Shown here one piece after another: positions 1-64,000 of a stretch of 64,000 bases of DNA. Positions within the stretch are counted from its first letter, which is position 1. Each line of letters begins with the position of its first letter. Position numbers and translations under genes: made by a program. The notes beneath the pieces are model-generated. The model had not been told where the DNA came from and did not search any database. It saw only the letters and a list, made by a program, of their open reading frames with translations. The stretch is taken from positions 20,578 through 84,577 of the forward strand of contig CAJVYS010000001.1 in the NCBI GenBank assembly GCA_913009875.1. The letters are read 5' to 3'. The DNA comes from an uncultured Gammaproteobacteria bacterium. GTDB taxonomy: Bacteria > Pseudomonadota > Gammaproteobacteria > SZUA-152.

Positions 1-596
1 TCGAAATAGGCCTCGTCGACCACCACGATGACCCGTTCCGGCACCGCGGCGATGAAGGTCTGCAATTCATCACCCTGCAGCCAGGTGCCGGTGGGATTGT
101 TGGGATTGGCAATGAAGATCACCCGCGTGCGCTCACTGATCAGCGCCTGCATGGCCTCGAGGTCGTGTCCCCAGTCGTGCGCCGGGGCGACCACCGCCTG
201 CGCGCTGGCGGCCTGAGTGACGATGGGATACATGGCGAAGGCGTGTTCAGAGAACAGCACCTCGTCGCCCGGCTGCACGAACACCCGCACGACGAATTCC
301 AGCACATCGCTGGAGCCATTGCCGAGGGTGATCTGCGCCATGTCCACACGGTGACGTTCACTCAAGGCCTGCTTGAGGGCGAAGCCGTTGCCGTCGGGAT
401 AGCGCGCCAGCCCGGCAAACTCAGCGGCCAGCACCTCACGCACGCGCAGGCTGGGGCCGAGGGGGTTTTCATTGGAGGCCAGCTTGACGATATCACTGAC
501 GCCGTATTCGCGCCGCAGCTCGTCGATGGGTTTGCCCGGCTGGTAGGGCTGCAGGCCACGCACGCCCGGCGTGGCCCACGGTTCAAAACGATTCAT
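1..596 (-). CDS. hisC: Histidinol-phosphate aminotransferase (5' part; runs off window edge)
   Basis: Manual translation from ATG 596: MNRFEPWATPGVRGLQPYQPGKP...KLASNENPLG...LGNGSSD...ANPNNPTG...VVVDEAYFE; follows pheA. Confidence 0.93.
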   Translation of the reverse strand, partial: MNRFEPWATPGVRGLQPYQPGKPIDELRREYGVSDIVKLASNENPLGPSLRVREVLAAEFAGLARYPDGNGFALKQALSERHRVDMAQITLGNGSSDVLEFVVRVFVQPGDEVLFSEHAFAMYPIVTQAASAQAVVAPAHDWGHDLEAMQALISERTRVIFIANPNNPTGTWLQGDELQTFIAAVPERVIVVVDEAYF

Positions 597-654
597 TGTG
601 ACTTCTCTGTTACGACTCTTGTTCTTGCTACACTGGGTGACCGGCGCTGAAAAA

Positions 655-724
655 CCTGTAGGAGCGGCTTTAGCCGCGAAGCGTTGTTTGAGATAATTGT
701 CGCGGCTAAAGCCGCTCCTACAGG
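655..724. repeat. REPIN (REP doublet), family A GTAGGAGCGGCTTTAGCCGCGA
   Basis: Perfect 25-bp inverted repeat 655-679 / 700-724 with GTAG motif. Confidence 0.85.
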
Positions 725-793
725 TTGAACTTACCACCATTATCACAGAACTAAATAATTTGGTGGGAGATACCCAGCCTACGAATTGTTTGT

Positions 794-1873
794 TTACAGT
801 ACCGCCTTGGGGTAGGAGCCCAGCACCTTGAACATGGGTGAATCCGTCTTCAGGGTCTCCAGTGCGCGGGCCACCGACTCGTCCCGCAGATGACCGTTGA
901 TGTCGATAAAAAACACATATTCCCAGTTAGCCAGGCGTGAGGGCCGAGACTCGATGCGGCTCATGGAAATGCCGTTGCGCTCAAAGGGCGACAGCAGACG
1001 ATAGAGTGCACCGGGGCGGTTTGGCGTTGATACCAGCAATGAGGTCTTGTCATCGCCACTGGGCGGAACCTCCTGCGTACCGATGACCAGAAAACGCGTG
1101 GTGTTGTCTGGGTTGTCCTCGATCTTGGCTTCAAGCACCGGCAGACTGTAAATGTCGGCGGCCGTCTCGCCGGCAATGGCAGCGGCGCCCTCCTCCACAG
1201 CAGCGCGGCGCACGGCCTCGGCATTGGAGCTGACGGAGACCCGCTCCACTTCCGGCAGATGTGCATCGAGCCATTCACGACACTGTGCCAGCGACTGCTG
1301 ATGGGAGTAGATCTTTTTTATGTTATGACGATCGCGGCCAATCAGGTGGTGATGGATACGTAATTCCACCTCACCACAAATAGCCAGCGAGGAGCGCATG
1401 AACATGTCGAGGGTGTGATTGATCACGCCTTCGGTGGAATTCTCCACCGGCACCACGCCAAAGTGGGCACTGCCCGCCTCCACCTCACGGAACACCTCGT
1501 CAATGGCGGCCATGGGGCGGGTGTGCACGGAATGCCCAAAATGCTTCAGTGCCGCGGCCTGGGTAAACGTGCCCTCGGGGCCGAGGAAGGCCACGCTGAG
1601 TGGTTGCTCCAAGGCCAGGCAGGCGGACATGATCTCGCGGAACAGGCGCGCCATTTCTTCACCGGGCAACGGGCCCTGGTTGCGTTCCAGCACCTTGCGC
1701 AATACCTGCGCCTCGCGCTCGGGGCGATAGAAGAGCACCTCCTCGCCCGTCTGCTCGGCCTGCTTGATCTGCGCCACTTCCTGCGCCAGTGCAGCGCGTT
1801 CGGAGATCAACTGCTGGATCTCCGCGTCCACGGCATCGATGCGTTTGCGAATCTCGTCCAGTCTGTCGCTCAT
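794..1873 (-). CDS. pheA: Chorismate mutase/prephenate dehydratase (P-protein)
   Basis: N-terminal CM domain (IRKRIDAVD...RE), LGPEGTF, NTTRF, ACT domain with ESRP. Confidence 0.97.
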   Translation of the reverse strand: MSDRLDEIRKRIDAVDAEIQQLISERAALAQEVAQIKQAEQTGEEVLFYRPEREAQVLRKVLERNQGPLPGEEMARLFREIMSACLALEQPLSVAFLGPEGTFTQAAALKHFGHSVHTRPMAAIDEVFREVEAGSAHFGVVPVENSTEGVINHTLDMFMRSSLAICGEVELRIHHHLIGRDRHNIKKIYSHQQSLAQCREWLDAHLPEVERVSVSSNAEAVRRAAVEEGAAAIAGETAADIYSLPVLEAKIEDNPDNTTRFLVIGTQEVPPSGDDKTSLLVSTPNRPGALYRLLSPFERNGISMSRIESRPSRLANWEYVFFIDINGHLRDESVARALETLKTDSPMFKVLGSYPKAVL

Positions 1874-1893
1874 TACTGCCAGCCTATTTTGTT

Positions 1894-3057
1894 TCAGAGT
1901 GCACGCACGGCCAGTACGCCGTCGATGGCTTCGATATTTTTCACTACCGAACCGGCCACTGGCTGATCGACATCGACCAGGGTATAGGCCAGATCACCGC
2001 GCGACTTGTTCAGCATGTCGACGATGTTCAGCCCGGCATCGCCCAGCGCGGTGGAGATCTGCCCGACCATGTTGGGCACATTGGAATTGACGATGGCGAT
2101 GCGATAGCCATCGGTGCGCGACATGAACACCTCGGGGAAATTGACGGAGTTGCGAATGGTGCCGTTTTCCAGATATTCACGCACTTCGTCGGCGACCATG
2201 ATGGCGCAGTTATCCTCCGCCTCTTGCGTCGAGGCACCCAGGTGCGGCAGGGTGATCACGCGCTGATGACTTTTCAGCAGGTTACTGGGAAAGTCGCACA
2301 CATAGGCGTAAACCTTGCCTTCGTCGATGGCGGCGCACACCGCCTCGTCGTCGACGATGCCGCCGCGGGCGAAATTGAGAATCACCACCTTGTCTTTCAT
2401 GATCTTCAGGCGTTCGACATTAATCATGTTCTTGGTGGCGTCGACGAGCGGCACGTGAAAAGTAACGAAATCCACATTGGACAACAGGTCGTCCACACTG
2501 GCTGCCTTTTTAACGTTAGACGATAACTCCCATGCGCCCTCCACCGTGATGCCGGGATCGAAGCCGATGACGTTCATGCCCAGTGACACGGCGGCGTTGG
2601 CCACCTGCCGGCCGATGGCGCCAAGGCCGATGACACCGAGGGTACGACCCGGCAGCTCGAAACCGCCAAAGTTCTTTTTACCCGCCTCGACCTGCTTGCC
2701 GATGCTCGCGTCGTCACCCTCCAGATTGCGGGCGAAGTCCCAGGCCGGACAGATGTTGCGCGCCGCCAGCAGCATGCCGGTCAGCACCAGTTCCTTCACC
2801 GCATTGGCATTGGCGCCGGGGGCGTTGAACACCGGGATGCCCATGGCGCTCATTTTATCGACGGGAATATTATTGACCCCGGCACCGGCGCGGCCCACGG
2901 CCTTCAGCGTGAGCGGGATCTCCATGTCGTGCATCTTGAAGGAGCGCAGCAGGATGGCGTCCGGATGCTGGATCTCGGAAGCGATTTCGTACTGGTCGCG
3001 CGGCAGGCGTTCCAGACCGGCGATAGAGATATTGTTCAGTGTGAGAATTTTATACAT
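1894..3057 (-). CDS. serA: D-3-phosphoglycerate dehydrogenase with C-terminal ACT domain
   Basis: GRAGAGVNN, GLGAIG, NFARG, LPHLGAST motifs; likely start MYKILT at 3057 (ORF-track extension comes from a REP). Confidence 0.93.
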   Translation of the reverse strand: MYKILTLNNISIAGLERLPRDQYEIASEIQHPDAILLRSFKMHDMEIPLTLKAVGRAGAGVNNIPVDKMSAMGIPVFNAPGANANAVKELVLTGMLLAARNICPAWDFARNLEGDDASIGKQVEAGKKNFGGFELPGRTLGVIGLGAIGRQVANAAVSLGMNVIGFDPGITVEGAWELSSNVKKAASVDDLLSNVDFVTFHVPLVDATKNMINVERLKIMKDKVVILNFARGGIVDDEAVCAAIDEGKVYAYVCDFPSNLLKSHQRVITLPHLGASTQEAEDNCAIMVADEVREYLENGTIRNSVNFPEVFMSRTDGYRIAIVNSNVPNMVGQISTALGDAGLNIVDMLNKSRGDLAYTLVDVDQPVAGSVVKNIEAIDGVLAVRAL

Positions 3058-3088
3058 CGGTACCCATCCAGGTTTTTGACACGATTTC

Positions 3089-3153
3089 GTAGGGTGGGCA
3101 CTGCCCACCATGACCGTTCAGATTCCCTTGCTGGTGGGCGCTGCCCACCCTAC
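3089..3153. repeat. REPIN, family B GTAGGGTGGGCACTGCCCACC
   Basis: Inverted pair 3089-3110 / 3132-3153 between serC and serA. Confidence 0.85.
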
Positions 3154-3164
3154 AGCTCTTTAAT

Positions 3165-4253
3165 TCAGCCGTTGCGCTTTTCGAAATCGGCCATAAAGGC
3201 GATCAGTGCATCCACGCCTTCTTCCGGCATGGCGTTGTAGATGCTGGCGCGCATGCCGCCCACGGAACGGTGGCCCTTGAGGGTGACCAGGCCGGCCTCT
3301 TTAGCCTCGCTAAGGAAGGTCTTATCCAGCTCGGCATCTGCCAGGGTAAAAGGCACGTTCATCCACGAACGGCAACCGAGATCCACCGGGTTGCCATAAA
3401 AGCTGGATGCATCGATGGCAGCATACAGCTTGCCGGCCTTGCGCTGGTTGATCTCGGCCATGGCCTTGAGCCCGCCCTTCTGCTTGATCCAGTCGAACAC
3501 CAGGCCGGCCAGATACCAGCCATAGGTCGGCGGCGTGTTGTACATGGAACCGGCGTCGACGTGGGTCTTGTAATCGAACATGGCGGGCGTGCCGTCCCTG
3601 GCATTGCCGATCAGATCCTCACGAACGATGACCACGGTCAGCCCGGCGGGGCCGATATTTTTCTGCGCACCGGCGTAGATGATGCCGAACTTCGACACAT
3701 CAATGGGACGAGACAGAATCGTCGACGACATATCTGCAACTAGCGGTATGTTGCCAGTGTCAGGAATATAGGGAAACTCCACACCTTCGATGGTCTCGTT
3801 GGGCGTGTAGTGCACGTAAGCGGCATCAGGGCTGTGCACCACGGCATCCTCGACGGGCACGCTGGTGAACTTACCGCCACGCTCGGTATCCGCCACCACC
3901 GTGACCTCAGCGAAGCGTTTGGCCTCGGCGATGGCCTTCTTCGACCAGGAGCCGGTGCGGTAGTATTCCGCTTTGCCTTTGTTACACAGCAAATTCAGCG
4001 GCACCATGGCGAACTGGCTGGAGGCACCGCCCTGTAAAAACAGCACCTTGTAGTTGGCGGGAATCGCCATGATCTCACGCAGATCGGCCTCGGCCCGTTC
4101 CGCAATGGACACGAATTCCTTGCCACGGTGACTCATCTCCATCACCGACATGCCCGAACCGCGCCAGGATAGTATCTCGCCTCCGGCCTTTTGTAGGACA
4201 TCCAGCGGCAGCATGCCAGGGCCAGCACTGAAATTATATTTTCTTGTCTCCAC
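3165..4253 (-). CDS. serC: Phosphoserine aminotransferase
   Basis: YNFSAGP, LQGGAS, YAGAQKNIGPAG, GHRSVGGMRASIYNA. Confidence 0.97.
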   Translation of the reverse strand: METRKYNFSAGPGMLPLDVLQKAGGEILSWRGSGMSVMEMSHRGKEFVSIAERAEADLREIMAIPANYKVLFLQGGASSQFAMVPLNLLCNKGKAEYYRTGSWSKKAIAEAKRFAEVTVVADTERGGKFTSVPVEDAVVHSPDAAYVHYTPNETIEGVEFPYIPDTGNIPLVADMSSTILSRPIDVSKFGIIYAGAQKNIGPAGLTVVIVREDLIGNARDGTPAMFDYKTHVDAGSMYNTPPTYGWYLAGLVFDWIKQKGGLKAMAEINQRKAGKLYAAIDASSFYGNPVDLGCRSWMNVPFTLADAELDKTFLSEAKEAGLVTLKGHRSVGGMRASIYNAMPEEGVDALIAFMADFEKRNG

Positions 4254-4295
4254 CTCAACTACTCCTGCTTTTTCGGATTTTCAAATCATTTATCT

Positions 4296-4374
4296 GTAGG
4301 AGCGGCCCCTCAGGCCGCGATGTTTTTTCTCGCCATGGGCGGGTCATCATCGCGGCCTGAGGGGCCGCTCCTAC
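4296..4374. repeat. REPIN, family A variant GTAGGAGCGGCCCCTCAGGCCGCGATG
   Basis: Perfect 27-bp inverted repeat 4296-4322 / 4348-4374. Confidence 0.85.
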
Positions 4375-4389
4375 GGGGAATGGTGGCAT

Positions 4390-7032
4390 TTATTCGTTTT
4401 CGCTGCCCTCTCCCTCTACACCCTCTACTCTATTGTCAGATTCATTGGTCTCGGCTGACGCATTATCGCTACCCCCCTCATCACCTTCGTCCTCATCATC
4501 ATCCTGTTCGACGATGCGCTGCATGCCCACCAGCTTCTCGCCCTTGGTGAGGTTGATGAGCTTCACGCCCTGGGTATTGCGGCCCAGCACGGAGACCTCG
4601 GCGACGCGGGTGCGCACCAGGGTGCCACGATTGGTGATCAGCATGATCTCGTCATCGTCCTGCACCAGCACGGCGCCCACCACGGCGCCATTGCGCTCGT
4701 TGCTCTGGATCGACAACACACCCTGCCCGCCACGGCCGTGGGCCGGGTACTGATCCACGGCGGTGCGTTTGCCATAGCCGTTTTCCGTCGCTGTGAGTAC
4801 ACAGCCTTCGCTGGCGATGATCAGCGAGATCACTCGCACACCCTCGGCCAGTCGTACGCCGCGCACACCACAGGCGGTGCGGCCCATGGCACGCACATTG
4901 CTTTCATTGAAGCGGATGACCTTGCCGGCACTGGTAAACAGCATGACATCGCGCTCGCCGTCGGTGATGTCCACACCCACCAACTGGTCGCCTTCACGCA
5001 GATCGATGGCGATGATGCCGTTGCTGCGCGGGCGCGAGAAGTCCTGCAGCGAGGTCTTCTTCACCGTGCCATTGGCGGTGGCAAAGAAGATGTTCTTGTC
5101 GGCCTCGTACTCGCGGATCGGCAGCACCGCGGTAATGCGTTCCCCCTCATCCAGCGGCAACAGATTGACAATTGGCTTGCCGCGCGCGCCACGGCCGGCC
5201 TGCGGCAATTCATAGACCTTTTTCCAGTACACCTTGCCGGCGCTGGAGAAGCACAGGATGGTGTCATGGGTACTGGCGATGAACAGCTGGTCAACGAAGT
5301 CCTCTTCCTTCATGGCCGTGGCGGACTTGCCGCGGCCACCGCGACGCTGGGCGCGATAATCGGCCAGCGGCTGAGCCTTGGCATAGCCTTCGTGGGAAAG
5401 CGTGACCACCACATCTTCCTCGGTGATCAGGTCTTCGAGGCTGAGGTCGAGATGGGTTTCGAGGATCTCGGTGCGACGCTCATCGCCGTACAGCTCCTTC
5501 ATGGCCTGCAGCTCTTCGCGGATCACCTCCATCAGGCGCTCGATGCTGCCGAGGATCTCCAGCAGCTCGAAGATAGTCGCCAGCAGCTCTTCGTATTCGC
5601 CGAGAATCTTGTCCTGCTCGAGACCGGTGAGGCGGTGCAACCGCATCTCCAGGATCGCCTGGGCCTGGGTGTCGGAAAGGTGGTAGCTGCCGTCGATAAA
5701 GCCGAAGGCCTTGTCCAGCCCGTCCGGACGTGAAGACTCGGCACCGGCACGCTCCAGCATCTGCACCACCACGCCCGGCTCCCAGCCGGTGGCCATCAAG
5801 CCTTCTTTCGCCGCCGCCGGGTTGGGCGCGGCCTTGATCAGGACGATGATCGGGTCAATGTTGGCCAGCGCCACCGCCAGACCTTCGCGGATGTGCGCCT
5901 TTTCGCGCGCCTTGCGCAGGTCATAAATGGTGCGGCGGGTGACCACGGTACGGCGGTGATCGATAAAGGCCTGCAGGATCTGCTTGAGATTGAGCAGGCG
6001 CGGCTGACCGTCCACCAGCGCCACCATATTGATGCCAAACACGGTCTGCATCTGGGTCTGCTGGAACAGGTTGTTGAGCAGCACCTCGGCCACTTCGCCG
6101 CGCTTCAGATCCACCACCATGCGCATACCGTCCTTGTCGGACTCGTCGCGCAGCTCGGAGATGCCCTCGATCTTTTTGTCTTTCACCAGCTCGGCGATCT
6201 TCTCCACCAGGCGGGCCTTGTTGACCTGATATGGCAGCTCGGTGACGACGATACGCTGGCGACCGTTGTCGTCGGTTTCGATCCCGGCACGCGCACGCAT
6301 CACGCAGCGGCCGCGGCCGGTGCGGTAGGCCTCGTGAATCCCGCGCACGCCGTTGATAAAGCCGGCGGTGGGAAAGTCCGGGCCGGGGACGTATTCAAGC
6401 AGGGCCGTGATATCCAGGTTGGCATCGTCGATCAGCGCGAGGATGGCGTTGATCACCTCGGTAATATTGTGCGGCGGAATATTGGTGGCCATGCCTACGG
6501 CGATGCCGGAGGAGCCGTTGATCAGCAGGTTGGGGATCTTGGCGGGAAAGACCGCAGGTTCGTGCTCGGATTCGTCGTAGTTGGGGACGAAATCCACCGT
6601 TTCCTTATCGAGGTCGGCCAACAGCTCGTGGGCAATCTTGGCCATGCGCACTTCGGTGTAACGCATGGCGGCGGCGGAATCGCCATCCACCGAACCGAAG
6701 TTACCCTGCCCGTCCACCAGCATGTAACGCAGCGAAAAGGGCTGCGCCATGCGCACGATGGTGTCGTACACCGCCGAGTCGCCGTGCGGGTGGTATTTAC
6801 CGATCACGTCACCGACCACACGGGCGGATTTCTTGTAGGCCTTGTTCCAGTCATTGCCCAGCACGCTCATGGCGTAGAGTACGCGGCGATGCACGGGCTT
6901 GAGGCCGTCGCGCACGTCCGGCAGGGCGCGCCCGACGATGACACTCATGGCGTAGTCCAGATAGGACTGCTTCATTTCCTCTTCGATGTTGACCGGGAGG
7001 GTTTCTTTGGCGAATTCTGTGCTATCTGTCAT
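4390..7032 (-). CDS. gyrA: DNA gyrase subunit A
   Basis: [33 protein letters not shown], GyrA-box QRRGGRG, acidic tail. Confidence 0.99.
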
Positions 7033-7304
7033 AGGTGTCCAGTGATACGCGAGTGGAACGCCAGCCTCTTATTGTTGTTTGCCACACGTCGAGCAAAAAC
7101 GGGCTGATCTGCTGATTCATGCAAGCAAGCGCTTCAGCGCCTTTTTAATCGCGAAATCATACCACACCGCGCACCCTACGGCACACGCATAAAACCCGCC
7201 AAGACCAGCACAGAGACCGCCACCGACAGCATCTGTGTGGAAAACGGCCAATTTGGAGCTTGTCCAAAAAAACACATCGGCACCATGCCGCCATGAACAG
7301 CGCG

Positions 7305-7385
7305 GTAGGATGCGGTGAAGAATGAACCGCATCAATCGCGCAAAGTTTCTCGACAGATGCGGTTCGCAGGCTCACCACATCCTAC
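7305..7385. repeat. REPIN, family E GTAGGATGCGGTGAA...GAACCGCATC
   Basis: Imperfect inverted pair 7305-7333 / 7356-7385; related half copies at 26805 and 30218. Confidence 0.75.
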
Positions 7386-7835
7386 TGCACTCAACACAAA
7401 GTTTTCTATTGATATTCCCGTACCCTCGGCGACAAAACGTACGACTGTCGGTTTCTTTTACACCCGCATCCACCCGTCTAGATCTCACCAAGCCCACACA
7501 GTTACCAATGAAATCAGGCATTCACCCATGACAACAATGATTTGAGTCCGCATTAGTCGCCCATAACAACGTCGGAAAAACTTACACCACAACCACAACC
7601 ACAAGAATCAACAACTTAGTGATCTGGCGCAAATGTTGCTTGTAGGAAATCTTGATCGTAATTAACGAATTAGAAATAGCAAAAATAATAACGAAGACTT
7701 GAAAGCCATGCAGCAGAGATGACTACCCGCCATCCGCACGGATTTAGCGAGGCTTGCACACAGGCGCGGCGGCACCACACAAACGGTGTGCGGCCAACGA
7801 CAAATTATTCAGCACGTACAAAGGAAGGTCGAACC

Positions 7836-7994
7836 ATGAAACAAACAACCATCCAGCAAATACTCTGGGGCGTGCTATTCACGGGTTTTCTGGGGGCCGC
7901 CAATGCGGCAGAGTTTGACATCGACGTTTTGTTTGACGGCGTCGATGCCAACCCGGGTGACGGCGCCTGCGCCACAGCAAGTAGGTTGGGGTGA
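7836..7994 (+). pseudogene. 5' fragment of a secreted CSLREA-like repeat protein, truncated at a REPIN
   Basis: Signal peptide (MKQTT...AANA) then DGVDANPGDGACATA, the usual lead-in to the CSLREA motif; frame runs into GTAGG REP at 7981 and stops. Confidence 0.6.
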
Positions 7995-8149
7995 ATGTTT
8001 TTTATGAACCCCAACATGCCAGAACAACAATACGCCTCAAAAACCATGCTCAAGCCACCACAAACAAATTCACTTCGATTTTCAAAGCCAAAAAATATCC
8101 ACATTCCAAGTTATGAACGTGCTGGGGTTCGTGCCTCACCCCAACCTAT
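7981..8149. repeat. Long REPIN, family C (GTAGGTTGGGGTGA...ACCCCAAC), left copy of a direct repeat
   Basis: Inverted REP ends with an approx. 100-bp spacer; closely similar, spacer included, to 11437-11610. Confidence 0.85.
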
Positions 8150-8276
8150 CGAGCTTTGCCATATGAACCAGATCCATTTCGTCTACGCGCTCATGCAACG
8201 AAATCTGAGGAAAGAAAAACCGGATCCATGAAAGATCGCCGCAATAATTAAGTATTGTGAACCCTTATTTTTCAAT

Positions 8277-8714
8277 CTACCCTTGATCATTCAGTACAGA
8301 GGCTTGCTCCGCCTCCCACTTTGTTTCTTTTGATACTTTTTTTAACGAACTAAGCAACATTTCAAAAGATGTTTTCATCATCAGATTTCCAGAACTCTCA
8401 TCGATATACTGACACATATCCCAATCTTTTTTGGCCGATTCCTCGATTCTCTCACAACTGGAAATCTCCCGATTTATTTCAGCCACAAGACTCTCAATGA
8501 AATATTTTTCTGCATTCCGATAGTCTGGATCACTCCCTTCGGCAGAAACAAGTGTTGCTGAATTCTCATGCTTAAAGACTAATGTAATATTGTATTTACA
8601 ATACTTCCGTTCTGCTGAAGCCACTATAATTGTGGCTCCTTTTAAACATAGCGATATACGATAAAGAGTCTTGTTTAATATTTTGGTAAGAGACAGATAA
8701 TTTCTGGGATTCAT
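8277..8714 (-). CDS. Hypothetical protein (AT-rich)
   Basis: 145-aa ORF whose start overlaps the stop of the upstream gene (ATGA); no recognised motif. Confidence 0.55.
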   Translation of the reverse strand: MNPRNYLSLTKILNKTLYRISLCLKGATIIVASAERKYCKYNITLVFKHENSATLVSAEGSDPDYRNAEKYFIESLVAEINREISSCERIEESAKKDWDMCQYIDESSGNLMMKTSFEMLLSSLKKVSKETKWEAEQASVLNDQG

Positions 8715-10345
8715 TCTTCAACCTCTAATAACGCCTCTAGCTCTTGAGTCTCATCCCATTGATTTTTAGATATCACTTTCTGCAGCTTAACTTCCCCATG
8801 AATCTCACAGACTGCATCTTCTATTTCTTCCAAAGTGACTCTAAAAAACTCTCTTCGGCAATTCACCTTATTCACGCGACGTTTTTCAAACCGTTTATGA
8901 AGTTTTCTTTCTAGTCCAGGGGCATCCTCACTTTGGATTATTCCATGCACATCAAAGAAAAATGGAACCGAGGCATCGCCTAGTTCTTTTACTCGATCCA
9001 TCGGCTCAAGACGCCTCGTCATGCCTATTTTGTATATTTCATCCCCAAACGAACCTTTATTACTGATTATATAAACATATCCAGAACGTGTGAGTTGAGC
9101 CATCGACAGGGCCCTTTCTTTTTCATTTACCGCAACCTCCAACAAACGTTTTAACCGGCCTATTTCTTCATTAAGAATGCCAATCTCTTCGCCTGCTTTA
9201 TTCTTTAAATCTTCTTCAGCAAACCTTAAAGCATTAGCATACTCTTTCTCCTCCTTCTCCCTATCCTTGACAAATTCTTCAATTTCTTTCTGAACTCTAT
9301 TTTCTTCACGAATGCTTTCCTGAATATATCTTTGTTCCTCTTTTTCAAACCTAACTTGAAGGTGGTATCCAAATACAAGCTTAAGCTCTTCTAAACGTAG
9401 CTTTAAATATTCCCTCTCAATACGAATGAAGTTATCTTCGCTATACTTATTTATTCTGGAAAACCATTTTTCAATTTTCTTATGCATTGAAACGTAATTT
9501 GAATGCTTAACATTACCAATAATATTGTCAACCTCTGCATTGAACGCAATCAACATAAATTTTGCTGCTCTATTCTGGCGAGCTTTGCCAGCCCGCAAGC
9601 TATAATTCCATTCGATATCACCAAACTGTTTCCAAGCTTTCTTTTCTTTAATAAAGAATCTTTGAAGAACCTTATTATCATCAATCATTCCTCGAACTTG
9701 GTCACTCCCCATGCCATCAAATTTTTGTATGTTTTCGGATATACTTCCAATCTCATCATAATACTCAACTTCGAGGTTTAAATTGGAAAGCTCCGATTTC
9801 TTTCTATTCACATCATTGCTTAGAGAATTGATAGTGTCTTGAATTTTCTCAAGATTTTCCGGCAGCATTATCTCCTTTAATTTTTTAATACTCTCCAGTT
9901 GTTTTTCTTTTTCCACCCCAGACTGTTTTAGGGTAATATTTTCCTTAAGAAGGTCATTGAGTTTTTCATCAATCTCCAAGGATTTACTTTCTTTTTCTAC
10001 CCCAGACCGCTTAAGGACAGTATTTTCTTGAAGCAGATTGTTAAGCTTTCCTTCAATCTCTAAGAATTTACTTTCTTTTTCTGCCCCAGACCGATTTAGA
10101 TCAACGTTTTCTTGAAACAGATCATTAAACTTCCCTTCAAACTCCAATAATTTACTTTCTTTTTCTGCCCCAGACCGCTTAAGGACAGTATTTTCTTGAA
10201 GCAGATTGTTAAGCTTTCCTTCAAACTCCAATAATTTACTTTCTTTTTCTGTCCCAGACCGCTTAAGGACAGTATTTTCTTGAAGCAGATTGTTAAGCTT
10301 TCCTTCAATCTCTAAGAATTTACTTTCTTTTACGAGTCCTAACAC
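8711..10345 (-). CDS. DUF4041 / T5orf172 (GIY-YIG-like, MUG113) domain protein with N-terminal coiled-coil repeats
   Basis: C-terminal GYVYIISNKGSFG..YKIGMTRR..RVKELGDASVPF.FDVH...LE..LH......REFF; RBS AAGGAGA upstream. Confidence 0.85.
   Translation of the reverse strand: MLGLVKESKFLEIEGKLNNLLQENTVLKRSGTEKESKLLEFEGKLNNLLQENTVLKRSGAEKESKLLEFEGKFNDLFQENVDLNRSGAEKESKFLEIEGKLNNLLQENTVLKRSGVEKESKSLEIDEKLNDLLKENITLKQSGVEKEKQLESIKKLKEIMLPENLEKIQDTINSLSNDVNRKKSELSNLNLEVEYYDEIGSISENIQKFDGMGSDQVRGMIDDNKVLQRFFIKEKKAWKQFGDIEWNYSLRAGKARQNRAAKFMLIAFNAEVDNIIGNVKHSNYVSMHKKIEKWFSRINKYSEDNFIRIEREYLKLRLEELKLVFGYHLQVRFEKEEQRYIQESIREENRVQKEIEEFVKDREKEEKEYANALRFAEEDLKNKAGEEIGILNEEIGRLKRLLEVAVNEKERALSMAQLTRSGYVYIISNKGSFGDEIYKIGMTRRLEPMDRVKELGDASVPFFFDVHGIIQSEDAPGLERKLHKRFEKRRVNKVNCRREFFRVTLEEIEDAVCEIHGEVKLQKVISKNQWDETQELEALLEVEE
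9911..10330 (-). repeat. Intragenic tandem repeat, 5 x 84 bp (28 aa KESKxLExEGKLNNLLQENTVLKRSGxE)
   Basis: Directly visible in protein and DNA. Confidence 0.9.
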
Positions 10346-10515
10346 AATCTCTCCTTAAAAACATAACCTCACCAACAGCCAGCAACCCAAATCTAACACC
10401 ACCAAGAAAGGGAGCCAAGATCACACCTGCGCTTCGATAATATTCCTTATTACGCATAGCATCGAACTCAGCCAAGGAATCTCGCGTTGCAGCCTGCACC
10501 GAATAAAATGTAGCG

Positions 10516-11291
10516 TTATACATATTTGATATCCATTAGGAATGAGTTTCCAGCAAACTCGGCTCGACCAAGGCGTACATGGCTAAGTGCCGGATCGGAA
10601 AGCAAGGATTTAACGAGAGCATAATCTCCTCCGGAAATTTTCTTTCCCACAATAACTTCCTTGATCAGTTCTCTCGGTATACAAACAACACCCGGCTCAC
10701 GCCGTATAATTCTGTATTCATCCTCGTATTTCCAATGCTTAGATTTTGTTCCTAACACAGACATCACAACATCTACGAACATATGATCTTTGTTTATAGA
10801 GCTTCCTTCGGCTTCGCGCTTGATGTACCGTAATACCACCTCATGGAAGTCCGGCATATCCTTATACGAAACAGGCTGAGAACTAATCAGTTGGTTTGAC
10901 TCCCATTCACTCTCAACAAAATCTTCCATACGTTGCTTATCAAGACCGACGCAAAAACCCGCGTGACCACCGGAATAATGAGACCACATCAGTGGTTCCT
11001 TTTCTGTTAACGAGAACGACAACACTCCAGCTTTATTGGCACGGCCCTCTATGGCATACAACAGCTCATTTTTTCTCCAGTAATCTTGTCGTCTACTTCT
11101 CGTTTCAATACCTCACGTATAGTTTCGTGCATATACTCATCGGCTAATTTCTCAACCATCCTACGCACTCCGTCCGGCGAAAAACTACAATCAAGAGGAT
11201 CATTTAATTGACACGGTTTTGCAAAATATAATTCGCCGCTAGAAATAAGCCGCAAACCAAAACTATTTATATCTCGATATTTATACAGCAT
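10516..11291 (-). pseudogene. DUF2971-family protein split by a single frameshift
   Basis: N-half MLYKYR...NDPLDC (11049-11291) and C-half LMWSHY..GH.GFC...KSKHWKYEDEYR (10516-11061); frames switch at T6 run 11069-11074. Confidence 0.75.
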
Positions 11292-11397
11292 GCACATTGC
11301 CCTATAAGGTATGAAATTTGAATATTGACGCAACTGATCGCCAGATATAAGAAGACGTAAGGCGTATTAGCGGTTAAATCCTTGGTTAAAGAAGCAA

Positions 11398-11427
11398 GTA
11401 GCCTGGGTTGAGCTTGCGAAACCCGGG
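11398..11427. repeat. REP singlet, family F GTAGCCTGGGTTGAGCTTGCGAAACCCGGG
   Basis: GTAG followed by imperfect hairpin, immediately before a family C REPIN. Confidence 0.55.
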
Positions 11428-11436
11428 AAGCAGCAA

Positions 11437-11610
11437 GTAGGTTGGGGTGAATGTTTTTTTATGAACCCCAACATGCCAGAACAACAATCCACCTCAAAAA
11501 CCATGTTCAAGCAATCACAAACAAATCCATTTCAATTTTCAAAGCCAAAAAATATCCACGTTCCGCGTTATGAACGTGTTGGGGTTCGTGCCTCCCTCCC
11601 TCCAACTTAC
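11437..11610. repeat. Long REPIN, family C, right copy of the direct repeat
   Basis: Same orientation and similar spacer as 7981-8149; 3' REP degenerate. Confidence 0.85.
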
Positions 11611-11614
11611 CGAA

Positions 11615-11902
11615 CTAAAATTTCTGTGTCCACCGTCTTCTAGCGTGCGGTACGCGTAAGATTTCAATCCTCTTGTCACGAACCCGATACGGTAAAATGT
11701 AAGGGGTGTGATCAATGACAAGTTCCTTGGTATTTGATATTCGCCCGGGTCTTCCAATGCCCGGCTGTTCGCTTAATAAAGAAACAGCACCTTTGATTCT
11801 CAAAACAACTTGATGAGCAGTCTGGGGGTTGTCCTGGGTAATGTAATCCTTAATCGATTCCAAATCCCGAACAGCCATTTTAAACCAGACAATCCTCATC
11901 AT
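11615..11902 (-). CDS. RelE/ParE family toxin
   Basis: IVW...A..DL..I..YI..DNP..A......I......L...P..GR.G.....RELVI...PYIL.YRV. Confidence 0.9.
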   Translation of the reverse strand: MMRIVWFKMAVRDLESIKDYITQDNPQTAHQVVLRIKGAVSLLSEQPGIGRPGRISNTKELVIDHTPYILPYRVRDKRIEILRVPHARRRWTQKF

Positions 11903-12168
11903 GATGGGGGCTGGCTCTCCTGGTCGGTTCCCCAGGTTTCCATCCAGGCCATGACGATATCGTTATCAACAAATTGATCCGGGCCCGCAGAATCGGCTTC
12001 AGCCACGGCTTGTTTGATGTCCTGTACCTGCCATTCATTATTCTCCAGGAACAACTTGAGTGCCTGCATGGCCAAATATGACTTTGAGCGATCAGTCGCG
12101 CCTGCCAGGTTTGACAGGCGGTCATTGGTTTCATCATCAAGGCGAAGCGTCATCGTTGTAGTCATCAT
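11899..12168 (-). CDS. CopG/ribbon-helix-helix antitoxin
   Basis: TMTLRLDDE...RL..LA....RSKSYL; overlaps toxin start. Confidence 0.85.
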   Translation of the reverse strand: MMTTTMTLRLDDETNDRLSNLAGATDRSKSYLAMQALKLFLENNEWQVQDIKQAVAEADSAGPDQFVDNDIVMAWMETWGTDQESQPPS

Positions 12169-12269
12169 GATTCTCCTGCGTTCACGTGTATCATGACAAG
12201 CCCGTCAATCAATCAGCTGCGGGGAATTAAACCCCAAGCGATTAAAAGCACCTATTAGGCGACATCTTC

Positions 12270-12536
12270 TCAACTGGCCTTTCGATGGCTATTCATGTAT
12301 TCACGCAACGCTTGATTGATACGGGTCTGATACTTGTTGCCTTGCTCGCGAAACCATTCCAGCATGTCGGCATCGAGGCGCAATGTTACCTGTTTTTTCA
12401 TGGGCCGATAGAATTTACCCACCTCGGCACCGGCCCAGTCTGTGACCTCTGGAATGTCGGATGTATCAATATCACTATCTGACTGCTTAGCCAGACTGGC
12501 AACTTCCTCTCGCTGTTTTTTATCCGGCTTGTTCAT
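12270..12536 (-). CDS. brnA: BrnA family antitoxin
   Basis: DIDTSDIPE...KKQVTLRLDADML.WFR..G..YQTRINQALR. Confidence 0.9.
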   Translation of the reverse strand: MNKPDKKQREEVASLAKQSDSDIDTSDIPEVTDWAGAEVGKFYRPMKKQVTLRLDADMLEWFREQGNKYQTRINQALREYMNSHRKAS

Positions 12537-12804
12537 ATCTTTGCCTCTCTCGTTTGGTCGCTTTGCGAGCGGAAATAATACGGATTAGCTCGAAGTCATC
12601 CTGCTCGCGGTATGCGTGGGCAACCAGAAGCACCACCACCCCATCCACCAGACCCAAGGTCTGCCAGCGCTCCTCCCCGCACTCGTGCCGGTTCTGCACG
12701 CTGATGGCATGTGGGTCGTCAAACACAAGCCGTGCCGTCTCGAAGCTTACGCCGTGTTTGGCGCAGTTAGTCTTATTTTTAGTTTCGTCCCACGCAAACC
12801 GCAT
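12520..12804 (-). CDS. brnT: BrnT family toxin
   Basis: F.WDE.KN..N..KHGVSF..A..VF.DP......E.R..TLG...RIISARKAT..ER. Confidence 0.92.
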   Translation of the reverse strand: MRFAWDETKNKTNCAKHGVSFETARLVFDDPHAISVQNRHECGEERWQTLGLVDGVVVLLVAHAYREQDDFELIRIISARKATKRERQRYEQAG

Positions 12805-12812
12805 AAGTTGAT

Positions 12813-12835
12813 TGTAGTTACGATAATGTAGTTAC
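12813..12835. promoter_or_regulatory. Putative brnTA autoregulatory operator
   Basis: TGTAGTTAC direct repeat at 12813 and 12827 just upstream of brnT. Confidence 0.4.
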
Positions 12836-12853
12836 ACAAGGTGCTTTTTCATT

Positions 12854-12864
12854 GGGGGGGGGGG
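12854..12864. repeat. G11 homopolymer upstream of brnT
   Basis: Directly visible. Confidence 0.8.
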
Positions 12865-12979
12865 CGTCCCGCTATTCATTAACGATCATGACCAACAATC
12901 ATCAGTCCGCAGGGCTGACAATAGAACCTGCCAGCTCAAGTTCGGTGTGTATTTGAGTGCAGCCCGCGCAGGCAATAAA

Positions 12980-14026
12980 TCAGGCTCTCTCCATCATCGC
13001 CCGCATCCTTTCCGCATCGGGATTCAGCACCACGCCGCGCTCGGTAACGATGGCGTCGACCAACGCTGCCGGTGTGACATCAAAGGCGGGATTCCAGGCC
13101 TCCGCGCCCACTGCTGCAATGCGCTGGCCAGTCAGGTACAGCACCTCATCGGGCGAGCGTTGCTCAATGGTAACGTCGTCACCACAGGTGATGCCCATGT
13201 CCACCGTGGAGGCCGGCGCCACGACCATAAACTTCACCCCGTGGTGACGTGCCAGCACTGCCAGACCATAGGTGCCGATCTTGTTGACCACGTCGCCATT
13301 GGCGGCGATGCGGTCGGAACCGACGATCACCCAGCCCACCTTGCCCTGTTTCATCAGGTGCGCCGCCGCGCCTTCGGCCTGCAGGGTCACGGGGATGCCC
13401 TCCTGCACCATCTCCCAGGCGGTGAGCCGCGCACCCTGCATCCACGGGCGGGTCTCGTCGGCATAGACGTGGGTGATCTTGCCGGCTGCGAAACCGGCCC
13501 GCACCACGCCCAGCGCCGTGCCGTAACCGCCGGTGGCCAGGGCGCCAGCGTTGCAGTGGGTGAGTATCGCGCAGGGGGTCTCGATGAGGGCCGCGCCCAA
13601 TTCACCCATGCGCCGGTTGGCGGCGATATCGTCGTCGTGAATACGCCGGGCCGCCGCCAGCAACGTGGACTCGGGATTGCCATCGATGTCCGCCATCAGC
13701 TCACGCATGCGCTCAATGGCCCAGAACAGGTTCACCGCCGTGGGGCGCGATGCCGCCAGGGTTTGCAGATCTGCCTCGATGGCTGGTTTCCAGCCATCCG
13801 GTGACTGTGCGAAACGCGCCCGTGCCGCCAGCACGATGCCATAGGCCGCCGTGATACCAATCGCCGGCGCGCCACGCACCACCATGTCGCGGATGGCCCC
13901 GGCCACGGCATCGACATCGCCATAGCTCAGATAGGCGACCTCTTGCGGCAGCACGCGCTGATCCAGCAGCTGCAATCTATTCCCCTGCCAGCGTACCGCC
14001 TCCACCGTGTCGGCCTGATCAGTCAT
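12980..14026 (-). CDS. mtnA: S-methyl-5-thioribose-1-phosphate isomerase
   Basis: [45 protein letters not shown]. Confidence 0.97.
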
Positions 14027-14148
14027 GTTGAGTCCTCGTCACTATGAATAATGAAATCCGCAAAAACGGTACATGATAACGAAAGCGCACGGGGACGACA
14101 CCGCCGGACAACTTGCCCCACGCACACCGCAAACGCTATCTTCCCCCC

Positions 14149-15495
14149 ATGCAAACGACACCTGAAACCATCGACACCCTGATCCACGCCCGCTGGGTGA
14201 TCCCGGTCGAGCCCCACGACAGTGTGCTGGATCACCACGCCATCGCCATTCACGAAGGCCGCATCGTCGAGCTGCTGCCCAGCCAGGAGGCTGACGAAAA
14301 GTATCAAGCCGAGGTCGAATACCGACTCGACCGCCATGCCCTGATCCCCGGCCTGGTCAACGCCCATACCCACGCCGCCATGTCCCTGTTCCGCGGCCTC
14401 GCCGACGACCTGCATCTCATGGACTGGCTGCAGAACCACATCTGGCCCGCCGAGGGCAAATGGATCAGCCCGGAATTCGTCGCCGACGGCAGCCGTCTGG
14501 CCATCGCCGAGATGCTGCGCGGTGGTACCACCTGTTTCAACGACATGTATTTCTTCCCGGATGAGACCGCACGCGTAGCCGACAACGCCGGCATGCGCGC
14601 CATGGTCGGCCTGATCCTCATCGATTTCCCCACCGTGTGGGCAGCCAACGCCGATGACTATCTGCACAAGGGCATCGAGGTGCACGACCACTACCGTCAT
14701 CACCCACTGATCCACACCGCTTTCGCTCCCCACGCGCCCTACACTGTATCCGACGACCCCCTGCAGCGCGTGGTCACCTTCGCCGAGGAAATGGACCTGC
14801 CCATTCACATGCATGTGCACGAAACCGCGCACGAGGTCGAGGAAGCCAGCGCCCAAAGTGGCCTGCGCCCCCTGGCGCGCCTCACTCGGCTGGGCCTGCT
14901 GTCGCCACGCCTGGCAGCGGTGCACATGACCCAGCTCAGCGACGGCGAGATCGCCCAGCTCGCCGGCAGCGGCGCCAGCGTGGTGCATTGCCCGGAATCC
15001 AACCTCAAGCTGGCCAGCGGCTTCTGTCCGGTGCAGAAACTGCTCGATGCCGGGGTCAACGTGGCACTGGGAACCGACGGCGCCGCCAGCAACAACGACC
15101 TGGACATGTTCAGTGAAATGCGCAGCGCCGCCCTGCTCGGCAAGGCCGTGGCCGGTGACGCCAGCGCCGTGACCGCCGCCCAGACCCTGCGCATGGCCAC
15201 CCTTGGCGGCGCACGTGCGCTGGGCCTCGACGACACTATCGGCTCACTCACACCCGGCAAGGCCGCCGACATCACCGCCATCAACCTCGGCGCACTGGAG
15301 ACGCAACCCGTCTACCATCCCATCTCACAACTGGTCTACGCCGCCGGCCGCGAACAGGTCAGCGACGTGTGGGTGGCCGGCCGGCATTTACTCAAGGCAC
15401 GTGAACTCACCACGCTCAACCAGACGTCAATCATAGAAAAGGCCCATGCCTGGGCGGAGAAGATTCAAGCCGCCGATGAGCATCTGGGTGATTGA
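14149..15495 (+). CDS. mtaD: TRZ/ATZ family amidohydrolase (MTA/SAH deaminase-like)
   Basis: PGLVNAHTH, HMHVHET, HCPESNLKLASG, GTDGAASNN; divergent from mtnA; likely start MQTTPE. Confidence 0.85.
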   Translation: MQTTPETIDTLIHARWVIPVEPHDSVLDHHAIAIHEGRIVELLPSQEADEKYQAEVEYRLDRHALIPGLVNAHTHAAMSLFRGLADDLHLMDWLQNHIWPAEGKWISPEFVADGSRLAIAEMLRGGTTCFNDMYFFPDETARVADNAGMRAMVGLILIDFPTVWAANADDYLHKGIEVHDHYRHHPLIHTAFAPHAPYTVSDDPLQRVVTFAEEMDLPIHMHVHETAHEVEEASAQSGLRPLARLTRLGLLSPRLAAVHMTQLSDGEIAQLAGSGASVVHCPESNLKLASGFCPVQKLLDAGVNVALGTDGAASNNDLDMFSEMRSAALLGKAVAGDASAVTAAQTLRMATLGGARALGLDDTIGSLTPGKAADITAINLGALETQPVYHPISQLVYAAGREQVSDVWVAGRHLLKARELTTLNQTSIIEKAHAWAEKIQAADEHLGD

Positions 15496-15513
15496 GGTTG
15501 TGGATGCAGCCAA

Positions 15514-15593
15514 GTAGGTTGGGCAAAGCACAGCGTGCCCAACGTTCCGTGCACCCCGTTGGGCACGTCGCTTCGCTCCTTTGCCCAACCTAC
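15514..15593. repeat. REPIN, family D GTAGGTTGGGCAAAG...GTGCCCAAC, 3' flank of RAYT
   Basis: Inverted REP pair ending 10 bp from the RAYT stop. Confidence 0.85.
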
Positions 15594-15602
15594 GGAGGTG
15601 TC

Positions 15603-16139
15603 TTATTCGCAATCGATGCCTTTGATGTTTTCCGGCTCTGTTGTTCCCCAATTTGGGGGGTACCATCCTTTTTGTACGCATCGTTTGAATGAGCTGTATG
15701 GCCATTCACCGGGTGCTTGGGTGTGGCCGTGCCTGACCGGGTTGTAATGGATGTAATCCATGTGTCTTTGCCAATCGTTGTCATCACGGATGATGTGTTC
15801 CCAAAAACGTCTCTGCCAGACTGGTTTTTCCCGCTTGTTATGGCGTGAGGTTGATTGCTGCTCTACGGCACCAACACAACCGCTGCTGAAATAGCGTTTG
15901 ATTCTTCTCCAGCGGGTCGAGTAATCATTGTCGCCTTCCGGCAAACGCCAAAGCGTGTGCAGATGATCGGGCAGGATGACAATGGCGTCGATGGTGAAGG
16001 GGTATTTTTCCATTTCCCTTTTGAAGGCAACCCTCAGGCGATTGATATTCTCTGGAAGCGAGAGGATGTTCTGGCGCCGATAGGTAACGACGGTGAAGAA
16101 GTAGCTGCCACCTTGCTGTTGTGATCTGCGGTATTTCAT
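15603..16139 (-). mobile_element. REP-associated tyrosine transposase (RAYT, TnpA-REP; HUH Y1 family)
   Basis: GGSYFFTVVT, LPDHLH (HUH), WQRRFWEHIIRD, YIHYNPVRHG; flanked by REPs on both sides. Confidence 0.95.
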
Positions 16140-16167
16140 GGTGTTTTGGCATTGTGGGGGGTGGGTT

Positions 16168-16203
16168 GTTGGGCACGTCGCTGCGCTCCTTTGCCCAACC
16201 TAC
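16168..16203. repeat. REP singlet, family D, 5' flank of RAYT
   Basis: GTTGGGCACGTCGCTGCGCTCCTTTGCCCAACCTAC, one mismatch to the REP at 15558-15593. Confidence 0.85.
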
Positions 16204-16233
16204 AGGCGGCGCACAGCGTGCCCGAATAAGGTT

Positions 16234-18120
16234 TCAAAGCTTGTTAATGGCCTTGCAAAGCCGCTTGGCCTGCTTGGGATGGCCATCGAGATAGGCATCG
16301 TGCGCAAGCTGCCAGGCCTGCCACAGGTAGCCTTCGATATCACCATCATCTTCGTCATGGTATTTACGGTGGTGATGATCGTCCTCACCATCAAATTCCA
16401 GTGAGGTGTACCAGCCCAGTTCACCGTGGGCCACGTTCAGACGCAGGGCCAGACACTGTTGCAGCGCGGCACGGCGCTTTTTGTTTTTCCGCCCTTCCTT
16501 GCCTTCCTCGTGCTCATGCCTGCCAAAGAACAGCGCATAGGCCTCGTCCAGCGAGGTAATGCGGGTGTCAAACACGGGGATGGGGAAATAGCCGGCCAGG
16601 ATCTCGGCATCCACCGTGGCAGAACCGTGGCCAGTGACGGCGACGCGGATCTGGCGTTTCCAGAAACCCTTGCCCTTGGGGTCGTTCAGCGGGTCGCTGA
16701 GTTCGTGTGGCAGGGTGTCGGGGGTAACGAAGACGCGGCTGCTGTAGGTCTGCGGCAAACCGCCGGCGCCGGGGTAGATCAGTTCGAGATAATAGGCCGT
16801 CCAGCCGCTCTGCGGTTCATCGACCGTGACCGGGAAGACGCCATTGCCATCCCCCAGCACCAGCTCGGAGGTCCAGGCGGCACCGATGATGTCGCGGCGG
16901 AAGTCGCGTGCCTCGGGATTGGTGGCGCGCCACAGACGGGCCAGCATGGGCGGTGGAGAGGCGACCACGGTCACGCCCTCCTCCGTCGTCTGCCACTCGA
17001 TGGTGGGTCGCGGCAGACCATAGAGGATGCCGGCGTACCAGGTCAGCAGGCTGGCGAGGGCATCATCCACACTGCCATCCGGGCTGCTGAGGGAGTGGTC
17101 GGTATTGGGCACGTAGCGGATCAGGTTTTCGCCCCGCAGCTCTTTGAAATAGAAGCGCGCCGAGTCCGGCGGGAAGAACTGATCACCGGTGGAATTGAGC
17201 AGAAACTTGGGGCGGTCCAGGCGCGGCAGGTAGCTGTAGGGATCGACTACCTGCAGCAGGTCCTGCCCCTCGGGGGTGCGCACCCGCCGCACGATGTCGT
17301 AGTCCACATAGGGCTGCACGGCCTCGGCATAGAAACCATAGGCGCGGTAATGGTGCTCGATGTGCGGCGCAACGTTGAGAAAGTCGATGACGCCGGGGCT
17401 GATGGCGCGCACCCTCGGGTCGACCACCGAGGTCAACCAGGTGATGGCGCCGCGCTTGGAAAAGCCGACGATGACGAAGTCATTGACCAGGCGTTCCGCC
17501 ACCATGGGCGTGACGGCCTGCACCGTGTCCATGGCGCGCACCACGCTTTTCACCATCGGCAGATACACCGGCCAGGAGAAGTCGCCGGTGTCCATGGCCT
17601 TGTCCCAGGAATAGGCCACCAGTGAATCCTCCTGCAGCCCCTCGTCGGCATCTGGAAACACCAGCGGCTGGTTGGGCACCTGGGAAATGACGGCGACGAT
17701 GGAGTTGCTGGCCAGGGCGATCTGCGCAGCGAGCTGCAATTCGCCGGCATTCAGATCGGGCAGATCACGGTTGCGCCCGCCGGCGACCATCAGCATGGCG
17801 GTCTCGCTGGCCACCGTGTCGGGAACGATCACCGCCAGCCAGTGGCTCCACAGTTGGCGGTCGACCTCGTCATCGCTGCGCCAGCGCTGTGAGGTCATGG
17901 AGAAGACGTGGGCGCTGTAGCCGGCCCCCGGCAGGCTGGCGAAGTGCTCGAAGCCGTAGGCGGAATCCGGGGCGCTGACGTAGTCGTCCAGGGCGGTCCG
18001 CGGGTCGTCCAGGGCCAGCGCCTGCCCCGCCGGCATGAGTAATCCGAGAGCAAACAGCAGGTCGCGGAAGGCCCGGCCGATCAATGTTTCTCTTTGGTGC
18101 ATCTCTGTCTCCTTGTCCAT
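16234..18120 (-). CDS. PhoPQ-activated pathogenicity-related (PqaA-like) alpha/beta hydrolase with C-terminal extension
   Basis: LDDYV..PDSAY, MTSQRW...W.HWL, GFSKRGAITW, VDPYSY..RL..PK...NSTGDQFF.PD. Confidence 0.85.
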   Translation of the reverse strand: MDKETEMHQRETLIGRAFRDLLFALGLLMPAGQALALDDPRTALDDYVSAPDSAYGFEHFASLPGAGYSAHVFSMTSQRWRSDDEVDRQLWSHWLAVIVPDTVASETAMLMVAGGRNRDLPDLNAGELQLAAQIALASNSIVAVISQVPNQPLVFPDADEGLQEDSLVAYSWDKAMDTGDFSWPVYLPMVKSVVRAMDTVQAVTPMVAERLVNDFVIVGFSKRGAITWLTSVVDPRVRAISPGVIDFLNVAPHIEHHYRAYGFYAEAVQPYVDYDIVRRVRTPEGQDLLQVVDPYSYLPRLDRPKFLLNSTGDQFFPPDSARFYFKELRGENLIRYVPNTDHSLSSPDGSVDDALASLLTWYAGILYGLPRPTIEWQTTEEGVTVVASPPPMLARLWRATNPEARDFRRDIIGAAWTSELVLGDGNGVFPVTVDEPQSGWTAYYLELIYPGAGGLPQTYSSRVFVTPDTLPHELSDPLNDPKGKGFWKRQIRVAVTGHGSATVDAEILAGYFPIPVFDTRITSLDEAYALFFGRHEHEEGKEGRKNKKRRAALQQCLALRLNVAHGELGWYTSLEFDGEDDHHHRKYHDEDDGDIEGYLWQAWQLAHDAYLDGHPKQAKRLCKAINKL

Positions 18121-18362
18121 GATGGCTGATTGTAGTTATGGCGAGGCCAAGCGTCCCGCATCCGGATGGCCCGGTCAAGGAGGAAATGGGCTGCCATGCC
18201 CCAAAAGAACACATACAGACCACAGGGGATATGTCTGTTTCGAGACAGCCAGCGTCGATTTGTGGCATTATGCGCGCCTCGTTTTACCTCTCCCAGCCCG
18301 CCAGCCGTTGGTGCGGCTCCCCGGGTATTGCCAATCAACACGCTCCAATCGGTATCAATACA

Positions 18363-19946
18363 GTGCTAGCAACCGCAAATATCACCATGCAATTCGGCGC
18401 CAAGCCGCTCTTTGAAGACGTCTCCATCAAATTCGGCGACGGCAATCGTTACGGCCTCATCGGCGCCAATGGCTGTGGCAAATCCACCTTCATGAAGATC
18501 CTAGGCGGTGATCTGGAACCCACCGCCGGCAACGTCTCCAAGGACCCCAACCAGCGCATCGGTAAGCTGCGCCAAGACCAGTTCGCCTACGAGGAATTCA
18601 GCGTGGTCGACACGGTCATCATGGGCCACGAGGAGCTGTGGAAGGTCAAGGCCGAGCGTGATGCTATCTACGCCAACCCGGACATGAGCGAGGAAGACGG
18701 CATTCGCGCCGGTGAGCTGGAGGCCGAATTTGCCGAGATGGACGGCTACACCGCCGAGACCCGCGCCGGCGAACTGCTGTCCGGCGTGGGCATCCCCGTC
18801 GAGCAGCACTACGGGCCCATGAGCGAAGTGGCACCCGGCTGGAAACTGCGGGTGCTGCTGGCGCAGGTGCTGTTTTCCGATCCCGACATCATGCTGCTGG
18901 ACGAGCCGACCAACAATCTGGACATCAACACCATCGGCTGGCTGGAAGGCGTGCTCAACGAACGCAACTGCACCATGATCATTATTTCCCATGACCGCCA
19001 CTTTCTAAACAGTGTCTGTACTCACATGGCGGATCTGGATTATGGGGAAATACGCCTGTACCCCGGCTCCTATGACGAATACATGACAGCAGCAACCCAG
19101 GCCAGTGAACGCCTGCTGTCGGACAATGCGAAGAAAAAGGCACAGATTGCTGAACTCAAGGCCTTCGTCAGCCGTTTCTCGGCCAATGCCTCGAAATCAA
19201 AACAGGCCACCTCCCGCGCCCGGCAGATCGACAAGATCAAACTGGCGGAAGTGAAACCCTCCAGTCGCCAGAATCCATTCATTCGCTTTGAACAAGACAG
19301 GAAACTGCACCGCCTGGCACTGGAGGTTGAGGGTCTGGACAAGCATTTCGGTGAACCGCTGTTCACCGCTCTCAACCTGATGGTGGAAGTGGGCGAACGT
19401 ATCGCCATCATCGGCCCGAACGGGGTTGGCAAATCCACCCTGCTGAAATGCCTGGTCGGTGATTTGCAGCCGGATGCCGGTATTGTGAAGTGGTCCGAAA
19501 ATGTGGAAATCGGCTATTATGCGCAGGATCACGCCACCGATTTCGAAGAAAAAATATCCTTGTACGACTGGATGGATCAGTGGGGTAAGGAAAGCGATGA
19601 CGAACAGGTCATTCGCGGCACCCTGGGCCGACTGCTGTTTTCCCAGGATGACATCAACAAGACCGTTGACGTGATCTCAGGAGGTGAACAGGGCCGCATG
19701 CTGTTCGGCAAACTGATGCTGCAACGGCCTAACATCATGTTGCTGGACGAGCCCACCAATCACCTCGACATGGAATCCATCGAGGCGCTCAATCTGGCGT
19801 TGGAGAACTATCCCGGAACGCTGATCTTCGTCAGCCACGACCGTGAGTTCGTCTCATCACTGGCGACACGCATCATCGAGCTGACGCCAACGGGCATCAT
19901 CGATATCCACGGCGGCTACGAAGAGTATCTGCGCAGCCGAGGTTGA
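18363..19946 (+). CDS. ABC-F family ATPase (YbiT-like)
   Basis: Two Walker A ([16 protein letters not shown]), two LLDEPTN, no TM segments; likely GTG start at 18363. Confidence 0.92.
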
Positions 19947-19950
19947 CCAG

Positions 19951-20072
19951 GTAGGGTGGGCACTTTAATTTAGAAAAGTAGGTTGGGGTGAACGTTTTTT
20001 GTGAACCCCAACATGCGGAGTGACGCCCGACCTCCGAGGTGACGTTGGGGTTCGTTCCTCACCCCAACCTAC
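19951..20072. repeat. Half family B REP (19951-19963) followed by family C REPIN (19978-20072)
   Basis: GTAGGGTGGGCAC then GTAGGTTGGGGTGA...TCACCCCAACCTAC. Confidence 0.8.
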
Positions 20073-20149
20073 GGGCTAGTTTGGTCTTTCCGAATACTGG
20101 GGGTTAGTGGGGATTGGGGTTTTAGAGGCTGCCGGTTACCCGATTAGCC

Positions 20150-20482
20150 TTATTTTTTTCTTACCAGTCGATCAAGCAAAATATCTTCGACGTTTCGATG
20201 CGAGTCAATAACCAACAGCACATAAACTTGAAATTCTGATATGCGGTAAATTACCCGCCAGGGAGGAATTATCAATTCTCGATATTGAAGAATGCCATAT
20301 CCCTTAAGCTCTGGGACAACCCGCCCCCGCTGTGGAGAGGAACCAAGGCTTGAAGTCTTGCTTTTTATTCTTTTAAGGTTATCTTTTGCTGCCGCTGGAC
20401 TATCCGCATGAATGTACTCAAGAATAGATCTCAGATCTTCCCTGGCAATGTCAGCCCAATAAACCTTATATTCGTTTGCCAT
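20150..20482 (-). CDS. RelE/ParE family toxin
   Basis: YKVYW...A.EDL..I..YI..DSP..A......P.RGRVVPEL....YRELI..PWRVIYRI. Confidence 0.9.
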   Translation of the reverse strand: MANEYKVYWADIAREDLRSILEYIHADSPAAAKDNLKRIKSKTSSLGSSPQRGRVVPELKGYGILQYRELIIPPWRVIYRISEFQVYVLLVIDSHRNVEDILLDRLVRKK

Positions 20483-20485
20483 CCT

Positions 20486-20767
20486 TTACGAACCCACCAG
20501 TTTCCCCAGTTCTGAAAATACTTCACTTTGCGTTTTTGATTTTCCATTACGAATATCTTCTTCACCCAGAGATATAAGTTTTAATATCCCTATTGCATTA
20601 CGCATATTTTCATAACTTTCGGGATCTTGAAGCACCGCTCTCGGCTCACCATTTTGGGTAATGATAATTGGCCGATGGGTTTCATTCACCTGCTTCAGCA
20701 TATCGGCAGCCTTGGACTTAAGAAATGATACAGGTTTAATATCAGTGGAAATTTTCATAACAATCAC
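20486..20767 (-). CDS. Phd/YefM family antitoxin
   Basis: DIKPVS.LK..AA..L..V....RPIIITQNGEP.AVL. Confidence 0.9.
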   Translation of the reverse strand: MIVMKISTDIKPVSFLKSKAADMLKQVNETHRPIIITQNGEPRAVLQDPESYENMRNAIGILKLISLGEEDIRNGKSKTQSEVFSELGKLVGS

Positions 20768-20903
20768 CTCAGTCTTTTTACAGTACCATATTAAGACTGA
20801 CTGTCAACTCATCAGAGGATGGCGGAGGTAGGCGACACAGGAATCCAGGAATCAAGGCCGAGGAGCCTATCCTGTCTCCGGGACCGCACAGCATGTGGCA
20901 AAC

Positions 20904-21053
20904 GTGAAGTTGTCCTCGGACGACAGGGATCAGCAGCCAGTTCTGAACGAAGAGCTACTGAAACGAGTCCTGTCACCCGCGAACCTTCACGCAGCCTGGA
21001 AGCAAGTGCGAAAGATCACTGACGAAACGCTCTTGGGCTGGCGCAGCAGATAA
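20904..21053 (+). pseudogene. Probable N-terminal remnant of a group II intron reverse transcriptase
   Basis: Manual frame from GTG 20904: ...EELLKRVLSPANLHAAWKQVR, like the RT0 start of class C intron RTs (LLERIL..DNL..A.KRV); similarity ends abruptly. Confidence 0.5.
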
Positions 21054-21103
21054 GGAGGGCGCGCCTTATGCGCCCACACGGGGCCGCGCGTAAAATTCGC
21101 ATC

Positions 21104-21251
21104 GTAGGGTGGGCGCCGCCCACCCTACTTGGCTGCGCGATAACTTGTGGGAGCGACTTTAGTCGCGAAGATTAAACCAGAATTTTTTCGCGGCTGAAGC
21201 CGCTCCCACCAGTGAGTAGGTTGGGGTGAGCGTTTTTTTGTGAACCCCAAC
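21104..21251. repeat. Mixed REP cluster: family B (21104-21128), A (21147-21209), C (21216-21251)
   Basis: Three distinct GTAG/GTGG hairpin families within 150 bp. Confidence 0.8.
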
Positions 21252-21375
21252 ATGCAGAGTAACGCCGACCTTCGCTCCTCGATAGTTTTTTCCTAACATT
21301 TTGTATTGAACGTCCGTATCAGTCGCCCATTTGCCCCCTTTCATCACCAGCTATTTCAAGGTGTGATACCCGACA

Positions 21376-21909
21376 CTACATAACCAGCACCGGCTCCGCC
21401 CCCTGCCATTTCAGCCGCTGTTGCCACTTTACGGGATCATCGTTGCCACTGTCGAGAATTAGCACGGTCTTGCCGTCCATGATGGCATCGTGCAGCACCT
21501 CAAGGTGTTCCTCAGGAATGCCCATGCGCCGCAGGGCAATGGTGACATGGGTGACGGCGGCACCGCCGGACATCAGGCCGGCGCCGGCGATGGCTCCGGC
21601 AATGGCGTCGACGATGGGCCCGGCGATCAGCAGCGGGCCGACGCCAGGCAGTAGCACCAGGCCGGCGGTTCCCGCCAGCAGCCCGCCGAGCGCGCCCCAC
21701 AGCGCGCCCTGCGTGCCCCAGACCTTGAAGCGTTCTTTCTCGTCCGCGTAGGCGATGCCGAGTACGTCGTCGCCCTGCCCACCGGCGCGGTGCAGGACGG
21801 ATACCTGATCCATGGGGAAGTCGTGTTCGATCATGTCTTCCACGACGGTAAAGGCGCGGCCTTCGTTATCGAATACGCCGGCAACGAAATGTTTTCTGTG
21901 TGCGGTCAT
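21376..21909 (-). CDS. Membrane protein, general-stress/DUF1269-like
   Basis: Gly-rich hydrophobic core GALWGALGGLLAG...PGVGPLLIAGP...ALRRMGIPEE. Confidence 0.7.
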   Translation of the reverse strand: MTAHRKHFVAGVFDNEGRAFTVVEDMIEHDFPMDQVSVLHRAGGQGDDVLGIAYADEKERFKVWGTQGALWGALGGLLAGTAGLVLLPGVGPLLIAGPIVDAIAGAIAGAGLMSGGAAVTHVTIALRRMGIPEEHLEVLHDAIMDGKTVLILDSGNDDPVKWQQRLKWQGAEPVLVM

Positions 21910-21968
21910 AAGAATACTCCTTCGTCATCCAGTTTCAGTTAGTCAGGCATTGATCGTTGACCATCGGC

Positions 21969-24578
21969 TTACGCGATCCCTTCCCTGCGCAGCATGCGGT
22001 AGGTCCAGACCTTCACGGCGTCGTTGATGAGAAACCAGATCAGCGCATAGGCCCAGATCAGCAGTGCATACTCCCAGCCGATGGGGGTAATGAAGATGCC
22101 GTAGACAGCGATCAGGGTGCCGAAGATCTCGGTGCCGAAGGTGGCCCAGAACAGCAGCGGCGACGGCCACGGGCGCTGCCAGAACCAACCCTCCGCGCGC
22201 GTGATATAGAGTGTGCTGTGGCCGGCGATGATCAGCTTGAGGAACAACAGTGTGCGGATCACCTCCTCGTCCATGCCCTTTTCCTGCAGGATGAAAAACA
22301 AGATGAAGGACGACACCACGCCCGTGATGCCTAACACGCTGGAGACGGTCAGCAGCTCACGCATATTCCAGCGTACCGGCGTTTGGTGGATCCTGGTGTT
22401 ATCGTAGGCGATGGCGAGTATCGGGATGTCGTTGAGCAGCGCCAGCAGGATGATCATCAGCGCAGTGATGGGATAGAAATCGAACACAATGATGGACAGG
22501 GTCATGAAGAGGATGATGCGAATGGTCTCCGCAATGCGGAAGGTGGCATAGCTCTTCATGCGCGCAAAGGTGATGCGCGCCTGTTTAATGGCGCTGTTGA
22601 TCACCGACAGGCCGGGGGTGGTGAGGATGATGTCGGCGGCGGCGCGCGCAGCGTCGGTGGCGTTGGAGACGGCGAAGCCGCAGTCGGCCTTTTTCAGTGC
22701 CGGTGCATCGTTAACGCCATCGCCGGTCATGGCGACGATGTGATCACCCTTTTGCAAAGTGTCGACAATGCGGTACTTGTCCTCCGGCACCACCTCGGCA
22801 AAGATGTCCACTTCCTCGATCATCTCGATGATGGCCGACTCATGGGTGTGCACGAATTCCCGCTCCAGCAGACGTGTATCGTAGATTGACTGCACCTCCG
22901 ACATGACCTCGGCGGCAAATTGCTTGGCCTCCTTGGTCGATACGTCACCCTTCAGACGTCGATAGATGGCGGCGGCCAGTGCCTCCGACAGGGCCAGCAA
23001 CTCATTGGAGGTGGTGCCGGACAACTGCACCGAGCGAATGGTGCGCTGCTCCAGCCCCAGTAAGCGGCCAATCTCCTTGGCAATGGCGAGGTTGTCGCCG
23101 GTGACCATCTTCACCCGCACACCGTAGCGTTTCATCTCCTCGATGACCTGACGTGAGTCTTCGCGGGGCGGATCGTAGAGGGGAATCAGGCCGACCAGTT
23201 GCAGCTTTTGGCCGTCATTGTCGCGGCGGCCAACGGCGAGGGTGCGATAGCCCTTGGAGGCCAGCAGGTCGACGGTCTTGTTGAGGTCGAAGGCCACCTC
23301 CTCGTCCAGCTCGGCCATTTCGATGAGCACCTGGGCGGCGCCCTTGACGGCCTGGAAGTGTTCATCGCCGTGAACGATGTTGGCCTCGGTGCGCTTGCGG
23401 ATCGGGTCGAAGGGGGTGAAGTCGAGCTGCCGGTAATCCGCCAGCGGTAGCTGCGGGAAGTGTTCGTCGATGTAGTGGAACAGCGGCAGTTCGATGGGGT
23501 CGTTGTTCTCCAGCCGCGATGCCAGCGCCGCGGTCAGGAACAGTTCCTGTTCGCGGTGCCCATGCAGCACCACCGGCTCGGCGACGCGCATTTCATTGCG
23601 GGTCAGGGTGCCGGTCTTGTCGCTGCAGAAGATGTCAACACCGGCCAGCTCCTCGATGGCGGTGAGCCGCGAGACGATGGCCTGCTTGCGCGCCAGGTTC
23701 ATGGCCCCCACGGCCATGGTCAACGACAGCACAGCGGGCAGCGCGACGGGAATGGCGGCGACGGTCAACACCAGTGCGAAGCGGGCGATTTCCAGAAAGG
23801 GCTCATGGCGGAACAGGGACACCAGCACGATGAGCATCACCAGAACGAGGGTCAGCAGAATGAGGAAGTTGCCGATCTGGATGACCATTTTCTGGAAATG
23901 GCTGCGCTCTTCGAGCTGAGCCTTGGCCACCAGCGAGGCGACGCTGGAAAAATTGGTGCGCATGCCCGTGTTGATCACCACCGCCAGCATCTCGCCCTGC
24001 TTGACGATGGTATTGGCGTAGGCGACCTCGTTGAGCTTCTTGCTCACCGGCAAAGATTCACCGGTGAGGGCCGACTGATCAATGAGCAGGTAATCACCCT
24101 TCAGCAGCTGCACGTCGCCGGGTACGATGTCACCTATTTTCAGTTTGACGATATCACCGGGCACCAGTTCGCGTGCCTCCACGGTGGTGAATTTGCCATC
24201 ACGCAGTACGATAACCTCGATGGCGAGGCGCTGCCTCAGGGCCTTGAGGGCATTCAGCGCGCGGTGTTCCTGGAAGAAATCCAGAGACGCATTGACCAAC
24301 AGCATGACGGTGATAATGGCGAAGTCTTCCCACTTCCGCACGATGGCGGACAGCAACGCCGCCACCTCGATCATCCACGGAATCGGCCCCCAGAAGCGGC
24401 GGAAGATGCGATGCCAGAGCGGCTCCTCGCGCTCCTCGATTTCGTTATAACCATACTGCGCCCGACGTGCCGTGGCTTCGGCCCCGGCGAGGCCGCACTC
24501 GGCATCTGCCTGCAACTGAGCCAGCGTCTCTGCGACGACCTGTTGGGCATAATCATCCGTCGGCTTGTTGAATGTCAT
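21969..24578 (-). CDS. Plasma-membrane-type proton-efflux P-type ATPase (P3A)
   Basis: FWGPIPWMIE, DQSALTGES, IPVALP, CSDKTGTLT, MVTGD, GDGVNDAPAL, LLNDIP; likely start MTFNKP at 24578. Confidence 0.9.
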   Translation of the reverse strand: MTFNKPTDDYAQQVVAETLAQLQADAECGLAGAEATARRAQYGYNEIEEREEPLWHRIFRRFWGPIPWMIEVAALLSAIVRKWEDFAIITVMLLVNASLDFFQEHRALNALKALRQRLAIEVIVLRDGKFTTVEARELVPGDIVKLKIGDIVPGDVQLLKGDYLLIDQSALTGESLPVSKKLNEVAYANTIVKQGEMLAVVINTGMRTNFSSVASLVAKAQLEERSHFQKMVIQIGNFLILLTLVLVMLIVLVSLFRHEPFLEIARFALVLTVAAIPVALPAVLSLTMAVGAMNLARKQAIVSRLTAIEELAGVDIFCSDKTGTLTRNEMRVAEPVVLHGHREQELFLTAALASRLENNDPIELPLFHYIDEHFPQLPLADYRQLDFTPFDPIRKRTEANIVHGDEHFQAVKGAAQVLIEMAELDEEVAFDLNKTVDLLASKGYRTLAVGRRDNDGQKLQLVGLIPLYDPPREDSRQVIEEMKRYGVRVKMVTGDNLAIAKEIGRLLGLEQRTIRSVQLSGTTSNELLALSEALAAAIYRRLKGDVSTKEAKQFAAEVMSEVQSIYDTRLLEREFVHTHESAIIEMIEEVDIFAEVVPEDKYRIVDTLQKGDHIVAMTGDGVNDAPALKKADCGFAVSNATDAARAAADIILTTPGLSVINSAIKQARITFARMKSYATFRIAETIRIILFMTLSIIVFDFYPITALMIILLALLNDIPILAIAYDNTRIHQTPVRWNMRELLTVSSVLGITGVVSSFILFFILQEKGMDEEVIRTLLFLKLIIAGHSTLYITRAEGWFWQRPWPSPLLFWATFGTEIFGTLIAVYGIFITPIGWEYALLIWAYALIWFLINDAVKVWTYRMLRREGIA

Positions 24579-25879
24579 GATTGCCCCCCGCCGGTAAACA
24601 GCCAGCGCCGCTGGCTGAAGAGGACCTCGACCATTATCACTACCGCGTAGATAACCAGCAGTGCATAGAAGACAGCGGGCCGGGACTGCCACAGATAAAC
24701 CAACAACACCCCCAGCGAAACCAGCGACAGAATCATCCCCGCCATGGGTGCGGATGCACGGATACCAATGATCTTGCGCAGCCGCCAGGCAGAGAGATTG
24801 ATGGCGGCGAAGATAAGCAGAAAGGTGGCACTGGCGAAGGAAGAGATCATGGTCAGGTCGCTGGTGTTAACGAATACCAGGGTCACGCCAGTGATGATGA
24901 CCAGACTCGCCCAAGGGATGCCGTTCTGCCGGCGGCGAAAACCAAACACCCTCGGCAGGGCCTTGCTCCTGGCCATTTCACTGCCCAGGCGGGCGGTGCC
25001 GAACAGGGTGGCATTAATCGCCGAGGCAGTGGAAAACAGTGCCGCCAGTCCAATGAGCAGAAAACCGGCCTGACCCAGAAAGGGCTTGGCGGCCTCGGCC
25101 AGTGCATATTCCTTGTAGCGGACGACCTCATCCGGCAGCAGATTGCCCACCGCCACCAACGACACGGTGATGTAGATGAACGTCGTGATAACGATGGACC
25201 ACATGATACCGCGCGCGAGGTTACGCTGCGGATCCTGCATTTCATTGACGGCATTGGGAATCAACTCAAAGCCCTCGTAGGCGACGAAGATCAGCGCCGC
25301 GCCCATCAATACACCACCGATACCCTGATTGAATACCGGCAGCACATAGTCCTCCTTGATGTATATCAGCCCGATGGCGGCGAACAGCAACAGGATCAGC
25401 ACCTTGGCGGTGACGATGATCAGTTCGGTATTGCCGGTCTCGCGCACGCCATAGAGATTGATGCCGAGAAACAGCAACAGGACGAAGGACGCCAGCAGGT
25501 GGTGCATGGCGGGGTCGGCCGTACTGCCCAGCATGGCGGAACCATAGATGCCGAAGGTGAAGGCATACAGGCCCATAGTGCCGATGTAGCCCGCCAGCAG
25601 CAGCCAGCCGCCGATACCGGCGATGGTGGGGTGGGTGAAGGCCTGTTCCAGATAAGTGAAACTGCCACCGTCCGAGCGATAGGTCAGCCCCAGCCGCGCA
25701 TAGGACCAACCGGTCAACAGGGCGATCACACCGCCGAGGGCAAAGGCGATGGGTGCGGCATGGCCCGCCTGCACCATGGCCAGGCCGAGCACGGAAAAGA
25801 TACCACCGCCGACCATGCCACCCACACCCATGGCGATGACCTGTTTGAGGTCCAGTTTACCGTTCGTTTCGGTAGACAT
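24575..25879 (-). CDS. APC family amino acid permease
   Basis: GVGGMVGGGIFS, FVAYEGFELI, about 12 hydrophobic segments. Confidence 0.9.
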   Translation of the reverse strand: MSTETNGKLDLKQVIAMGVGGMVGGGIFSVLGLAMVQAGHAAPIAFALGGVIALLTGWSYARLGLTYRSDGGSFTYLEQAFTHPTIAGIGGWLLLAGYIGTMGLYAFTFGIYGSAMLGSTADPAMHHLLASFVLLLFLGINLYGVRETGNTELIIVTAKVLILLLFAAIGLIYIKEDYVLPVFNQGIGGVLMGAALIFVAYEGFELIPNAVNEMQDPQRNLARGIMWSIVITTFIYITVSLVAVGNLLPDEVVRYKEYALAEAAKPFLGQAGFLLIGLAALFSTASAINATLFGTARLGSEMARSKALPRVFGFRRRQNGIPWASLVIITGVTLVFVNTSDLTMISSFASATFLLIFAAINLSAWRLRKIIGIRASAPMAGMILSLVSLGVLLVYLWQSRPAVFYALLVIYAVVIMVEVLFSQRRWLFTGGGQS

Positions 25880-26020
25880 TCGTGCTGGCTCTGTTGTTGT
25901 TTTTTGATGGCCCCGTTGTCGGGGAATGGCATGTCCATCCTGTGCGCACGGCGCACACTACAGCCGCCCGCGTAGCGTGCGCCGCGCGCACGTCGGCACT
26001 GAAATTACCAATTCGCTACG

Positions 26021-26524
26021 CTAACGCTCGATGTCGATACGCCGTGTCTGATAGGCCTTGGCGATAGGCAGCTTAACGGTCAGTACGCCGCGACGGTATT
26101 TCGCCTTGGCATGGCCGTCATCCACGGGCCTGGGTAGGGGAATGGCGCGCTCGAATTCGCCATAGGCACATTCCAGCAGATGATAACGGCCCTCCGTATC
26201 GCTGCGCTGCCAGTGCTTTTCACCGCGGATCAGCAAGGTGTCGTCGATCACCTGAATATCAAAGTCGTCCGCCTCCATGCCCGGCACCTCAAGACGTACG
26301 ATAAGCTCCTTGCCGGTCTCCTTGATCTCGGCGCCGAGCACGCTCCAGCCAGGCGTCGCCGGCAGCCACTCACTGCCCTGCGCCTGCAAGTCATCATCGC
26401 GCTTCTTCGGCGTGAAGCGGGTCACCGCATTGCGGGCCTTGTCCCACAGCCGGCTCCAGCCCTCAGCCACATTGTCGAGGACGTTCGCAGCACGTTGTTT
26501 GATCGGGTTCAGTATTGCCATCAT
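26021..26524 (-). CDS. Small heat shock protein (Hsp20)
   Basis: V.LEVPGM...DF.I.V....L.IRGEK...ECAYGEFER.IPLP..V....A.A.Y..GVL.V.LP. Confidence 0.92.
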   Translation of the reverse strand: MMAILNPIKQRAANVLDNVAEGWSRLWDKARNAVTRFTPKKRDDDLQAQGSEWLPATPGWSVLGAEIKETGKELIVRLEVPGMEADDFDIQVIDDTLLIRGEKHWQRSDTEGRYHLLECAYGEFERAIPLPRPVDDGHAKAKYRRGVLTVKLPIAKAYQTRRIDIER

Positions 26525-26592
26525 CCACCTCCTGTTTTGCAGATTTCCAATCGAGGGAAAACCGCCCCCGCATTGCCAATGACTATCCTGAT

Positions 26593-26620
26593 AATTGGGG
26601 TTGGCCGCAGGAATATCAAT
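26593..26620 (-). promoter_or_regulatory. Possible sigma32-like promoter for hsp20
   Basis: Minus strand ATTGATA-N13-CCCCAATT resembles CTTGAAA-N13-17-CCCCATNT; weak match. Confidence 0.3.
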
Positions 26621-26760
26621 CGGCCGGAGCGGTTATGTGTAGGGTGGGGGAAGCTCCCCTCGCTTGGCCCCTTCGGGATTTCCCGGCCCGTTTGCTTGGG
26701 TCGGAATCTTGGTATTTAATGGCTGGCGAAAGCCGTGGAGTTTTATTGGGCGGAAGTCAT

Positions 26761-26837
26761 GTAGGGTGGGCACGTTTTGTGTGCCCACGCGGAATTGCTC
26801 GAACGATGCGGTTCGCTACCGTTCATCAGCATCCTAC
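26761..26837. repeat. Hybrid REP pair: family B (26761-26787) and inverted family E (26805-26837)
   Basis: GTAGGGTGGGCAC...GTGCCCAC and GATGCGGTTCGCTACCGTTCATCAGCATCCTAC. Confidence 0.75.
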
Positions 26838-26850
26838 ATAGGCGACTGAA

Positions 26851-27168
26851 TCAGATCCCTGAGACAATCAGATCAATGGCATCAATAAATTCAGATCGAT
26901 AATCTGAAACATTGGCAACTTCGGCGCCCAACAATGTCCTGTCTATCCCGGCAAGTTGTTGCGTGAGAGCTGCGTATTTGACGCCATCAATTTCCACGAT
27001 TGGGCAAAGTTTTGTTATGACCTGCTCTTTTACTACGGAGTATTTTCCGAGCGGGACAACGATGGTTGTGCGAAGCTGGTCCAAAAGATCCGATTGAATA
27101 TCGAGCAGATAGGGGAAGGTCTTTTTCGTTCTGGGATTCTTGTTTTTATAGACGGTAAACTGACTCAT
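26851..27168 (-). CDS. ccdB: CcdB family toxin
   Basis: MSQF.VY.N......FPYLLDIQSDLL..L.T.IVVPL.........L.P...IDG......TQQLAGI. Confidence 0.88.
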   Translation of the reverse strand: MSQFTVYKNKNPRTKKTFPYLLDIQSDLLDQLRTTIVVPLGKYSVVKEQVITKLCPIVEIDGVKYAALTQQLAGIDRTLLGAEVANVSDYRSEFIDAIDLIVSGI

Positions 27169-27410
27169 CAGAAGCGCCTGATGCCATCGCTAAAAACCCC
27201 CTCCTCCTCCACAAAATCGTTATAGACCTGAATCGCCTTTGCGTTTTCCTGAAGCCAGCGTTCTCTTTGTTTAATCTTTATTCGTCTGGCAAGCTCATAT
27301 TCAAGTGTGGCGGAAAGATTGATATTCATCTCGCGCGCCGTTGAAAGCAAGTCGCTGTTTATTGAGACATTTGTTGGTTTCTTGGGGGCTTTGCTGTTGT
27401 AGGCTTTCAT
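27168..27410 (-). CDS. ccdA: CcdA family antitoxin
   Basis: KKPTNVSIN.DLL..AR...INLSA.LE..L.......W..EN..AI..YN.FVE..G.F. Confidence 0.9.
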   Translation of the reverse strand: MKAYNSKAPKKPTNVSINSDLLSTAREMNINLSATLEYELARRIKIKQRERWLQENAKAIQVYNDFVEEEGVFSDGIRRF

Positions 27411-27433
27411 CGTCAGACTTCCGGCAAGGATAC

Positions 27434-27452
27434 TGCGTATAGTCTATGCGCA
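27434..27452. promoter_or_regulatory. Putative ccdAB operator palindrome
   Basis: TGCGTATAG-T-CTATGCGCA, one mismatch. Confidence 0.45.
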
Positions 27453-27582
27453 TGCCGGCTAATGATCAATAATGGGCATCTGAACACGGCATATTAGGTG
27501 GCCGGGTTAATAGGATATCCAGTAACAGGCACTCCTGCCGCTGAATAAACAAGAAAATCGACCAAAATAAGAGCCTGAATTC

Positions 27583-28956
27583 ATGACCGAAGACAAGAAC
27601 ACCGCACGCATCAGCCCCTACGGGCATCTGGACATCCTCTCTCAGGCGGAGGTGAATCTGCTGGTCAAGGCCAGTGGCGCCGATGGCTGTTACGACATCT
27701 TCCGCCGCTGTTCACTGGCAGTGCTCAACGTGGGCAGCGATCTGGATGACACCAAGGAGGTGCTGGAAAAATACCGTGACTTCGACATCCAGGTCATCTC
27801 CCGGGAACGTGGCGTCAAGCTGGAGGTGGAGAACGCCCCGGCCAGCGCCTTCGTCGATGGTGAGATGATTACGGGTATCCGTGAACACCTATTCGCGGTG
27901 TTGCGCGACATCGTCTATGCACGCAACGAGATCGAACTCAGCGGCCGCTTCGATCTAAAGGATTCCAGCGGCATCACCAATGCCGTGTTTCACATCTTGC
28001 GTAATGCCAGCATCATCGAGCCACAAAGCGAGCCGGATCTGGTGATCTGCTGGGGTGGCCATTCCATCAGCCGCGGGGAATACGAATACACCAAGGAGGT
28101 GGGCCACGAGCTGGGCCTGCGTGGATTGAACATCGGCACCGGCTGCGGGCCGGGGGCCATGAAGGGGCCGATGAAGGGGGCCACCATCGGCCATTCCAAA
28201 CAGCGCATCTACAGTGGCCGTTACGTCGGTATCACCGAGCCGGGTATCATTGCCGCGGAATCGCCTAACCCTATCGTCAACGAGCTGGTGATCCTGCCCG
28301 ACATCGAAAAACGCCTGGAGGCCTTCGTGCGCACGGGGCATGGGCTGATCGTGTTTCCCGGCGGTGCCGGCACGGCAGAGGAGATCCTTTATCTGCTGGG
28401 CATTCTGCTACACCCGGATAACGCGGAAATCCCCTTCCCGCTGATCTTCACCGGACCGAAGAGCAGCGAGGACTATTTCCGCCAGATCCACCACTTCATC
28501 GAGCAGACCCTGGGCTTCGAGGCGCAGCAGAAGTACAAGATCATCATTGACGACCCGGCCCTGGTGGCACGGGAGATGCTACTGGGAATGGAGGCCGTGC
28601 GGCAGTTCCGTCGCGCCAATAGCGATGCCTTTTACTACAACTGGATTTTGCATATCGACCGCGAATTTCAGAAGCCCTTCGAGCCGAGCCACGAAAACAT
28701 GGCGCAGCTGGAACTGCACCGCAACCAGGACAATCACCATCTGGCCGCCCACCTGCGACGCGCCTTTTCCGGCATTGTTGCCGGCAACGTCAAGGAAGAC
28801 GGCATCCGTGCCATCGAGGAACACGGACACTTCGAGATCCGCGGCGATGCGGCGATCCTGCAACCATTGGACGAATTGCTCGAATCCTTCGTGCAACAGC
28901 AGCGCATGAAGCTGCCGGGCAAGCAGTATGTGCCCTGTTACAAGGTGATTCGCTGA
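27583..28956 (+). CDS. ppnN: Nucleotide 5'-monophosphate nucleosidase (LOG family)
   Basis: CWGGHSI, GCGPGAMKGPMKGA, GITEPGIIAAE.PN, EKRLEAFVR, FPGGAGTAEE, RMKLP. Confidence 0.93.
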   Translation: MTEDKNTARISPYGHLDILSQAEVNLLVKASGADGCYDIFRRCSLAVLNVGSDLDDTKEVLEKYRDFDIQVISRERGVKLEVENAPASAFVDGEMITGIREHLFAVLRDIVYARNEIELSGRFDLKDSSGITNAVFHILRNASIIEPQSEPDLVICWGGHSISRGEYEYTKEVGHELGLRGLNIGTGCGPGAMKGPMKGATIGHSKQRIYSGRYVGITEPGIIAAESPNPIVNELVILPDIEKRLEAFVRTGHGLIVFPGGAGTAEEILYLLGILLHPDNAEIPFPLIFTGPKSSEDYFRQIHHFIEQTLGFEAQQKYKIIIDDPALVAREMLLGMEAVRQFRRANSDAFYYNWILHIDREFQKPFEPSHENMAQLELHRNQDNHHLAAHLRRAFSGIVAGNVKEDGIRAIEEHGHFEIRGDAAILQPLDELLESFVQQQRMKLPGKQYVPCYKVIR

Positions 28957-29012
28957 GTTGGGGTTAGCGGGCTGTTGGCCACAAAGAGAATGCCTGATTC
29001 ATTCCCTTTTAC

Positions 29013-29161
29013 CGTCCTACCGGCGCAGGCCAGAATCCAGGAAATTCAAAGCACTGGACCCCGTGCTTTCGCCGGGGTGACGAAAGAAAATCGATCAGAG
29101 ATTCCTTAATACCTATTGAAAAACGTCAAATCTCTGGATTCCGGCCTGCGCCGGAATGACG
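29013..29161. repeat. CGTC-type REP cluster
   Basis: CGTCCTACCGGCGCAGGCCAGAATCCAG (29013-29040) inverted to CTGGATTCCGGCCTGCGCCGGAATGACG (29134-29161); third half copy 29054-29082. Confidence 0.75.
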
Positions 29162-29164
29162 AAT

Positions 29165-29593
29165 CTAAGCCTGCGTCTGAGCGCGTTGCTCATCCAGATA
29201 CCAGTCGTAGGAGCAGTCCAGCTGGATGCGCACACGGGTGATGCCTTCAAGGCCGTCGTCGATCATGGTGGCCAACGGGGTGCGGCCATCGAGGCGTCGG
29301 TTGCGGCGGTGCAACCACATAACGGCGGCGCGCTCATTGAGCGGGTTGGCCAGACTCAAAGCCTGCGAGATACCGAGCAGATGCTCGACGCGGGTTACCA
29401 CGTTCTCGTCATTGGGCAGAGTCTTGCCGTTATGGAAGCCCTGTAGCGAACGCGGCTTGGTCGCGGCGGGAAGTCCCAGCAGGTTGATTTTTTCGTGATC
29501 CCCGACGCCCCAGTGGTCGAGTAGAGAAATCATCATACTGGCCAGTGCAGCCTGTTCATCCAGTTTCTCAGTTGTCATGCGTTCCACCCCCAT
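29165..29593 (-). CDS. Xre/MbcA/ParS (DUF2384)-like antitoxin, no adjacent toxin
   Basis: LLDHWG....K..LLGL...RVEHLL.I..AL....P.....A..WL...N....GRTPL..M...G..G..RVR..LD. Confidence 0.7.
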   Translation of the reverse strand: MGVERMTTEKLDEQAALASMMISLLDHWGVGDHEKINLLGLPAATKPRSLQGFHNGKTLPNDENVVTRVEHLLGISQALSLANPLNERAAVMWLHRRNRRLDGRTPLATMIDDGLEGITRVRIQLDCSYDWYLDEQRAQTQA

Positions 29594-29677
29594 GAGGCCC
29601 GTTGCCCCCGTCTGTGTGCATTTATAAATCCTTGATAACGAACCAAGCCTAGCATAATTTCATACTATTTTACTAGG

Positions 29678-30090
29678 TTATGACTGGCGTCTCAGCGGAT
29701 CCTGGCGATAACAGCCAATCAGCTGTTCATAAACTTCTGCACAATAGTGCTGCAACACATTGGGGTACATAAAGAAATACTCGCTGATCACGGCAAAGAA
29801 TTCGGCCGGATGGGTGGTGGCATAGTCATCAATGCAGGCCGCCTCATGATGGAAAACCTGGTCCTGCAGGCGGGCAAAGGCCTGACTCAGCACGGTGGTC
29901 CAGCGCTGCAGGTTCATCTCCGGGTGCAATGGTGGAAAGCCATTGGCGCGTCCGTTCAACATATCCAGCTTGTGCGAAAACTCATGCAGGACGAGATTGC
30001 TCCCTGCCCTGCCGCCCGTCAGCTCCTGCGCAATACTGCCCCATGACAGGATCACCGGTCCGCGCTGCCAGGACTGCCCCATCAAGCACG
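29678..30090 (-). pseudogene. 3' fragment of an MtfA / peptidase M90 family zinc protein
   Basis: GQSWQRGPVILSW, NLVLHEFSHKLD (HExxH), YA.THPAEFFAV.SEYFF; N-terminal half absent. Confidence 0.75.
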
Positions 30091-30217
30091 CCCGCCGCAG
30101 CCGCAGCACCCATGAATGGGCGAAGCAGTTCGTCGACTACGGCGATACGGAGAATTACCGGCAGCGACTAAAGGAATTGCGCCGGGAGTTTCGTCGTTCC
30201 GAACATTGAGAGTGAAC

Positions 30218-30250
30218 GATGCGGTTCGCTACCGTTCACCGGCATCCTAC
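30218..30250. repeat. REP singlet, family E
   Basis: GATGCGGTTCGCTACCGTTCACCGGCATCCTAC, two mismatches to 26805-26837. Confidence 0.75.
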
Positions 30251-30300
30251 AAAAAAGGGGCTGTACCCCGCCGGAAAATGCCCGGATGAGGTACAGCCCC
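30251..30300 (-). terminator. Rho-independent terminator after idrA-like gene
   Basis: 11-bp stem GGGGCTGTACC/GGTACAGCCCC followed by T6 on minus strand. Confidence 0.7.
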
Positions 30301-30322
30301 TGCTGGGTGCCGTCTGCTTGCT

Positions 30323-33034
30323 TTAAGCAGTGAGGTTACGCGGCACGAAGCTCAGACTGTTGAAGGTACTCTTGTACTTGGATTCACCCAGTTTTTTCAC
30401 CTTGGCAATACCAAGCTTGTAGTTGTAGTTGCCGGTAATGATGTCCACCACCGCGCCCTGCAGCGAGTTGGTGGGTTGCCACATGTTAAGGAAGTTGGTG
30501 AACAGTACGCCCTTCTTGATCGCGGGTGTCACAAGCGCCACCGCCGTTACCGCGCCCTTGCCGAGTTCGATGTGCCCCTCTTTCATCAGGGTATCGAACT
30601 GCAGGTGGTTCTTGTAGACGCCGAGGATGGTGTCCTTGAAGGTCGGCACACGTTCGTTGTACATCATCACCAAGTCGCCCGACTCGATACCGCGCGCCGC
30701 GGCATCGTCCGGGTGGATCTCCATGAACTGGGTATCCGCCGGCCAGCGCTGGGCGATATAGGCGCGGCGTTCCGTGTCATCGAAACCCGATTGCCAGATC
30801 TCATTGATGCGGCCATTGGTGTGCCATAGCTCACCATCCTTTGGCTGCAGCCAGTACCAGTAATCGGAGATTAATGACCAGGGATGCTTCTGGAGATTGA
30901 CCTTGCCGGTCTGGCTGTTGAAGTGGGTGTACTTCTTGCTATGGAAATTGGCGCCTCTTGGCCCGTCCACGCCCCACTTTTTCTCCATGTCGGCCTTGGT
31001 CAAGGTGGTGTCATGCAGGCGTTTGGTGCCATGCAGTTCGCCGGTTTCGTAGTTATAGAAGGTGGGGCCCTGAATGCCATCGGTGCCCAGGGAACGCAAC
31101 TTTTCGTGCAGGGTGGTACCCTCGCGATGCGCCGCGACCTTGATCATGTGATAGGCCTTGCGGCTCTTGCGTGAGAAGCGTGACATCTCTTCCGCCACGT
31201 CGCTGGAGTTCTTCCAGTCATAGCCGTCGTAGCCCATGCGCTTGGCCATCTGGGCGATGATCCACCAATCGGGCTTGGCGTCGCCCGGGGCGTCATAGAA
31301 CTTCGAGTACAGGCGCATGCGGCGCTCACCATTGCCGCGCATGAAGTCTTCCTCGCCCCAGGTGGCGGCGGGGAATACGATATCGGCAAAGCGGCTGCCG
31401 ATGGGGTCACGCAGATAGATTTCGTGATTCCACACCACCATGCCACCGGAGTCGGCGCGCTTCTTCAGCGTGTCGATGATCTCCTGCTTGTCGTGCGAGC
31501 GCACCTGGTGAGGGTTGTGGGTCACCATCTGCTCGAAGGCCTGTTGCAGCCCCACGGTGCCGGCCATGGCCTGCACCCAGGTGGTGCCGATAACGTGCGC
31601 CAGACGGGTATGCCCGGATTTCAGCCAGCGGTCGGTGTCCAGTGGGCGCCGGCGTCTGCCCGGTACCTTCTCCGGTGATTTGTTGCGTGGATAGCTGCCG
31701 CCATTCTGACCACCGCGCTGGTGACCACCGAAGCGTCCCACCACCTGACCCGGCCGGCCGCCTGCGCCGCAGGTCGTCGCCAGGGAGGCGACGGCGTTGG
31801 TGTTGGATGTGCCGGCAGACCAATAGGCGCCCTTCTCAATGCCAAAGGAGGCCTTGATCCGCGAACCATCGGCCTTGGGCTTGGCCAGCCACTCGGCCGC
31901 CAGACGGATCTTGTCGGCATCGACGCCGGTGATGCGGGCGGCATTCTCCAGTTTGTACTCGTCCTGTGCCAGCAGCCACTTCTTGTAGCCCTCAAAGCCC
32001 CCGGTCTGAAACTTGCCCCAGGTGGTGCGCCACTGCCAGGGGGTGTTACGGGTGCCCTGGCCGAAACCGGAATTGGTTTCCCACTTGTTGTTGACCCACT
32101 TTTTGATCCATTCCTGATCCTGCCAACCGTTCTCGACGATGATGCGCGTGATCGCGCCCAGCAGCGGTGTATCGGTGCCCGGATAGAGGTCGAGGTGCAG
32201 GCCAACGCCCATTTTCTTGGCATAGGTCAGGCCGGCTGTCTCGCGCGGATTGATGAAGATAACCTTCATGCCACGATCGATGCCCGGCTTGATCCATTGG
32301 GTATAGATGATGGTCTTGGTTTCGTAGGGGTCGGTGCCACTGATCAACAGGGTGTCCGCCGCACCCCAGTCTTCATACGACGGGGCAAAATTGTCGAAAC
32401 CGGCATCACGATAACCCGGAGTGGAGGTCGCCTTGGAGGGCGTGTCGTGCCAGGTCCAGGCCGCGGTATTGACATCGCGGAAGGAGAAACGGGTGATGGC
32501 GTACATGTTTTCCAGAAACTGGTAACCAAAAGTCTTCACAGAATAGGCATTGGCACCATGGGCCTTGATGACATGCTTGCCCACCTCGGCGGCGATATCC
32601 AGGGCGAAATCCCAAGTCACTGGTTGCAGCATGCCATTGATGCGTACCAGGGGGTGCTTGAGCCTGTCCCGTGTCGGCTTGTCGGGATTGTAGACTTTCT
32701 GCGCGATACACCCGCCGCGGATACTGGAGTCACCCTGCAGGTTGACGTACTGGGTGCTCTTGTCGGGCGTGATCACCACATTATGGGGACGCCCTTTGTG
32801 CATCACCACATTGTGCTGAGTCGGCGCCACCCAGTCTTCCATGGCGGCCGAGGGAAAGTCGATGCCGAAGGCATTTTCCGCGGCCTTGGGGCCACCGCTG
32901 GGGGTACCTACCGGCCAGCGATAGACCTTGTAGCCGCAGGCCACGATGCAATAATCGCAGGCGGTGGTCAGCACATCACAATTCTTCGGCGGCAGCGGTG
33001 CATTGTCTTCAGGGATATAATACTCGGTAGTCAT
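30323..33034 (-). CDS. idrA: AioA-like molybdopterin catalytic subunit, probable dissimilatory iodate reductase large subunit
   Basis: CDYCIVACGY (CX2CX3C, [3Fe-4S] type) and SSIRGG, bis-MGD family motifs (GRINEIWQS, EIHPDDA), no own signal peptide, Rieske plus two CCP genes upstream. Confidence 0.82.
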   Translation of the reverse strand: MTTEYYIPEDNAPLPPKNCDVLTTACDYCIVACGYKVYRWPVGTPSGGPKAAENAFGIDFPSAAMEDWVAPTQHNVVMHKGRPHNVVITPDKSTQYVNLQGDSSIRGGCIAQKVYNPDKPTRDRLKHPLVRINGMLQPVTWDFALDIAAEVGKHVIKAHGANAYSVKTFGYQFLENMYAITRFSFRDVNTAAWTWHDTPSKATSTPGYRDAGFDNFAPSYEDWGAADTLLISGTDPYETKTIIYTQWIKPGIDRGMKVIFINPRETAGLTYAKKMGVGLHLDLYPGTDTPLLGAITRIIVENGWQDQEWIKKWVNNKWETNSGFGQGTRNTPWQWRTTWGKFQTGGFEGYKKWLLAQDEYKLENAARITGVDADKIRLAAEWLAKPKADGSRIKASFGIEKGAYWSAGTSNTNAVASLATTCGAGGRPGQVVGRFGGHQRGGQNGGSYPRNKSPEKVPGRRRRPLDTDRWLKSGHTRLAHVIGTTWVQAMAGTVGLQQAFEQMVTHNPHQVRSHDKQEIIDTLKKRADSGGMVVWNHEIYLRDPIGSRFADIVFPAATWGEEDFMRGNGERRMRLYSKFYDAPGDAKPDWWIIAQMAKRMGYDGYDWKNSSDVAEEMSRFSRKSRKAYHMIKVAAHREGTTLHEKLRSLGTDGIQGPTFYNYETGELHGTKRLHDTTLTKADMEKKWGVDGPRGANFHSKKYTHFNSQTGKVNLQKHPWSLISDYWYWLQPKDGELWHTNGRINEIWQSGFDDTERRAYIAQRWPADTQFMEIHPDDAAARGIESGDLVMMYNERVPTFKDTILGVYKNHLQFDTLMKEGHIELGKGAVTAVALVTPAIKKGVLFTNFLNMWQPTNSLQGAVVDIITGNYNYKLGIAKVKKLGESKYKSTFNSLSFVPRNLTA

Positions 33035-33136
33035 AGTGACACCCTCCGGTGATTCTTTTTAGTACCTTAGAAATAATTTTCTGCGCATTTTGTAGAAAAT
33101 TATTTTTTAGTGAAGGTACTTATCCTGTTTATGGGG

Positions 33137-33736
33137 TTACGATTCCAGCAGATTTTTGTGACGGCCAAAGATCAGCCCCATCATGCCTACGGCGTAGATA
33201 TTGTCGCCATCCAGTTCCAGTAGTACCTGGGGCAGGCTTTCGTAAGCCTGGCCCGAGACCACGATGCCATGTCGTCTCAGGTCATAGGTCGACAGATGGA
33301 GCGGACACTGGCCCAGGATGCGGTGCGGGCCTTCGGCCACATAGCTGCCCTGCAGCGGGCCGCCCTGGTGAGAGCAGATATAGTTGAAGGCAACCACATC
33401 CCGCTTCGGGCCGATGCCGCCACCGGCCTGTGCGCCCGCCATCTTGACGACCATGGCGGAAGAATTGGCCAGCTCATCCGGATAATTGAAATCCACCGGC
33501 ACGTTGTCTTTCAGCTCGCTGAGCTTGGCAATAAGCTTGCGGGGGTAACTCACCACCCGCGCCTGGGCCGCCTGTGCGCTGCCCGGAAATAGCGAGATGG
33601 TAATGGTGCTCGCCGCGACTGCCGTGCTGCCACTGTAAAGAAGGAACTGGCGGCGGGTGAGCATAACCTTGTTATGCACCGCGGCTGAACGTTCCTGCTT
33701 CTGCTTGTCTCTCGGTGTGCTTGTATCAGTACTCAT
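33137..33736 (-). CDS. idrB: AioB-like Rieske subunit with Tat signal
   Basis: TRRQFL Tat motif; CSHQG and CPLH Rieske boxes. Confidence 0.85.
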   Translation of the reverse strand: MSTDTSTPRDKQKQERSAAVHNKVMLTRRQFLLYSGSTAVAASTITISLFPGSAQAAQARVVSYPRKLIAKLSELKDNVPVDFNYPDELANSSAMVVKMAGAQAGGGIGPKRDVVAFNYICSHQGGPLQGSYVAEGPHRILGQCPLHLSTYDLRRHGIVVSGQAYESLPQVLLELDGDNIYAVGMMGLIFGRHKNLLES

Positions 33737-33765
33737 TTCTTGCCTCCGATTTCCGTTAGGAACGG

Positions 33766-35031
33766 TTATTTCGCAGCCTGCGCCGCCTCGAGTTCAGCCA
33801 ATGTGAACAGCGGCTTGTAGCCCGGCAGTCTGGGTTTGGCCATCATGATTTTTTCACCCGTGAAGGCTTCCAGGAAGGCCAGAAGATCCTCTTTTTCTTC
33901 ATCGCTCAAATTGAGCTTGGTGATCAACGGGGTCTTGGTCTTGGGGTAGCTGGTGGTGTTGCCTTCCTCATCGAAACCGCCGCGATCATAGAAGTCGATG
34001 ACTTCCTCGAGGGTATAGAACTGGCCCTGTCGCATGTAGGGTTCGGTGTAGCCGATATAACGCAAACTGGGAACCCGGAACTTGCCTTTGTCCCACTTGT
34101 TCTTGTTACGGAAGTACAGGCCGACATCGTCCTTGACCGTGCGATACAGTTCCTCGGTGGCACCCTTGGCATAGTATTCGAAGCGGAAGGTGATCTGTGC
34201 CAGTCCGTCTTCCAACCACCGCCCTGCGCGGGGGACACCGATATTGTAGTAATTTTCATTGGTAGCAAGGGCGCCATTATGACAAAGGATGCAGCGTGCC
34301 TTTCCTTCAAACAACGCCTTGCCACTCACCTGCTGCTCTGTCAGCGCGGAGCTGTCACCCAGAAGATATTTATCCAGTGGTGTATCACGCTGCACCAGGG
34401 TTCGCTCAAAGGCGGCGAGGGCCTTCCAGGCGTTGTTGATGGTGGGCCAGGGTTCACCGAAGGCCTCATTGAAGCGCTTGACGTACTCCGGGATCAGGCG
34501 CAGCCGTGCCTCCATAAGGTCATTCTCGCCGTTACCGGCGACACCGCCCTTGGCGGCGCTGGGTGCTTGCGCCTCCAGGGAGGGAACCGAACCTGCCCAG
34601 AACAACTTGCTGTAATAGGCGGTGTTGATAATGCTCTGGTTGCTGCGCCAGTGCACGGTGCCGGGATAGCCGCGGGAGATGTCTTCCGCCCAGGACCAGC
34701 CCTGCTCCGGGTCATGACAGGTGGCGCAGCTCACCGAGGCATCACCACCCAGGCGGGGATCAAAAAACAGCAGCTTGCCCAGTTCAATCTTGGCCTTCGA
34801 CATGGGGTTGTCAGGCGGAATGGGGGGTTCACCCAAGGGGGCCAGGGGCGGGATCGCCGCTTCCGGGGCCTTGGCAAACGTGCCGGCCATGGCGGGGGTT
34901 GGCCCCACTTGAGACATCCCGCTTGCTGAAGCCGATGGCTTGTCGCCCATGGCCGCCGCAACCGATACCGACAGAGCCGCTGCAACTGTCGTCGCCATTA
35001 TCAGAATAGACGTTTTCTTTAACGAACTCAT
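33766..35031 (-). CDS. idrP1: Di-heme cytochrome c peroxidase/MauG family protein (IdrP-type)
   Basis: Signal peptide, LGKLLFFDPRL, CATCH, CILCH, FRVPSLR; P1/P2 numbering assigned by position only. Confidence 0.75.
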   Translation of the reverse strand: MSSLKKTSILIMATTVAAALSVSVAAAMGDKPSASASGMSQVGPTPAMAGTFAKAPEAAIPPLAPLGEPPIPPDNPMSKAKIELGKLLFFDPRLGGDASVSCATCHDPEQGWSWAEDISRGYPGTVHWRSNQSIINTAYYSKLFWAGSVPSLEAQAPSAAKGGVAGNGENDLMEARLRLIPEYVKRFNEAFGEPWPTINNAWKALAAFERTLVQRDTPLDKYLLGDSSALTEQQVSGKALFEGKARCILCHNGALATNENYYNIGVPRAGRWLEDGLAQITFRFEYYAKGATEELYRTVKDDVGLYFRNKNKWDKGKFRVPSLRYIGYTEPYMRQGQFYTLEEVIDFYDRGGFDEEGNTTSYPKTKTPLITKLNLSDEEKEDLLAFLEAFTGEKIMMAKPRLPGYKPLFTLAELEAAQAAK

Positions 35032-35047
35032 GGCTCTCTCCTAGCGA

Positions 35048-36178
35048 TTAGTTGGGAACATCCAGCCAATTGGCGATTACTTCGTATTCTTTCGGATACG
35101 CTTCGGTCCACACGTGCCGACTGCTGGTCAGCGGTTTGCCGGATAGCGCTAGCAGAAAGGCCACCAGGTCTTTTTGCTCCTGCTTGCTCAGGTCCAGGGG
35201 TTTCATCCTGATGTCCTTGTTGCGGTCGTTATCACCACCACGGTTATAAAAGGCCACGACTTCCGGCAGTGTCTTGATCATGCCGTTGTGCATGTAGGGC
35301 GCGGTGTATTTCAGCTCCCGCAGACTGGGCGTAATGAACTTGCCTATGTCCGACCCATCCGCCTTGTGCTTCTGGATGTGGGCACCGGGGTCACGCTTGA
35401 GGTTCATGTAATTCACGATACCCATGAAATCGGCATAGCCAATGAAGGCCTGATGGCGCGCGGGATCGAGAAACACGTCAAAGTTCTCCTTTACGCCGGT
35501 GTTATATGGCTGGCCGTCGGTGAACATGGGGCCGTTGTGACAGGCGATGCAGCCCGCCTTGCCCTTGAACAGTTCCAGGCCGTGTTTTGCACTGGCCGAC
35601 ATCTGGCCGTCATCAAAAGGCGCCCCTTCCGAGTTCAGGGTCTTGAGGTATTCAGGGATGGCCTTGCGGGCGCCGCCATTGGACGGCTCACCCAGCCCCG
35701 CATCCTTGAACATCTTCACATACAGAGAGTCCTGCTTAAGACGCTCCTGCATGATGCGCATGTCCATGTTCATGATGTAAGATTCGGTAATCATGCCGCG
35801 GGTCACATCATTGAGGTTGGTGCCGATACGCCCGTCATGCATCCACACCGTTTTATGTGCGGCGTTGATCACGCTGGGGGCATTGCGGAAATGCTTGTTA
35901 CCGGGATAACCCTCGGACAGGGCGTCCGGATTGGCAAAGCCATATTCCGGCTTGTGACAGGTTCCGCAGGAGATGGCGGCATCTCCCGACAGACGCTTGT
36001 CAAAGAACAGACGCTTGCCCAGCTCTGCCCTGGCCTTGTTGACTTTGAGGGTCGCTAGCGGGCCAATATCATCGCCTGCTATCGCGACTGGATTCGCCAA
36101 TATCAAACCCATACCCAGGGCTGTTACGAGGAAACCCCTTTTATTCATAAATGGTCTTGTGGTCATTATGCCGGCCAT
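35048..36178 (-). CDS. idrP2: Di-heme cytochrome c peroxidase/MauG family protein (IdrP-type)
   Basis: Signal peptide, LGKRLFFDKRL, CGTCH, CIACH, F.TPSLR..TAPYMHNG; numbering by position only. Confidence 0.75.
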   Translation of the reverse strand: MAGIMTTRPFMNKRGFLVTALGMGLILANPVAIAGDDIGPLATLKVNKARAELGKRLFFDKRLSGDAAISCGTCHKPEYGFANPDALSEGYPGNKHFRNAPSVINAAHKTVWMHDGRIGTNLNDVTRGMITESYIMNMDMRIMQERLKQDSLYVKMFKDAGLGEPSNGGARKAIPEYLKTLNSEGAPFDDGQMSASAKHGLELFKGKAGCIACHNGPMFTDGQPYNTGVKENFDVFLDPARHQAFIGYADFMGIVNYMNLKRDPGAHIQKHKADGSDIGKFITPSLRELKYTAPYMHNGMIKTLPEVVAFYNRGGDNDRNKDIRMKPLDLSKQEQKDLVAFLLALSGKPLTSSRHVWTEAYPKEYEVIANWLDVPN

Positions 36179-36273
36179 TACTATTCCTCCTCAATTGATT
36201 GCGGGCCTCGCCCATGCCCTCAGGGCGAGGACGCATAGTAAATCGATTAAAATCCCTATCTGAACAGGGGGAT

Positions 36274-36290
36274 TGCACAATGCAGGCCAA
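36274..36290 (-). promoter_or_regulatory. Putative sigma54 (-24/-12) promoter for idr operon
   Basis: Minus strand TTGGCCTGCATTGTGCA = GG-N10-GC about 95 bp upstream of first ATG. Confidence 0.55.
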
Positions 36291-36586
36291 ACTGGCCATA
36301 TTACATATTTTCATTTTAAAACATTGGCTTACAGTACATATGTCGAATGTTTCACGGAACAATTTATGAACGCTTTGTTCTATGGAGTCAACCGCAGAGA
36401 CGACTTTGTTCACCCCTCCACGAAATAGCAGGGATATGGGCTGGGATGTCTGTGCAACACGGATCTCACCAGAACGCATGGCAGTCAGCTCACCCGTGTA
36501 GTGTCCTGTTACTTGCTTGTGTTTTGTCATAGCTCCCCTACCCGGATGTCACCTTGGCCTATGCCCTGGATCAGGCTGTGGCCCTA

Positions 36587-38995
36587 TCAGACAACAGCCT
36601 TTCTTTGCCTGCGAACCAACAGCAGACCCATCAGGAATACACCACCGGCAATACCCAGTGGCAAACCATAAACCCTCACCGGATCGACTTCGGCGGGCAG
36701 TACCAGCCAGTACCAAGTGGTCAAGGTATGCTTCGACCCGGCCTCACCATTGCTGCCATCCCAGTCGGCGAAGGACACCGGAATAAAGTCACCCTCATTA
36801 AAGCTCACATCGCCACTGTCACCCCCGTTGCGAGGACGTTTCATCAGCACGCTCCACTGACCATTGTCCCAGCGGCTCTGTACCGAAAGACTGTCATCAC
36901 CCTCTCGAGGCACTATTTTCTGGTTAGGCCCGGAGGCATCCAGCAAGGCACCCCGGGATGCCACAGCGGGTTCCACGCTGCCGGCATTCCAATACCACAT
37001 GGTGGTGGGATGGGCGCCATCGCCATGGCGGAACAGGGGCTTGACCACCACGGGCTTGGTCTTGAATGAATCCTGTTTGGGGAACTGGATCGCAAGGGCA
37101 TCGGAATACAGGGTCAGCTTACTGTCCTGTATCTGTGTCGACACGGCTTCCCCCGGACGGCTGTCGGTACGATCATCCACTTTCATTAAGAAGGCGATCT
37201 CATCCGCGTTGTACAATACCTGCACCGTAATCGAGTCATTCAGTGGCGTAAACAGCCGGTCTTCCTTAATGATGTTGGGCACCAGAGGCAAGGTCACTGC
37301 AGGTGCCGTGTCCCACACCTCATCGGTCAAACTATCCGGCAAGGCACCCTCGATCTTTGCGGCACGCACTACCGGCTCATCACTGGGGGCAGCGGATTTG
37401 TTGCGCAGGCTGTAGACGTAATTGGCAATGTGCCAGCGATCTTCCAGGGAAACGGGATCCTTGTTGCCCTCCTCCGTCGCCCGGTGTGCCGGCATGGGTG
37501 TGCCCGGCACACCGATGGACAGACGTGTATAGATGTTTTTAATGGTCTGTTCACGGACCTTCTCATCCTCGCCAGACACATTGGTGACACGCCAGGTCCA
37601 GGGTTTGGTGAGGTTGCGCGGCCAGAGCCGGTTACCCCAGTCATCCTTCAGTTTTTTACCGGAGGTAATATTGCCGCGACCGGTAATGCCGTGACACTTG
37701 CCGCAAACCTTTTCAAAAACGGGTTTACCCTTGGCCACGGACTCTTCACTGAAAGGAATCTGCGATGCAACGGGTTCCGTGTTGGTAATCTTTTGGTAAT
37801 CCGTTTTCAGATAGCGACCGTCATCATCGAAGAACTCATCATCGGCGTCTTCCGGCGCCCAGGCCGCGGTGGTGTCAAAACCCTTGATCACGGGAATCAG
37901 GCTACGAATCTGCTTGTCGCTCAACAACGTGCTCCACGCCGGCATCGCCGTCCCGTTCAGGCCATGTTTAATGGTATTGAACAAATCATCATCACTTGGC
38001 AGCTCGGTGCCCGGTGAGGTCTTGTATTTGAACAGCGAGAGGGTAAAGTCACGCGGCTTGGGATACATGAGATCGGTGGCAACACCATCTCCCGCCCCCT
38101 GCTCGCCATGGCACACCTGGCAGCGTTGCACATAAACGTCGACACCCATTTGTTGCTTATGGCGCGCACTGACCTTGGACGCCATGCCACTCACCACCTT
38201 GGAGATTTCCGCATCCCACATGCGTGGCACCTGGCCGACATAGTCATAAAGAAAGGTAATCACTTCCCAGGTCTCATTCTCGTTCAGCATCTCGTGCCAC
38301 ACGGGCATGGCGGAATTCCACGGTGTACCCTCTTTGGGCAGGCCCGGGCCACCGGTCGAAATACGCCAGAACAGATAGGCCTCCTGCAACTGGGCAATGG
38401 TACCGACATCCTGGAAGTTGGCCGGCTGGGGACTGAAGCCCAGGGCATAATGACCCTTACCGTCCAACAGATCGCCATGACAGAAGAAACAGTTTTTGTA
38501 ATAGACATCACGCCCCGCCTCGACGATCCCTTCATAGGCCTCCCAGCCTTTGTCCTCATCTTCGGCCATGGTTTTCAAAACCTGTTCGCGCAGCGGATTT
38601 TCCAACTTGGACAAATTGTGGCTTTTGCCGAAGACTCGTAATGAGCCCGGCGGCGCGGGATGTACTTGGCGCAGTTCCACTGGCGCATCCATGGAGGGCT
38701 TGACAAAGCCATAGGTGGTATAACCAACGAGGGCCGGGATGGCGAGCAGGAAACCCCAGCGCACAATCACCAGTCTTGGCTCTCTGAGCACCGCCAGGAT
38801 CGGTGAATTGAATTCTTTCCAGCGCGCCTCATCAAAGGAAAAATACAACAATACACTGACAATGGTAATGATCATGTACTGCACCATCAGCGAACTGGGC
38901 AGCAAGGGTGGAAAGGCATTATCAAAAATCAGGTAGGCGATAATGACGACCAACACAGCCTGCCAAAAAGCGGGAATTTTAATGCCTTTCATCAT
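36587..38995 (-). CDS. Membrane-anchored tri-heme cytochrome c with C-terminal ethylbenzene-dehydrogenase-gamma (EB_dh, heme b)-like domain
   Basis: 3 N-terminal TM helices; CFFCH, CQVCH, CGKCH; W..AP..TLPL...D.LAIQFP...WYWNA...W.V.MKRP...F..WDG; C-terminal TM. Confidence 0.85.
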   Translation of the reverse strand: MMKGIKIPAFWQAVLVVIIAYLIFDNAFPPLLPSSLMVQYMIITIVSVLLYFSFDEARWKEFNSPILAVLREPRLVIVRWGFLLAIPALVGYTTYGFVKPSMDAPVELRQVHPAPPGSLRVFGKSHNLSKLENPLREQVLKTMAEDEDKGWEAYEGIVEAGRDVYYKNCFFCHGDLLDGKGHYALGFSPQPANFQDVGTIAQLQEAYLFWRISTGGPGLPKEGTPWNSAMPVWHEMLNENETWEVITFLYDYVGQVPRMWDAEISKVVSGMASKVSARHKQQMGVDVYVQRCQVCHGEQGAGDGVATDLMYPKPRDFTLSLFKYKTSPGTELPSDDDLFNTIKHGLNGTAMPAWSTLLSDKQIRSLIPVIKGFDTTAAWAPEDADDEFFDDDGRYLKTDYQKITNTEPVASQIPFSEESVAKGKPVFEKVCGKCHGITGRGNITSGKKLKDDWGNRLWPRNLTKPWTWRVTNVSGEDEKVREQTIKNIYTRLSIGVPGTPMPAHRATEEGNKDPVSLEDRWHIANYVYSLRNKSAAPSDEPVVRAAKIEGALPDSLTDEVWDTAPAVTLPLVPNIIKEDRLFTPLNDSITVQVLYNADEIAFLMKVDDRTDSRPGEAVSTQIQDSKLTLYSDALAIQFPKQDSFKTKPVVVKPLFRHGDGAHPTTMWYWNAGSVEPAVASRGALLDASGPNQKIVPREGDDSLSVQSRWDNGQWSVLMKRPRNGGDSGDVSFNEGDFIPVSFADWDGSNGEAGSKHTLTTWYWLVLPAEVDPVRVYGLPLGIAGGVFLMGLLLVRRQRKAVV

Positions 38996-39074
38996 TCACC
39001 CCGTACCAATAATATCGATTTATAGATTTTTTCTTCACCAGCCCTGCGGACACCTGCATTTATCGAGACACTCA

Positions 39075-40223
39075 TTACTTACGTTCCATCAGGAAAGTCA
39101 CCAGCGCATCCAGCTGTGCATCGCTCATTTGTTCGGAAAAGTTAGGCGGCATCACCCCCGAGGGAAAGCCCTTGGCAATAACGGCATTGGGGTCGACAAT
39201 ACTCTGACGAACTTGCCCGGCATCCAGTCGTGCCCCCACATCATCCAGGCCGGGGCCAATCTTTCCGCCACTTCCCCAAATGATGTGGCAGGCCTGGCAG
39301 CCAAACTGGCCGATCACTGCCTTGGCACTACTGCTATCGCCGCCATCATCTCCGTCTGTCGCATGAGTGTCCGGCAGGGATGCCGCGATAGATTTCTTAC
39401 TGTCCACCAAATAGTCCACCAATATATCCAGCTCCTTCACCATCATCTGCTCGGCGAAGTCCTGCGGCATCACACCGGGCGGGAAGCCCTCGGCAATCAC
39501 CACATCAGGGGTGATAATGCCCTGACGGATTTCTTCGCGGGTGAAGCGAGCAACCATCTGATCCAGGTCGGGGCCGAGATCCCCTCCGCTGCCCAGTATT
39601 TTGTGGCAAGCCTGGCAACCATACTTGGCGACTACCTCTTCAATTGTGCCCGCGGGTCCAGCTGCTTCCGGGCTGGCGGTTTCCATCGCCGGCGCCTCTG
39701 TGGGAAGCGTCACCGTCACATCGTGTCCATCCTTGGCCTGAAGGAAGGCAATGATGGCATTGATCTCTATTTCCGAAAGCTCAATCGGCGGTTTATCGAC
39801 CGCCGGCATGGGTGAAATGGTGTCGTTACTTCCCTTCTTACCGAAGCCCTTCACCACGTAGATACCGGGATCGACCATGGATTCATGCAGGTAGGATTCG
39901 GCATCAGTGGCTGAGCCCTTGTAGCGCTCATCCTGCATATGCTGGTTGGCCACCTCCACCATATTGATCGCCAATATATCCGGGGCGCGGCCGAGATCGT
40001 TATGGCACAGGGCACAGGTTCCCTTTCCTGAAAAGAGGGTCTCACCCAGGGCGGCATAAGATTCCACGGTCAACGCCCCCAGATCCACTTTCTGCTCGAC
40101 AGGGGCCTCACCTTCCACCTGTGGCAACAGGTTGGCGACCAGGGTGAACAACAGTGCCAAGGCCAGACTGAAGCCCATACTTTTTGCCAGCACACCGCGA
40201 GGGGCTTTTGTCTTGTTGCTCAT
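39075..40223 (-). CDS. Membrane-anchored tri-heme cytochrome c
   Basis: N-terminal TM; CALCH, CQACH, CQACH; the last two domains are near-duplicates. Confidence 0.9.
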   Translation of the reverse strand: MSNKTKAPRGVLAKSMGFSLALALLFTLVANLLPQVEGEAPVEQKVDLGALTVESYAALGETLFSGKGTCALCHNDLGRAPDILAINMVEVANQHMQDERYKGSATDAESYLHESMVDPGIYVVKGFGKKGSNDTISPMPAVDKPPIELSEIEINAIIAFLQAKDGHDVTVTLPTEAPAMETASPEAAGPAGTIEEVVAKYGCQACHKILGSGGDLGPDLDQMVARFTREEIRQGIITPDVVIAEGFPPGVMPQDFAEQMMVKELDILVDYLVDSKKSIAASLPDTHATDGDDGGDSSSAKAVIGQFGCQACHIIWGSGGKIGPGLDDVGARLDAGQVRQSIVDPNAVIAKGFPSGVMPPNFSEQMSDAQLDALVTFLMERK

Positions 40224-42085
40224 GCGGCCTCTCCTGCCTTTTTAGTCACCGACAATGGTGGCGCCTGTTTGGTATTACTGAGATTGGCGATCCAGAAGAT
40301 AAACAGGACAAAGAGTACAAACATGACAGTAACAATCGTCATCATATTTCCCGCATAACCAATAGTGGGGATAAAATTGTCCGGCGAGTTGTCCTTCATT
40401 ACGGTATACACATGCCAGTGGGTACGCACCGAAGAGCGCACATACCCCATCAGCGCCATCAACCAGGTAAAGGCGATGGGCAGTGCAAACAGGGCGTACT
40501 GGGAACGGTTGCTGACCTGGCCCCAGAAGGATGGCAGGGTCTTGGCCTTGCGATACATGAAGGCATCGATCACGACTCCACTGATAATGACCACCAGGGT
40601 GGACACCACCTGCGTAACACTCGCCCCGACCTTGTACACGGTGTTGGTGAAGTAACCGTAATAGACACCGGCAAAAATGATATTGACGATAGCCACGACA
40701 TAGATTGCCACCATCAGGGCATTGCCGGCCTTCTCCCACGAGACCGTGGCGACCTTGTCCGAGCGCCGGTAAATCTGGAAGGACAGAAAGGTGAAAATGA
40801 GCATCAGATTCACGGCGATGTTCTTGGCCGGCATGATCCCCAGTGGTCCCAGCAAGTGATGATGGCTACCACCCAAGGCGGCGATTTCACCCGAGGTAAG
40901 GATCAGGGTATGCGGCGTCACCCAGATCAGGAAACAGATGACCAGGACGACGGCGATATATTTGATCATCCCCTGGTAACGCTTTGATCCTTCGGTGCGT
41001 GACATGCCAGACCACAAATAGTAGTTACCCGCCATGAGGATGGTGCCGATCAATACTGCCTGAACGATAAACAACCAGGCCAGAATGCCACCCATGGCGG
41101 TAATGCCCATCTGCTGCGAATAGGCGTAGATCTCGGCCATCAGCCAATAACCGGCGAAGGGCAAGGGCAGGAAGGCGAGGATGGCGATGAAGTTGGAGGT
41201 GTAGCCCATCCAGTCATAATGCGCGCGGTCCTCGGCGGTTCGGGCGGCCAGACACTTGTAGGCCGCATAGGCTCCCACCACCGCGCCGCCGAAGGCAATG
41301 TTGGCGATAAACCGATGCAGATTGATGGGGTTCCACAACGGCCCCTTCATGACCTCCCAGATATTGCCGATGACCGCGCCGACCTCATTGACCCCCGAGG
41401 GCGCCATCATGAAGGTGGCCCAGGAGTTGGCCATCACCATCAACGTAGCGCCGACACCATTCAATAACAGACCCAGGGAAATATGTACCCACTTGGCGTT
41501 GCCATAGCGCATGGCATCCCAGCCGTAGTAATAGATGTAAAGCAATATGCTTTCCATGAAGAACAGCATGGCGTAAACCAGCATCTGTGCGCCGAAGGCC
41601 TGCATCAGATAGGCCATTAAATCGGGATAAAGCAGGAATAACGCTAACGCCAGGGTGCCACCGAACAGGGCCGTGATGGAATAGGCGGTAATGCTGATCT
41701 TCATGAACTCGTGGGCCATGTCGTCATAGCGCGCATCACCGGTGGATCGGCCCAGCAGTTCAATCACCAGCACAAAAAGCGGCACCGCCAGCACCAGGGC
41801 GCCGAAAAATAAATGCATTTGCGCGATGATCCAGACAATGGAGCGGCTACTGACGCCGACATCGGGATAATCCTCACGGCCAGGCCGGGGGGCCGGTCTC
41901 AGCTGAAATTCCTGCGCAGAATCAGCACTCTCTGCCGTGGCCACTTCCTCTGCGGCAACTTCACTCGCCACGGCCTCGGGCAACCAGTGAGTCGGCGCCA
42001 TGTCTCCTGACCATAAAAAACCCAGTACGGCGACCACCAACAGAGACAGCAGTATCGGTGACGAGAAATTTCTTGTTTCCTTCAT
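40220..42085 (-). CDS. Cytochrome bd subunit I (CydA)-like orphan membrane protein
   Basis: AQMHLFF (His19-like), ANSWATFM, NLHRFIAN (His186-like), MGYVRSSVRTHW; many TM helices; no cydB nearby. Confidence 0.82.
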   Translation of the reverse strand: MKETRNFSSPILLSLLVVAVLGFLWSGDMAPTHWLPEAVASEVAAEEVATAESADSAQEFQLRPAPRPGREDYPDVGVSSRSIVWIIAQMHLFFGALVLAVPLFVLVIELLGRSTGDARYDDMAHEFMKISITAYSITALFGGTLALALFLLYPDLMAYLMQAFGAQMLVYAMLFFMESILLYIYYYGWDAMRYGNAKWVHISLGLLLNGVGATLMVMANSWATFMMAPSGVNEVGAVIGNIWEVMKGPLWNPINLHRFIANIAFGGAVVGAYAAYKCLAARTAEDRAHYDWMGYTSNFIAILAFLPLPFAGYWLMAEIYAYSQQMGITAMGGILAWLFIVQAVLIGTILMAGNYYLWSGMSRTEGSKRYQGMIKYIAVVLVICFLIWVTPHTLILTSGEIAALGGSHHHLLGPLGIMPAKNIAVNLMLIFTFLSFQIYRRSDKVATVSWEKAGNALMVAIYVVAIVNIIFAGVYYGYFTNTVYKVGASVTQVVSTLVVIISGVVIDAFMYRKAKTLPSFWGQVSNRSQYALFALPIAFTWLMALMGYVRSSVRTHWHVYTVMKDNSPDNFIPTIGYAGNMMTIVTVMFVLFVLFIFWIANLSNTKQAPPLSVTKKAGEAA

Positions 42086-42177
42086 GCCGCTATCTCCACA
42101 ATCTTGAGTCGGGTGTTAAGTACGGCGCCTGGAGGTAGAACCCCAGCACATAGAACCAAAGTTTTCATCGTCATGAT

Positions 42178-42306
42178 TTACTGTGACGGTGTTAAATCAA
42201 GATTCAGAGGCAAGCCCTGCACATTCATGATCAAGTGATCCAATCCATAGAAAAGGATCAGCACCACGGTGAAGGCGATTAACCAGATTTGTAGATTCTT
42301 TCCCAT
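42178..42306 (-). CDS. 42-aa single-TM small protein
   Basis: MGKNLQIWLIAFTVVLILFYGLDHLIMNVQGLPLNLDLTPSQ; purine-rich leader; in operon. Confidence 0.6.
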   Translation of the reverse strand: MGKNLQIWLIAFTVVLILFYGLDHLIMNVQGLPLNLDLTPSQ

Positions 42307-42384
42307 TTGCTTCTCTTGATCTTTACGCGTGAAATATTCCGTCCGCCATAACATGGCGAACACGAATTCTGTTCTCAATCAACG

Positions 42385-42546
42385 TCAACCGTGATGTATT
42401 TCAGCACCGCCGGAATAGATTAGCAGCCACCAGAAAAACACCAGCATCAGAACCAGGATGGTCCAGAACAATTTGGGACCCCAGGTGGTGCCGTCCTGTA
42501 ACTCCGTGGCCTGGGTCTTGTCTTCTTGCTTCCCCGATGCAGTCAT
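42385..42546 (-). CDS. 53-aa single-TM small protein (not in ORF track)
   Basis: MTASGKQEDKTQATELQDGTTWGPKLFWTILVLMLVFFWWLLIYSGGAEIHHG; GGAG RBS. Confidence 0.65.
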   Translation of the reverse strand: MTASGKQEDKTQATELQDGTTWGPKLFWTILVLMLVFFWWLLIYSGGAEIHHG

Positions 42547-42656
42547 GTCGTCTCCACTCGTCGTCGCTACTTAAACCTGCCGCATTGCCGGGAAAGTCCG
42601 GAAGTCGTTATTTTCAGCAGACCCATTCGTCACAGTTGATCCATCTGCCCGAGACA

Positions 42657-42674
42657 TAGCAACATCCAGGCCAT
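42657..42674 (-). promoter_or_regulatory. Putative sigma54 promoter for the bd-like operon
   Basis: Minus strand ATGGCCTGGATGTTGCTA = GG-N10-GC with TTGC. Confidence 0.6.
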
Positions 42675-42995
42675 CTCGTCCATAGCGGTTGAAAACACAC
42701 TGATAGTGCGGCCTTGGTGTTCATTGCCCTGTCCAACAAGCCCTGGCCTGTGGGCCTGAGGCAGGCAAAAAAATGAATACAACGTTCATTTGCGAGGGAT
42801 GGCCGGAACAAAATGATGCATTGGGCACAACGAGTGATATATTGAACGAATCATTCACTGCCAACCTGGCATACCCTACGAATTAAACGTTGCGTTCAAC
42901 TCCAGGACCGATGTTCGTGTCGCAACGGCCTATAAACCAACCGAAGGCCCATACAAGACGGGAATGGAATCCGCTTTTCAGGGCTATATCAGAAC

Positions 42996-43012
42996 TTGGT
43001 ACGGCTTCTGCT
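42996..43012 (+). promoter_or_regulatory. Putative sigma54 promoter for the HEAT/USP/radical SAM operon
   Basis: TTGGTACGGCTTCTGCT, close to YTGGCACGRNNNTTGCW. Confidence 0.65.
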
Positions 43013-43128
43013 ATCCACAAGCTAACGCGATGTGAAACAGCGTCCTGAAACCGGAACACATGCACTTTCTATCTTCATGGGATATCAACGTGACCAGTAT
43101 TCAAAAACCAACGGATTCAAAACGAGAT

Positions 43129-45597
43129 ATGGCTGACAAACAAGACGCAGTGCAAGCCCTCCGCAGGCTGCTCAGCAAGGGCGATGAACTGGATCGTTGT
43201 TGCGCCTGCCGCTCCCTCGGCGTACTGGGGAGCCGTGATGCCGTACAGGCACTGGTCAAACATCTGCGCGATGACGATATCGATGTGTGTATCGATGCCG
43301 CTGAATCCCTGGGACTGCTGGATGATCCGACCGCCGTCGCACCCTTGATCGAATCCTTGCACAATGACTCCGATGGTGAAATCAGGGTCTCCGTCGTCGA
43401 GGCACTGGGACGCCTGGGTGGAGAACAGGCCACGTCAGCGCTGCTGTCACTGCTGACATCCGTGCCGGAAGATACCGACTGGGACGATGATGATGCCTGG
43501 GACAGCAACTGGGACGTCCAGCGCAAGGCCGTGCAGGCATTGGGTTACCTGCATGTCGCCGAGGCCGTTGCCCCCCTCACCACGCTGCTGGACGAAGAAG
43601 ACGCCCTGGTCGACGAAACCGACGTCCTGCTGGCCCTGGCGCGGATTGGTGATGCCGGTGAAGACATCGTCATCCAACGCCTGCAGAACGGCACGACACG
43701 TGAACGCCGGCGTGCGGCCCATGCCTTGGGCCAACCCTGCTCCCCCACCGGCGCCCGTGCCCTGGGTCGCGCCTTGCGAGATCCGGAACCGGAAGTCCGC
43801 GCCGTCGCCGCCGAAGCGCTCGCCAATAATGGCCAGGGCCGCTACCTGGGCGCCCTGCTCCTGCTGTTGCGTGATCCCGCCGACGAAGTGCGCGAAATCG
43901 CCCTGAAGATGGCCAGCAAGCTCAGTTCACAGGTCAATGCCGAACTCGATGTACAACAGCTGTTGCCCCTGTTGGGCGATCCCAGTGCCAGGGTGCGCGC
44001 CGCCGCGCTGCACGCCTTGCAGGGACACTTGCCCGACCCGCTTGATGCCGAAACCCGGGCACGCCTGGTCGGCTTGCTGAGCGATTCCGAGCCCATGGTT
44101 GCCACCGCCGCCCTCCCTCACGCTCCCCGTCTGGAGGATCCGGACGTCGATGCTATCCTGCTCGGTCTGCTGGCCGATGAACAACGGGATCCCGCCGTTC
44201 GACAGCAGGCCGCACTGGCCCTGGGCAATCGCCCACAAACCTCAGAGGAAGTGCTCACGGTCCTGGACAACGCGATCAATGACCATGAACCTGTGGTGCG
44301 CTGGGCGGCATTACAGGCCCTGATGGCCTGTCATAAAAAACAGCCCGATACGACCACTTCCGATGCAGCCCCCGACACAGCACTTGATACAGCTCTCGAT
44401 ACAGTTTTTGATACAGAGAAAGAGAAGCCCGCTGAAGCAGAAGACGAGCCCGCCGCCCCGCTGGCCCGCATTCTCGCCGCATTGCATGGCGAAGCGGGCA
44501 TGGTCACAACAACGCTTGCATCTGCCGAAAGCAGCAGCGGAGACGATCCAATCCCCGAGTCAACGGACGAGACTTCCGTCGACGTTTCTGACGCCCAAGA
44601 AGAAACCGATGCATCAAGCATCAATGAGACCGCACCGGCATCGACCCTCGACGCCATCATGCTGGCCAATACAGAATACGAGCAACTCGACGAAAAGAAA
44701 AAAACCATCACCACGGATGTACTGCCCGAACTGCCAGCCGAGGAAACCGAAGCCTTCCAGGACTTCTATGACATCCTCGCCCGGCAGCGGCATAACAAGA
44801 AAAAGTTCTACCGTGGCAAGAATATCGATATCGAGGCCGATATCCGCCTGCTCAGCGCCCGCGTCCTCGGCGAGTGCAGCCAGCCCGAGGTGGTCGAGGT
44901 ACTGAAAAAGACCATGCTTGAGGATAACCCCGAACTCCAGCAGGAAGCCGTTGACGCCCTCGCACGCCTGGTGCCGGGTACCCCCGGGTTGACAGAAACA
45001 CTGGGACCACTGAACAGCCTTCTGCATATGGGGGCATCCGAACTACGGGTCGCCAGCGCACGCGCACTGGGCGCCCTCGGCAACCTGCCCTGCCTGCCCA
45101 ATCTGCAGGAAAGCCTGCAGGATGAAAATCCTCTGGTACGCAGTCAATCGGTCATGGCCATAGCGCAGATACTGGAACGACACGCCGGCAAGCTGTCATG
45201 GGAACAGCACGCCGACACGCATACCGCCATCCCCGTCGCCAGCGCACGGGCACAAGAAGAGGCCGATACCATCGAACAGACATTGCACGCCCTGTCCGAA
45301 CATCTGGCCGACAGTGATGTGGGCGTCAGCAAGGCCGCCGCTCTGTCGCTGGCAAAACTAAACCCGCTTCTGCCCGGCGGCAAGACCCGTGATGACATCA
45401 TTGAGCGTCTTATTACCGCCGGCTTTGTCGGCGAGGGACGGCAAGCGCGGGAGATGGGCCAGGCCTTACGCGCCCTTGACCCCGGCATGGCCAGCGACAC
45501 ACTGATACACCACCTGGATACCTTGCCATCGAGTATGGAACGACGATTTGTGCTGGAAATGCTGGAAGAAGTCTTCCGCCCATCACAGGCCGCATAG
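43129..45597 (+). CDS. HEAT / PBS-lyase-like repeat protein
   Basis: Many D....VR..A..ALG.L repeats, acidic low-complexity middle; likely start MADKQD. Confidence 0.85.
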   Translation: MADKQDAVQALRRLLSKGDELDRCCACRSLGVLGSRDAVQALVKHLRDDDIDVCIDAAESLGLLDDPTAVAPLIESLHNDSDGEIRVSVVEALGRLGGEQATSALLSLLTSVPEDTDWDDDDAWDSNWDVQRKAVQALGYLHVAEAVAPLTTLLDEEDALVDETDVLLALARIGDAGEDIVIQRLQNGTTRERRRAAHALGQPCSPTGARALGRALRDPEPEVRAVAAEALANNGQGRYLGALLLLLRDPADEVREIALKMASKLSSQVNAELDVQQLLPLLGDPSARVRAAALHALQGHLPDPLDAETRARLVGLLSDSEPMVATAALPHAPRLEDPDVDAILLGLLADEQRDPAVRQQAALALGNRPQTSEEVLTVLDNAINDHEPVVRWAALQALMACHKKQPDTTTSDAAPDTALDTALDTVFDTEKEKPAEAEDEPAAPLARILAALHGEAGMVTTTLASAESSSGDDPIPESTDETSVDVSDAQEETDASSINETAPASTLDAIMLANTEYEQLDEKKKTITTDVLPELPAEETEAFQDFYDILARQRHNKKKFYRGKNIDIEADIRLLSARVLGECSQPEVVEVLKKTMLEDNPELQQEAVDALARLVPGTPGLTETLGPLNSLLHMGASELRVASARALGALGNLPCLPNLQESLQDENPLVRSQSVMAIAQILERHAGKLSWEQHADTHTAIPVASARAQEEADTIEQTLHALSEHLADSDVGVSKAAALSLAKLNPLLPGGKTRDDIIERLITAGFVGEGRQAREMGQALRALDPGMASDTLIHHLDTLPSSMERRFVLEMLEEVFRPSQAA

Positions 45598-45691
45598 CGA
45601 CCCGGGACAGTCAACCCTGATAACGAAAATCCTGAATAAATAGCAAACCCCTCAACAACCCTGAAACAGAGCAAGCTGAAAGGAGCCACAC

Positions 45692-46426
45692 ATGAATAAG
45701 GCACTCACGGTATTTACCCTATTTGCAGCAGCCAGTCTTCCGTTAACGGCCGCAGCCTACAAGGTCGTGGATGTTGCCAACGGCGGCACCATCACTGGAA
45801 AAGTGAATTTTTCGGGAACCGACCCGGCGCCAAAAATCTACGCCATCACCAAGGACACCGATGCCTGCGGTACCGGTGATCGTGAAATTGATTTTGTCCG
45901 CGTCACCAATGGCGCCCTCAATGACACCGTGGTCTATCTGAAAAAGGTAAAATCCGGCAAGGATTTTTCGGCCGACATCAATAACCTCGAGGTCAACCAG
46001 AAGAAATGCGGCTTCATTCCCTTCCTGTCGGTGATGAAAAACAAAGACAAATTAGCGGTGCACAACTCAGACCCGGTGCTGCACAATATCCATACCTACG
46101 AACTTATCGGTAAGGCGAGAAAGACCGTCTTCAACATCAGTCAGCCACCGGAACTCACCGTCATCAAGAAGACCGTCAAGCTCAAGCGTGGCGCTGCCAT
46201 GAAGCTGGAGTGTGATGCCCACGACTTCATGCACGGTTATGTCTTCGTGGCCAAAAACCCCTACTTTGCCGTCGTTAAAGAGGACGGCAGCTTCGTCATC
46301 GACAATGTCCCCCCCGGCAACTACAAGATTGCCGCCTGGCACGGTCTCCTGGGCGAACAAAAGGGCAAGGTCACGGTGGATGCCGGCGGCAAGACCTCCA
46401 TCGATTTCACATTCAAGGGCAGATAA
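45692..46426 (+). CDS. Secreted cupredoxin-like protein with carboxypeptidase-regulatory-like domains
   Basis: Sec signal; HNIH ... CDAHDFM fits a type-1 Cu His/Cys/His/Met set. Confidence 0.7.
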   Translation: MNKALTVFTLFAAASLPLTAAAYKVVDVANGGTITGKVNFSGTDPAPKIYAITKDTDACGTGDREIDFVRVTNGALNDTVVYLKKVKSGKDFSADINNLEVNQKKCGFIPFLSVMKNKDKLAVHNSDPVLHNIHTYELIGKARKTVFNISQPPELTVIKKTVKLKRGAAMKLECDAHDFMHGYVFVAKNPYFAVVKEDGSFVIDNVPPGNYKIAAWHGLLGEQKGKVTVDAGGKTSIDFTFKGR

Positions 46427-46546
46427 TCGCTGGGATCTCTGAATGGATCTGGGCATGACAGGCTGCATGTCCACGATCCATGCCCGCCTCCTTAAACTGC
46501 TCAAGATCAAGTAACACATTGATATTTCAAGAGGAAAATAAATCTC

Positions 46547-46678
46547 ATGGCAAGCTACCGACTTCCCTTCCTGGGCCGGCGTCAGGCCACTGGTTTTGAC
46601 TATCTGGCACTGGTCGGTTTCTCAATCAACATGGCCGTGGTCGCAGTGATTGTCGCCCACTGGCTATCAAACCCATGA
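46547..46678 (+). CDS. 43-aa single-TM small protein (not in ORF track)
   Basis: MASYRLPFLGRRQATGFDYLALVGFSINMAVVAVIVAHWLSNP; GAGGA upstream. Confidence 0.55.
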   Translation: MASYRLPFLGRRQATGFDYLALVGFSINMAVVAVIVAHWLSNP

Positions 46679-46885
46679 AAAGCACCCCTTAATTCTACCG
46701 TTTTGGCAGACATAATTTGCCCTCAAAAGCGCTTTTTCACCGCCAAAATGGATCTATGTCAAAGAAAAACAGCACGATGCGACGGAAAATGGTATCGATG
46801 AAAGTCATGAAAAACCACTGAATGACCTTCATCAAGAGCCTGTTGCACGGCCGGATTTGACATTAATTCACACAGGGCAAGATGG

Positions 46886-49123
46886 ATGAATACGATGAAT
46901 GCACAACTGCAAACCCGCGTTAAACCCAGCACAGAAGAACAAGGGCCACTGCCGCTTCCCGAGTACCACCACATTCTGCTGGCGGTGGACTCATCGGATC
47001 ACTCCAACCGCAGTCTGCAGGATGCCGTGCAACTGGCCGGCCTGTGGAACGCCGACATCACCGGCGCCCACGTCTACGCCGCCAAACTGCACGATGTGCG
47101 TTTCCGCCAAATGGAAGGTGGGCTACCCGAGCAATTCCGCGAAGAAGATGAACTGGAAAGACAGCGCGATGTGCACGATGACCTCATCACCCGCGGGCTG
47201 TCCATTATTACCGACTCTTACCTGGATCATTCCGAACGGCAATGCCAGACGGCAAACCTGACCTTCAAACGCTGCAGCCTGGAAGGCAAGAATTACCGGG
47301 AACTGGCGGCTGAAACCAATAATGGCCAATATGATTTATTGGTTCTGGGCGCACTGGGCTTGGGCGCCGTACAAGGCAGCCGCGTGGGTACCGTGTGTCT
47401 GCGTGTGGTACGTCGCAGCAATATCGACACCCTGGTCATCAAGGAGCCCGGCCGTTCCATCACTGACGGGCCGATCGTGGTGGCCGTTGATGGCTCCAGC
47501 CGGGCCTATGGTGGATTGCTGACGGCATTAGCGCTGGGGGAACAATGGCAGGTGCCGGTCAAGGTCATCGCCGCCTTCGACCCCTACTATCACTACGTTG
47601 CCTTCAATCGCATTGCCGATGTGCTCTCGGAAGAGGCTGGAAAGGTGTTTCGTTTTCAGGAGCAGGAAAAGCTTCACGAGGAAATCATCGACTCGGGTCT
47701 GGCAAAAATTTATCAGGGTCATCTGGAGATTGCCGAGAGCATCGCCCGCGACCACGGCTTCGAGCACGGCTTTGAAACCAAACTTCTGGATGGCAAACCT
47801 CACGACGCCATCGAGAAATACCTCAAAGAGGTGAACCCTTCTCTGCTGGTAATCGGCAAGCTGGGCATCCATGCCGACGCCGATCTCGACATCGGCGGCA
47901 ATACCGAAAACCTGCTCCACAACACCGGCTGCGCGCTGCTAATCAGTCAGCGGGAATTCCAGCCGCGAGTGGAAGTCATTGCCGAATCCACCACCTCCTG
48001 GACCACCCAGGCGGAAGAACGCATGGCCAGGGTACCCGAGTTTGTGCAGGGCATGGCGAAGATGGCTATTCTGCGTTATGCCCAGGAACGCGGTCATACC
48101 GTCATTACCGAAAGCATTGTCGAAGAAGCCACCGCACAGCTATGCCCCGGCCACGCCAAAGAGGCCATGGCGGATATCGTCGCCGCCCACGACGCTGGCG
48201 AGCTGGCGAGAAAACCCATCGAAGAGCTGGTCATGCGCTGGTCGGACGATGCCACGGCGCGCCTGTTGACCATCGACGATTTGCCGCTGCGCGGCAACCT
48301 CAGCATGCGGGCGGAGAAAAAGGCCCGGGTCGAGGGTGCTGAGCGAGTGGAGCTGGTACATATCGCGGCCTTCCTCGATATGCCTGAGCTGGTGAAAGAC
48401 ACCAACCCGCCTCCCGTCGAGGAAACAGTGGCAGCCGAGCCCCGGGCCGACGAGGCACTGAACTGGAACGCCGCCGCCCTTGCCCGCCTGATGCGGGTGC
48501 CCGAAGGCTTCATGCGTGATGCCTGTAAGCAACGGGTCGAAGAATACGCGCACGAAACAGGCGAAACCGACATTACCCTGTCGGTAGCCGAAGCCGGCCT
48601 GCAACGGGCGCGCGAGACGATGATGGCGCAGATGAAGGCCGAACCCGGCAGTGTCCCCGAGGCCGTCGCCAACGCCAAGCCCGGCACCTGCCCGTTCGGC
48701 CACAGCGCCACGGAAGAAACCGCCGAGGACAGCGCCACCCCCTGGAGCGAAGAGGCGAAACAGCGTCTGCAAAAGGTGCCCGAAGGCTTCATGCGCGACC
48801 TCACCCGCCAGCGCATCGAGGCCTATGCGCAGCGCAACGGGATGACGGAAATCACCCCGCAGCTGATCGCCGAGAAATACCGCGAATGGGGCGATGGCTC
48901 GGAAAAACTGCAGCGCCAGCTCGACTGGAGCGACGAGGCCCTGCAGCGCATCGAGCGTATCCCTGACTTCGTGCGCGGCATGGTGGTGAAGGAAGTGGAA
49001 CGTTGCGCCCGCGAGCAGGGCATCGACACGGTCACTCCGGCATCCCTCAGCAAGGCCATGGGCCGCTGGGAGGACATGGGCCAGTTCCATTCCGAGTCCA
49101 ACCCCGATCTCTATAAAGGCTGA
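46886..49123 (+). CDS. Tandem universal stress protein domains fused to five PCP_red-like modules
   Basis: ILLAVDSS..S and IVVAVDGSS USP starts; repeats W...A..R...VP..F.R......E..A...G. Confidence 0.8.
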   Translation: MNTMNAQLQTRVKPSTEEQGPLPLPEYHHILLAVDSSDHSNRSLQDAVQLAGLWNADITGAHVYAAKLHDVRFRQMEGGLPEQFREEDELERQRDVHDDLITRGLSIITDSYLDHSERQCQTANLTFKRCSLEGKNYRELAAETNNGQYDLLVLGALGLGAVQGSRVGTVCLRVVRRSNIDTLVIKEPGRSITDGPIVVAVDGSSRAYGGLLTALALGEQWQVPVKVIAAFDPYYHYVAFNRIADVLSEEAGKVFRFQEQEKLHEEIIDSGLAKIYQGHLEIAESIARDHGFEHGFETKLLDGKPHDAIEKYLKEVNPSLLVIGKLGIHADADLDIGGNTENLLHNTGCALLISQREFQPRVEVIAESTTSWTTQAEERMARVPEFVQGMAKMAILRYAQERGHTVITESIVEEATAQLCPGHAKEAMADIVAAHDAGELARKPIEELVMRWSDDATARLLTIDDLPLRGNLSMRAEKKARVEGAERVELVHIAAFLDMPELVKDTNPPPVEETVAAEPRADEALNWNAAALARLMRVPEGFMRDACKQRVEEYAHETGETDITLSVAEAGLQRARETMMAQMKAEPGSVPEAVANAKPGTCPFGHSATEETAEDSATPWSEEAKQRLQKVPEGFMRDLTRQRIEAYAQRNGMTEITPQLIAEKYREWGDGSEKLQRQLDWSDEALQRIERIPDFVRGMVVKEVERCAREQGIDTVTPASLSKAMGRWEDMGQFHSESNPDLYKG

Positions 49124-49127
49124 CACG

Positions 49128-51149
49128 ATGTCCGACAACGACCTCTTCCTGCTGGCCATCAACCTGACCCGGCGTTGCAATCTGGCCTGTGACCACTGTT
49201 ATCTCGACGCCAACACCCTGCAAAATGGCAGCCCCGACGAACTGAGCCGCGAAGAGGTCTGCCACCTGCTCGATGACATCGCCGCGCGCGGCACCGATGT
49301 GATGGTCGTACTCACCGGCGGCGAACCGCTGATACGCCCCGATCTGGAGCTTCTCATCAACCATGGTAGTCGCCTCGGCCTGTCCATGGTGGTGGGTACC
49401 AATGGCGTCATGCTCACCGACAAACGTGTGCAATCGCTCAAGCTCGCCGGCGCCCTGGGCATGGGTATCAGTGTCGATTCACTCGATCCCCACCAACACG
49501 ATCAATTCCGCGGCCGCAGCGGCGCCTGGGAAAAAACCCTGGCCGGTATCGAGGCCTGCCGCCGTCACGACCTGCCCTTCCAGGTGCACTTCTCCGTCAC
49601 CGAGGCCAACGCCAACGAGGTGCCGGCGATGATCGACTTCGCCCGTGCCAGCGGCGCACGGGTGTTGAACATCTTCTTTCTGGTCTGCACCGGGCGCGGC
49701 GAATCCATGTCCGACATCAGCCCCATCACCTATGAGCGAGTATTGAATCAACTGGTGGCGGCGCAGAGCGAAAACCACGAGCTGATGATCCGCGCCCGTT
49801 GTGCGCCACACTTCAAGCGCATCGCCTATGAACAGGATCCCCAGTCCCCCCTCACCCGGGCCGAGGGCTACGAGGGCGGCGGCTGTCTGGCGGGCATTCA
49901 TTACTGCCGGATTACTCCCGAGGGCGATATCACCGCCTGCCCCTATATTCCCGACAGCGAGGGCAATATCCGCGAAACCCCCTTCTGGCAGACCTGGGAA
50001 GAGTCACCGACCTTCGCCTCGTTGCGTGATCCCTCGTTGAAGGACAAGTGCGGCCAGTGCGAATACCAGAAACTGTGCGGCGGCTGCCGCGCCCGGCCGC
50101 TGGCAATGGGTGGCAACCTCATGGACACCGACCCCTGGTGCAGCTACCTGCCGCAGGGCGGCAAGGTAATCCAACCATTAGTAGAGACCCCCTCGACCAT
50201 CACCTGGTCGCCGGAGGCCGAACAACGCCTGCAGCGCATCCCCTCCTTCCTGCGCAAGATGGTGAAGAAGCGCACCGAGGCCCATGTGCAGGAGTTGGGT
50301 GAACAGCAGGTCACCGTGGCGCACATGTCCACCCTGGCCGCCAAGCGTTTCGGCGATGCCGGACCGCTGGGCATGCCCGATCAGGCCGCCGCCAAATCCC
50401 CCTTCGACGAGGCTAGCAAGGAACTGCCCTGGAGTCAGGAGGCGCGTGAGCGTCTGGCCGGCATGCCGGCCTTTTTGGCCGAGGGCGTGCGCGCCGTGGC
50501 CGAGGACGTGGCCCGCGCCGAGGGTCGTCTGGAGGTCAACATCAAGCTGCTGGACCGGCTGGAGGCCGAGGACCGGCAGGTGCGCCGGTTCGACTGGTCC
50601 AGCGAGGCCGAGGCTGCAGTGGAGGAATGCTTGGCCGACAAGCCCCCCCAGGTGCGCATGTTTGTCGCCCCGGCGCTGGAGGCCGAGGCCGAGCAGATCA
50701 CCAAGAAACGTCGTGCGACCACGGTGGCAGCAGAGGACGTGCAGCAGGCCATGGCCGTCTTCACCGGTGGCGTGGAATGGTCCGATGAGGCCGCCAAACG
50801 GGTCGCCAGTGCCCCTGATTTTGTCCGTGCCGGTATCAAAAAGGCGGCTGAGTTCAACGCCCGCCGGGAAGGTTTGGATGTCATCGGATCCACCGACCTC
50901 ACACGATTCCGCAATCGCGCCATGATGCGCGCGGTGCAGCGCATGAAGGGCTTCGGCATGACCGAACTGAGCTTTGACGCCTTCGATATCGCCAAGGTCA
51001 AGGTGCCGCGCCTGAAGGAAAACCCGGAGGCGGTAAAGCGCTTCAGCAGCATCCGCGAGTTTGTCGATGCACGCGAACACCCCGGAGAACTGCTGGGGCA
51101 GGAGCTGCTGGCGGAGATGAAAGAAAAGTTGAAAGGTAATGTTAAATGA
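49128..51149 (+). CDS. Radical SAM/SPASM protein (AhbC/AhbD/NirJ-like) fused to four PCP_red-like modules
   Basis: CNLACDHC, LTGGEPL; SPASM C..G..YC.ITPEG...C...C..C.Y..LCGGCRAR...DPWC. Confidence 0.85.
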   Translation: MSDNDLFLLAINLTRRCNLACDHCYLDANTLQNGSPDELSREEVCHLLDDIAARGTDVMVVLTGGEPLIRPDLELLINHGSRLGLSMVVGTNGVMLTDKRVQSLKLAGALGMGISVDSLDPHQHDQFRGRSGAWEKTLAGIEACRRHDLPFQVHFSVTEANANEVPAMIDFARASGARVLNIFFLVCTGRGESMSDISPITYERVLNQLVAAQSENHELMIRARCAPHFKRIAYEQDPQSPLTRAEGYEGGGCLAGIHYCRITPEGDITACPYIPDSEGNIRETPFWQTWEESPTFASLRDPSLKDKCGQCEYQKLCGGCRARPLAMGGNLMDTDPWCSYLPQGGKVIQPLVETPSTITWSPEAEQRLQRIPSFLRKMVKKRTEAHVQELGEQQVTVAHMSTLAAKRFGDAGPLGMPDQAAAKSPFDEASKELPWSQEARERLAGMPAFLAEGVRAVAEDVARAEGRLEVNIKLLDRLEAEDRQVRRFDWSSEAEAAVEECLADKPPQVRMFVAPALEAEAEQITKKRRATTVAAEDVQQAMAVFTGGVEWSDEAAKRVASAPDFVRAGIKKAAEFNARREGLDVIGSTDLTRFRNRAMMRAVQRMKGFGMTELSFDAFDIAKVKVPRLKENPEAVKRFSSIREFVDAREHPGELLGQELLAEMKEKLKGNVK

Positions 51150-51157
51150 ATATGCCG

Positions 51158-51241
51158 GTAGGTTGGGGTGAGGTACGAACCCCAACAGCGGCAGTTTGCC
51201 AAAACCTCGATTGTTGGGGTTCGTACCTCACCCCAACCTAC
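51158..51241. repeat. REPIN, family C, inside the operon
   Basis: Perfect 30-bp inverted repeat between radical SAM gene and hemY. Confidence 0.9.
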
Positions 51242-51256
51242 AACTAGAAGTAAAAC

Positions 51257-52675
51257 ATGACCGACACAGACGTACTCATCATCGGCGGTGGAATCTCCGG
51301 CCTCGCCACGGCTTGGTGGCTGGCCCAGGCGGGTGTCTCTGTGCAGGTGTGGGAGGCCGACAAGCGCATCGGCGGCAAGATAAAGAGCCGCCAGCAGGAT
51401 GGCTACCTCACCGAGCAGGCCGCCTCGCTATTGATGAATTTTCGCCCGGAAGTCGCGCAACTGGTGCACGCAGCGGGGCTGGACGAGGTCAAGACCCGGC
51501 GCATCTCCCAGGCCCAGGCACGACGCTATCTCCTCCACCGTGGCCAACTACAGGCCTTGCCGATGCGAATCGGCGGCATGTTGACCTCGCCCCTGTGGAG
51601 TCTGCGCGGCAAATTACGCCTGATGCTGGAGCCCTTCATCCCCGCCGGTAGCCACGATGACGAATCCGTCAGCCAGTTCATCCGCCGGCGGCTGGGCAAT
51701 GAAATGCTGGAAAAGGCCATGGAACCCTTTGTCGCCGGCACCCTGTCGGCAGACCCGGATCTGGCCAGCGCCGGCGCCACTCTGCCCCGTCTGACCACAC
51801 TGGAACGCCACTTCGGCTCCATCACCGCCGGTGTGGTGGCGCATAAACTGCTGCGCCGCCGCACCGCTTGCAGCACCGATACCTTTTCCTTCCGCGGTGG
51901 CATGAGCACACTGGCCAATACCCTGGCATGCACACCCGGCCTGCAGATCCTCTCCAACCGTCGCGTGCAGGAAGTGGCGCCCTGCCGGAATGGCTGGCGT
52001 GTCACTGCGGCAACCCCGGACGGAGAACGCAGCCTCACCGCCACACACGTCATCATGGCCACACCGGCACCGGCGGCGGCAAACCTGCTGGCATCGGTGG
52101 ACAAAACCCTGGCATCGCTACTGGATGAAATCCGCTATGCGCCACTGGCGGTGTTACACATGGGGCTGGAACGCGCAGATATCGAACACCCACTGGACGG
52201 CACCGGCTTCCTCACGCCACGATGCGAGCAGCAACCCTTTTCCGGCAATCTGTGGATGAGCAGCCTGTTTGCGGATCGCGCCCCGCAAGACAAGGCCCTG
52301 CTCACCACCTACCTTGGCGGTGCCCGCCAACCCGAGGCCGCCGCCTGGAGTGACGCCCGCCTGGTCGACGAGAGCCTGCGTGCGCTGACACCGCTGCTGG
52401 GACTGAAGGGCAGTCCTGTGATGGTGCGCATCGATCGCCACGCCCAGGCCCTGCCCCTCTACCATGGTGCCCATATGGCGCGGGACCGGAGTATCAGCCA
52501 GCAACTGCGCGCCTTGCCCGGTCTGCATGTCGAAGCCAATTATCGGGGTGGTGTATCCGTACGTGATCGCATTGCCCGTGGCCGCTCATTGGCGCGCCAC
52601 ATCTGCACACAATTGCAGACAAATACGCGGGGCCTGTCAGCGGATACCCTGATTTCACTGCCCGCGAATCGTTAA
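51257..52675 (+). CDS. hemY: FAD-dependent protoporphyrinogen/coproporphyrinogen oxidase (HemY type)
   Basis: IIGGGISGL, EA..RIGG.I, RRRLG.E......PFVAG..S.DP, FRGGM..L, GTGFL.P, LPLYH. Confidence 0.85.
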   Translation: MTDTDVLIIGGGISGLATAWWLAQAGVSVQVWEADKRIGGKIKSRQQDGYLTEQAASLLMNFRPEVAQLVHAAGLDEVKTRRISQAQARRYLLHRGQLQALPMRIGGMLTSPLWSLRGKLRLMLEPFIPAGSHDDESVSQFIRRRLGNEMLEKAMEPFVAGTLSADPDLASAGATLPRLTTLERHFGSITAGVVAHKLLRRRTACSTDTFSFRGGMSTLANTLACTPGLQILSNRRVQEVAPCRNGWRVTAATPDGERSLTATHVIMATPAPAAANLLASVDKTLASLLDEIRYAPLAVLHMGLERADIEHPLDGTGFLTPRCEQQPFSGNLWMSSLFADRAPQDKALLTTYLGGARQPEAAAWSDARLVDESLRALTPLLGLKGSPVMVRIDRHAQALPLYHGAHMARDRSISQQLRALPGLHVEANYRGGVSVRDRIARGRSLARHICTQLQTNTRGLSADTLISLPANR

Positions 52676-52796
52676 TCGTCAAAACCGCCAGCAGGGTATT
52701 GCGGGCGTTGCGGATCTTGCCAATAGCCTCCACTATTGGCGGCAATGCCGGCTGGTACCGGCATCGATCAGAAACCCATTGATGGAGAACCGAAGC

Positions 52797-53132
52797 ATGG
52801 CCATACCGAAACAGGCCAACCTCCCGCAACCCGCCGCACCCTATCTTTTTCTGCGTGTTACCGGGGCGGTATTATTGATCATGCTGCTGATTTCGGTATG
52901 GGCTAGGTGGTACGGTCAGCAGGTCTCCCTGCCGCGTTACTGCGAGGATCCGCAGGGCACAGTGCAACACCTCGAAAAGGTATTGGTGGAAAAACGTCCT
53001 GCCGGCGATGAGGCGCGCCGCCCCTACATTATTGCCGCCAAGATACTCTTTCTTTTACCGCGTCATCCGGAAGAAGGACAGACGGCCTATCTCACTCGCA
53101 TCCGCACCCACATCCAGGATACCTGCCGGTGA
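52797..53132 (+). CDS. Small membrane-anchored hypothetical protein
   Basis: One TM, periplasmic part with two Cys; stop overlaps kinase start (GTGA). Confidence 0.6.
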   Translation: MAIPKQANLPQPAAPYLFLRVTGAVLLIMLLISVWARWYGQQVSLPRYCEDPQGTVQHLEKVLVEKRPAGDEARRPYIIAAKILFLLPRHPEEGQTAYLTRIRTHIQDTCR

Positions 53133-55723
53133 ACACGAGCATTCAGAGTCGTGATCGCCCCCCCGCCCTGAGCGGACGCTTTCTGCTGATCTTTCTACCC
53201 CTGAGCACCCTGCTGGTCGCCATCGGCGTCAGTCATTACTACGCCGAGATGCGGCTGGCACGGGTCAGTCTGGAAAGCAATGAAATACAAAACGTGGCAC
53301 TGGCACAAAAAGGAATTACCAGTGAGATGCGCGCCGTCATCTCCGACCTCACCTTCCTCGCCAAACTCAATGAACTCTGGGGCCTTTTGGATGACCCCAA
53401 CAATAACTCCGCGCGCCAGAACCTGTCGCAGGAATTTCTCTACTTCAGCGAGAAAAAAGGTATCTATGACCAGATCCGTTTTTTGTCGGCGGACGGCATG
53501 GAAATCATCCGCATTAATTACAACCAGGGTCAGCCGCACATCGTTGGGCAAGATCAATTACAAAACAAGGGTGATCGATATTACTTTAAAGAGGCCATGG
53601 CACAAGACATCGGTGGCGTCTATATGTCACCTTTCGACTTGAATGTCGAAGATGGGCAAGTTGAAAACCCCTTTCGGCCGGTGATTCGCTTCGCCACTCC
53701 TCTGTTCAATAGTCAGGGAGAAAAAAAAGGCGTGTTGATGTTCAACTTCCGTGGTGAACGACTGCTGCAGAGTTTTCATCTGGCCGCCCCCAATATCGAT
53801 GATCACCTCAACCTCATTGATACCAAAGGCTACTGGCTCAGCGGCCCCCGCCCGGAAGACGAATGGGGGTTCTTTATGGGACGAAAACGTTCATTTGCTG
53901 AAACCTTTCCCGCTGCCTGGCAACGGATATTGAACGAAAACAGTGGCGGCTTCGTCACGGAAGAAGGCTTGTTCACCTTTTCCACCATCTACCCCATGGT
54001 CTCGGTCATGGAATTTTATGCCAATGCCGGTATGGGGTCGATCTCCTCAATCTTCGATGGCTATCAGGACACCAACCCCCGTTTTTGGAAAACCGTTTCA
54101 CATGTTCCAACCTCAATTCTGAATACCGCTTCGCAAAACTTTTTTCGCCAAAATCTCTTGCTCTATTCACTGGCGGGTCTTTTTTTACTGGCAGGATCCT
54201 TTATCGTTGCCCAGGCAGGCATTCGCAAACAACTCGAAGAGGCGCAAAGAAGCTTTGAACGCCGCTACCGTGACACACTGAAAAACATGCAATTGTCGGC
54301 AGTCACCCTGGATGCGGAGGGTCTTATTACCTTCTGCAATGATTGCCTTCTTAAATTGACAGGTTGGCGGCGAGAAGAAGTTATCGGGAAAAACTGGTTT
54401 GATCTTTTTGTGACACCACAGGATCGGCAACAGGCACATACTTCCTTTGCGGAAATTATCAACGGCAATGCCTCGCCACACACGATTGAAAGCCATATTG
54501 CGACGAAGTCCGGCGAGACATTACTCTTTTCCTGGGCCTCCACTCTCTCTTTCAGCCGTCTTGGAAAAATATCCACACTGACCAGCATTGGCCAGGACAT
54601 TACCCTGCAGAACGAGCATGAAGAACGCCTGCGAAAATTGTCCCGAGCCGTCGAGCAAAGTCGAAACTCGGTGATGATTACCGACATCGACGGTCATATT
54701 GAATATGTCAATCCGCGCTTTAGCGAGGTGACGGGCTACAGCGCCGAAGAAGTGACTGGCAAGACACCGAGACTCTTCAAATCCGGAGAGACCAGCGACA
54801 CGGATTATGACCAACTCTGGAAAACCATCATCCAGGGCAATGAATGGCGTGGTGTGTTCCACAATCGCAAGAAAAACGGTGAGTTCTATTGGGAAGATAC
54901 CCTGATCTCCCCCATACGCAATGAACAGGGTGAAATCACCCATTTTCTCGCCATCAAGGAAGACATCACTGAGCATGTGCGGCTAAAAGAGGAGGTAGAA
55001 GAACGCAACCGGGAACTGGCAAAAAACCAGACACTGACAGCCATGGGACGAATGGCCACCATGATTGCTCATGATCTGCGCAACCCGCTTTCCTCCATCA
55101 AGATGACCTTGCAGATATGGGGAAAGCGTGCCGAGGGGGACTGGGGTGAAGAGGCTGCAGAGATGAAACAAATCTCACTGGATCAGGTACGCTACATGGA
55201 AACCATTCTCGCCGACCTGTTGACCTTTGCTCGCCCCGACGCCCTGAGTCCGGAGTGGCTGGATGTAAAAAAGCTGCTCACCAGTGCCATCAATACCACA
55301 CAAAAGGAGCTACAAGAACGCGGCGCCAGGATCACCGTGGACTACCAGCCACAGCTACCGACGGTACATGGCGATGCCACCAAATTACGGCAGGCATTCA
55401 GTAACCTGATCACAAACGCCCTGGACGCTACCGACGACGTAAACCACGTTCCGCAAATCCGCATCCGCGCCTTAATGGAGGTTAATGACGCGACACCGGC
55501 AATTCGCATTGATATCTGCGACAACGGTGGCGGTATCGAGCCGGGGCTGAATGGCAAGTTGTTTGAGCCATTCTTCACCACTCGCGCCAAGGGCACGGGT
55601 CTGGGCCTGCCCATTGTCAAGCGCATCCTCGACCAGCATCATAGCCAGATCAGCTTGCACGCAAACAAGAGTGGCGGCACCTGTGCCAGTGTCACCTTAC
55701 CGATAGGACCCATTGAGTCATGA
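53129..55723 (+). CDS. Sensor histidine kinase (periplasmic Cache-like, 2 PAS, HisKA, HATPase)
   Basis: Two TM, YDQIRFL..DG.E.IR, PAS repeats, AHDLRNPL, NLITNA, DNGGG, FFTTR.KGTGLGL. Confidence 0.93.
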   Translation: MNTSIQSRDRPPALSGRFLLIFLPLSTLLVAIGVSHYYAEMRLARVSLESNEIQNVALAQKGITSEMRAVISDLTFLAKLNELWGLLDDPNNNSARQNLSQEFLYFSEKKGIYDQIRFLSADGMEIIRINYNQGQPHIVGQDQLQNKGDRYYFKEAMAQDIGGVYMSPFDLNVEDGQVENPFRPVIRFATPLFNSQGEKKGVLMFNFRGERLLQSFHLAAPNIDDHLNLIDTKGYWLSGPRPEDEWGFFMGRKRSFAETFPAAWQRILNENSGGFVTEEGLFTFSTIYPMVSVMEFYANAGMGSISSIFDGYQDTNPRFWKTVSHVPTSILNTASQNFFRQNLLLYSLAGLFLLAGSFIVAQAGIRKQLEEAQRSFERRYRDTLKNMQLSAVTLDAEGLITFCNDCLLKLTGWRREEVIGKNWFDLFVTPQDRQQAHTSFAEIINGNASPHTIESHIATKSGETLLFSWASTLSFSRLGKISTLTSIGQDITLQNEHEERLRKLSRAVEQSRNSVMITDIDGHIEYVNPRFSEVTGYSAEEVTGKTPRLFKSGETSDTDYDQLWKTIIQGNEWRGVFHNRKKNGEFYWEDTLISPIRNEQGEITHFLAIKEDITEHVRLKEEVEERNRELAKNQTLTAMGRMATMIAHDLRNPLSSIKMTLQIWGKRAEGDWGEEAAEMKQISLDQVRYMETILADLLTFARPDALSPEWLDVKKLLTSAINTTQKELQERGARITVDYQPQLPTVHGDATKLRQAFSNLITNALDATDDVNHVPQIRIRALMEVNDATPAIRIDICDNGGGIEPGLNGKLFEPFFTTRAKGTGLGLPIVKRILDQHHSQISLHANKSGGTCASVTLPIGPIES

Positions 55724-57183
55724 ACACGGCGATGAAAGATTTGAGTTCCATAACGGGTACAGAAGACAGGATGTCCATGAGTAAAGGACATATATTAATC
55801 GTTGACGACGATGTCGCCAGCTGCAGAACGCTACAGCTGCATCTGCGCAGTGAAGGCTATGATGTCGACATGGCCCATAGTGTCGACGAAGGATTAGCCG
55901 CGGCTCATGTTCGGCGTCCCGACCTGCTTATTCTCGACATCCGCATGCCGGGCAAGTCCGGCCTGGAAGGACTGCCCGAATTCAAGCAAACCTTCTCCGC
56001 CCTCCACATCATCATGATTACCGCATTCCATGACATGGACAGTACGATCCAGGCCATGCAAAACGGTGCCGAAGACTATATCCACAAGCCCATCGATATC
56101 GATGAGCTGGACAGCACCATCTCTCAGATTCTGGCCCCCGAAGCTCAATCGACGGTGAAAGCAGATCACAATGAACCCATCACTGACGGCAACACCATGG
56201 TGGGTCGTTCACGTGCCATGAAAGAGGTGTTCAAAACCATTGGCCTGGTTGCGTCCAGCCCGGTAACGGTATTGATCACCGGCGAATCCGGCACCGGCAA
56301 GGAACTGGTGGCCCGGGCCACCCACCGTGCAGGACAGAGAGCCGGTGGTGCCTTTGTCGCCATTAATTGCGCAGCGCTGGTCGAAAACCTTCTGGAATCA
56401 GACATGTTCGGCCATGAAAAGGGATCCTTCACCGGTGCAGTGAGCCGTCAATCCGGTAAATTTGAGCAGGCCAACCACGGCAGCATCTTCCTCGACGAAA
56501 TTGGCGAGCTTTCCCTCACCATGCAGGCCAAATTATTACGCGTGCTGCAAGAAAAGGAATTTACCCCGATTGGCGCCAAGACCCCCCAGCGAACCAATGC
56601 CCGTGTTATTGCCGCTACCAATGTGAATCTGGCTGAGCGTGTACGCGAAGGAAGGTTTCGCGAAGACCTGTACTACCGCTTGCGGGTAGTGACCATTCAT
56701 CTGCCGCCACTGCGCGAGCGCCGCGAAGATATCGAAGATCTGGTGCAGACCCTGATTTCGCGCATCAACCAACAAATGCATGCCGGCGTTAAACAGATCT
56801 CCGCCGATGTTATGGAGTGCCTGAAAAAATACGACTGGCCAGGCAACGTTCGCGAATTGTCCAATACGCTGGAAAAGGCGATAGCCCTCTGCCCGGGCTC
56901 GGTCATCACCCGCAATCTGATATCAGATATTTGTAGTTGTGGTACACCCATGGCCGATAGCGACCATCGCCCGCTGACGGAATTAAGCCTGGAAGAAATT
57001 GAAGGTGCTCATGTAAAACGGGTGCTGGAGGCAACCCGCTGGCACAAGGGGCGCGCCTGCGACATCCTCGGCGTCTCCCGGCCACGCCTGCGACGCATGA
57101 TCAAACACTTCGGGCTGACACCACCTGACGGCACGGAAGAGGATGATGATCACGGAGATGAAAATGCGGTATCCCACGACTAG
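55720..57183 (+). CDS. Sigma54-dependent response regulator (REC-AAA-HTH)
   Basis: ILIVDDD, LDIRMPG, GESGTGKE, ESDMFGHEKGSFTGA, WPGNVREL, Fis-type HTH. Confidence 0.95.
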   Translation: MNTAMKDLSSITGTEDRMSMSKGHILIVDDDVASCRTLQLHLRSEGYDVDMAHSVDEGLAAAHVRRPDLLILDIRMPGKSGLEGLPEFKQTFSALHIIMITAFHDMDSTIQAMQNGAEDYIHKPIDIDELDSTISQILAPEAQSTVKADHNEPITDGNTMVGRSRAMKEVFKTIGLVASSPVTVLITGESGTGKELVARATHRAGQRAGGAFVAINCAALVENLLESDMFGHEKGSFTGAVSRQSGKFEQANHGSIFLDEIGELSLTMQAKLLRVLQEKEFTPIGAKTPQRTNARVIAATNVNLAERVREGRFREDLYYRLRVVTIHLPPLRERREDIEDLVQTLISRINQQMHAGVKQISADVMECLKKYDWPGNVRELSNTLEKAIALCPGSVITRNLISDICSCGTPMADSDHRPLTELSLEEIEGAHVKRVLEATRWHKGRACDILGVSRPRLRRMIKHFGLTPPDGTEEDDDHGDENAVSHD

Positions 57184-57254
57184 GAAAATTCGCTTCACCG
57201 CCACCCAGTGAGCACGCTCATTGCACTTATTGCTTGCAGCAAAGAAGGTAGACT

Positions 57255-58238
57255 ATGAAAACACAACTCGTCGACCCATTCGGTAGAAAAGTTGAATACC
57301 TGCGTTTATCCGTAACCGACAAATGCAATATCCGTTGCTTTTATTGTCTGCCAAAGGGATTCAATGACTTTGACTGCGCAAGCCAGCATCTCACCCAAGA
57401 CGAGATAGTCCGTGTCGTGGGCGCCTTTTCCGAATTGGGCGTTCGACGCATTCGCCTCACGGGAGGCGAGCCGCTGGTGAGAAAAGACTTGTGCAAATTG
57501 AGCGCACGCCTTTCCGGTCTACCGGGGGTAGAAGATTTATCGCTCAGCACCAATGCCAGCCTCCTGGCACAACACGCGACGGCCTTAAAAAAGTCTGGTG
57601 TGGCGCGCCTCAATGTCAGCCTTGACACCCTGCAGGCGGATCGCTTTCATGACATCAACGGTGGAAATCTGTCCGATACCCTGGATGGCCTCATGGCTGC
57701 AAAGGCCGCAGGCTTTGCCCCCATCAAGATCAACATGGTGGCCATGAAGGACATCAATGATGATGAGTTTGAAGACATGGTTGCATTTTGTCTTGAACAT
57801 GACTTCACCCTGCGCTTCATCGAAACCATGCCGGTAAGCAGCGCAGGCCGCAATGCCAGTAAACACTACCTCCCGCTACAGGAGATAGAGGACAGACTCA
57901 AGCGCAAGTTTAATCTGATTCCCGGCGTCATGCCCGGTGGAGGCCCGGCCCGTTACTTCCAGGTCAAGGGCACAAGGCTGCGCATCGGTTTCATCACCCC
58001 GATCTCCCAGCACTTCTGCGAAACCTGCAACCGAGTACGCCTGACGGCGACGGGTGCCCTCTATCTTTGCCTGGGTCACGAGCACAAGATCGAATTACGT
58101 CAACAGCTCAGGGATGGCATAAGTGACGAGATGTTAAAGCAATGTCTCATTGACGCACTGACGCTGAAGCCGGAACGCCATTACTTTGAGGAAAGCCCTA
58201 CCCAGGTCGTTCGCTTCATGGCCAAGATCGGTGGATAA
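57255..58238 (+). CDS. moaA: GTP 3',8-cyclase (molybdenum cofactor biosynthesis)
   Basis: LRLSVTDKCNIRCFYC, LTGGEP, RFIE.MP, FCETCNRVRLT..G.L..CL, M..IGG end. Confidence 0.95.
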   Translation: MKTQLVDPFGRKVEYLRLSVTDKCNIRCFYCLPKGFNDFDCASQHLTQDEIVRVVGAFSELGVRRIRLTGGEPLVRKDLCKLSARLSGLPGVEDLSLSTNASLLAQHATALKKSGVARLNVSLDTLQADRFHDINGGNLSDTLDGLMAAKAAGFAPIKINMVAMKDINDDEFEDMVAFCLEHDFTLRFIETMPVSSAGRNASKHYLPLQEIEDRLKRKFNLIPGVMPGGGPARYFQVKGTRLRIGFITPISQHFCETCNRVRLTATGALYLCLGHEHKIELRQQLRDGISDEMLKQCLIDALTLKPERHYFEESPTQVVRFMAKIGG

Positions 58239-58244
58239 TCGTCA

Positions 58245-59810
58245 TCAACCCTCTTGGGCCGGATGAATGCCTAAGCGTTTTAACAGCCGATAAAAATTAC
58301 TCCTGTCCAAGCCAAGGTTCTTCGCTGTAGCCGCAAGGTTGTTGTTATGCGTAGCCAACTGCTGCGTAATGAGATCACGCTGAAAGTGTTCGACGGCTTC
58401 TTTCAAATCCACTTTGGCTTGCAGAGGTGCGGGGCTGTCTTCCGGTAATTCATTGTCTTGCGGCAGATCTACCTTGGAAATATCCAGGTTCGCCAAGGAA
58501 ATAGTAACGAACCGTGACTGACGGCCCTGGGCAGTCACCGCTTTGAGTGCGGCACGGCTTATCAGATGTTCCAGTTCACGTATATTGCCGGGCCAGTCAT
58601 ATTTCAATAATGCTCGCTTGGCATCACTGCCAAGCCGCAACCCAGCGACGCCCAAACGGTATTGATTTTTCTCCAGAAAAAAACCCGCGAGTAACAGTAT
58701 GTCATTGCCCCGTTCACGCAGCGGCGGCACATGTACCGGGTAAACCGTGAGACGATGATAAAGGTCGGCTCGAAAACGCCCCTCAGAGACTTCCCGCCTC
58801 AGGTCACGGTTAGTGGCAGCGACAATGCGCACATCGACTTTGATATGGCGATCACTACCCACCCGCTGGATTTCCCCATTTTGCAGTACACGTAACATTT
58901 TGGCCTGAATCGATAAGGGCAGCTCACCGATTTCATCAAGAAATAAAGTGCCACCGTTGGCCAGTTCAAATTTACCCATGCGGTCGGCAAGCGCACCGGA
59001 GAATGCTCCCTTGACATGACCAAACAATTCGCTCTCAGCGATATTTTCCGGCAGTGCAGCACAGTTAATATAGACCATGGCCTGTTCCGCACGGGCCGAC
59101 AATACGTGTACTTGATGCGCCACCAATTCTTTACCGACACCCGTTTCACCGAGTATCAGTACCGCAAGATCAGACTGGGCAATTACATCAATCTCCCGTT
59201 TAAGTTCAAGCATCTGTGAGCTTATACCCACCATATCTATCTGGCCACCCTCCTCAAGCAGGGTACGGGTTACCTGATTCACCTGCTTTACCCGTGTTTC
59301 CAGGGCGGATATCAGATCAGCTGCTTTTACCGCGGCTTCGCTCAGGCTGATAAAGGTGCGCAGTTCGATGGCACTGATGTCATCAAAGGTGCCCGGACGC
59401 AAGGCATCCATTGTCAATACACCCCAAGGCAAATCGTCGATGTAAAGTGATGCCCCCATGCAGTCATGCACGTCTAGCGGGGTATCGTCCGGTTCCACCA
59501 GGCCATCATAGGGGTCGGGCAAATCTGAGTCCGCAGCAAAACGCACCGGCGTATGCGAATGCAGAATTTTCTCCAGGCGCGGTTGTTCATCCACTCTAAA
59601 GCGGCGCCCCAGAGTGTCATTTGAGAGTCCATCTACCGCCAGGGGGATTAGGCTGTTTCCCTCAAGCTTGAGCAGCGAGATCGCATCCACAGGGAAGATT
59701 TTCCTAAACGCGCTCAATAAACGCTGATATCTCTGCTCTGTGGTTAGCTTGCTGGAAAGGTCTGCAACCACGGAAATCAATGCACTACAAAATTGGGGAT
59801 TGGCTGTCAT
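58245..59810 (-). CDS. norR: NO-sensing sigma54 activator NorR
   Basis: GAF with [22 protein letters not shown] (non-heme Fe ligand positions), [25 protein letters not shown]; likely start MTANPQ at 59810. Confidence 0.9.
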
Positions 59811-59862
59811 TCTAACCTCATAGCTGTCATTTGCACAACATTCACATTGTTGTGATATCAAC
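59806..59862. promoter_or_regulatory. Three NorR-type boxes GT-N7-AC
   Basis: GTCATTCTAAC 59806, GTCATTTGCAC 59826, GTGATATCAAC 59852; first overlaps the norR start codon. Confidence 0.7.
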
Positions 59863-59903
59863 AACAGTAGTGCATAACCCCTTTATAAACAACTAATTAA
59901 TTT

Positions 59904-59921
59904 CTGGCACGAAAAATGATA
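59904..59921 (+). promoter_or_regulatory. Putative sigma54 promoter for nirK operon
   Basis: CTGGCACGAAAAATGATA: perfect -24 element, -12 is GA not GC. Confidence 0.5.
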
Positions 59922-59990
59922 CAGGCAAATAGGGTGAAGTGCGACAGGCGCAAATCACTTATAAACACTATCAATCATAGGAGCAGTTAA

Positions 59991-60932
59991 ATGAGAACGA
60001 ATACGATTGCCTTAATCATGGCCGCGACCACCCTGCTGCCATCGGCGGTGGTAATCGCCAGGACCGTCCAGGTTGAAATTCCTGTTATCGAGAAAAATCT
60101 GGAGGTTGATAATGCAGGCAAGCAGCAGAAGATGTGGACCTTTGGGGGAAAAATCCCCGGCCCACTGGTGCGGGTCACTCAGGGGGATGTGGTTAATTTC
60201 ACCCTGGTCAATCAAAAGGGTAATAAGCAGAGTCATTCCATGGATTTCCATGCCGCCCGGGTGGATGTGCTGGATGAATTCGCCGCCGTCAAGCCCGGCA
60301 AGTCAAAAAACTTTCAGTTCAGTGCGGACTACCCCGGTGTGTTTATTTATCACTGCGGGGCCGAGGCGATGTCAGAGCATATCGCCCGTGGCATGTACGG
60401 GGTCATCATCGTTGATCCCAAAGAGGGCTACAGCGATGACTATCCAAAGCCCGATCGTGAATATGTGATTGTGCAGGGTGACCTGTTTAAAGATGGCACC
60501 AAGCCCAATGACATCACGAAAAATATTGGCAAGGTTGCCAATCTTATCAACGGCAAGGTTTTTCACTATGACCCCGTGCACGATTCCAATGCCAGTCTGG
60601 CACTGGAGTCCAAGCCTGGGGAGCGAGTGAGAATTTTCTTTGTCAATGCACAGATCAATGACAGTGTGGCTTTCCATCCTATCGCAGGCATTTGGGATCG
60701 GGTCTGGGATAACGGCAATCCCAAGAATGTCTCTTATGGCATTCAAACATACGACGTTCCGCCTGCCCATGGTGTGACATTTGATTTGATCAGCCCTGCC
60801 GATCGTCCAACCAATAATGCCCTGGTTGACCATCAGATGAAGAATGCTCTGACTGGTGCGATCACCGTATTAATGAACCATGACGAAGCAGACCCGGAAC
60901 TGGGTCGTAACGGTAATTTAATTCCCCGTTAA
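59991..60932 (+). CDS. nirK: Copper-containing nitrite reductase (short form)
   Basis: HSMDFH, YHC........H...GM, AFHPI, LVDH: all T1/T2 Cu ligands plus catalytic Asp/His positions; Sec signal. Confidence 0.85.
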   Translation: MRTNTIALIMAATTLLPSAVVIARTVQVEIPVIEKNLEVDNAGKQQKMWTFGGKIPGPLVRVTQGDVVNFTLVNQKGNKQSHSMDFHAARVDVLDEFAAVKPGKSKNFQFSADYPGVFIYHCGAEAMSEHIARGMYGVIIVDPKEGYSDDYPKPDREYVIVQGDLFKDGTKPNDITKNIGKVANLINGKVFHYDPVHDSNASLALESKPGERVRIFFVNAQINDSVAFHPIAGIWDRVWDNGNPKNVSYGIQTYDVPPAHGVTFDLISPADRPTNNALVDHQMKNALTGAITVLMNHDEADPELGRNGNLIPR

Positions 60933-60975
60933 TTAGCCAATGCCACGGATGGCTAACCTTATTGAGGACAGGTCA

Positions 60976-61680
60976 ATGATTATTTTCAACAAGTCAATCT
61001 CACTTAGCCTGTTAGCTGGCACTTTGATGTTTGGGCTGGCTCCGGCTTATGTGGCCGCGGCAGAGGCGCAATTTGTTTTAAACAATTGCGCATCCTGTCA
61101 TGTATTAACACAAACTGAAAAGGATACTCTTCAAAGTTATATGTCCAGAAAAGGCCCCGACTTATATTACGCTGGTAATAAATATCGTGAAGCCTGGATG
61201 GTTAAGTGGTTACAGAATCCTCAGAGAATTCGCCCCGGCGGAATGTTTTTTGGTAACCACACCGAGGTAACGGATGAAGGTGATGTCATCAAAGAAGGCA
61301 GCCTTCCTGATCCTGTCCACGTGAAGCTCTCTAAAGAAGATGCACAGGACAGCGCTGCTTACCTGATGACGTTGACAGCAAAGAGTGACTTGCTGGCAGA
61401 GGAAAATTACACACCGAAAAAAATATCCAAACGAATGGGCGCTATGAACTTTAGCAAGTTCAAGGGCTGCTCCTCATGCCATCGTGATCGGCCGGATTAT
61501 GGTGGTGTGTCCGGCCCTGAGCTTTACACGGCTGCCGAACGCTTGCAGGAAAACTTTATGACCTCTTATATCCGCAACCCACAAGTGTGGGAAAGCAAAA
61601 GTCTGATGCCCAACCGGCATTTACCGGACAAGGAGGTTTCCAAACTGGTGGATTATTTAAAACTGCTGGAGGAGAAGTAA
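60976..61680 (+). CDS. Di-heme cytochrome c (NcgB-like)
   Basis: Signal peptide, CASCH and CSSCH; likely start at 60976 with GAGGA RBS. Confidence 0.85.
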   Translation: MIIFNKSISLSLLAGTLMFGLAPAYVAAAEAQFVLNNCASCHVLTQTEKDTLQSYMSRKGPDLYYAGNKYREAWMVKWLQNPQRIRPGGMFFGNHTEVTDEGDVIKEGSLPDPVHVKLSKEDAQDSAAYLMTLTAKSDLLAEENYTPKKISKRMGAMNFSKFKGCSSCHRDRPDYGGVSGPELYTAAERLQENFMTSYIRNPQVWESKSLMPNRHLPDKEVSKLVDYLKLLEEK

Positions 61681-61682
61681 CC

Positions 61683-62045
61683 ATGAAAACTTCAATACTT
61701 GCGCTTACCTTGCTGGCAGCAACCACTGGCAGCCCCGCACTGCTGGCCGCTGATGCAGAAAATGGTCGAACCCTGTACCGAGGTTATTGTGCGCAATGTC
61801 ATGGCCTGGAAGGCGATGGTTTTGGTGTGAATGCCCCGGATATGGAAGTCGCACCCAAGGATCATACGGAGACTGCGGAGATGCAGGCACGTAGCGATGC
61901 CGATCTCTTTAAGGCCATAAAACAGGGCGGCAAGGCCGTGGATAAATCTGTGCTGATGCCCAACTGGGACGCCAACATGAGTGACGATGAGATTCGTGAC
62001 CTGGTGGCCTACCTGCGTGTTCTTTCCAATACAGGAGCTAAATGA
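61683..62045 (+). CDS. Mono-heme cytochrome c (NcgC-like)
   Basis: Signal peptide, CAQCH, LMPNW distal Met; likely start MKTSIL. Confidence 0.88.
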   Translation: MKTSILALTLLAATTGSPALLAADAENGRTLYRGYCAQCHGLEGDGFGVNAPDMEVAPKDHTETAEMQARSDADLFKAIKQGGKAVDKSVLMPNWDANMSDDEIRDLVAYLRVLSNTGAK

Positions 62046-63124
62046 TGAATATACGATACACAAAGGCTCTCAGCTATCTGGGTCTGTTGTTTTGTTTTGG
62101 GGCGGTGAGCATGGGTTCAGCCCAGGCGGAACTGCGTAAATTTGATCTCACCATTGAAGAGGTGGAATTGGAAATTGCACCGGGCTTTAAATCAAAGGTA
62201 TGGGCCTATAATGGCCAGGTTCCTGGCCCGTTACTGCGTGTGAAAGAAGATGATGACGTGGAAATCACCCTGATAAACAATACCACGCTCAACCATACCG
62301 TGCACTGGCATGGTATCCATCAAAAAGGCACCTGGCGAAGTGATGGTGTGCCAGGCGTAACGCAGCTATCTGTTGAGCCGGGTGAAAATTACGTCTACCG
62401 CTTCAAGGCCGACCGCGTGGGCAGCCTGTGGTACCACTGTCATGTTAATGTACCTGAGCATGTAGGGCTGCGTGGCATGTGGGGCCCCATTATTGTCGAT
62501 CCTAAAGATCCGCTACCTATTGAAGAAGAGGTGACCAAAGAGGCCATATTAATGTTCTCCGGGTGGAATTCCGAGGTCGCCATGACTTATGGCAAGGGCG
62601 GTGAGCCAGGGGAAGTTCTGGATTACTTCTCTATCAACGGGAAGTCCTTTCCTCTCACGCAACCGCTACGTGTTAAAGAGGGTGATGTGGTTCGTTTAAG
62701 ACTCTATGGAGCAACCCTCCCGGTGGCATTTCATACCCATGGTCACGATATGTTTGTCACCCATCAGGATGGCCTACCACTGGCTTCGCCCTATTGGGCC
62801 GATGTGGTCGATATCCCCAGCGGTGGGCGTCTGGACGTGATCGTTCGTATGGACAACCCGGGGATCTGGATCAACCATGACCATATCGAACAGCATATCA
62901 GCAACAAGGGTAAGGCTCCGGGTGGCGCGGCACTGATCATTGAATATGAAGGTGTGGAAAAAGATGACTGGTACGTATGGAAAAATAAGGAATTCCAGAG
63001 CGATTTCTACATGAGCGACACGATGGGAAAAGGTTATGGCCTGTTTGACAATGAACTCTTCAAAGGAGATGAAATCAAGGTACAGAGAAGAAAGAAAAAG
63101 AAAGCAAAATCATCTCACGAATGA
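62042..63124 (+). CDS. Two-domain multicopper oxidase (NcgA-like, type C)
   Basis: HTVHWHG, WYHCH....H....GM in domain 1; FHTHGH and HDHIEQH (no Cys) in domain 2. Confidence 0.85.
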   Translation: MMNIRYTKALSYLGLLFCFGAVSMGSAQAELRKFDLTIEEVELEIAPGFKSKVWAYNGQVPGPLLRVKEDDDVEITLINNTTLNHTVHWHGIHQKGTWRSDGVPGVTQLSVEPGENYVYRFKADRVGSLWYHCHVNVPEHVGLRGMWGPIIVDPKDPLPIEEEVTKEAILMFSGWNSEVAMTYGKGGEPGEVLDYFSINGKSFPLTQPLRVKEGDVVRLRLYGATLPVAFHTHGHDMFVTHQDGLPLASPYWADVVDIPSGGRLDVIVRMDNPGIWINHDHIEQHISNKGKAPGGAALIIEYEGVEKDDWYVWKNKEFQSDFYMSDTMGKGYGLFDNELFKGDEIKVQRRKKKKAKSSHE

Positions 63125-63139
63125 GATGCAGCTTGACAG

Positions 63140-63172
63140 CAAGCAGCCCGTCACTCGGGCTGCTTGTTTTTT
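63140..63172 (+). terminator. Rho-independent terminator
   Basis: CAAGCAGCCCG/CGGGCTGCTTG stem then T6. Confidence 0.85.
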
Positions 63173-63267
63173 GTCGATATATTTCATAAGCAATGATAAA
63201 TCAACATATGCTTTTCTCCGCTTATTACACACTATGTGCAGCCTTATATTACTAACGGAAAGAGAAA

Positions 63268-64000
63268 ATGAGAAAAATAATACGAGCGTTACCGGCACTT
63301 TACATGATGTTTGTTTCATCGCATGCATTGGCGCTGGGTGACTCACACCACAAGCATCATAATCATACGAACCAGTTATACAGTCCAATTGGTGTGATGG
63401 ATGATCATTCTCACAAACAAGGTGGATGGATGCTCTCCTATGCTTACAGAACCATGTATATGGAAGGTAATCGTGACGGTGTCAATGATGTCGGCGTTAC
63501 ACAGGTACTGAATGACTTTATGGTATCGCCGACAGAAATGAGCATGCAGATGCACATGTTTGGCGTAATGTACGGAGTGACTGATAGAGTCATGATCATG
63601 GGAATGATGCCATATAAGATGATATCTATGGATCACATCAACCGCATGGGGTCACGGTTTACCACTGAGTCAGAAGGCATTGGTGATGTGAAATTATCTG
63701 GAATCTATACACTGCATGAACAGGGCAGTCAGAAGACTTTACTAAATATCGGCATCGCTCTTCCTTCCGGATCAATTGACGAAAGAGGTGATACGCCCAA
63801 TGGAGAAAAACAAAAACTTCCTTATCCGATGCAGCTGGGATCGGGCACATATGATTTGTTGCCGGGTATTGCCTATGCTGATCAGCGAGGCAGCTGGGCA
63901 TGGGGAAGTCAGCTAAAGGCTACCATTCGCCTGGGCAATAACAACAATGGCTATCGGCTAGGAAATGAATACAACCTAACCCTGTGGGGTGCGCGTAAAA
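63268..64000 (+). CDS. His/Met-rich putative outer-membrane beta-barrel transporter (5' part; runs off window edge)
   Basis: Manual translation: MRKIIRALPALYMMFVSSHALA-LGDSHHKHHNH...SPIGVMDDHSH.QGGWMLSY...MSMQMHM...GIGDV...LPYPMQLGSGTYD; open to the window end. Confidence 0.75.
   Translation, partial: MRKIIRALPALYMMFVSSHALALGDSHHKHHNHTNQLYSPIGVMDDHSHKQGGWMLSYAYRTMYMEGNRDGVNDVGVTQVLNDFMVSPTEMSMQMHMFGVMYGVTDRVMIMGMMPYKMISMDHINRMGSRFTTESEGIGDVKLSGIYTLHEQGSQKTLLNIGIALPSGSIDERGDTPNGEKQKLPYPMQLGSGTYDLLPGIAYADQRGSWAWGSQLKATIRLGNNNNGYRLGNEYNLTLWGARK

What the first reader, a model, noticed from the sequence alone, without database searches (positions are those of the whole stretch)
49128..52675. Island-borne HemY plus Ahb/NirJ-like radical SAM: possible dedicated or modified heme route
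Seen: adjacent rSAM/SPASM and HemY-type oxidase in an island encoding 10 CXXCH motifs in the idr and bd-like operons plus b-type sites. Established: AhbD/NirJ-type enzymes decarboxylate or trim tetrapyrrole side chains; HemY oxidises copro- or protoporphyrinogen. Inference: an O2-independent heme b supply, or a new prosthetic group for the bd-like protein.
Basis: inference. Interest (0 to 1): 0.65.

Follow-up and report, generated by a model that had tools for sequence, protein, structure and literature searches.

The report
Haem-enzyme cassette beside bd-like oxidase
Two adjacent genes, a radical-SAM enzyme closely related to the last enzyme of anaerobic haem synthesis and a HemY-type porphyrinogen oxidase, belong to a widespread but undescribed three-gene cassette. 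The cassette travels with an uncharacterised 'cytochrome bd-like' respiratory gene cluster rather than with the iodate-reductase genes, and probably makes or tailors that complex's haem.

Summary
ORF 49128-51149 encodes a radical SAM/SPASM enzyme carrying four BchB-tail (PCP_red) modules. ORF 51257-52675 encodes a HemY-family flavoprotein. The rSAM scores best against NirJ2 and AhbD models (311 and 297 bits) but stays below their 500-bit cut-offs. In a tree, all 49 PCP_red-bearing relatives sit on one branch (SH-aLRT 99), apart from 85 of the 90 core-only AhbD/NirJ2-like proteins; five core-only rows fall on the same side.

In 78 species-level loci (L007-L085, one duplicate):
- The rSAM nearly always follows a Usp-PCP_red partner gene.
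- In Proteobacteria it is translationally coupled to HemY (median gap -1 nt).
- It usually lies beside a bd-like CydA / cytochrome c / EB_dh operon.
- Loci from Gemmatimonadota, Acidobacteriota and Chloroflexota keep the rSAM, its partner and the bd-like operon but lack HemY.
- idr is an occasional neighbour, not a requirement.

HemY carries PgoX signature residues (R95, L332; no CgoX Arg364), but the PgoX-conserved Phe329 is always replaced.

The best reading is a client-dedicated haem supply or tailoring cassette. The substrate, the product and the order of steps are inferred, not shown. I found no paper describing it. A new prosthetic group remains possible, at about 20%.

The parts
46886..49123 (+). 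Usp-Usp + PCP_red array partner protein (745 aa), first gene of the conserved cassette
   Evidence: Pfam gives Usp (2 stretches) and PCP_red (4 stretches, 174.6 bits). Its stop codon lies 4 nt before the rSAM start codon. A homologue is present in 76 of the loci examined.
49128..50162 (+). Radical SAM + SPASM catalytic core of the 673-aa enzyme (residues 1-345), AhbD/NirJ2 clade
   Evidence: Scores NirJ2 310.7 and AhbD 296.7 bits. C17/C21/C24 (CX3CX2C) and eight further Cys (C225, C253, C271, C308, C311, C317, C320, C338) are invariant in 70 sequences; C144 and C187 are 90% or more conserved and C260 is invariant only in the 12-sequence alignment A1. In the AF2 model pLDDT is mostly above 85 over the core, with dips below 50 at residues 22-25 and 245-251. 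Foldseek best matches are PqqE, SkfB, SuiB and anSME.
50199..50951 (+). Four PCP_red (BchB C-terminal-like) helical modules of the same protein (residues about 358-411, 433-482, 488-546 and 549-608), followed by a conserved helical tail to 51146
   Evidence: Pfam PCP_red and W-x-x-E-A starts at residues 360, 435, 490 and 551. PDB 2KRU, a BchB-type domain, matches residues 358-397. In the AF2 model, module 1 is confident next to the core and a disordered linker (408-430) leads to an all-helical domain. Module 1 is present in every family member, including the short 416-474 aa forms.
51158..51241 (.). REP-like perfect 30-nt inverted repeat inserted between the rSAM gene and hemY
   Evidence: The arms are 100% complementary. 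The arm sequence recurs at 8121-8146 and 20044-20069. In relatives the two genes overlap or abut.
51257..52675 (+). HemY-family FAD porphyrinogen oxidase (472 aa) with a PgoX-type signature and an altered pocket floor
   Evidence: TIGR00562 scores 257.4 bits against a 97.85 cut-off. PDB matches rank 1SEZ 203 bits, then 2IVD 194, then B. subtilis CgoX 3I6D 155. The position of Mx R95 is R and that of L332 is L in 61 of 61 cassette HemYs. The position of Bs R364 is T, S or A. The position of Mx F329 is T, L, S or A and never F.
43060..46426 (+). Upstream genes of the same + strand gene string: HEAT/PBS-lyase-like repeat protein (43060-45597) and CarboxypepD_reg-like protein (45692-46426)
   Evidence: Pfam and NCBIfam results. 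They co-occur with the cassette in 32 and 37 loci respectively.
36587..42085 (-). Divergent candidate client operon: bd-like CydA (40220-42085), trihaem cytochrome c (39075-40223) and trihaem c + EB_dh haem-b domain protein (36587-38995)
   Evidence: Pfam results. The bd-like gene lies within 10 kb of the cassette in 22 of 28 beta/gamma loci and 5 of 5 non-proteobacterial loci with full flanks.
52779..58238 (+). Downstream regulatory and cofactor genes: a 117-aa single-TM protein, a PAS histidine kinase, a sigma-54 response regulator and MoaA
   Evidence: Pfam results. The histidine kinase, response regulator and orf117 are conserved after HemY in 30-37 loci.

Best explanation
The two genes are the catalytic pair of a conserved three-gene tetrapyrrole cassette. 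The cassette comprises the Usp-PCP_red partner (46886-49123), an AhbD-clade radical SAM/SPASM enzyme with PCP_red modules (49128-51149) and a HemY flavoprotein (51257-52675). It is an accessory of the cytochrome bd-like (OR-N2-type) / cytochrome c / EB_dh respiratory cluster, not of idr.

Proposed mechanism:
1. HemY draws a porphyrinogen from the host's main pathway and oxidises it to the porphyrin. The likely substrate is coproporphyrinogen III or a partly decarboxylated form.
2. A ferrochelatase encoded elsewhere in the genome inserts iron.
3. The rSAM enzyme uses SAM-derived radical chemistry to decarboxylate propionate side chains oxidatively, as AhbD does on coproheme. Its PCP_red modules, and those of the tightly coupled Usp partner, hold the tetrapyrrole and pass it on.
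4. The output is a haem b-type cofactor delivered to the b-haem sites of the co-regulated membrane and periplasmic complex.

Shown here: the family and clade placement, the domain architecture, translational coupling, and synteny across phyla.
Inferred: the substrate, the order of steps, the iron-insertion step, the role of PCP_red, and the identity of the client.
For: 1. The rSAM belongs to the tetrapyrrole branch. It scores NirJ2 311 and AhbD 297 bits, then NirJ 161 and AhbC 156, with PqqE at 121 and MftC at 109. Core-only relatives at 35-40% identity score as NirJ2/AhbD-type, and one passes the NirJ2 cut-off.
2. All 49 PCP_red-bearing sequences fall on one side of a branch with SH-aLRT 99. 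Only 5 'core-only' rows share that side, and 85 other AhbD/NirJ2-like representatives lie on the other.
3. HemY passes the curated porphyrinogen-oxidase model. It is coupled to the rSAM gene, with a median gap of -1 nt over 61 loci.
4. Synteny in loci with full flanks: the Usp-PCP_red gene is present in 28 of 28, HemY in 27 of 28 and the bd-like gene in 22 of 28 beta/gamma loci. The bd-like gene is present in 5 of 5 non-proteobacterial loci, where partner, rSAM and bd-like genes form one same-strand string.
5. HemY is in the cassette in all Proteobacteria, which mainly use the protoporphyrin-dependent pathway (PMC10740692); from memory, their usual protoporphyrinogen oxidase is HemG or HemJ. 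It is absent from the cassette in Chloroflexota, Acidobacteriota and Gemmatimonadota (0 of 10 loci by HMM search). Most Chloroflexi and Acidobacteria encode the coproporphyrin pathway, with its own HemY-type enzyme. This fits a need for HemY-type activity that HemG/HemJ do not supply.
6. Four neighbouring gene products carry tetrapyrrole-linked domains: PBS-lyase-type HEAT repeats, PCP_red, the AhbD-like core and HemY.
7. A ferrochelatase gene lies within 10 kb of the cassette in 3 independent loci. About 0.4 would be expected by chance.
8. AhbD serving outside the siroheme pathway has a published precedent (PMC13564367).
Against: - No ferrochelatase belongs to the cassette. It is nearby in only 3 of about 78 loci.
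- The HemY signature is PgoX-like (R95, L332, no CgoX Arg364). This argues against a simple coproporphyrinogen-oxidase reading.
- Proteobacterial hosts are expected to have a complete haem b pathway already, so a second route to the same product looks redundant. I could not check this because the genome search was shut.
- Alphaproteobacterial loci carry the cassette beside idr-like or other molybdoenzyme operons, or beside MoeA, with no bd-like gene within 10 kb (0 of 4 full-flank loci).
- Four Gallionellaceae loci have the rSAM-HemY pair alone, in housekeeping surroundings.
- HemY needs O2, whereas radical SAM enzymes are O2-labile.
- There are no expression data. No RNA run was found.
Confidence: 0.5

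Rival explanations
1. The cassette makes a previously unknown haem derivative that is the specific cofactor of bd-like/EB_dh complexes. Candidates are a haem with a different number or position of vinyl and propionate groups, such as a monovinyl-tripropionate 'harderohaem'-type product. The precedents would be ctaA/ctaB for haem a and nirJ for haem d1.
For: - The rSAM forms its own clade, below the AhbD and NirJ2 equivalog cut-offs, and has added PCP_red modules.
- All 61 cassette HemYs replace Phe329, which is strictly conserved in PgoX, with smaller residues while keeping R95 and L332. This gives a pocket intermediate between PgoX and CgoX.
- A second route to plain haem b would be redundant in Proteobacteria.
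- The operon link to one uncharacterised oxidase family is tight.
Against: - No modified haem is known for bd-like or EB_dh proteins.
- The cassette also occurs without a bd-like neighbour (alphaproteobacterial loci and Gallionella pair-only loci).
- Nothing in the sequence specifies different chemistry.
Confidence: 0.2
2. The rSAM-HemY pair is simply an alternative terminal branch of general haem b synthesis. The AhbD-like enzyme acts as an O2-independent decarboxylase, on coproporphyrinogen before a PgoX-type HemY or on coproheme after it. The pair serves the whole cell, and its position next to respiratory operons reflects co-regulation only.
For: - In Gallionellaceae (Ferrigenium straubiae, L011, L013, L031) the pair stands alone among housekeeping genes.
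- HemY has PgoX signature residues. This fits the order rSAM (copro'gen to proto'gen), then HemY (proto'gen to protoporphyrin IX), then HemH.
- AhbD is known to have been recruited into coproporphyrin-pathway bacteria (PMC13564367).
Against: - In 5 of 5 full-flank non-proteobacterial loci the rSAM and its partner sit inside the bd-like operon.
- The pair is absent from most Proteobacteria and tracks the bd-like cluster.
- The extra PCP_red arrays and the Usp partner are not needed by known AhbD.
Confidence: 0.15
3. The rSAM-PCP_red protein and its Usp-PCP_red partner act as a haem chaperone or insertase rather than as a biosynthetic enzyme. The model is the HemN-like proteins HemW and CgdH2, which bind haem and hand it to target proteins. 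HemY would be an added supply step.
For: - A radical-SAM-family haem-synthesis paralogue that turned chaperone has a precedent: C. jejuni CgdH2 receives haem from ferrochelatase (PMC10320005).
- The repeated helical PCP_red modules in both proteins look like binding or docking modules. Modules 2-4 sit on a flexible linker.
- The link to a membrane haem protein complex is tight.
Against: - The CX3CX2C motif and eight further Cys of the SPASM region are invariant across 70 sequences from at least four phyla, which suggests retained catalysis.
- No invariant His, Cys or Met that could ligate haem is found in PCP_red module 1. Its invariant residues are W360, A364, P372 and F374.
Confidence: 0.1
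4. The rSAM/SPASM enzyme modifies a peptide or a protein, for example its PCP_red partner or a subunit of the complex. HemY would be an unrelated neighbour.
For: - The closest solved folds are peptide or protein modifiers (PqqE, SkfB, SuiB, anSME). No AhbD structure exists in the PDB.
- Small ORFs lie nearby, such as the 43-aa ORF at 46547-46678.
Against: - HMM scores for peptide maturases are far lower than for AhbD/NirJ2.
- The coupling to a bona fide HemY is near-universal in Proteobacteria.
- No RRE domain and no conserved precursor-peptide gene appear in the clusters.
Confidence: 0.03

Closest known systems
AhbD / 'NirJ2' haem b synthase (TIGR04545 / TIGR04055): the radical SAM/SPASM coproheme decarboxylase of the siroheme-dependent pathway, also recruited by some coproporphyrin-pathway bacteria
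   Same: - It gives the best HMM matches (297-311 bits here, 277-341 across the family) over the whole 340-residue core.
- It shares the CX3CX2C motif and a Cys-rich SPASM region.
- The core is 35-40% identical to core-only NirJ2/AhbD-type proteins.
   Different: - The family scores below both 500-bit equivalog cut-offs.
- It forms a separate clade (SH-aLRT 99).
- It always carries one to four PCP_red modules and is paired with a Usp-PCP_red protein.
- It has no ahbABC or chdC/cpfC neighbours. It sits beside bd-like respiratory operons instead.
HemY-type protoporphyrinogen oxidase PgoX (Myxococcus xanthus 2IVD, tobacco 1SEZ)
   Same: - It passes TIGR00562.
- It has the FAD GxGxxG motif at the N-terminus.
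- R95 and L332 are conserved in 61 of 61 cassette HemYs.
- It has Thr, Ser or Ala where CgoX has Arg364.
- It scores higher against the PgoX structures than against B. subtilis CgoX.
   Different: - Phe329, described as strictly conserved in PgoX, is never Phe (T, L, S or A).
- Asn63 is mostly Ser, Gly or Ala.
- The gene is translationally coupled to an AhbD-like gene.
- It occurs in beta- and gammaproteobacteria, which (from memory) normally use HemG or HemJ.
Coproporphyrin-dependent terminal pathway (CgoX - CpfC - ChdC or AhbD)
   Same: It combines a HemY-type oxidase with an AhbD-type decarboxylase. HemY is missing from the cassette exactly in phyla that commonly have this pathway as housekeeping.
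   Different: - The cassette has no dedicated ferrochelatase.
- Its HemY lacks the CgoX Arg364 signature.
- The hosts are Proteobacteria.
- The cassette is tied to a respiratory operon.
Haem-tailoring genes encoded with their oxidase (ctaA/ctaB for haem a; nirJ and related genes for haem d1)
   Same: Tetrapyrrole-modifying enzymes are encoded next to the respiratory enzyme that uses the product.
   Different: No modified haem is known for bd-like/OR-N or EB_dh proteins, and the chemistry here is unknown.
HemW / CgdH2 (HemN-like radical-SAM-family haem chaperones)
   Same: A paralogue of an anaerobic haem-synthesis radical SAM enzyme is associated with delivery of haem to respiratory proteins (PMC10320005).
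   Different: The radical SAM lineage is different (HemN-like versus AhbD-like/SPASM). All cluster-binding Cys are retained here, and a HemY partner is present.

Membership tests
AhbD haem b synthase (TIGR04545) / NirJ2 (TIGR04055) | Whole-protein score at or above the curated equivalog cut-off (500 bits) | tested here: not met
   The window protein scores 296.7 and 310.7 bits. Relatives from four phyla score 277-341 bits.
AhbD haem b synthase (TIGR04545) / NirJ2 (TIGR04055) | Radical SAM CX3CX2C cluster motif plus a SPASM domain with Cys for auxiliary [4Fe-4S] clusters | tested here: met
   C17, C21 and C24 plus C225, C253, C271, C308, C311, C317, C320 and C338 are invariant in 70 sequences. 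Pfam finds Radical_SAM and SPASM.
AhbD haem b synthase (TIGR04545) / NirJ2 (TIGR04055) | Single-domain architecture of about 340 aa, with genomic context of ahbABC or coproporphyrin-pathway genes | tested here: not met
   The protein is 673 aa with four PCP_red modules. No ahb, chdC or cpfC genes recur among 78 loci.
AhbD haem b synthase (TIGR04545) / NirJ2 (TIGR04055) | SAM-dependent conversion of coproheme to protohaem | not testable with these tools
   This needs an anaerobic enzyme assay.
HemY family porphyrinogen oxidase (TIGR00562) | Score above the curated cut-off, with the N-terminal FAD dinucleotide-binding motif | tested here: met
   It scores 257.4 bits against 97.85. The motif is IIGGGISGL at residues 8-16.
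PgoX (protoporphyrinogen IX oxidase subclass) | Strictly conserved R95, F329 and L332 (M. xanthus numbering; PMC10740692) | tested here: inconclusive
   R95 is R in 61 of 61 and L332 is L in 61 of 61. F329 is T in the window protein and T, L, S or A across the family, never F.
CgoX (coproporphyrinogen III oxidase subclass) | Conserved Arg364 (B. subtilis numbering), and small residues at the positions of Mx R95, F329 and L332 | tested here: not met
   The Arg364 position is T, S or A and never R. R95 and L332 are retained, and only the F329 position is small. The PDB score to 3I6D is lower than to 1SEZ or 2IVD.
Peptide-modifying SPASM maturases (PqqE, MftC, sactisynthases) | Best similarity to those families, an RRE or peptide-binding domain, and an adjacent precursor peptide | tested here: not met
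   PqqE scores 121 and MftC 109 bits, against 311 for NirJ2. No RRE domain is found in Pfam. No conserved small precursor gene appears in the clusters.
Iodate reduction island (idrABP1P2) | Belongs to the conserved, horizontally transferred idrABP1P2 unit | tested here: not met
   The published island is idrABP1P2 only, with poorly conserved surroundings (PMC8692401). IdrA-like genes lie near the cassette in about 7 of 78 loci.
PCP_red domain (PF08369, BchB C-terminal domain) | Pfam match above the gathering score | tested here: met
   It scores 108.6 bits against 32.5, in 3 stretches. PDB 2KRU matches residues 358-397.

The most novel reading that the evidence does not exclude
The Usp-PCP_red / AhbD-clade rSAM-PCP_red cassette (plus a pocket-altered HemY in Proteobacteria) synthesises a hitherto unknown haem derivative. 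This derivative would be the dedicated cofactor of cytochrome bd-like (OR-N) and/or EB_dh-domain respiratory proteins. If so, a new terminal branch of haem biosynthesis is hidden in many phyla.
Probability: 0.2. Interest if true: 0.85.

Novelty: new variant of a known kind. Interest (0 to 1): 0.62.

Why it matters
A 2026 review states that the known PPD, CPD and AHB enzymes appear to cover haem synthesis in all known haem-synthesising organisms (PMC13564367). This cassette is a conserved, uncharacterised offshoot of two of those enzyme families.

The cassette is tied to the OR-N-type bd-like oxidases, whose function and cofactors are unknown (Murali et al.). Working it out could do three things:
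- Reveal how these complexes are matured, or reveal a new haem.
- Give the PCP_red domain a function outside chlorophyll synthesis.
- Provide a genetic handle on the bd-like complexes of iron oxidisers, sulfur-oxidising symbionts and iodate reducers.

One isolate genome carries the full set of genes (Aestuariirhabdus sp. LZHN29, L076), so genetics is feasible.

Tried and rejected
- **Whole-genome census.** A search of the host genome and relatives for hemN, hemF, hemG, hemJ, hemH and chdC was not possible. The genome search and the fetch from genomes were shut.
- **Expression data.** No RNA run holds the gene. Only marine and vent metagenome DNA runs hold related sequence.
- **Literature.** Searches for PF08369, for idr plus radical SAM, for bd-like plus radical SAM plus protoporphyrinogen oxidase, for Gallionellaceae plus bd-like, and for AhbD in Proteobacteria found no description of the cassette. 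The iodate-island paper does not mention these genes.
- **Sigma-54 promoters.** A strict consensus scan was not enriched and placed nothing in the intergenic regions. Only loose GG-N10-GC matches are seen by eye.
- **Structure search.** It returned generic SPASM enzymes. No AhbD structure exists to compare with.
- **EB_dh domain as the common client.** I tested whether EB_dh, rather than bd-like CydA, is the shared neighbour. EB_dh precedes the cassette in two alphaproteobacterial loci without a bd-like gene (L060, L072), but the idr-only loci have none. The test is unresolved.
- **Adjacent ferrochelatases.** The three match only the generic hemH model, so CpfC versus PpfC could not be told apart.
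- **Position of CgoX Phe227.** It could not be aligned unambiguously, so I did not use it.

Full report
**What is there.**

The interval holds two + strand ORFs: 49128-51149 (673 aa) and 51257-52675 (472 aa).

- The first ORF has Radical_SAM, SPASM and PCP_red domains.
- By motif it has four W-x-x-E-A modules, starting at residues 360, 435, 490 and 551.
- The second ORF is an Amino_oxidase/FAD protein. It passes the curated protoporphyrinogen-oxidase model TIGR00562 with 257 bits, against a cut-off of 98.

The two genes lie in a + strand gene string:

| Coordinates | Product |
|---|---|
| 43060-45597 | HEAT/PBS-lyase-like protein |
| 45692-46426 | CarboxypepD_reg-like protein |
| 46886-49123 | Usp-Usp + 4 PCP_red protein |
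| 49128-51149 | rSAM enzyme |
| 51257-52675 | HemY |
| 52779-53132 | 117-aa single-TM protein |
| 53129-55723 | PAS histidine kinase |
| 55720-57183 | sigma-54 response regulator |
| 57255-58238 | MoaA |

Divergent from this string lie the bd-like CydA, two trihaem c proteins (one with an EB_dh haem-b domain) and idrABP1P2.

The Usp-PCP_red stop codon is 4 nt from the rSAM start. The 107-nt gap before hemY is filled by a perfect 30-nt inverted repeat. Its arm recurs elsewhere in the window, so it is a REP-like insertion.

**Which radical SAM family.**

NCBIfam ranks the matches as follows:

| Model | Bits |
|---|---|
| NirJ2 | 311 |
| AhbD | 297 |
| TIGR04053 | 249 |
| NirJ | 161 |
| AhbC | 156 |
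| PqqE | 121 |
| MftC | 109 |

- The two top scores are below their 500-bit cut-offs. The same holds for relatives from Alphaproteobacteria, Gemmatimonadota, Dehalococcoidia and Vicinamibacterales, which score 277-341 bits.
- A full scan of 1.84 billion cluster representatives found 765 proteins at E <= 1e-30. PCP_red-bearing proteins match at about 34-63% identity. Core-only proteins of 325-380 aa match at 35-40%.
- Ten core-only proteins that I scanned all score best as NirJ2 or AhbD, and one passes the NirJ2 cut-off.
- In a 139-sequence tree of the core, all 49 PCP_red or cassette sequences lie on one side of a branch with SH-aLRT 99. Five 'core-only' rows share that side, at least one of them probably a truncated fragment. 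The other 85 lie on the other side.

That condition is not met. The enzyme is a distinct offshoot of the AhbD/NirJ2 radiation.

The AF2 model has a mean pLDDT of 81.7. It shows a confident core with module 1 attached, a disordered linker at residues 408-430, and then an all-helical domain. Foldseek finds only generic SPASM enzymes. No AhbD structure is in the PDB.

**Which HemY.**

PDB matches rank tobacco PPO (203 bits), then M. xanthus PgoX (194), then B. subtilis CgoX (155). I used the diagnostic positions of Zamocky et al. 2023 (PMC10740692) on 61 cassette HemYs:

| Diagnostic position | Residue in the 61 cassette HemYs | Points to |
|---|---|---|
| Mx R95 | R in 61 of 61 | PgoX |
| Mx L332 | L in 61 of 61 | PgoX |
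| Bs Arg364 (CgoX) | T, S or A, never R | PgoX |
| Mx F329 (strictly conserved in PgoX) | T, L, S or A, never F | CgoX-like small residue |

That paper says small residues at this last site open the cavity in CgoX. The enzyme is therefore PgoX-like with an altered pocket floor. The alphaproteobacterial cassette HemYs are only 31-36% identical to the window's HemY, yet they still pass TIGR00562.

**Where the genes travel.**

- More than 100 full-length homologues at 64-94% identity all share the rSAM + PCP_red architecture; Pfam's SPASM model also hits all but about nine of them. They come from Gallionellales, Nitrosomonadales, Thiothrix, Sulfuricellaceae and gammaproteobacterial MAGs.
- A scan of one genome per species gave 565 confirmed matches, and I analysed the best 79 loci.
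- Clustering their ORFs gave these numbers of loci per family: Usp-PCP_red 76, rSAM 73, HemY 63, EB_dh/cytochrome c 44, bd-like CydA 43, cytochrome c 40, CarboxypepD_reg 37, histidine kinase 37, HEAT 32, IdrA 7. No other haem-synthesis family recurred.

Counts in loci with at least 7 kb of flank on both sides:

| Group | Loci | Usp-PCP_red | HemY | bd-like | IdrA-like |
|---|---|---|---|---|---|
| Beta/Gammaproteobacteria | 28 | 28 | 27 | 22 | 2 |
| Alphaproteobacteria | 4 | 4 | 4 | 0 | 3 |
| Non-Proteobacteria | 5 | 4 | 0 | 5 | 0 |

- In Gemmatimonadota the order is Usp-PCP_red, rSAM, bd-like, cytochrome c, EB_dh and CarboxypepD_reg, all on one strand.
- An HMM search confirmed that HemY is absent from all 10 non-proteobacterial loci.
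- The rSAM-to-HemY gap has a median of -1 nt over 61 loci, and 37 of them overlap.
- Four Gallionellaceae loci have the rSAM-HemY pair alone.
- In two alphaproteobacterial loci the cassette follows an EB_dh gene. In L072 that gene is the gamma subunit of a type-II DMSO-reductase-like operon.
- A ferrochelatase lies within 10 kb in three loci.

**Interpretation.**

The pair belongs to a conserved cassette whose constant core is the Usp-PCP_red partner plus the AhbD-clade rSAM. HemY is added in Proteobacteria. idr is an occasional neighbour. The published iodate island is idrABP1P2 alone (PMC8692401), so 'island-borne' and the idr link are not supported.

Several results make a dedicated haem supply or tailoring role the best reading:
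- The association with bd-like/EB_dh operons is strong and crosses phyla.
- Four tetrapyrrole-linked domain families occur in one gene string.
- HemY is included in the cassette in the phylum that mainly uses the protoporphyrin-dependent pathway, which (from memory) normally runs on HemG or HemJ rather than HemY. It is omitted in phyla where the coproporphyrin pathway, with its own HemY-type enzyme, is common: 55% of Chloroflexi and 3 of 4 Acidobacteria (PMC10740692). I could not verify the pathway used by Gemmatimonadota.

Several points remain unexplained:
- The HemY signature is PgoX-like.
- The cassette has no ferrochelatase.
- A second haem b route would be redundant in Proteobacteria.
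- Some loci lack a bd-like neighbour.

An O2-using HemY next to an O2-labile rSAM fits microoxic operation. Alternatively HemY may use another acceptor, as reported for S. aureus CgoX under nitrate respiration (PMC13564367). 'O2-independent supply' is not an apt label. That the PCP_red domain contacts protochlorophyllide in BchB is my recollection of the DPOR structures. I did not verify it here; one search shows only that C-terminal tags on BchB disturb activity.

**Earlier notes of this scan.**

Three follow-up notes on other genomes describe the same cassette and the same reading. One note on this genome calls the CydA-like protein OR-N2-type. These are AI notes, not independent evidence. 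I reached the synteny and clade results from my own calls.

**Verdict.**

- This is a real, conserved and uncharacterised variant of known haem terminal enzymes in a new architecture and context.
- I found no paper describing it.
- The product (haem b or a new haem) and the client remain to be shown experimentally.

Noticed in passing
window 51158-51241 (copies at 8121-8146 and 20044-20069): A perfect 30-nt inverted repeat built from a REP-like element is inserted between the rSAM gene and hemY. In relatives these two genes overlap. It may act as an mRNA stabiliser or attenuator that uncouples the two genes in this genome.
   Followed up: partly
window 46547-46678: A 43-aa hydrophobic ORF lies between the CarboxypepD_reg gene and the Usp-PCP_red gene. 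A 44-aa gene is called at the same place in the 89%-identical relative L003.
   Followed up: no
window 42997-43012 (+) and 42659-42673 (-): Loose sigma-54-type GG-N10-GC elements (TGGTACGGCTTCTGCT, and TGGCCTGGATGTTGC on the - strand) face the HEAT-led string and the bd-like operon. This fits control by the sigma-54 regulator at 55720-57183. They are pattern matches only, and the strict consensus was not enriched.
   Followed up: partly
L055:5549-6589(-), L069:17226-18272(-), L033:21238-22026(+): Ferrochelatase (TIGR00109) genes lie next to the cassette in three unrelated genomes. In the Rhizobiaceae MAG L055 the gene is directly divergent from the HEAT / Usp-PCP_red / rSAM / HemY string.
   Followed up: partly
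L072:5-6601 and L060:1-534: In two alphaproteobacterial MAGs the cassette follows an EB_dh haem-b gene with no bd-like CydA nearby. In L072 this gene is the gamma subunit of a type-II DMSO-reductase-like alpha/beta/gamma operon. EB_dh proteins may therefore be the real common client.
   Followed up: partly
L035:5448-7205, L010:7735-8697 (also L005, L009, L040): Gallionellales clusters insert two genes between the EB_dh genes and the Usp-PCP_red gene. One is a 585-612 aa beta-propeller with YncE and nos_propeller matches, plus sub-threshold Cytochrom_D1 and cupredoxin hits. The other is a 320-aa cytochrome c.
   Followed up: no
L079:18080-19849 and the equivalent gene in L080, L083-L085: In Gemmatimonadota a haem-copper oxidase subunit I (COX1, 520 bits) lies just downstream of the string of partner, rSAM and bd-like genes.
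   Followed up: no
window 52779-53132: A conserved 117-aa protein with one N-terminal TM helix overlaps the histidine-kinase start codon by 4 nt. It is found after HemY in 30 loci and is probably an accessory of the sensor.
   Followed up: no
window 8000-12000: A low-GC segment (37-43% against about 58%) holds a DUF4041/T5orf172/MUG113 protein gene (8711-10345). It is probably a small mobile or defence insertion next to gyrA, unrelated to the cassette.
   Followed up: no
tblastn identities across the loci: The window's rSAM and HemY are closest to the Gallionellales type (about 69% and 61% identity). Its bd-like CydA is closest to the Sedimenticola type (about 80%, against 53-60% for Gallionellales). 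This hints that the cassette and its client operon have been recombined.
   Followed up: no

Follow-up and report, generated by a model that had tools for sequence, protein, structure and literature searches.

A NorR-linked nirK, cytochrome and multicopper oxidase operon, predicted to be NO-inducible, and its possible role in NO and nitrite tolerance

The 64-kb stretch of DNA analysed here (the window) carries an operon of four genes, encoding a copper nitrite reductase (NirK), a di-haem and a mono-haem c-type cytochrome and a two-domain multicopper oxidase. The operon spans 59991-63124 and is divergent from norR (Table 1). An earlier reading of the DNA (the sequence-only reading) had reported these five genes, and all are present where it placed them. 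The cistrons abut or overlap; the oxidase start overlaps the stop of the mono-haem cytochrome gene (ATGA). A Shine-Dalgarno-like AGGAGC at 59979 precedes nirK, and the mono-haem cytochrome start was set at ATG 61683, which is preceded by a GGAG motif and yields a signal peptide. The four genes are predicted to be transcribed as one mRNA up to the strong terminator at 63138, and all four products are probably exported, which would make them a periplasmic copper and haem electron-transfer module. The partial gene beyond the terminator is probably a separate transcript, and its tie to the nirK module is uncertain. Its homologues lie directly 3' of the oxidase gene in 6 other loci, and its orthologue in locus L002 has a weak match to Pfam Phenol_MetA_deg.

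Table 1. Genes and regulatory features of the norR-nirK locus (window coordinates)
Feature	Position	Strand	Description
norR	58245..59810	-	NO-sensing sigma-54 enhancer-binding protein; GAF + AAA+ + HTH_8; 521 aa from ATG 59810
NorR box 1	59806..59816		GTCATTCTAAC; offset -99 from promoter
NorR box 2	59826..59836		GTCATTTGCAC; offset -79 from promoter
NorR box 3	59852..59862		GTGATATCAAC; offset -53 from promoter
Possible IHF site	59887..59899	+	AAACAACTAATTA; putative, 8/9 matches to WATCAANNNNTTR
Sigma-54-type promoter	59905..59920	+	TGGCACGAAAAATGAT; TGGCAC-N5-ATGAT
nirK	59991..60932	+	Copper nitrite reductase, N. europaea class; 313 aa; Sec signal peptide
Di-haem c-type cytochrome	60940..61680	+	NcgB-like, periplasmic; 246 aa; CASCH + CSSCH
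Mono-haem c-type cytochrome	61683..62045	+	NcgC-like; ~120 aa; CAQCH
Two-domain multicopper oxidase	62042..63124	+	NcgA-like; 360 aa; Pfam Cu-oxidase_3, Cu-oxidase_2, Cu-oxidase
Intrinsic terminator	63138..63178	+	13-bp stem, 8 G-C pairs, then T run; operon end
Partial gene, exits window	63268..64000	+	Outer-membrane beta-barrel-like protein, His-rich N-terminus

The best solved relative of the window NirK is the Nitrosomonas europaea enzyme (4KNS, E=1.8e-101), matched over the full length (residues 24-311). The model TIGR02376 also matches NirK over its full length, yet the score falls under the cutoff (187 vs 296). Across 14 homologues neither the copper ligands nor the catalytic Asp and His vary, and NirK of the N. 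europaea class is reportedly (Lawton 2013) a real nitrite reductase in vitro. The oxidase has its best matches in 2ZWN (2.9e-144) and, from N. europaea, 3G5W (1e-111). Its type-1 copper Cys falls within domain 1 (HCH...H...M), and it has the HxH motifs of the trinuclear cluster. The haem motifs, sizes and positions of both cytochromes fit NcgB and NcgC, of which they are candidate homologues. In a nirK cluster of similar composition, the cytochromes have 66-68% similarity to NcgB and NcgC.

The regulator scores 734 bits against the NCBIfam NorR equivalog NF003451 (cutoff 476), and ten nirK-linked NorR homologues score 619-711 bits. It contains the Pfam domains GAF, Sigma54_activat and HTH_8, in this order, and is 49% identical to Escherichia coli NorR. 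The most likely start codon is the ATG at 59810, residue M19 of the ORF as listed; it lines up with the N-terminus of E. coli NorR and would leave an intergenic region of 180 bp (59811-59990). The iron-site residues R75, D96, D99, C113 and D131 (E. coli numbering) are all identical in the window protein, and each is kept in 41 or 42 of 42 aligned NorR sequences, including those of the window and 40 other loci. The full list of these residues is reportedly that of Tucker 2008; R75, D99 and C113 have literature support. Substitutions R75K, D99A and C113S disrupt the NorR iron centre. The sigma-54 contact loop is GAFSGA in the window protein and in 32 of the 42 sequences. Position 81, which is variable among nirK-linked NorRs, is His in the window and Arg in just two of the aligned proteins. 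In E. coli NorR, R81 is essential for GAF-mediated repression; since it is not conserved, the on/off switch of the protein may differ here.

The three GT-N7-AC boxes and the sigma-54-like promoter noted in the sequence-only reading are confirmed. Markov-shuffled sequence would be expected to contain the three-box arrangement 0.05 times; the 64 kb contains it once, and its offsets recur in other genomes. Across 40 loci that represent many families and several phyla (39 with divergent NorR, plus the window), a box is located at -97 to -102 in 27, at -77 to -80 in 38 and at -52 to -54 in 38. An equivalent promoter site, TGGCAC-N5-TTGnT, was found in all 39 divergent-NorR loci. The window site has the -24 GG and a weak -12 element, GA instead of the consensus GC, and this poor element (ATGAT) is shared with its two closest relatives. 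The putative IHF site lies in an A+T-rich stretch that separates box 3 from the promoter. Because box 1 covers the norR start codon (CAT at 59808-59810), NorR probably also regulates its own gene, limiting its own synthesis. The intergenic region contains no detectable sigma-70-type promoter and no FNR/DNR-type box (TTGAT-N4-ATCAA; best 7/10). An NsrR box is likewise absent (best 8/12), and the window has no Rrf2 gene. Given an enhancer and sigma-54 architecture that is position-conserved in 39 other species-level genomes, and intact iron-site residues, it is very probable that NorR activates the nirK operon directly, as had been proposed. Both NorR binding and NO induction are predicted here from DNA and protein sequence.

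NirK of this type was found in 467 species-level genomes, and the 80 loci closest to the window NirK were compared. The order nirK, di-haem cytochrome, mono-haem cytochrome, oxidase is kept in every sufficiently long related locus except one (L057). The norR-nirK synteny to which the earlier reading had pointed is common: a NorR gene adjoins the operon in 43 of the 80 loci (39 of them divergent), while an NsrR-like Rrf2 regulator with an NsrR-type operator occupies its place in 26, proportions that are biased because the loci were chosen as most similar to the window NirK. NorR does stand in for the NsrR-type control known from N. europaea, as the sequence-only reading had suggested; the NsrR-like arrangement persists in those 26 loci. 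The NsrR-like proteins pass the cutoff of the Rrf2 superfamily only, not that of the NsrR equivalog. Their operator scores at least 10/12 in 23 of the 26 loci, and a score above 9 was seen in none of the 43 NorR loci. The NirK tree implies at least about 11 changes of regulator. NnrS, a known member of NO regulons, is encoded nearby in 11 loci.

The nearest relatives of the window are MAGs labelled Gammaproteobacteria and Ectothiorhodospiraceae. Other carriers include Porticoccaceae, Haliea, Pseudohongiella and Spongiibacteraceae, which are aerobic marine heterotrophs, and organisms with denitrifier-type names, Thioalkalivibrio denitrificans and Denitromonas halophila. The label "nitrifier-type" given in the sequence-only reading does not suit a module that is far commoner in non-nitrifiers. 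When all long ORFs were annotated with Pfam, the window yielded no NorB, NorVW, Hmp or Hcp, in agreement with that reading, and nor, nos and nar genes are neither linked in the window nor among the conserved neighbour families in the 10 kb flanking each of the 80 loci.

Because related genomes either share the NorR wiring, with the same box layout, or swap in an NsrR-like regulator and operator, NO-induced expression appears to be a conserved design feature, and the module looks like an NO response system rather than ordinary denitrification. We argue that this NirK clade serves as a stress module for NO or nitrite, because the operon always contains an O2-reducing oxidase and is accompanied by one of two types of NO-sensing regulator.

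On balance, we favor an NO-inducible operon encoding an NO and nitrite tolerance system that is active with O2 present, and regard this as reasonably probable. In the regulatory part of this model, which is well supported, NorR would be bound at the three enhancers (59806-59862), and nitrosylation of the non-haem iron in its GAF domain by NO would free the AAA+ domain. NorR would then open the sigma-54 promoter at 59905-59920, probably with the help of bent DNA in the A+T-rich spacer, and the four proteins would be made from a single mRNA ending at 63138. Electrons would pass between NirK (nitrite/NO couple) and the oxidase (O2/H2O couple) by way of the two cytochromes. Under NO stress the preferred net reaction would be NO to nitrite with electrons passing to O2, a direction we presume.

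The sequence-only reading had offered two options, positive feedback or an NO-oxidising detoxification system, and the sequence is compatible with both. NO removal is a reasonable reading of an operon that is constantly paired with an O2-reducing oxidase, has nitrosative-stress-type regulators and lacks a linked NO reductase, and it has precedents. All known NorR targets are NO-consuming or protective. N. europaea owes nitrite tolerance to nirK and ncgABC and is harmed by nirK when ncgABC is missing, and an NO-oxidising role has been suggested for its NirK. In Nitrobacter, NO consumption accompanies cluster expression. Counting against NO removal are the nitrite reductase activity reported for this NirK class, the intact catalytic Asp and His, and thermodynamics: by our own estimate, nitrite reduction is easier than NO oxidation with c-type cytochromes near +0.25 V.

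These same three points would suit ordinary respiratory (denitrifying) nitrite reduction with NO feed-forward, in which the cytochromes donate to NirK and the oxidase scavenges O2 or provides an alternative outlet. The regulation would also be familiar. Many denitrifiers switch on nirK or nirS through NO-sensing regulators, NsrR controls nirK or aniA, and NO induction through NorR would follow the logic of NnrR, DNR and NsrR at nir genes. The paradox seen earlier in an NO sensor driving an NO-forming enzyme was overstated, because NO-sensing regulators routinely switch on NO-forming nitrite reductases in denitrifiers. The carriers judged to be denitrifiers by name may indeed respire with this NirK. 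However, this explanation has to accommodate an oxidase that is invariably co-transcribed with nirK, the absence of linked or flanking nor, nos and nar, the missing FNR/DNR-type box in the window, and the many carriers from aerobic marine groups. Self-amplifying NO production would moreover be toxic absent a co-regulated sink, and in N. europaea nirK alone does harm. We consider the respiratory explanation rather unlikely.

Alternatively, the module could be an NO-insensitive electron outlet. NO poisons haem-copper oxidases, and the module would then re-oxidise the periplasmic cytochrome c pool, with the oxidase serving as a cytochrome c:O2 oxidoreductase, NirK providing a second sink (to nitrite) and the NO chemistry incidental. 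The predicted NO-dependent induction and the constant company of oxidase and cytochromes are consistent with this role, and the blue copper oxidase of N. europaea was reported to oxidise cytochrome c (DiSpirito 1985). It leaves unexplained both the constant membership of nirK in the operon and the toxicity of nirK without ncgABC in N. europaea, and we judge it improbable. Incidental adjacency, with nirK under another promoter and the true NorR target being an NO reductase, flavohaemoglobin or norVW elsewhere, draws on the classical targets (norVW, norB, hmp) and on the mere 64 kb of genome in view, but is highly improbable given a complete, position-conserved NorR enhancer and sigma-54 promoter directly 5' of nirK, three co-directional Haliea-type loci that keep the sigma-54 promoter and degenerate boxes before nirK, and the lack of a sigma-70-type promoter. 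NorR may also act on genes outside the window, but this target would still stand.

We therefore lean towards oxic NO and nitrite tolerance. A more specific form of this proposal, which we put forward tentatively, is that the four proteins constitute a periplasmic NO:O2 oxidoreductase in which NirK runs in reverse, the cytochromes act as carriers and the oxidase reduces O2. It would be a widespread aerobic NO detoxification system distinct from Hmp, NorVW and NorB and switched by NorR or an NsrR-like regulator.

The gene nirK is routinely counted as a denitrification marker, and many of the genomes with this clade come from aerobic marine groups. If it is a stress module, the reading of such nirK genes in metagenomes changes. 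If the NO:O2 oxidoreductase proposal is true, part of the nirK signal counted in oxic seawater would reflect NO consumption and not denitrification, and the module would be a concrete candidate for the missing NO oxidation step in bacterial nitrification. The operon would also add a new class of NorR target to norVW, norB, hmp, hcp, dnrN and nnrS. Cultured non-nitrifier hosts (Denitromonas halophila SFB-3, Cognatazoarcus halotolerans HKLI-1 and Haliea sp. E1-2-M8) bear on the long-standing idea that NirK and NcgABC consume NO.

The locus resembles E. coli norR-norVW in its divergent norR, its three GT-N7-AC boxes ~20 and ~25 bp apart 5' of a sigma-54 promoter, its A+T-rich IHF-type spacer and its conserved GAF iron-site residues. 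The norV boxes are at -111/-90/-66, and those of the window are ~12 bp nearer the promoter in otherwise the same layout. At norV all three NorR sites are essential and IHF binds between them and the norV start; E. coli NorR works both aerobically and anaerobically. The differences are the target, an operon for NirK, cytochromes and an oxidase instead of a flavorubredoxin NO reductase, a -12 element that at nirK loci is often TTGAT or ATGAT, a contact loop of GAFSGA instead of GAFTGA, and the non-conserved R81.

With the ncgABC-nirK clusters of N. europaea and Nitrobacter, the window shares the four protein types and an NO-sensing regulator. As the sequence-only reading had stated, the order differs: in those clusters it is ncgA-ncgB-ncgC-nirK, whereas in the window nirK leads and the oxidase gene closes the operon. 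Control lies with an activator (NorR, with sigma-54) in place of the Rrf2 repressor NsrR, and the host is a non-nitrifier with no amo or hao in the window. We infer that the module is a re-ordered, non-nitrifier version of ncgABC-nirK.

NO also induces nitrite reductase genes in the NnrR, DNR and NNR nir-nor regulons of denitrifiers, and NsrR controls such genes in Nitrosomonas and Neisseria. In contrast to NorR, however, NnrR, DNR and NNR are FNR/CRP-type proteins that use sigma-70 promoters and TTGAT-N4-ATCAA boxes and co-activate nor, which is not linked to nirK in the window. The closest solved relative of the oxidase is mgLAC (PDB 2ZWN), a metagenome-derived enzyme, given in its PDB entry as a two-domain type laccase / multicopper oxidase, that was studied as a laccase in isolation from its genomic context. 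The position of the window oxidase gene as the last cistron of an apparently NO-regulated nirK operon suggests that the natural substrate is cytochrome c rather than a phenol.

The sequence-only reading had described norR and a divergent four-gene set between positions 58245 and 63124, with three GT-N7-AC boxes and a sigma-54-like promoter between norR and nirK. All of these elements were located as described (see the table below). Across the 64 kb of the window there is a single instance of the three-box arrangement, compared with 0.05 occurrences expected from Markov-shuffled sequence. Promoter prediction in the norR-nirK intergenic region gave no sigma-70-type promoter, and FNR/DNR and NsrR boxes, also sought there, were rejected. 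Box 1 shares bases with the norR start codon, an arrangement suggestive of norR autoregulation. The conserved architecture strongly supports NO-dependent transcription of the nirK operon, which would be driven by NorR together with sigma-54.

Features of the window discussed in this section (sizes of individual proteins in amino acids, aa)
Feature	Position	Strand	Remarks
Low-GC island	8000-12000		37-43% GC vs ~58% around
Arsenite-oxidase-like pair	30323-36178	-	immediately preceded by two di-haem cytochrome c peroxidase/MauG-family genes
Redox trio	36587-42085	-	upstream of molybdoenzyme cluster
Redox-trio protein, 802 aa			c-type cytochrome domains fused to EB_dh haem-b domain
Redox-trio protein, 382 aa			cytochrome c
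Redox-trio protein, 621 aa			weak similarity to cytochrome bd subunit I; no NCBIfam match
HEAT-repeat protein (845 aa), then two large PCP_red proteins	43060-51149	+	
PAS histidine kinase and NtrC-type sigma-54 regulator	53129-57183		downstream of PCP_red genes
moaA	57255-58238		near arsenite-oxidase-like pair
norR	58245-59810	-	GAF, Sigma54_activat, HTH_8 (Pfam); NF003451 match
GT-N7-AC boxes	59806, 59826, 59852		between norR and nirK
IHF-like site	59887-59899		in A+T-rich spacer; 8/9 matches
Sigma-54-type promoter	59905-59920		TGGCACGAAAAATGAT
nirK	59991-60932	+	best solved relative N. europaea NirK 4KNS, E=1.8e-101, full length
Di-haem cytochrome c	60940-61680	+	
Mono-haem cytochrome c	61683-62045	+	
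Two-domain multicopper oxidase	62042-63124	+	2ZWN at 2.9e-144; N. europaea enzyme 3G5W at 1e-111
Terminator	63138		3' of oxidase; stem 13 bp
Outer-membrane beta-barrel-like protein	63268-64000	+	runs past window end; His-rich N-terminus

Because the gene junctions are tight (gaps of 2-7 nt or an overlap of 4 nt) and a terminator follows the oxidase gene, nirK, the two cytochrome genes and the oxidase gene are assigned to one operon. N-terminal hydrophobic stretches in all four products are read as signal peptides. The window NirK scores below the classical TIGR02376 cutoff, and its copper ligands and catalytic Asp and His are invariant across 14 homologues. An exact-protein look-up with this NirK returned no contig on record, and tblastn against a plasmid collection gave no match at 1e-40. 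Directly behind the oxidase terminator lies the beta-barrel-like gene, which has a homologue with a weak Phenol_MetA_deg match in a related locus (L002:5493-6512); homologues take the same position in 6 other loci. Its product may be copper-related or may form a substrate channel for the nirK module.

The window norR product scores 734 bits against the curated NorR model NF003451 (cutoff 476), a cutoff also passed by 10/10 NorRs sampled from related loci, and is 49% identical to E. coli NorR in an alignment with the E. coli locus (L081). This alignment places the norR start at the ATG at 59810 rather than the TTG at 59864. All of the iron-site residues R75, D96, D99, C113 and D131, a list partly confirmed by published work, are kept, and the sigma-54 contact loop of the window protein differs from that of E. 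coli NorR, reading GAFSGA. In E. coli NorR, R81 is required for GAF-mediated repression, whereas the window protein has His at this position. Among 42 NorRs the aligned residue is His in 19, Asp in 12, Asn in 5 and Arg in 2; given this lack of conservation, the off-state contact of nirK-linked NorRs may differ from that of the E. coli protein.

A survey of one genome per species yielded 467 genomes with a relative of the window NirK, and the 80 loci whose NirK is most similar to it were fetched with 10-kb flanks, a selection that biases the proportions that follow. These loci span Gamma-, Alpha- and Betaproteobacteria, Campylobacterota, Myxococcota, Gemmatimonadota and Acidobacteriota. In all sufficiently long loci but one, the operon runs nirK, di-haem, mono-haem, oxidase. 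The sole exception, L057 from a Myxococcota metagenome-assembled genome, has an Rrf2 gene upstream and runs di-haem, mono-haem, oxidase, nirK; its terminal nirK brings it nearer to the order seen in nitrifiers. NorR is encoded divergently and directly upstream of the operon in 39 of the 80 loci, co-directionally upstream (Haliea type) in 3 and by two copies downstream in 1 (L017). Carriers of the NorR type that are in culture include Denitromonas halophila SFB-3, Cognatazoarcus halotolerans HKLI-1 and Haliea sp. E1-2-M8. An NsrR-like Rrf2 gene stands beside the operon in 26, no regulator was recognized in the available upstream sequence of 5, and 6 loci were too short to tell.

When the 39 divergent loci were compared together with the window, the distances from the sigma-54 site to the boxes proved fixed: a box is present at -52 to -54 in 38/40, at -77 to -80 in 38/40 and at -97 to -102 in 27/40, against ~1% expected by chance per position window. 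The rarity of the three-box arrangement and its conserved offsets lead us to reject a chance adjacency of norR and nirK. A strict regular expression detected the architecture in 0/4 loci with non-divergent norR; direct reading of two Haliea-type loci, L039 and L051, revealed a retained sigma-54 promoter and degenerate boxes. In these two loci and in L041, all with co-directional norR, the sigma-54 promoter is separated from nirK by an inserted gene (L039:9436-9870, L051:8525-8911) whose product is a small, Gly-rich membrane protein (128-144 aa).

Initial detection of the Rrf2 regulators relied on an E. coli NsrR sequence, which served solely as a probe. All six sampled proteins passed the NCBIfam superfamily cutoff and missed every equivalog cutoff, the best specific model being NsrR in 4/6 and RirA in 2/6. 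Since just the superfamily cutoff was passed, we call these regulators NsrR-like and lean on operator evidence: 10-12 of the 12 positions of the NsrR operator consensus are matched upstream of nirK in 23/26 Rrf2 loci, and no match above 9 was found in NorR loci. On a neighbour-joining NirK tree, regulator type changed at least about 11 times, a parsimony count that is as rough as the tree itself.

Pfam annotation of every long ORF in the window gave no NorB, NorVW, Hmp or Hcp, in agreement with the earlier remark that NO-removing genes are absent from it. The neighbours are instead moaA, the PAS histidine kinase with its NtrC-type regulator, an arsenite-oxidase-like molybdoenzyme cluster and housekeeping genes. 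Neither an NO reductase nor another denitrification gene is a conserved neighbour in the flanks of the 80 loci. Flank families came from greedy ORF clustering; where GC content was high, this gave rise to antisense artefacts (clusters 4 and 8), and clearly identified clusters alone were used. NnrS, a recurrent member of NO regulons, is encoded in the 10-kb flanks of the operon in 11/80 loci (L004, L029, L032, L038, L040, L042, L044, L047, L060, L064 and L070; PF05940 at 2.9e-101 for the L070 copy).

Several other features of the window were recorded. The large subunit of the arsenite-oxidase-like pair (Rieske_3 and Molybdopterin domains) scores 405 bits with TIGR02693 (cutoff 359) and the small Rieske subunit 114 with TIGR02694 (cutoff 96); we take this gene set to match the idrABP1P2 signature of iodate reductase rather than a plain arsenite oxidase. 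The nearby redox trio is unusual, and a Pfam scan of the window's long ORFs gave no CydB-like family. The first large PCP_red protein carries four copies of the domain and the second a single copy; in one of the two proteins (745 aa) the fusion partners are universal stress protein domains, and in the other (673 aa) it is a radical SAM domain. The low-GC island, which encodes a 544-aa T5orf172/MUG113/DUF4041 protein and a DUF2971 protein, was probably acquired horizontally and is possibly defence-related.

With regard to function, we lean towards an NO-induced tolerance module. Tolerance or NO removal is favoured by N. europaea genetics (ncgABC; Beaumont 2005, via a citing paper) and Nitrobacter physiology, and by a proposal in the literature of possible NO oxidation by NirK. 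It is also favoured by regulators best known from nitrosative-stress regulons, by an O2-reducing oxidase in every operon and by the lack of a linked NO sink. Many carriers belong to groups known as aerobic heterotrophs, which we count on the same side. The rival explanation, ordinary respiratory reduction of nitrite with feed-forward by NO, appears rather unlikely; against tolerance or NO removal stand the intact nitrite-reductase active site, the names of some carriers, which indicate denitrifiers, and the cytochrome c partners, with which nitrite reduction is, by our estimate, thermodynamically easier. A specific case within the tolerance reading, an NO:O2 oxidoreductase, is put forward tentatively. 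The interest of the module, moderate at present, would rise to high should NO oxidation be demonstrated.

The module is a widespread new NorR target and a re-ordered, non-nitrifier form of ncg-nirK. What is new is NorR in the role of a nir inducer, for a module formerly tied to nitrifiers, and the repeated rewiring of this module between two types of NO-sensing regulator. Published NorR regulons comprise norVW, norB, hmp, hcp, dnrN and nnrS and do not include nirK; a search of open papers gave no description of a link between NorR and nirK or ncg, and the recent nirK phylogeny surveys checked mention neither NorR nor NsrR. Additional NorR targets may lie elsewhere in the genome, of which the window covers 64 kb. 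The first interpretation stands in part: NorR control of the nirK operon is upheld by the conserved architecture, and the paradox seen in it is overstated, since NO-sensing regulators (NnrR, DNR, NsrR) commonly induce NO-forming nitrite reductases. NnrR and DNR activate nir along with nor, while Nitrosomonas nirK and Neisseria aniA are under NsrR control. In E. coli, where NorR activates in aerobic and anaerobic conditions alike, each of the three NorR sites is essential, with IHF bound in the interval that separates these sites from the promoter; the box layout at E. coli norV (-66/-90/-111) is the same as that in the nirK loci.
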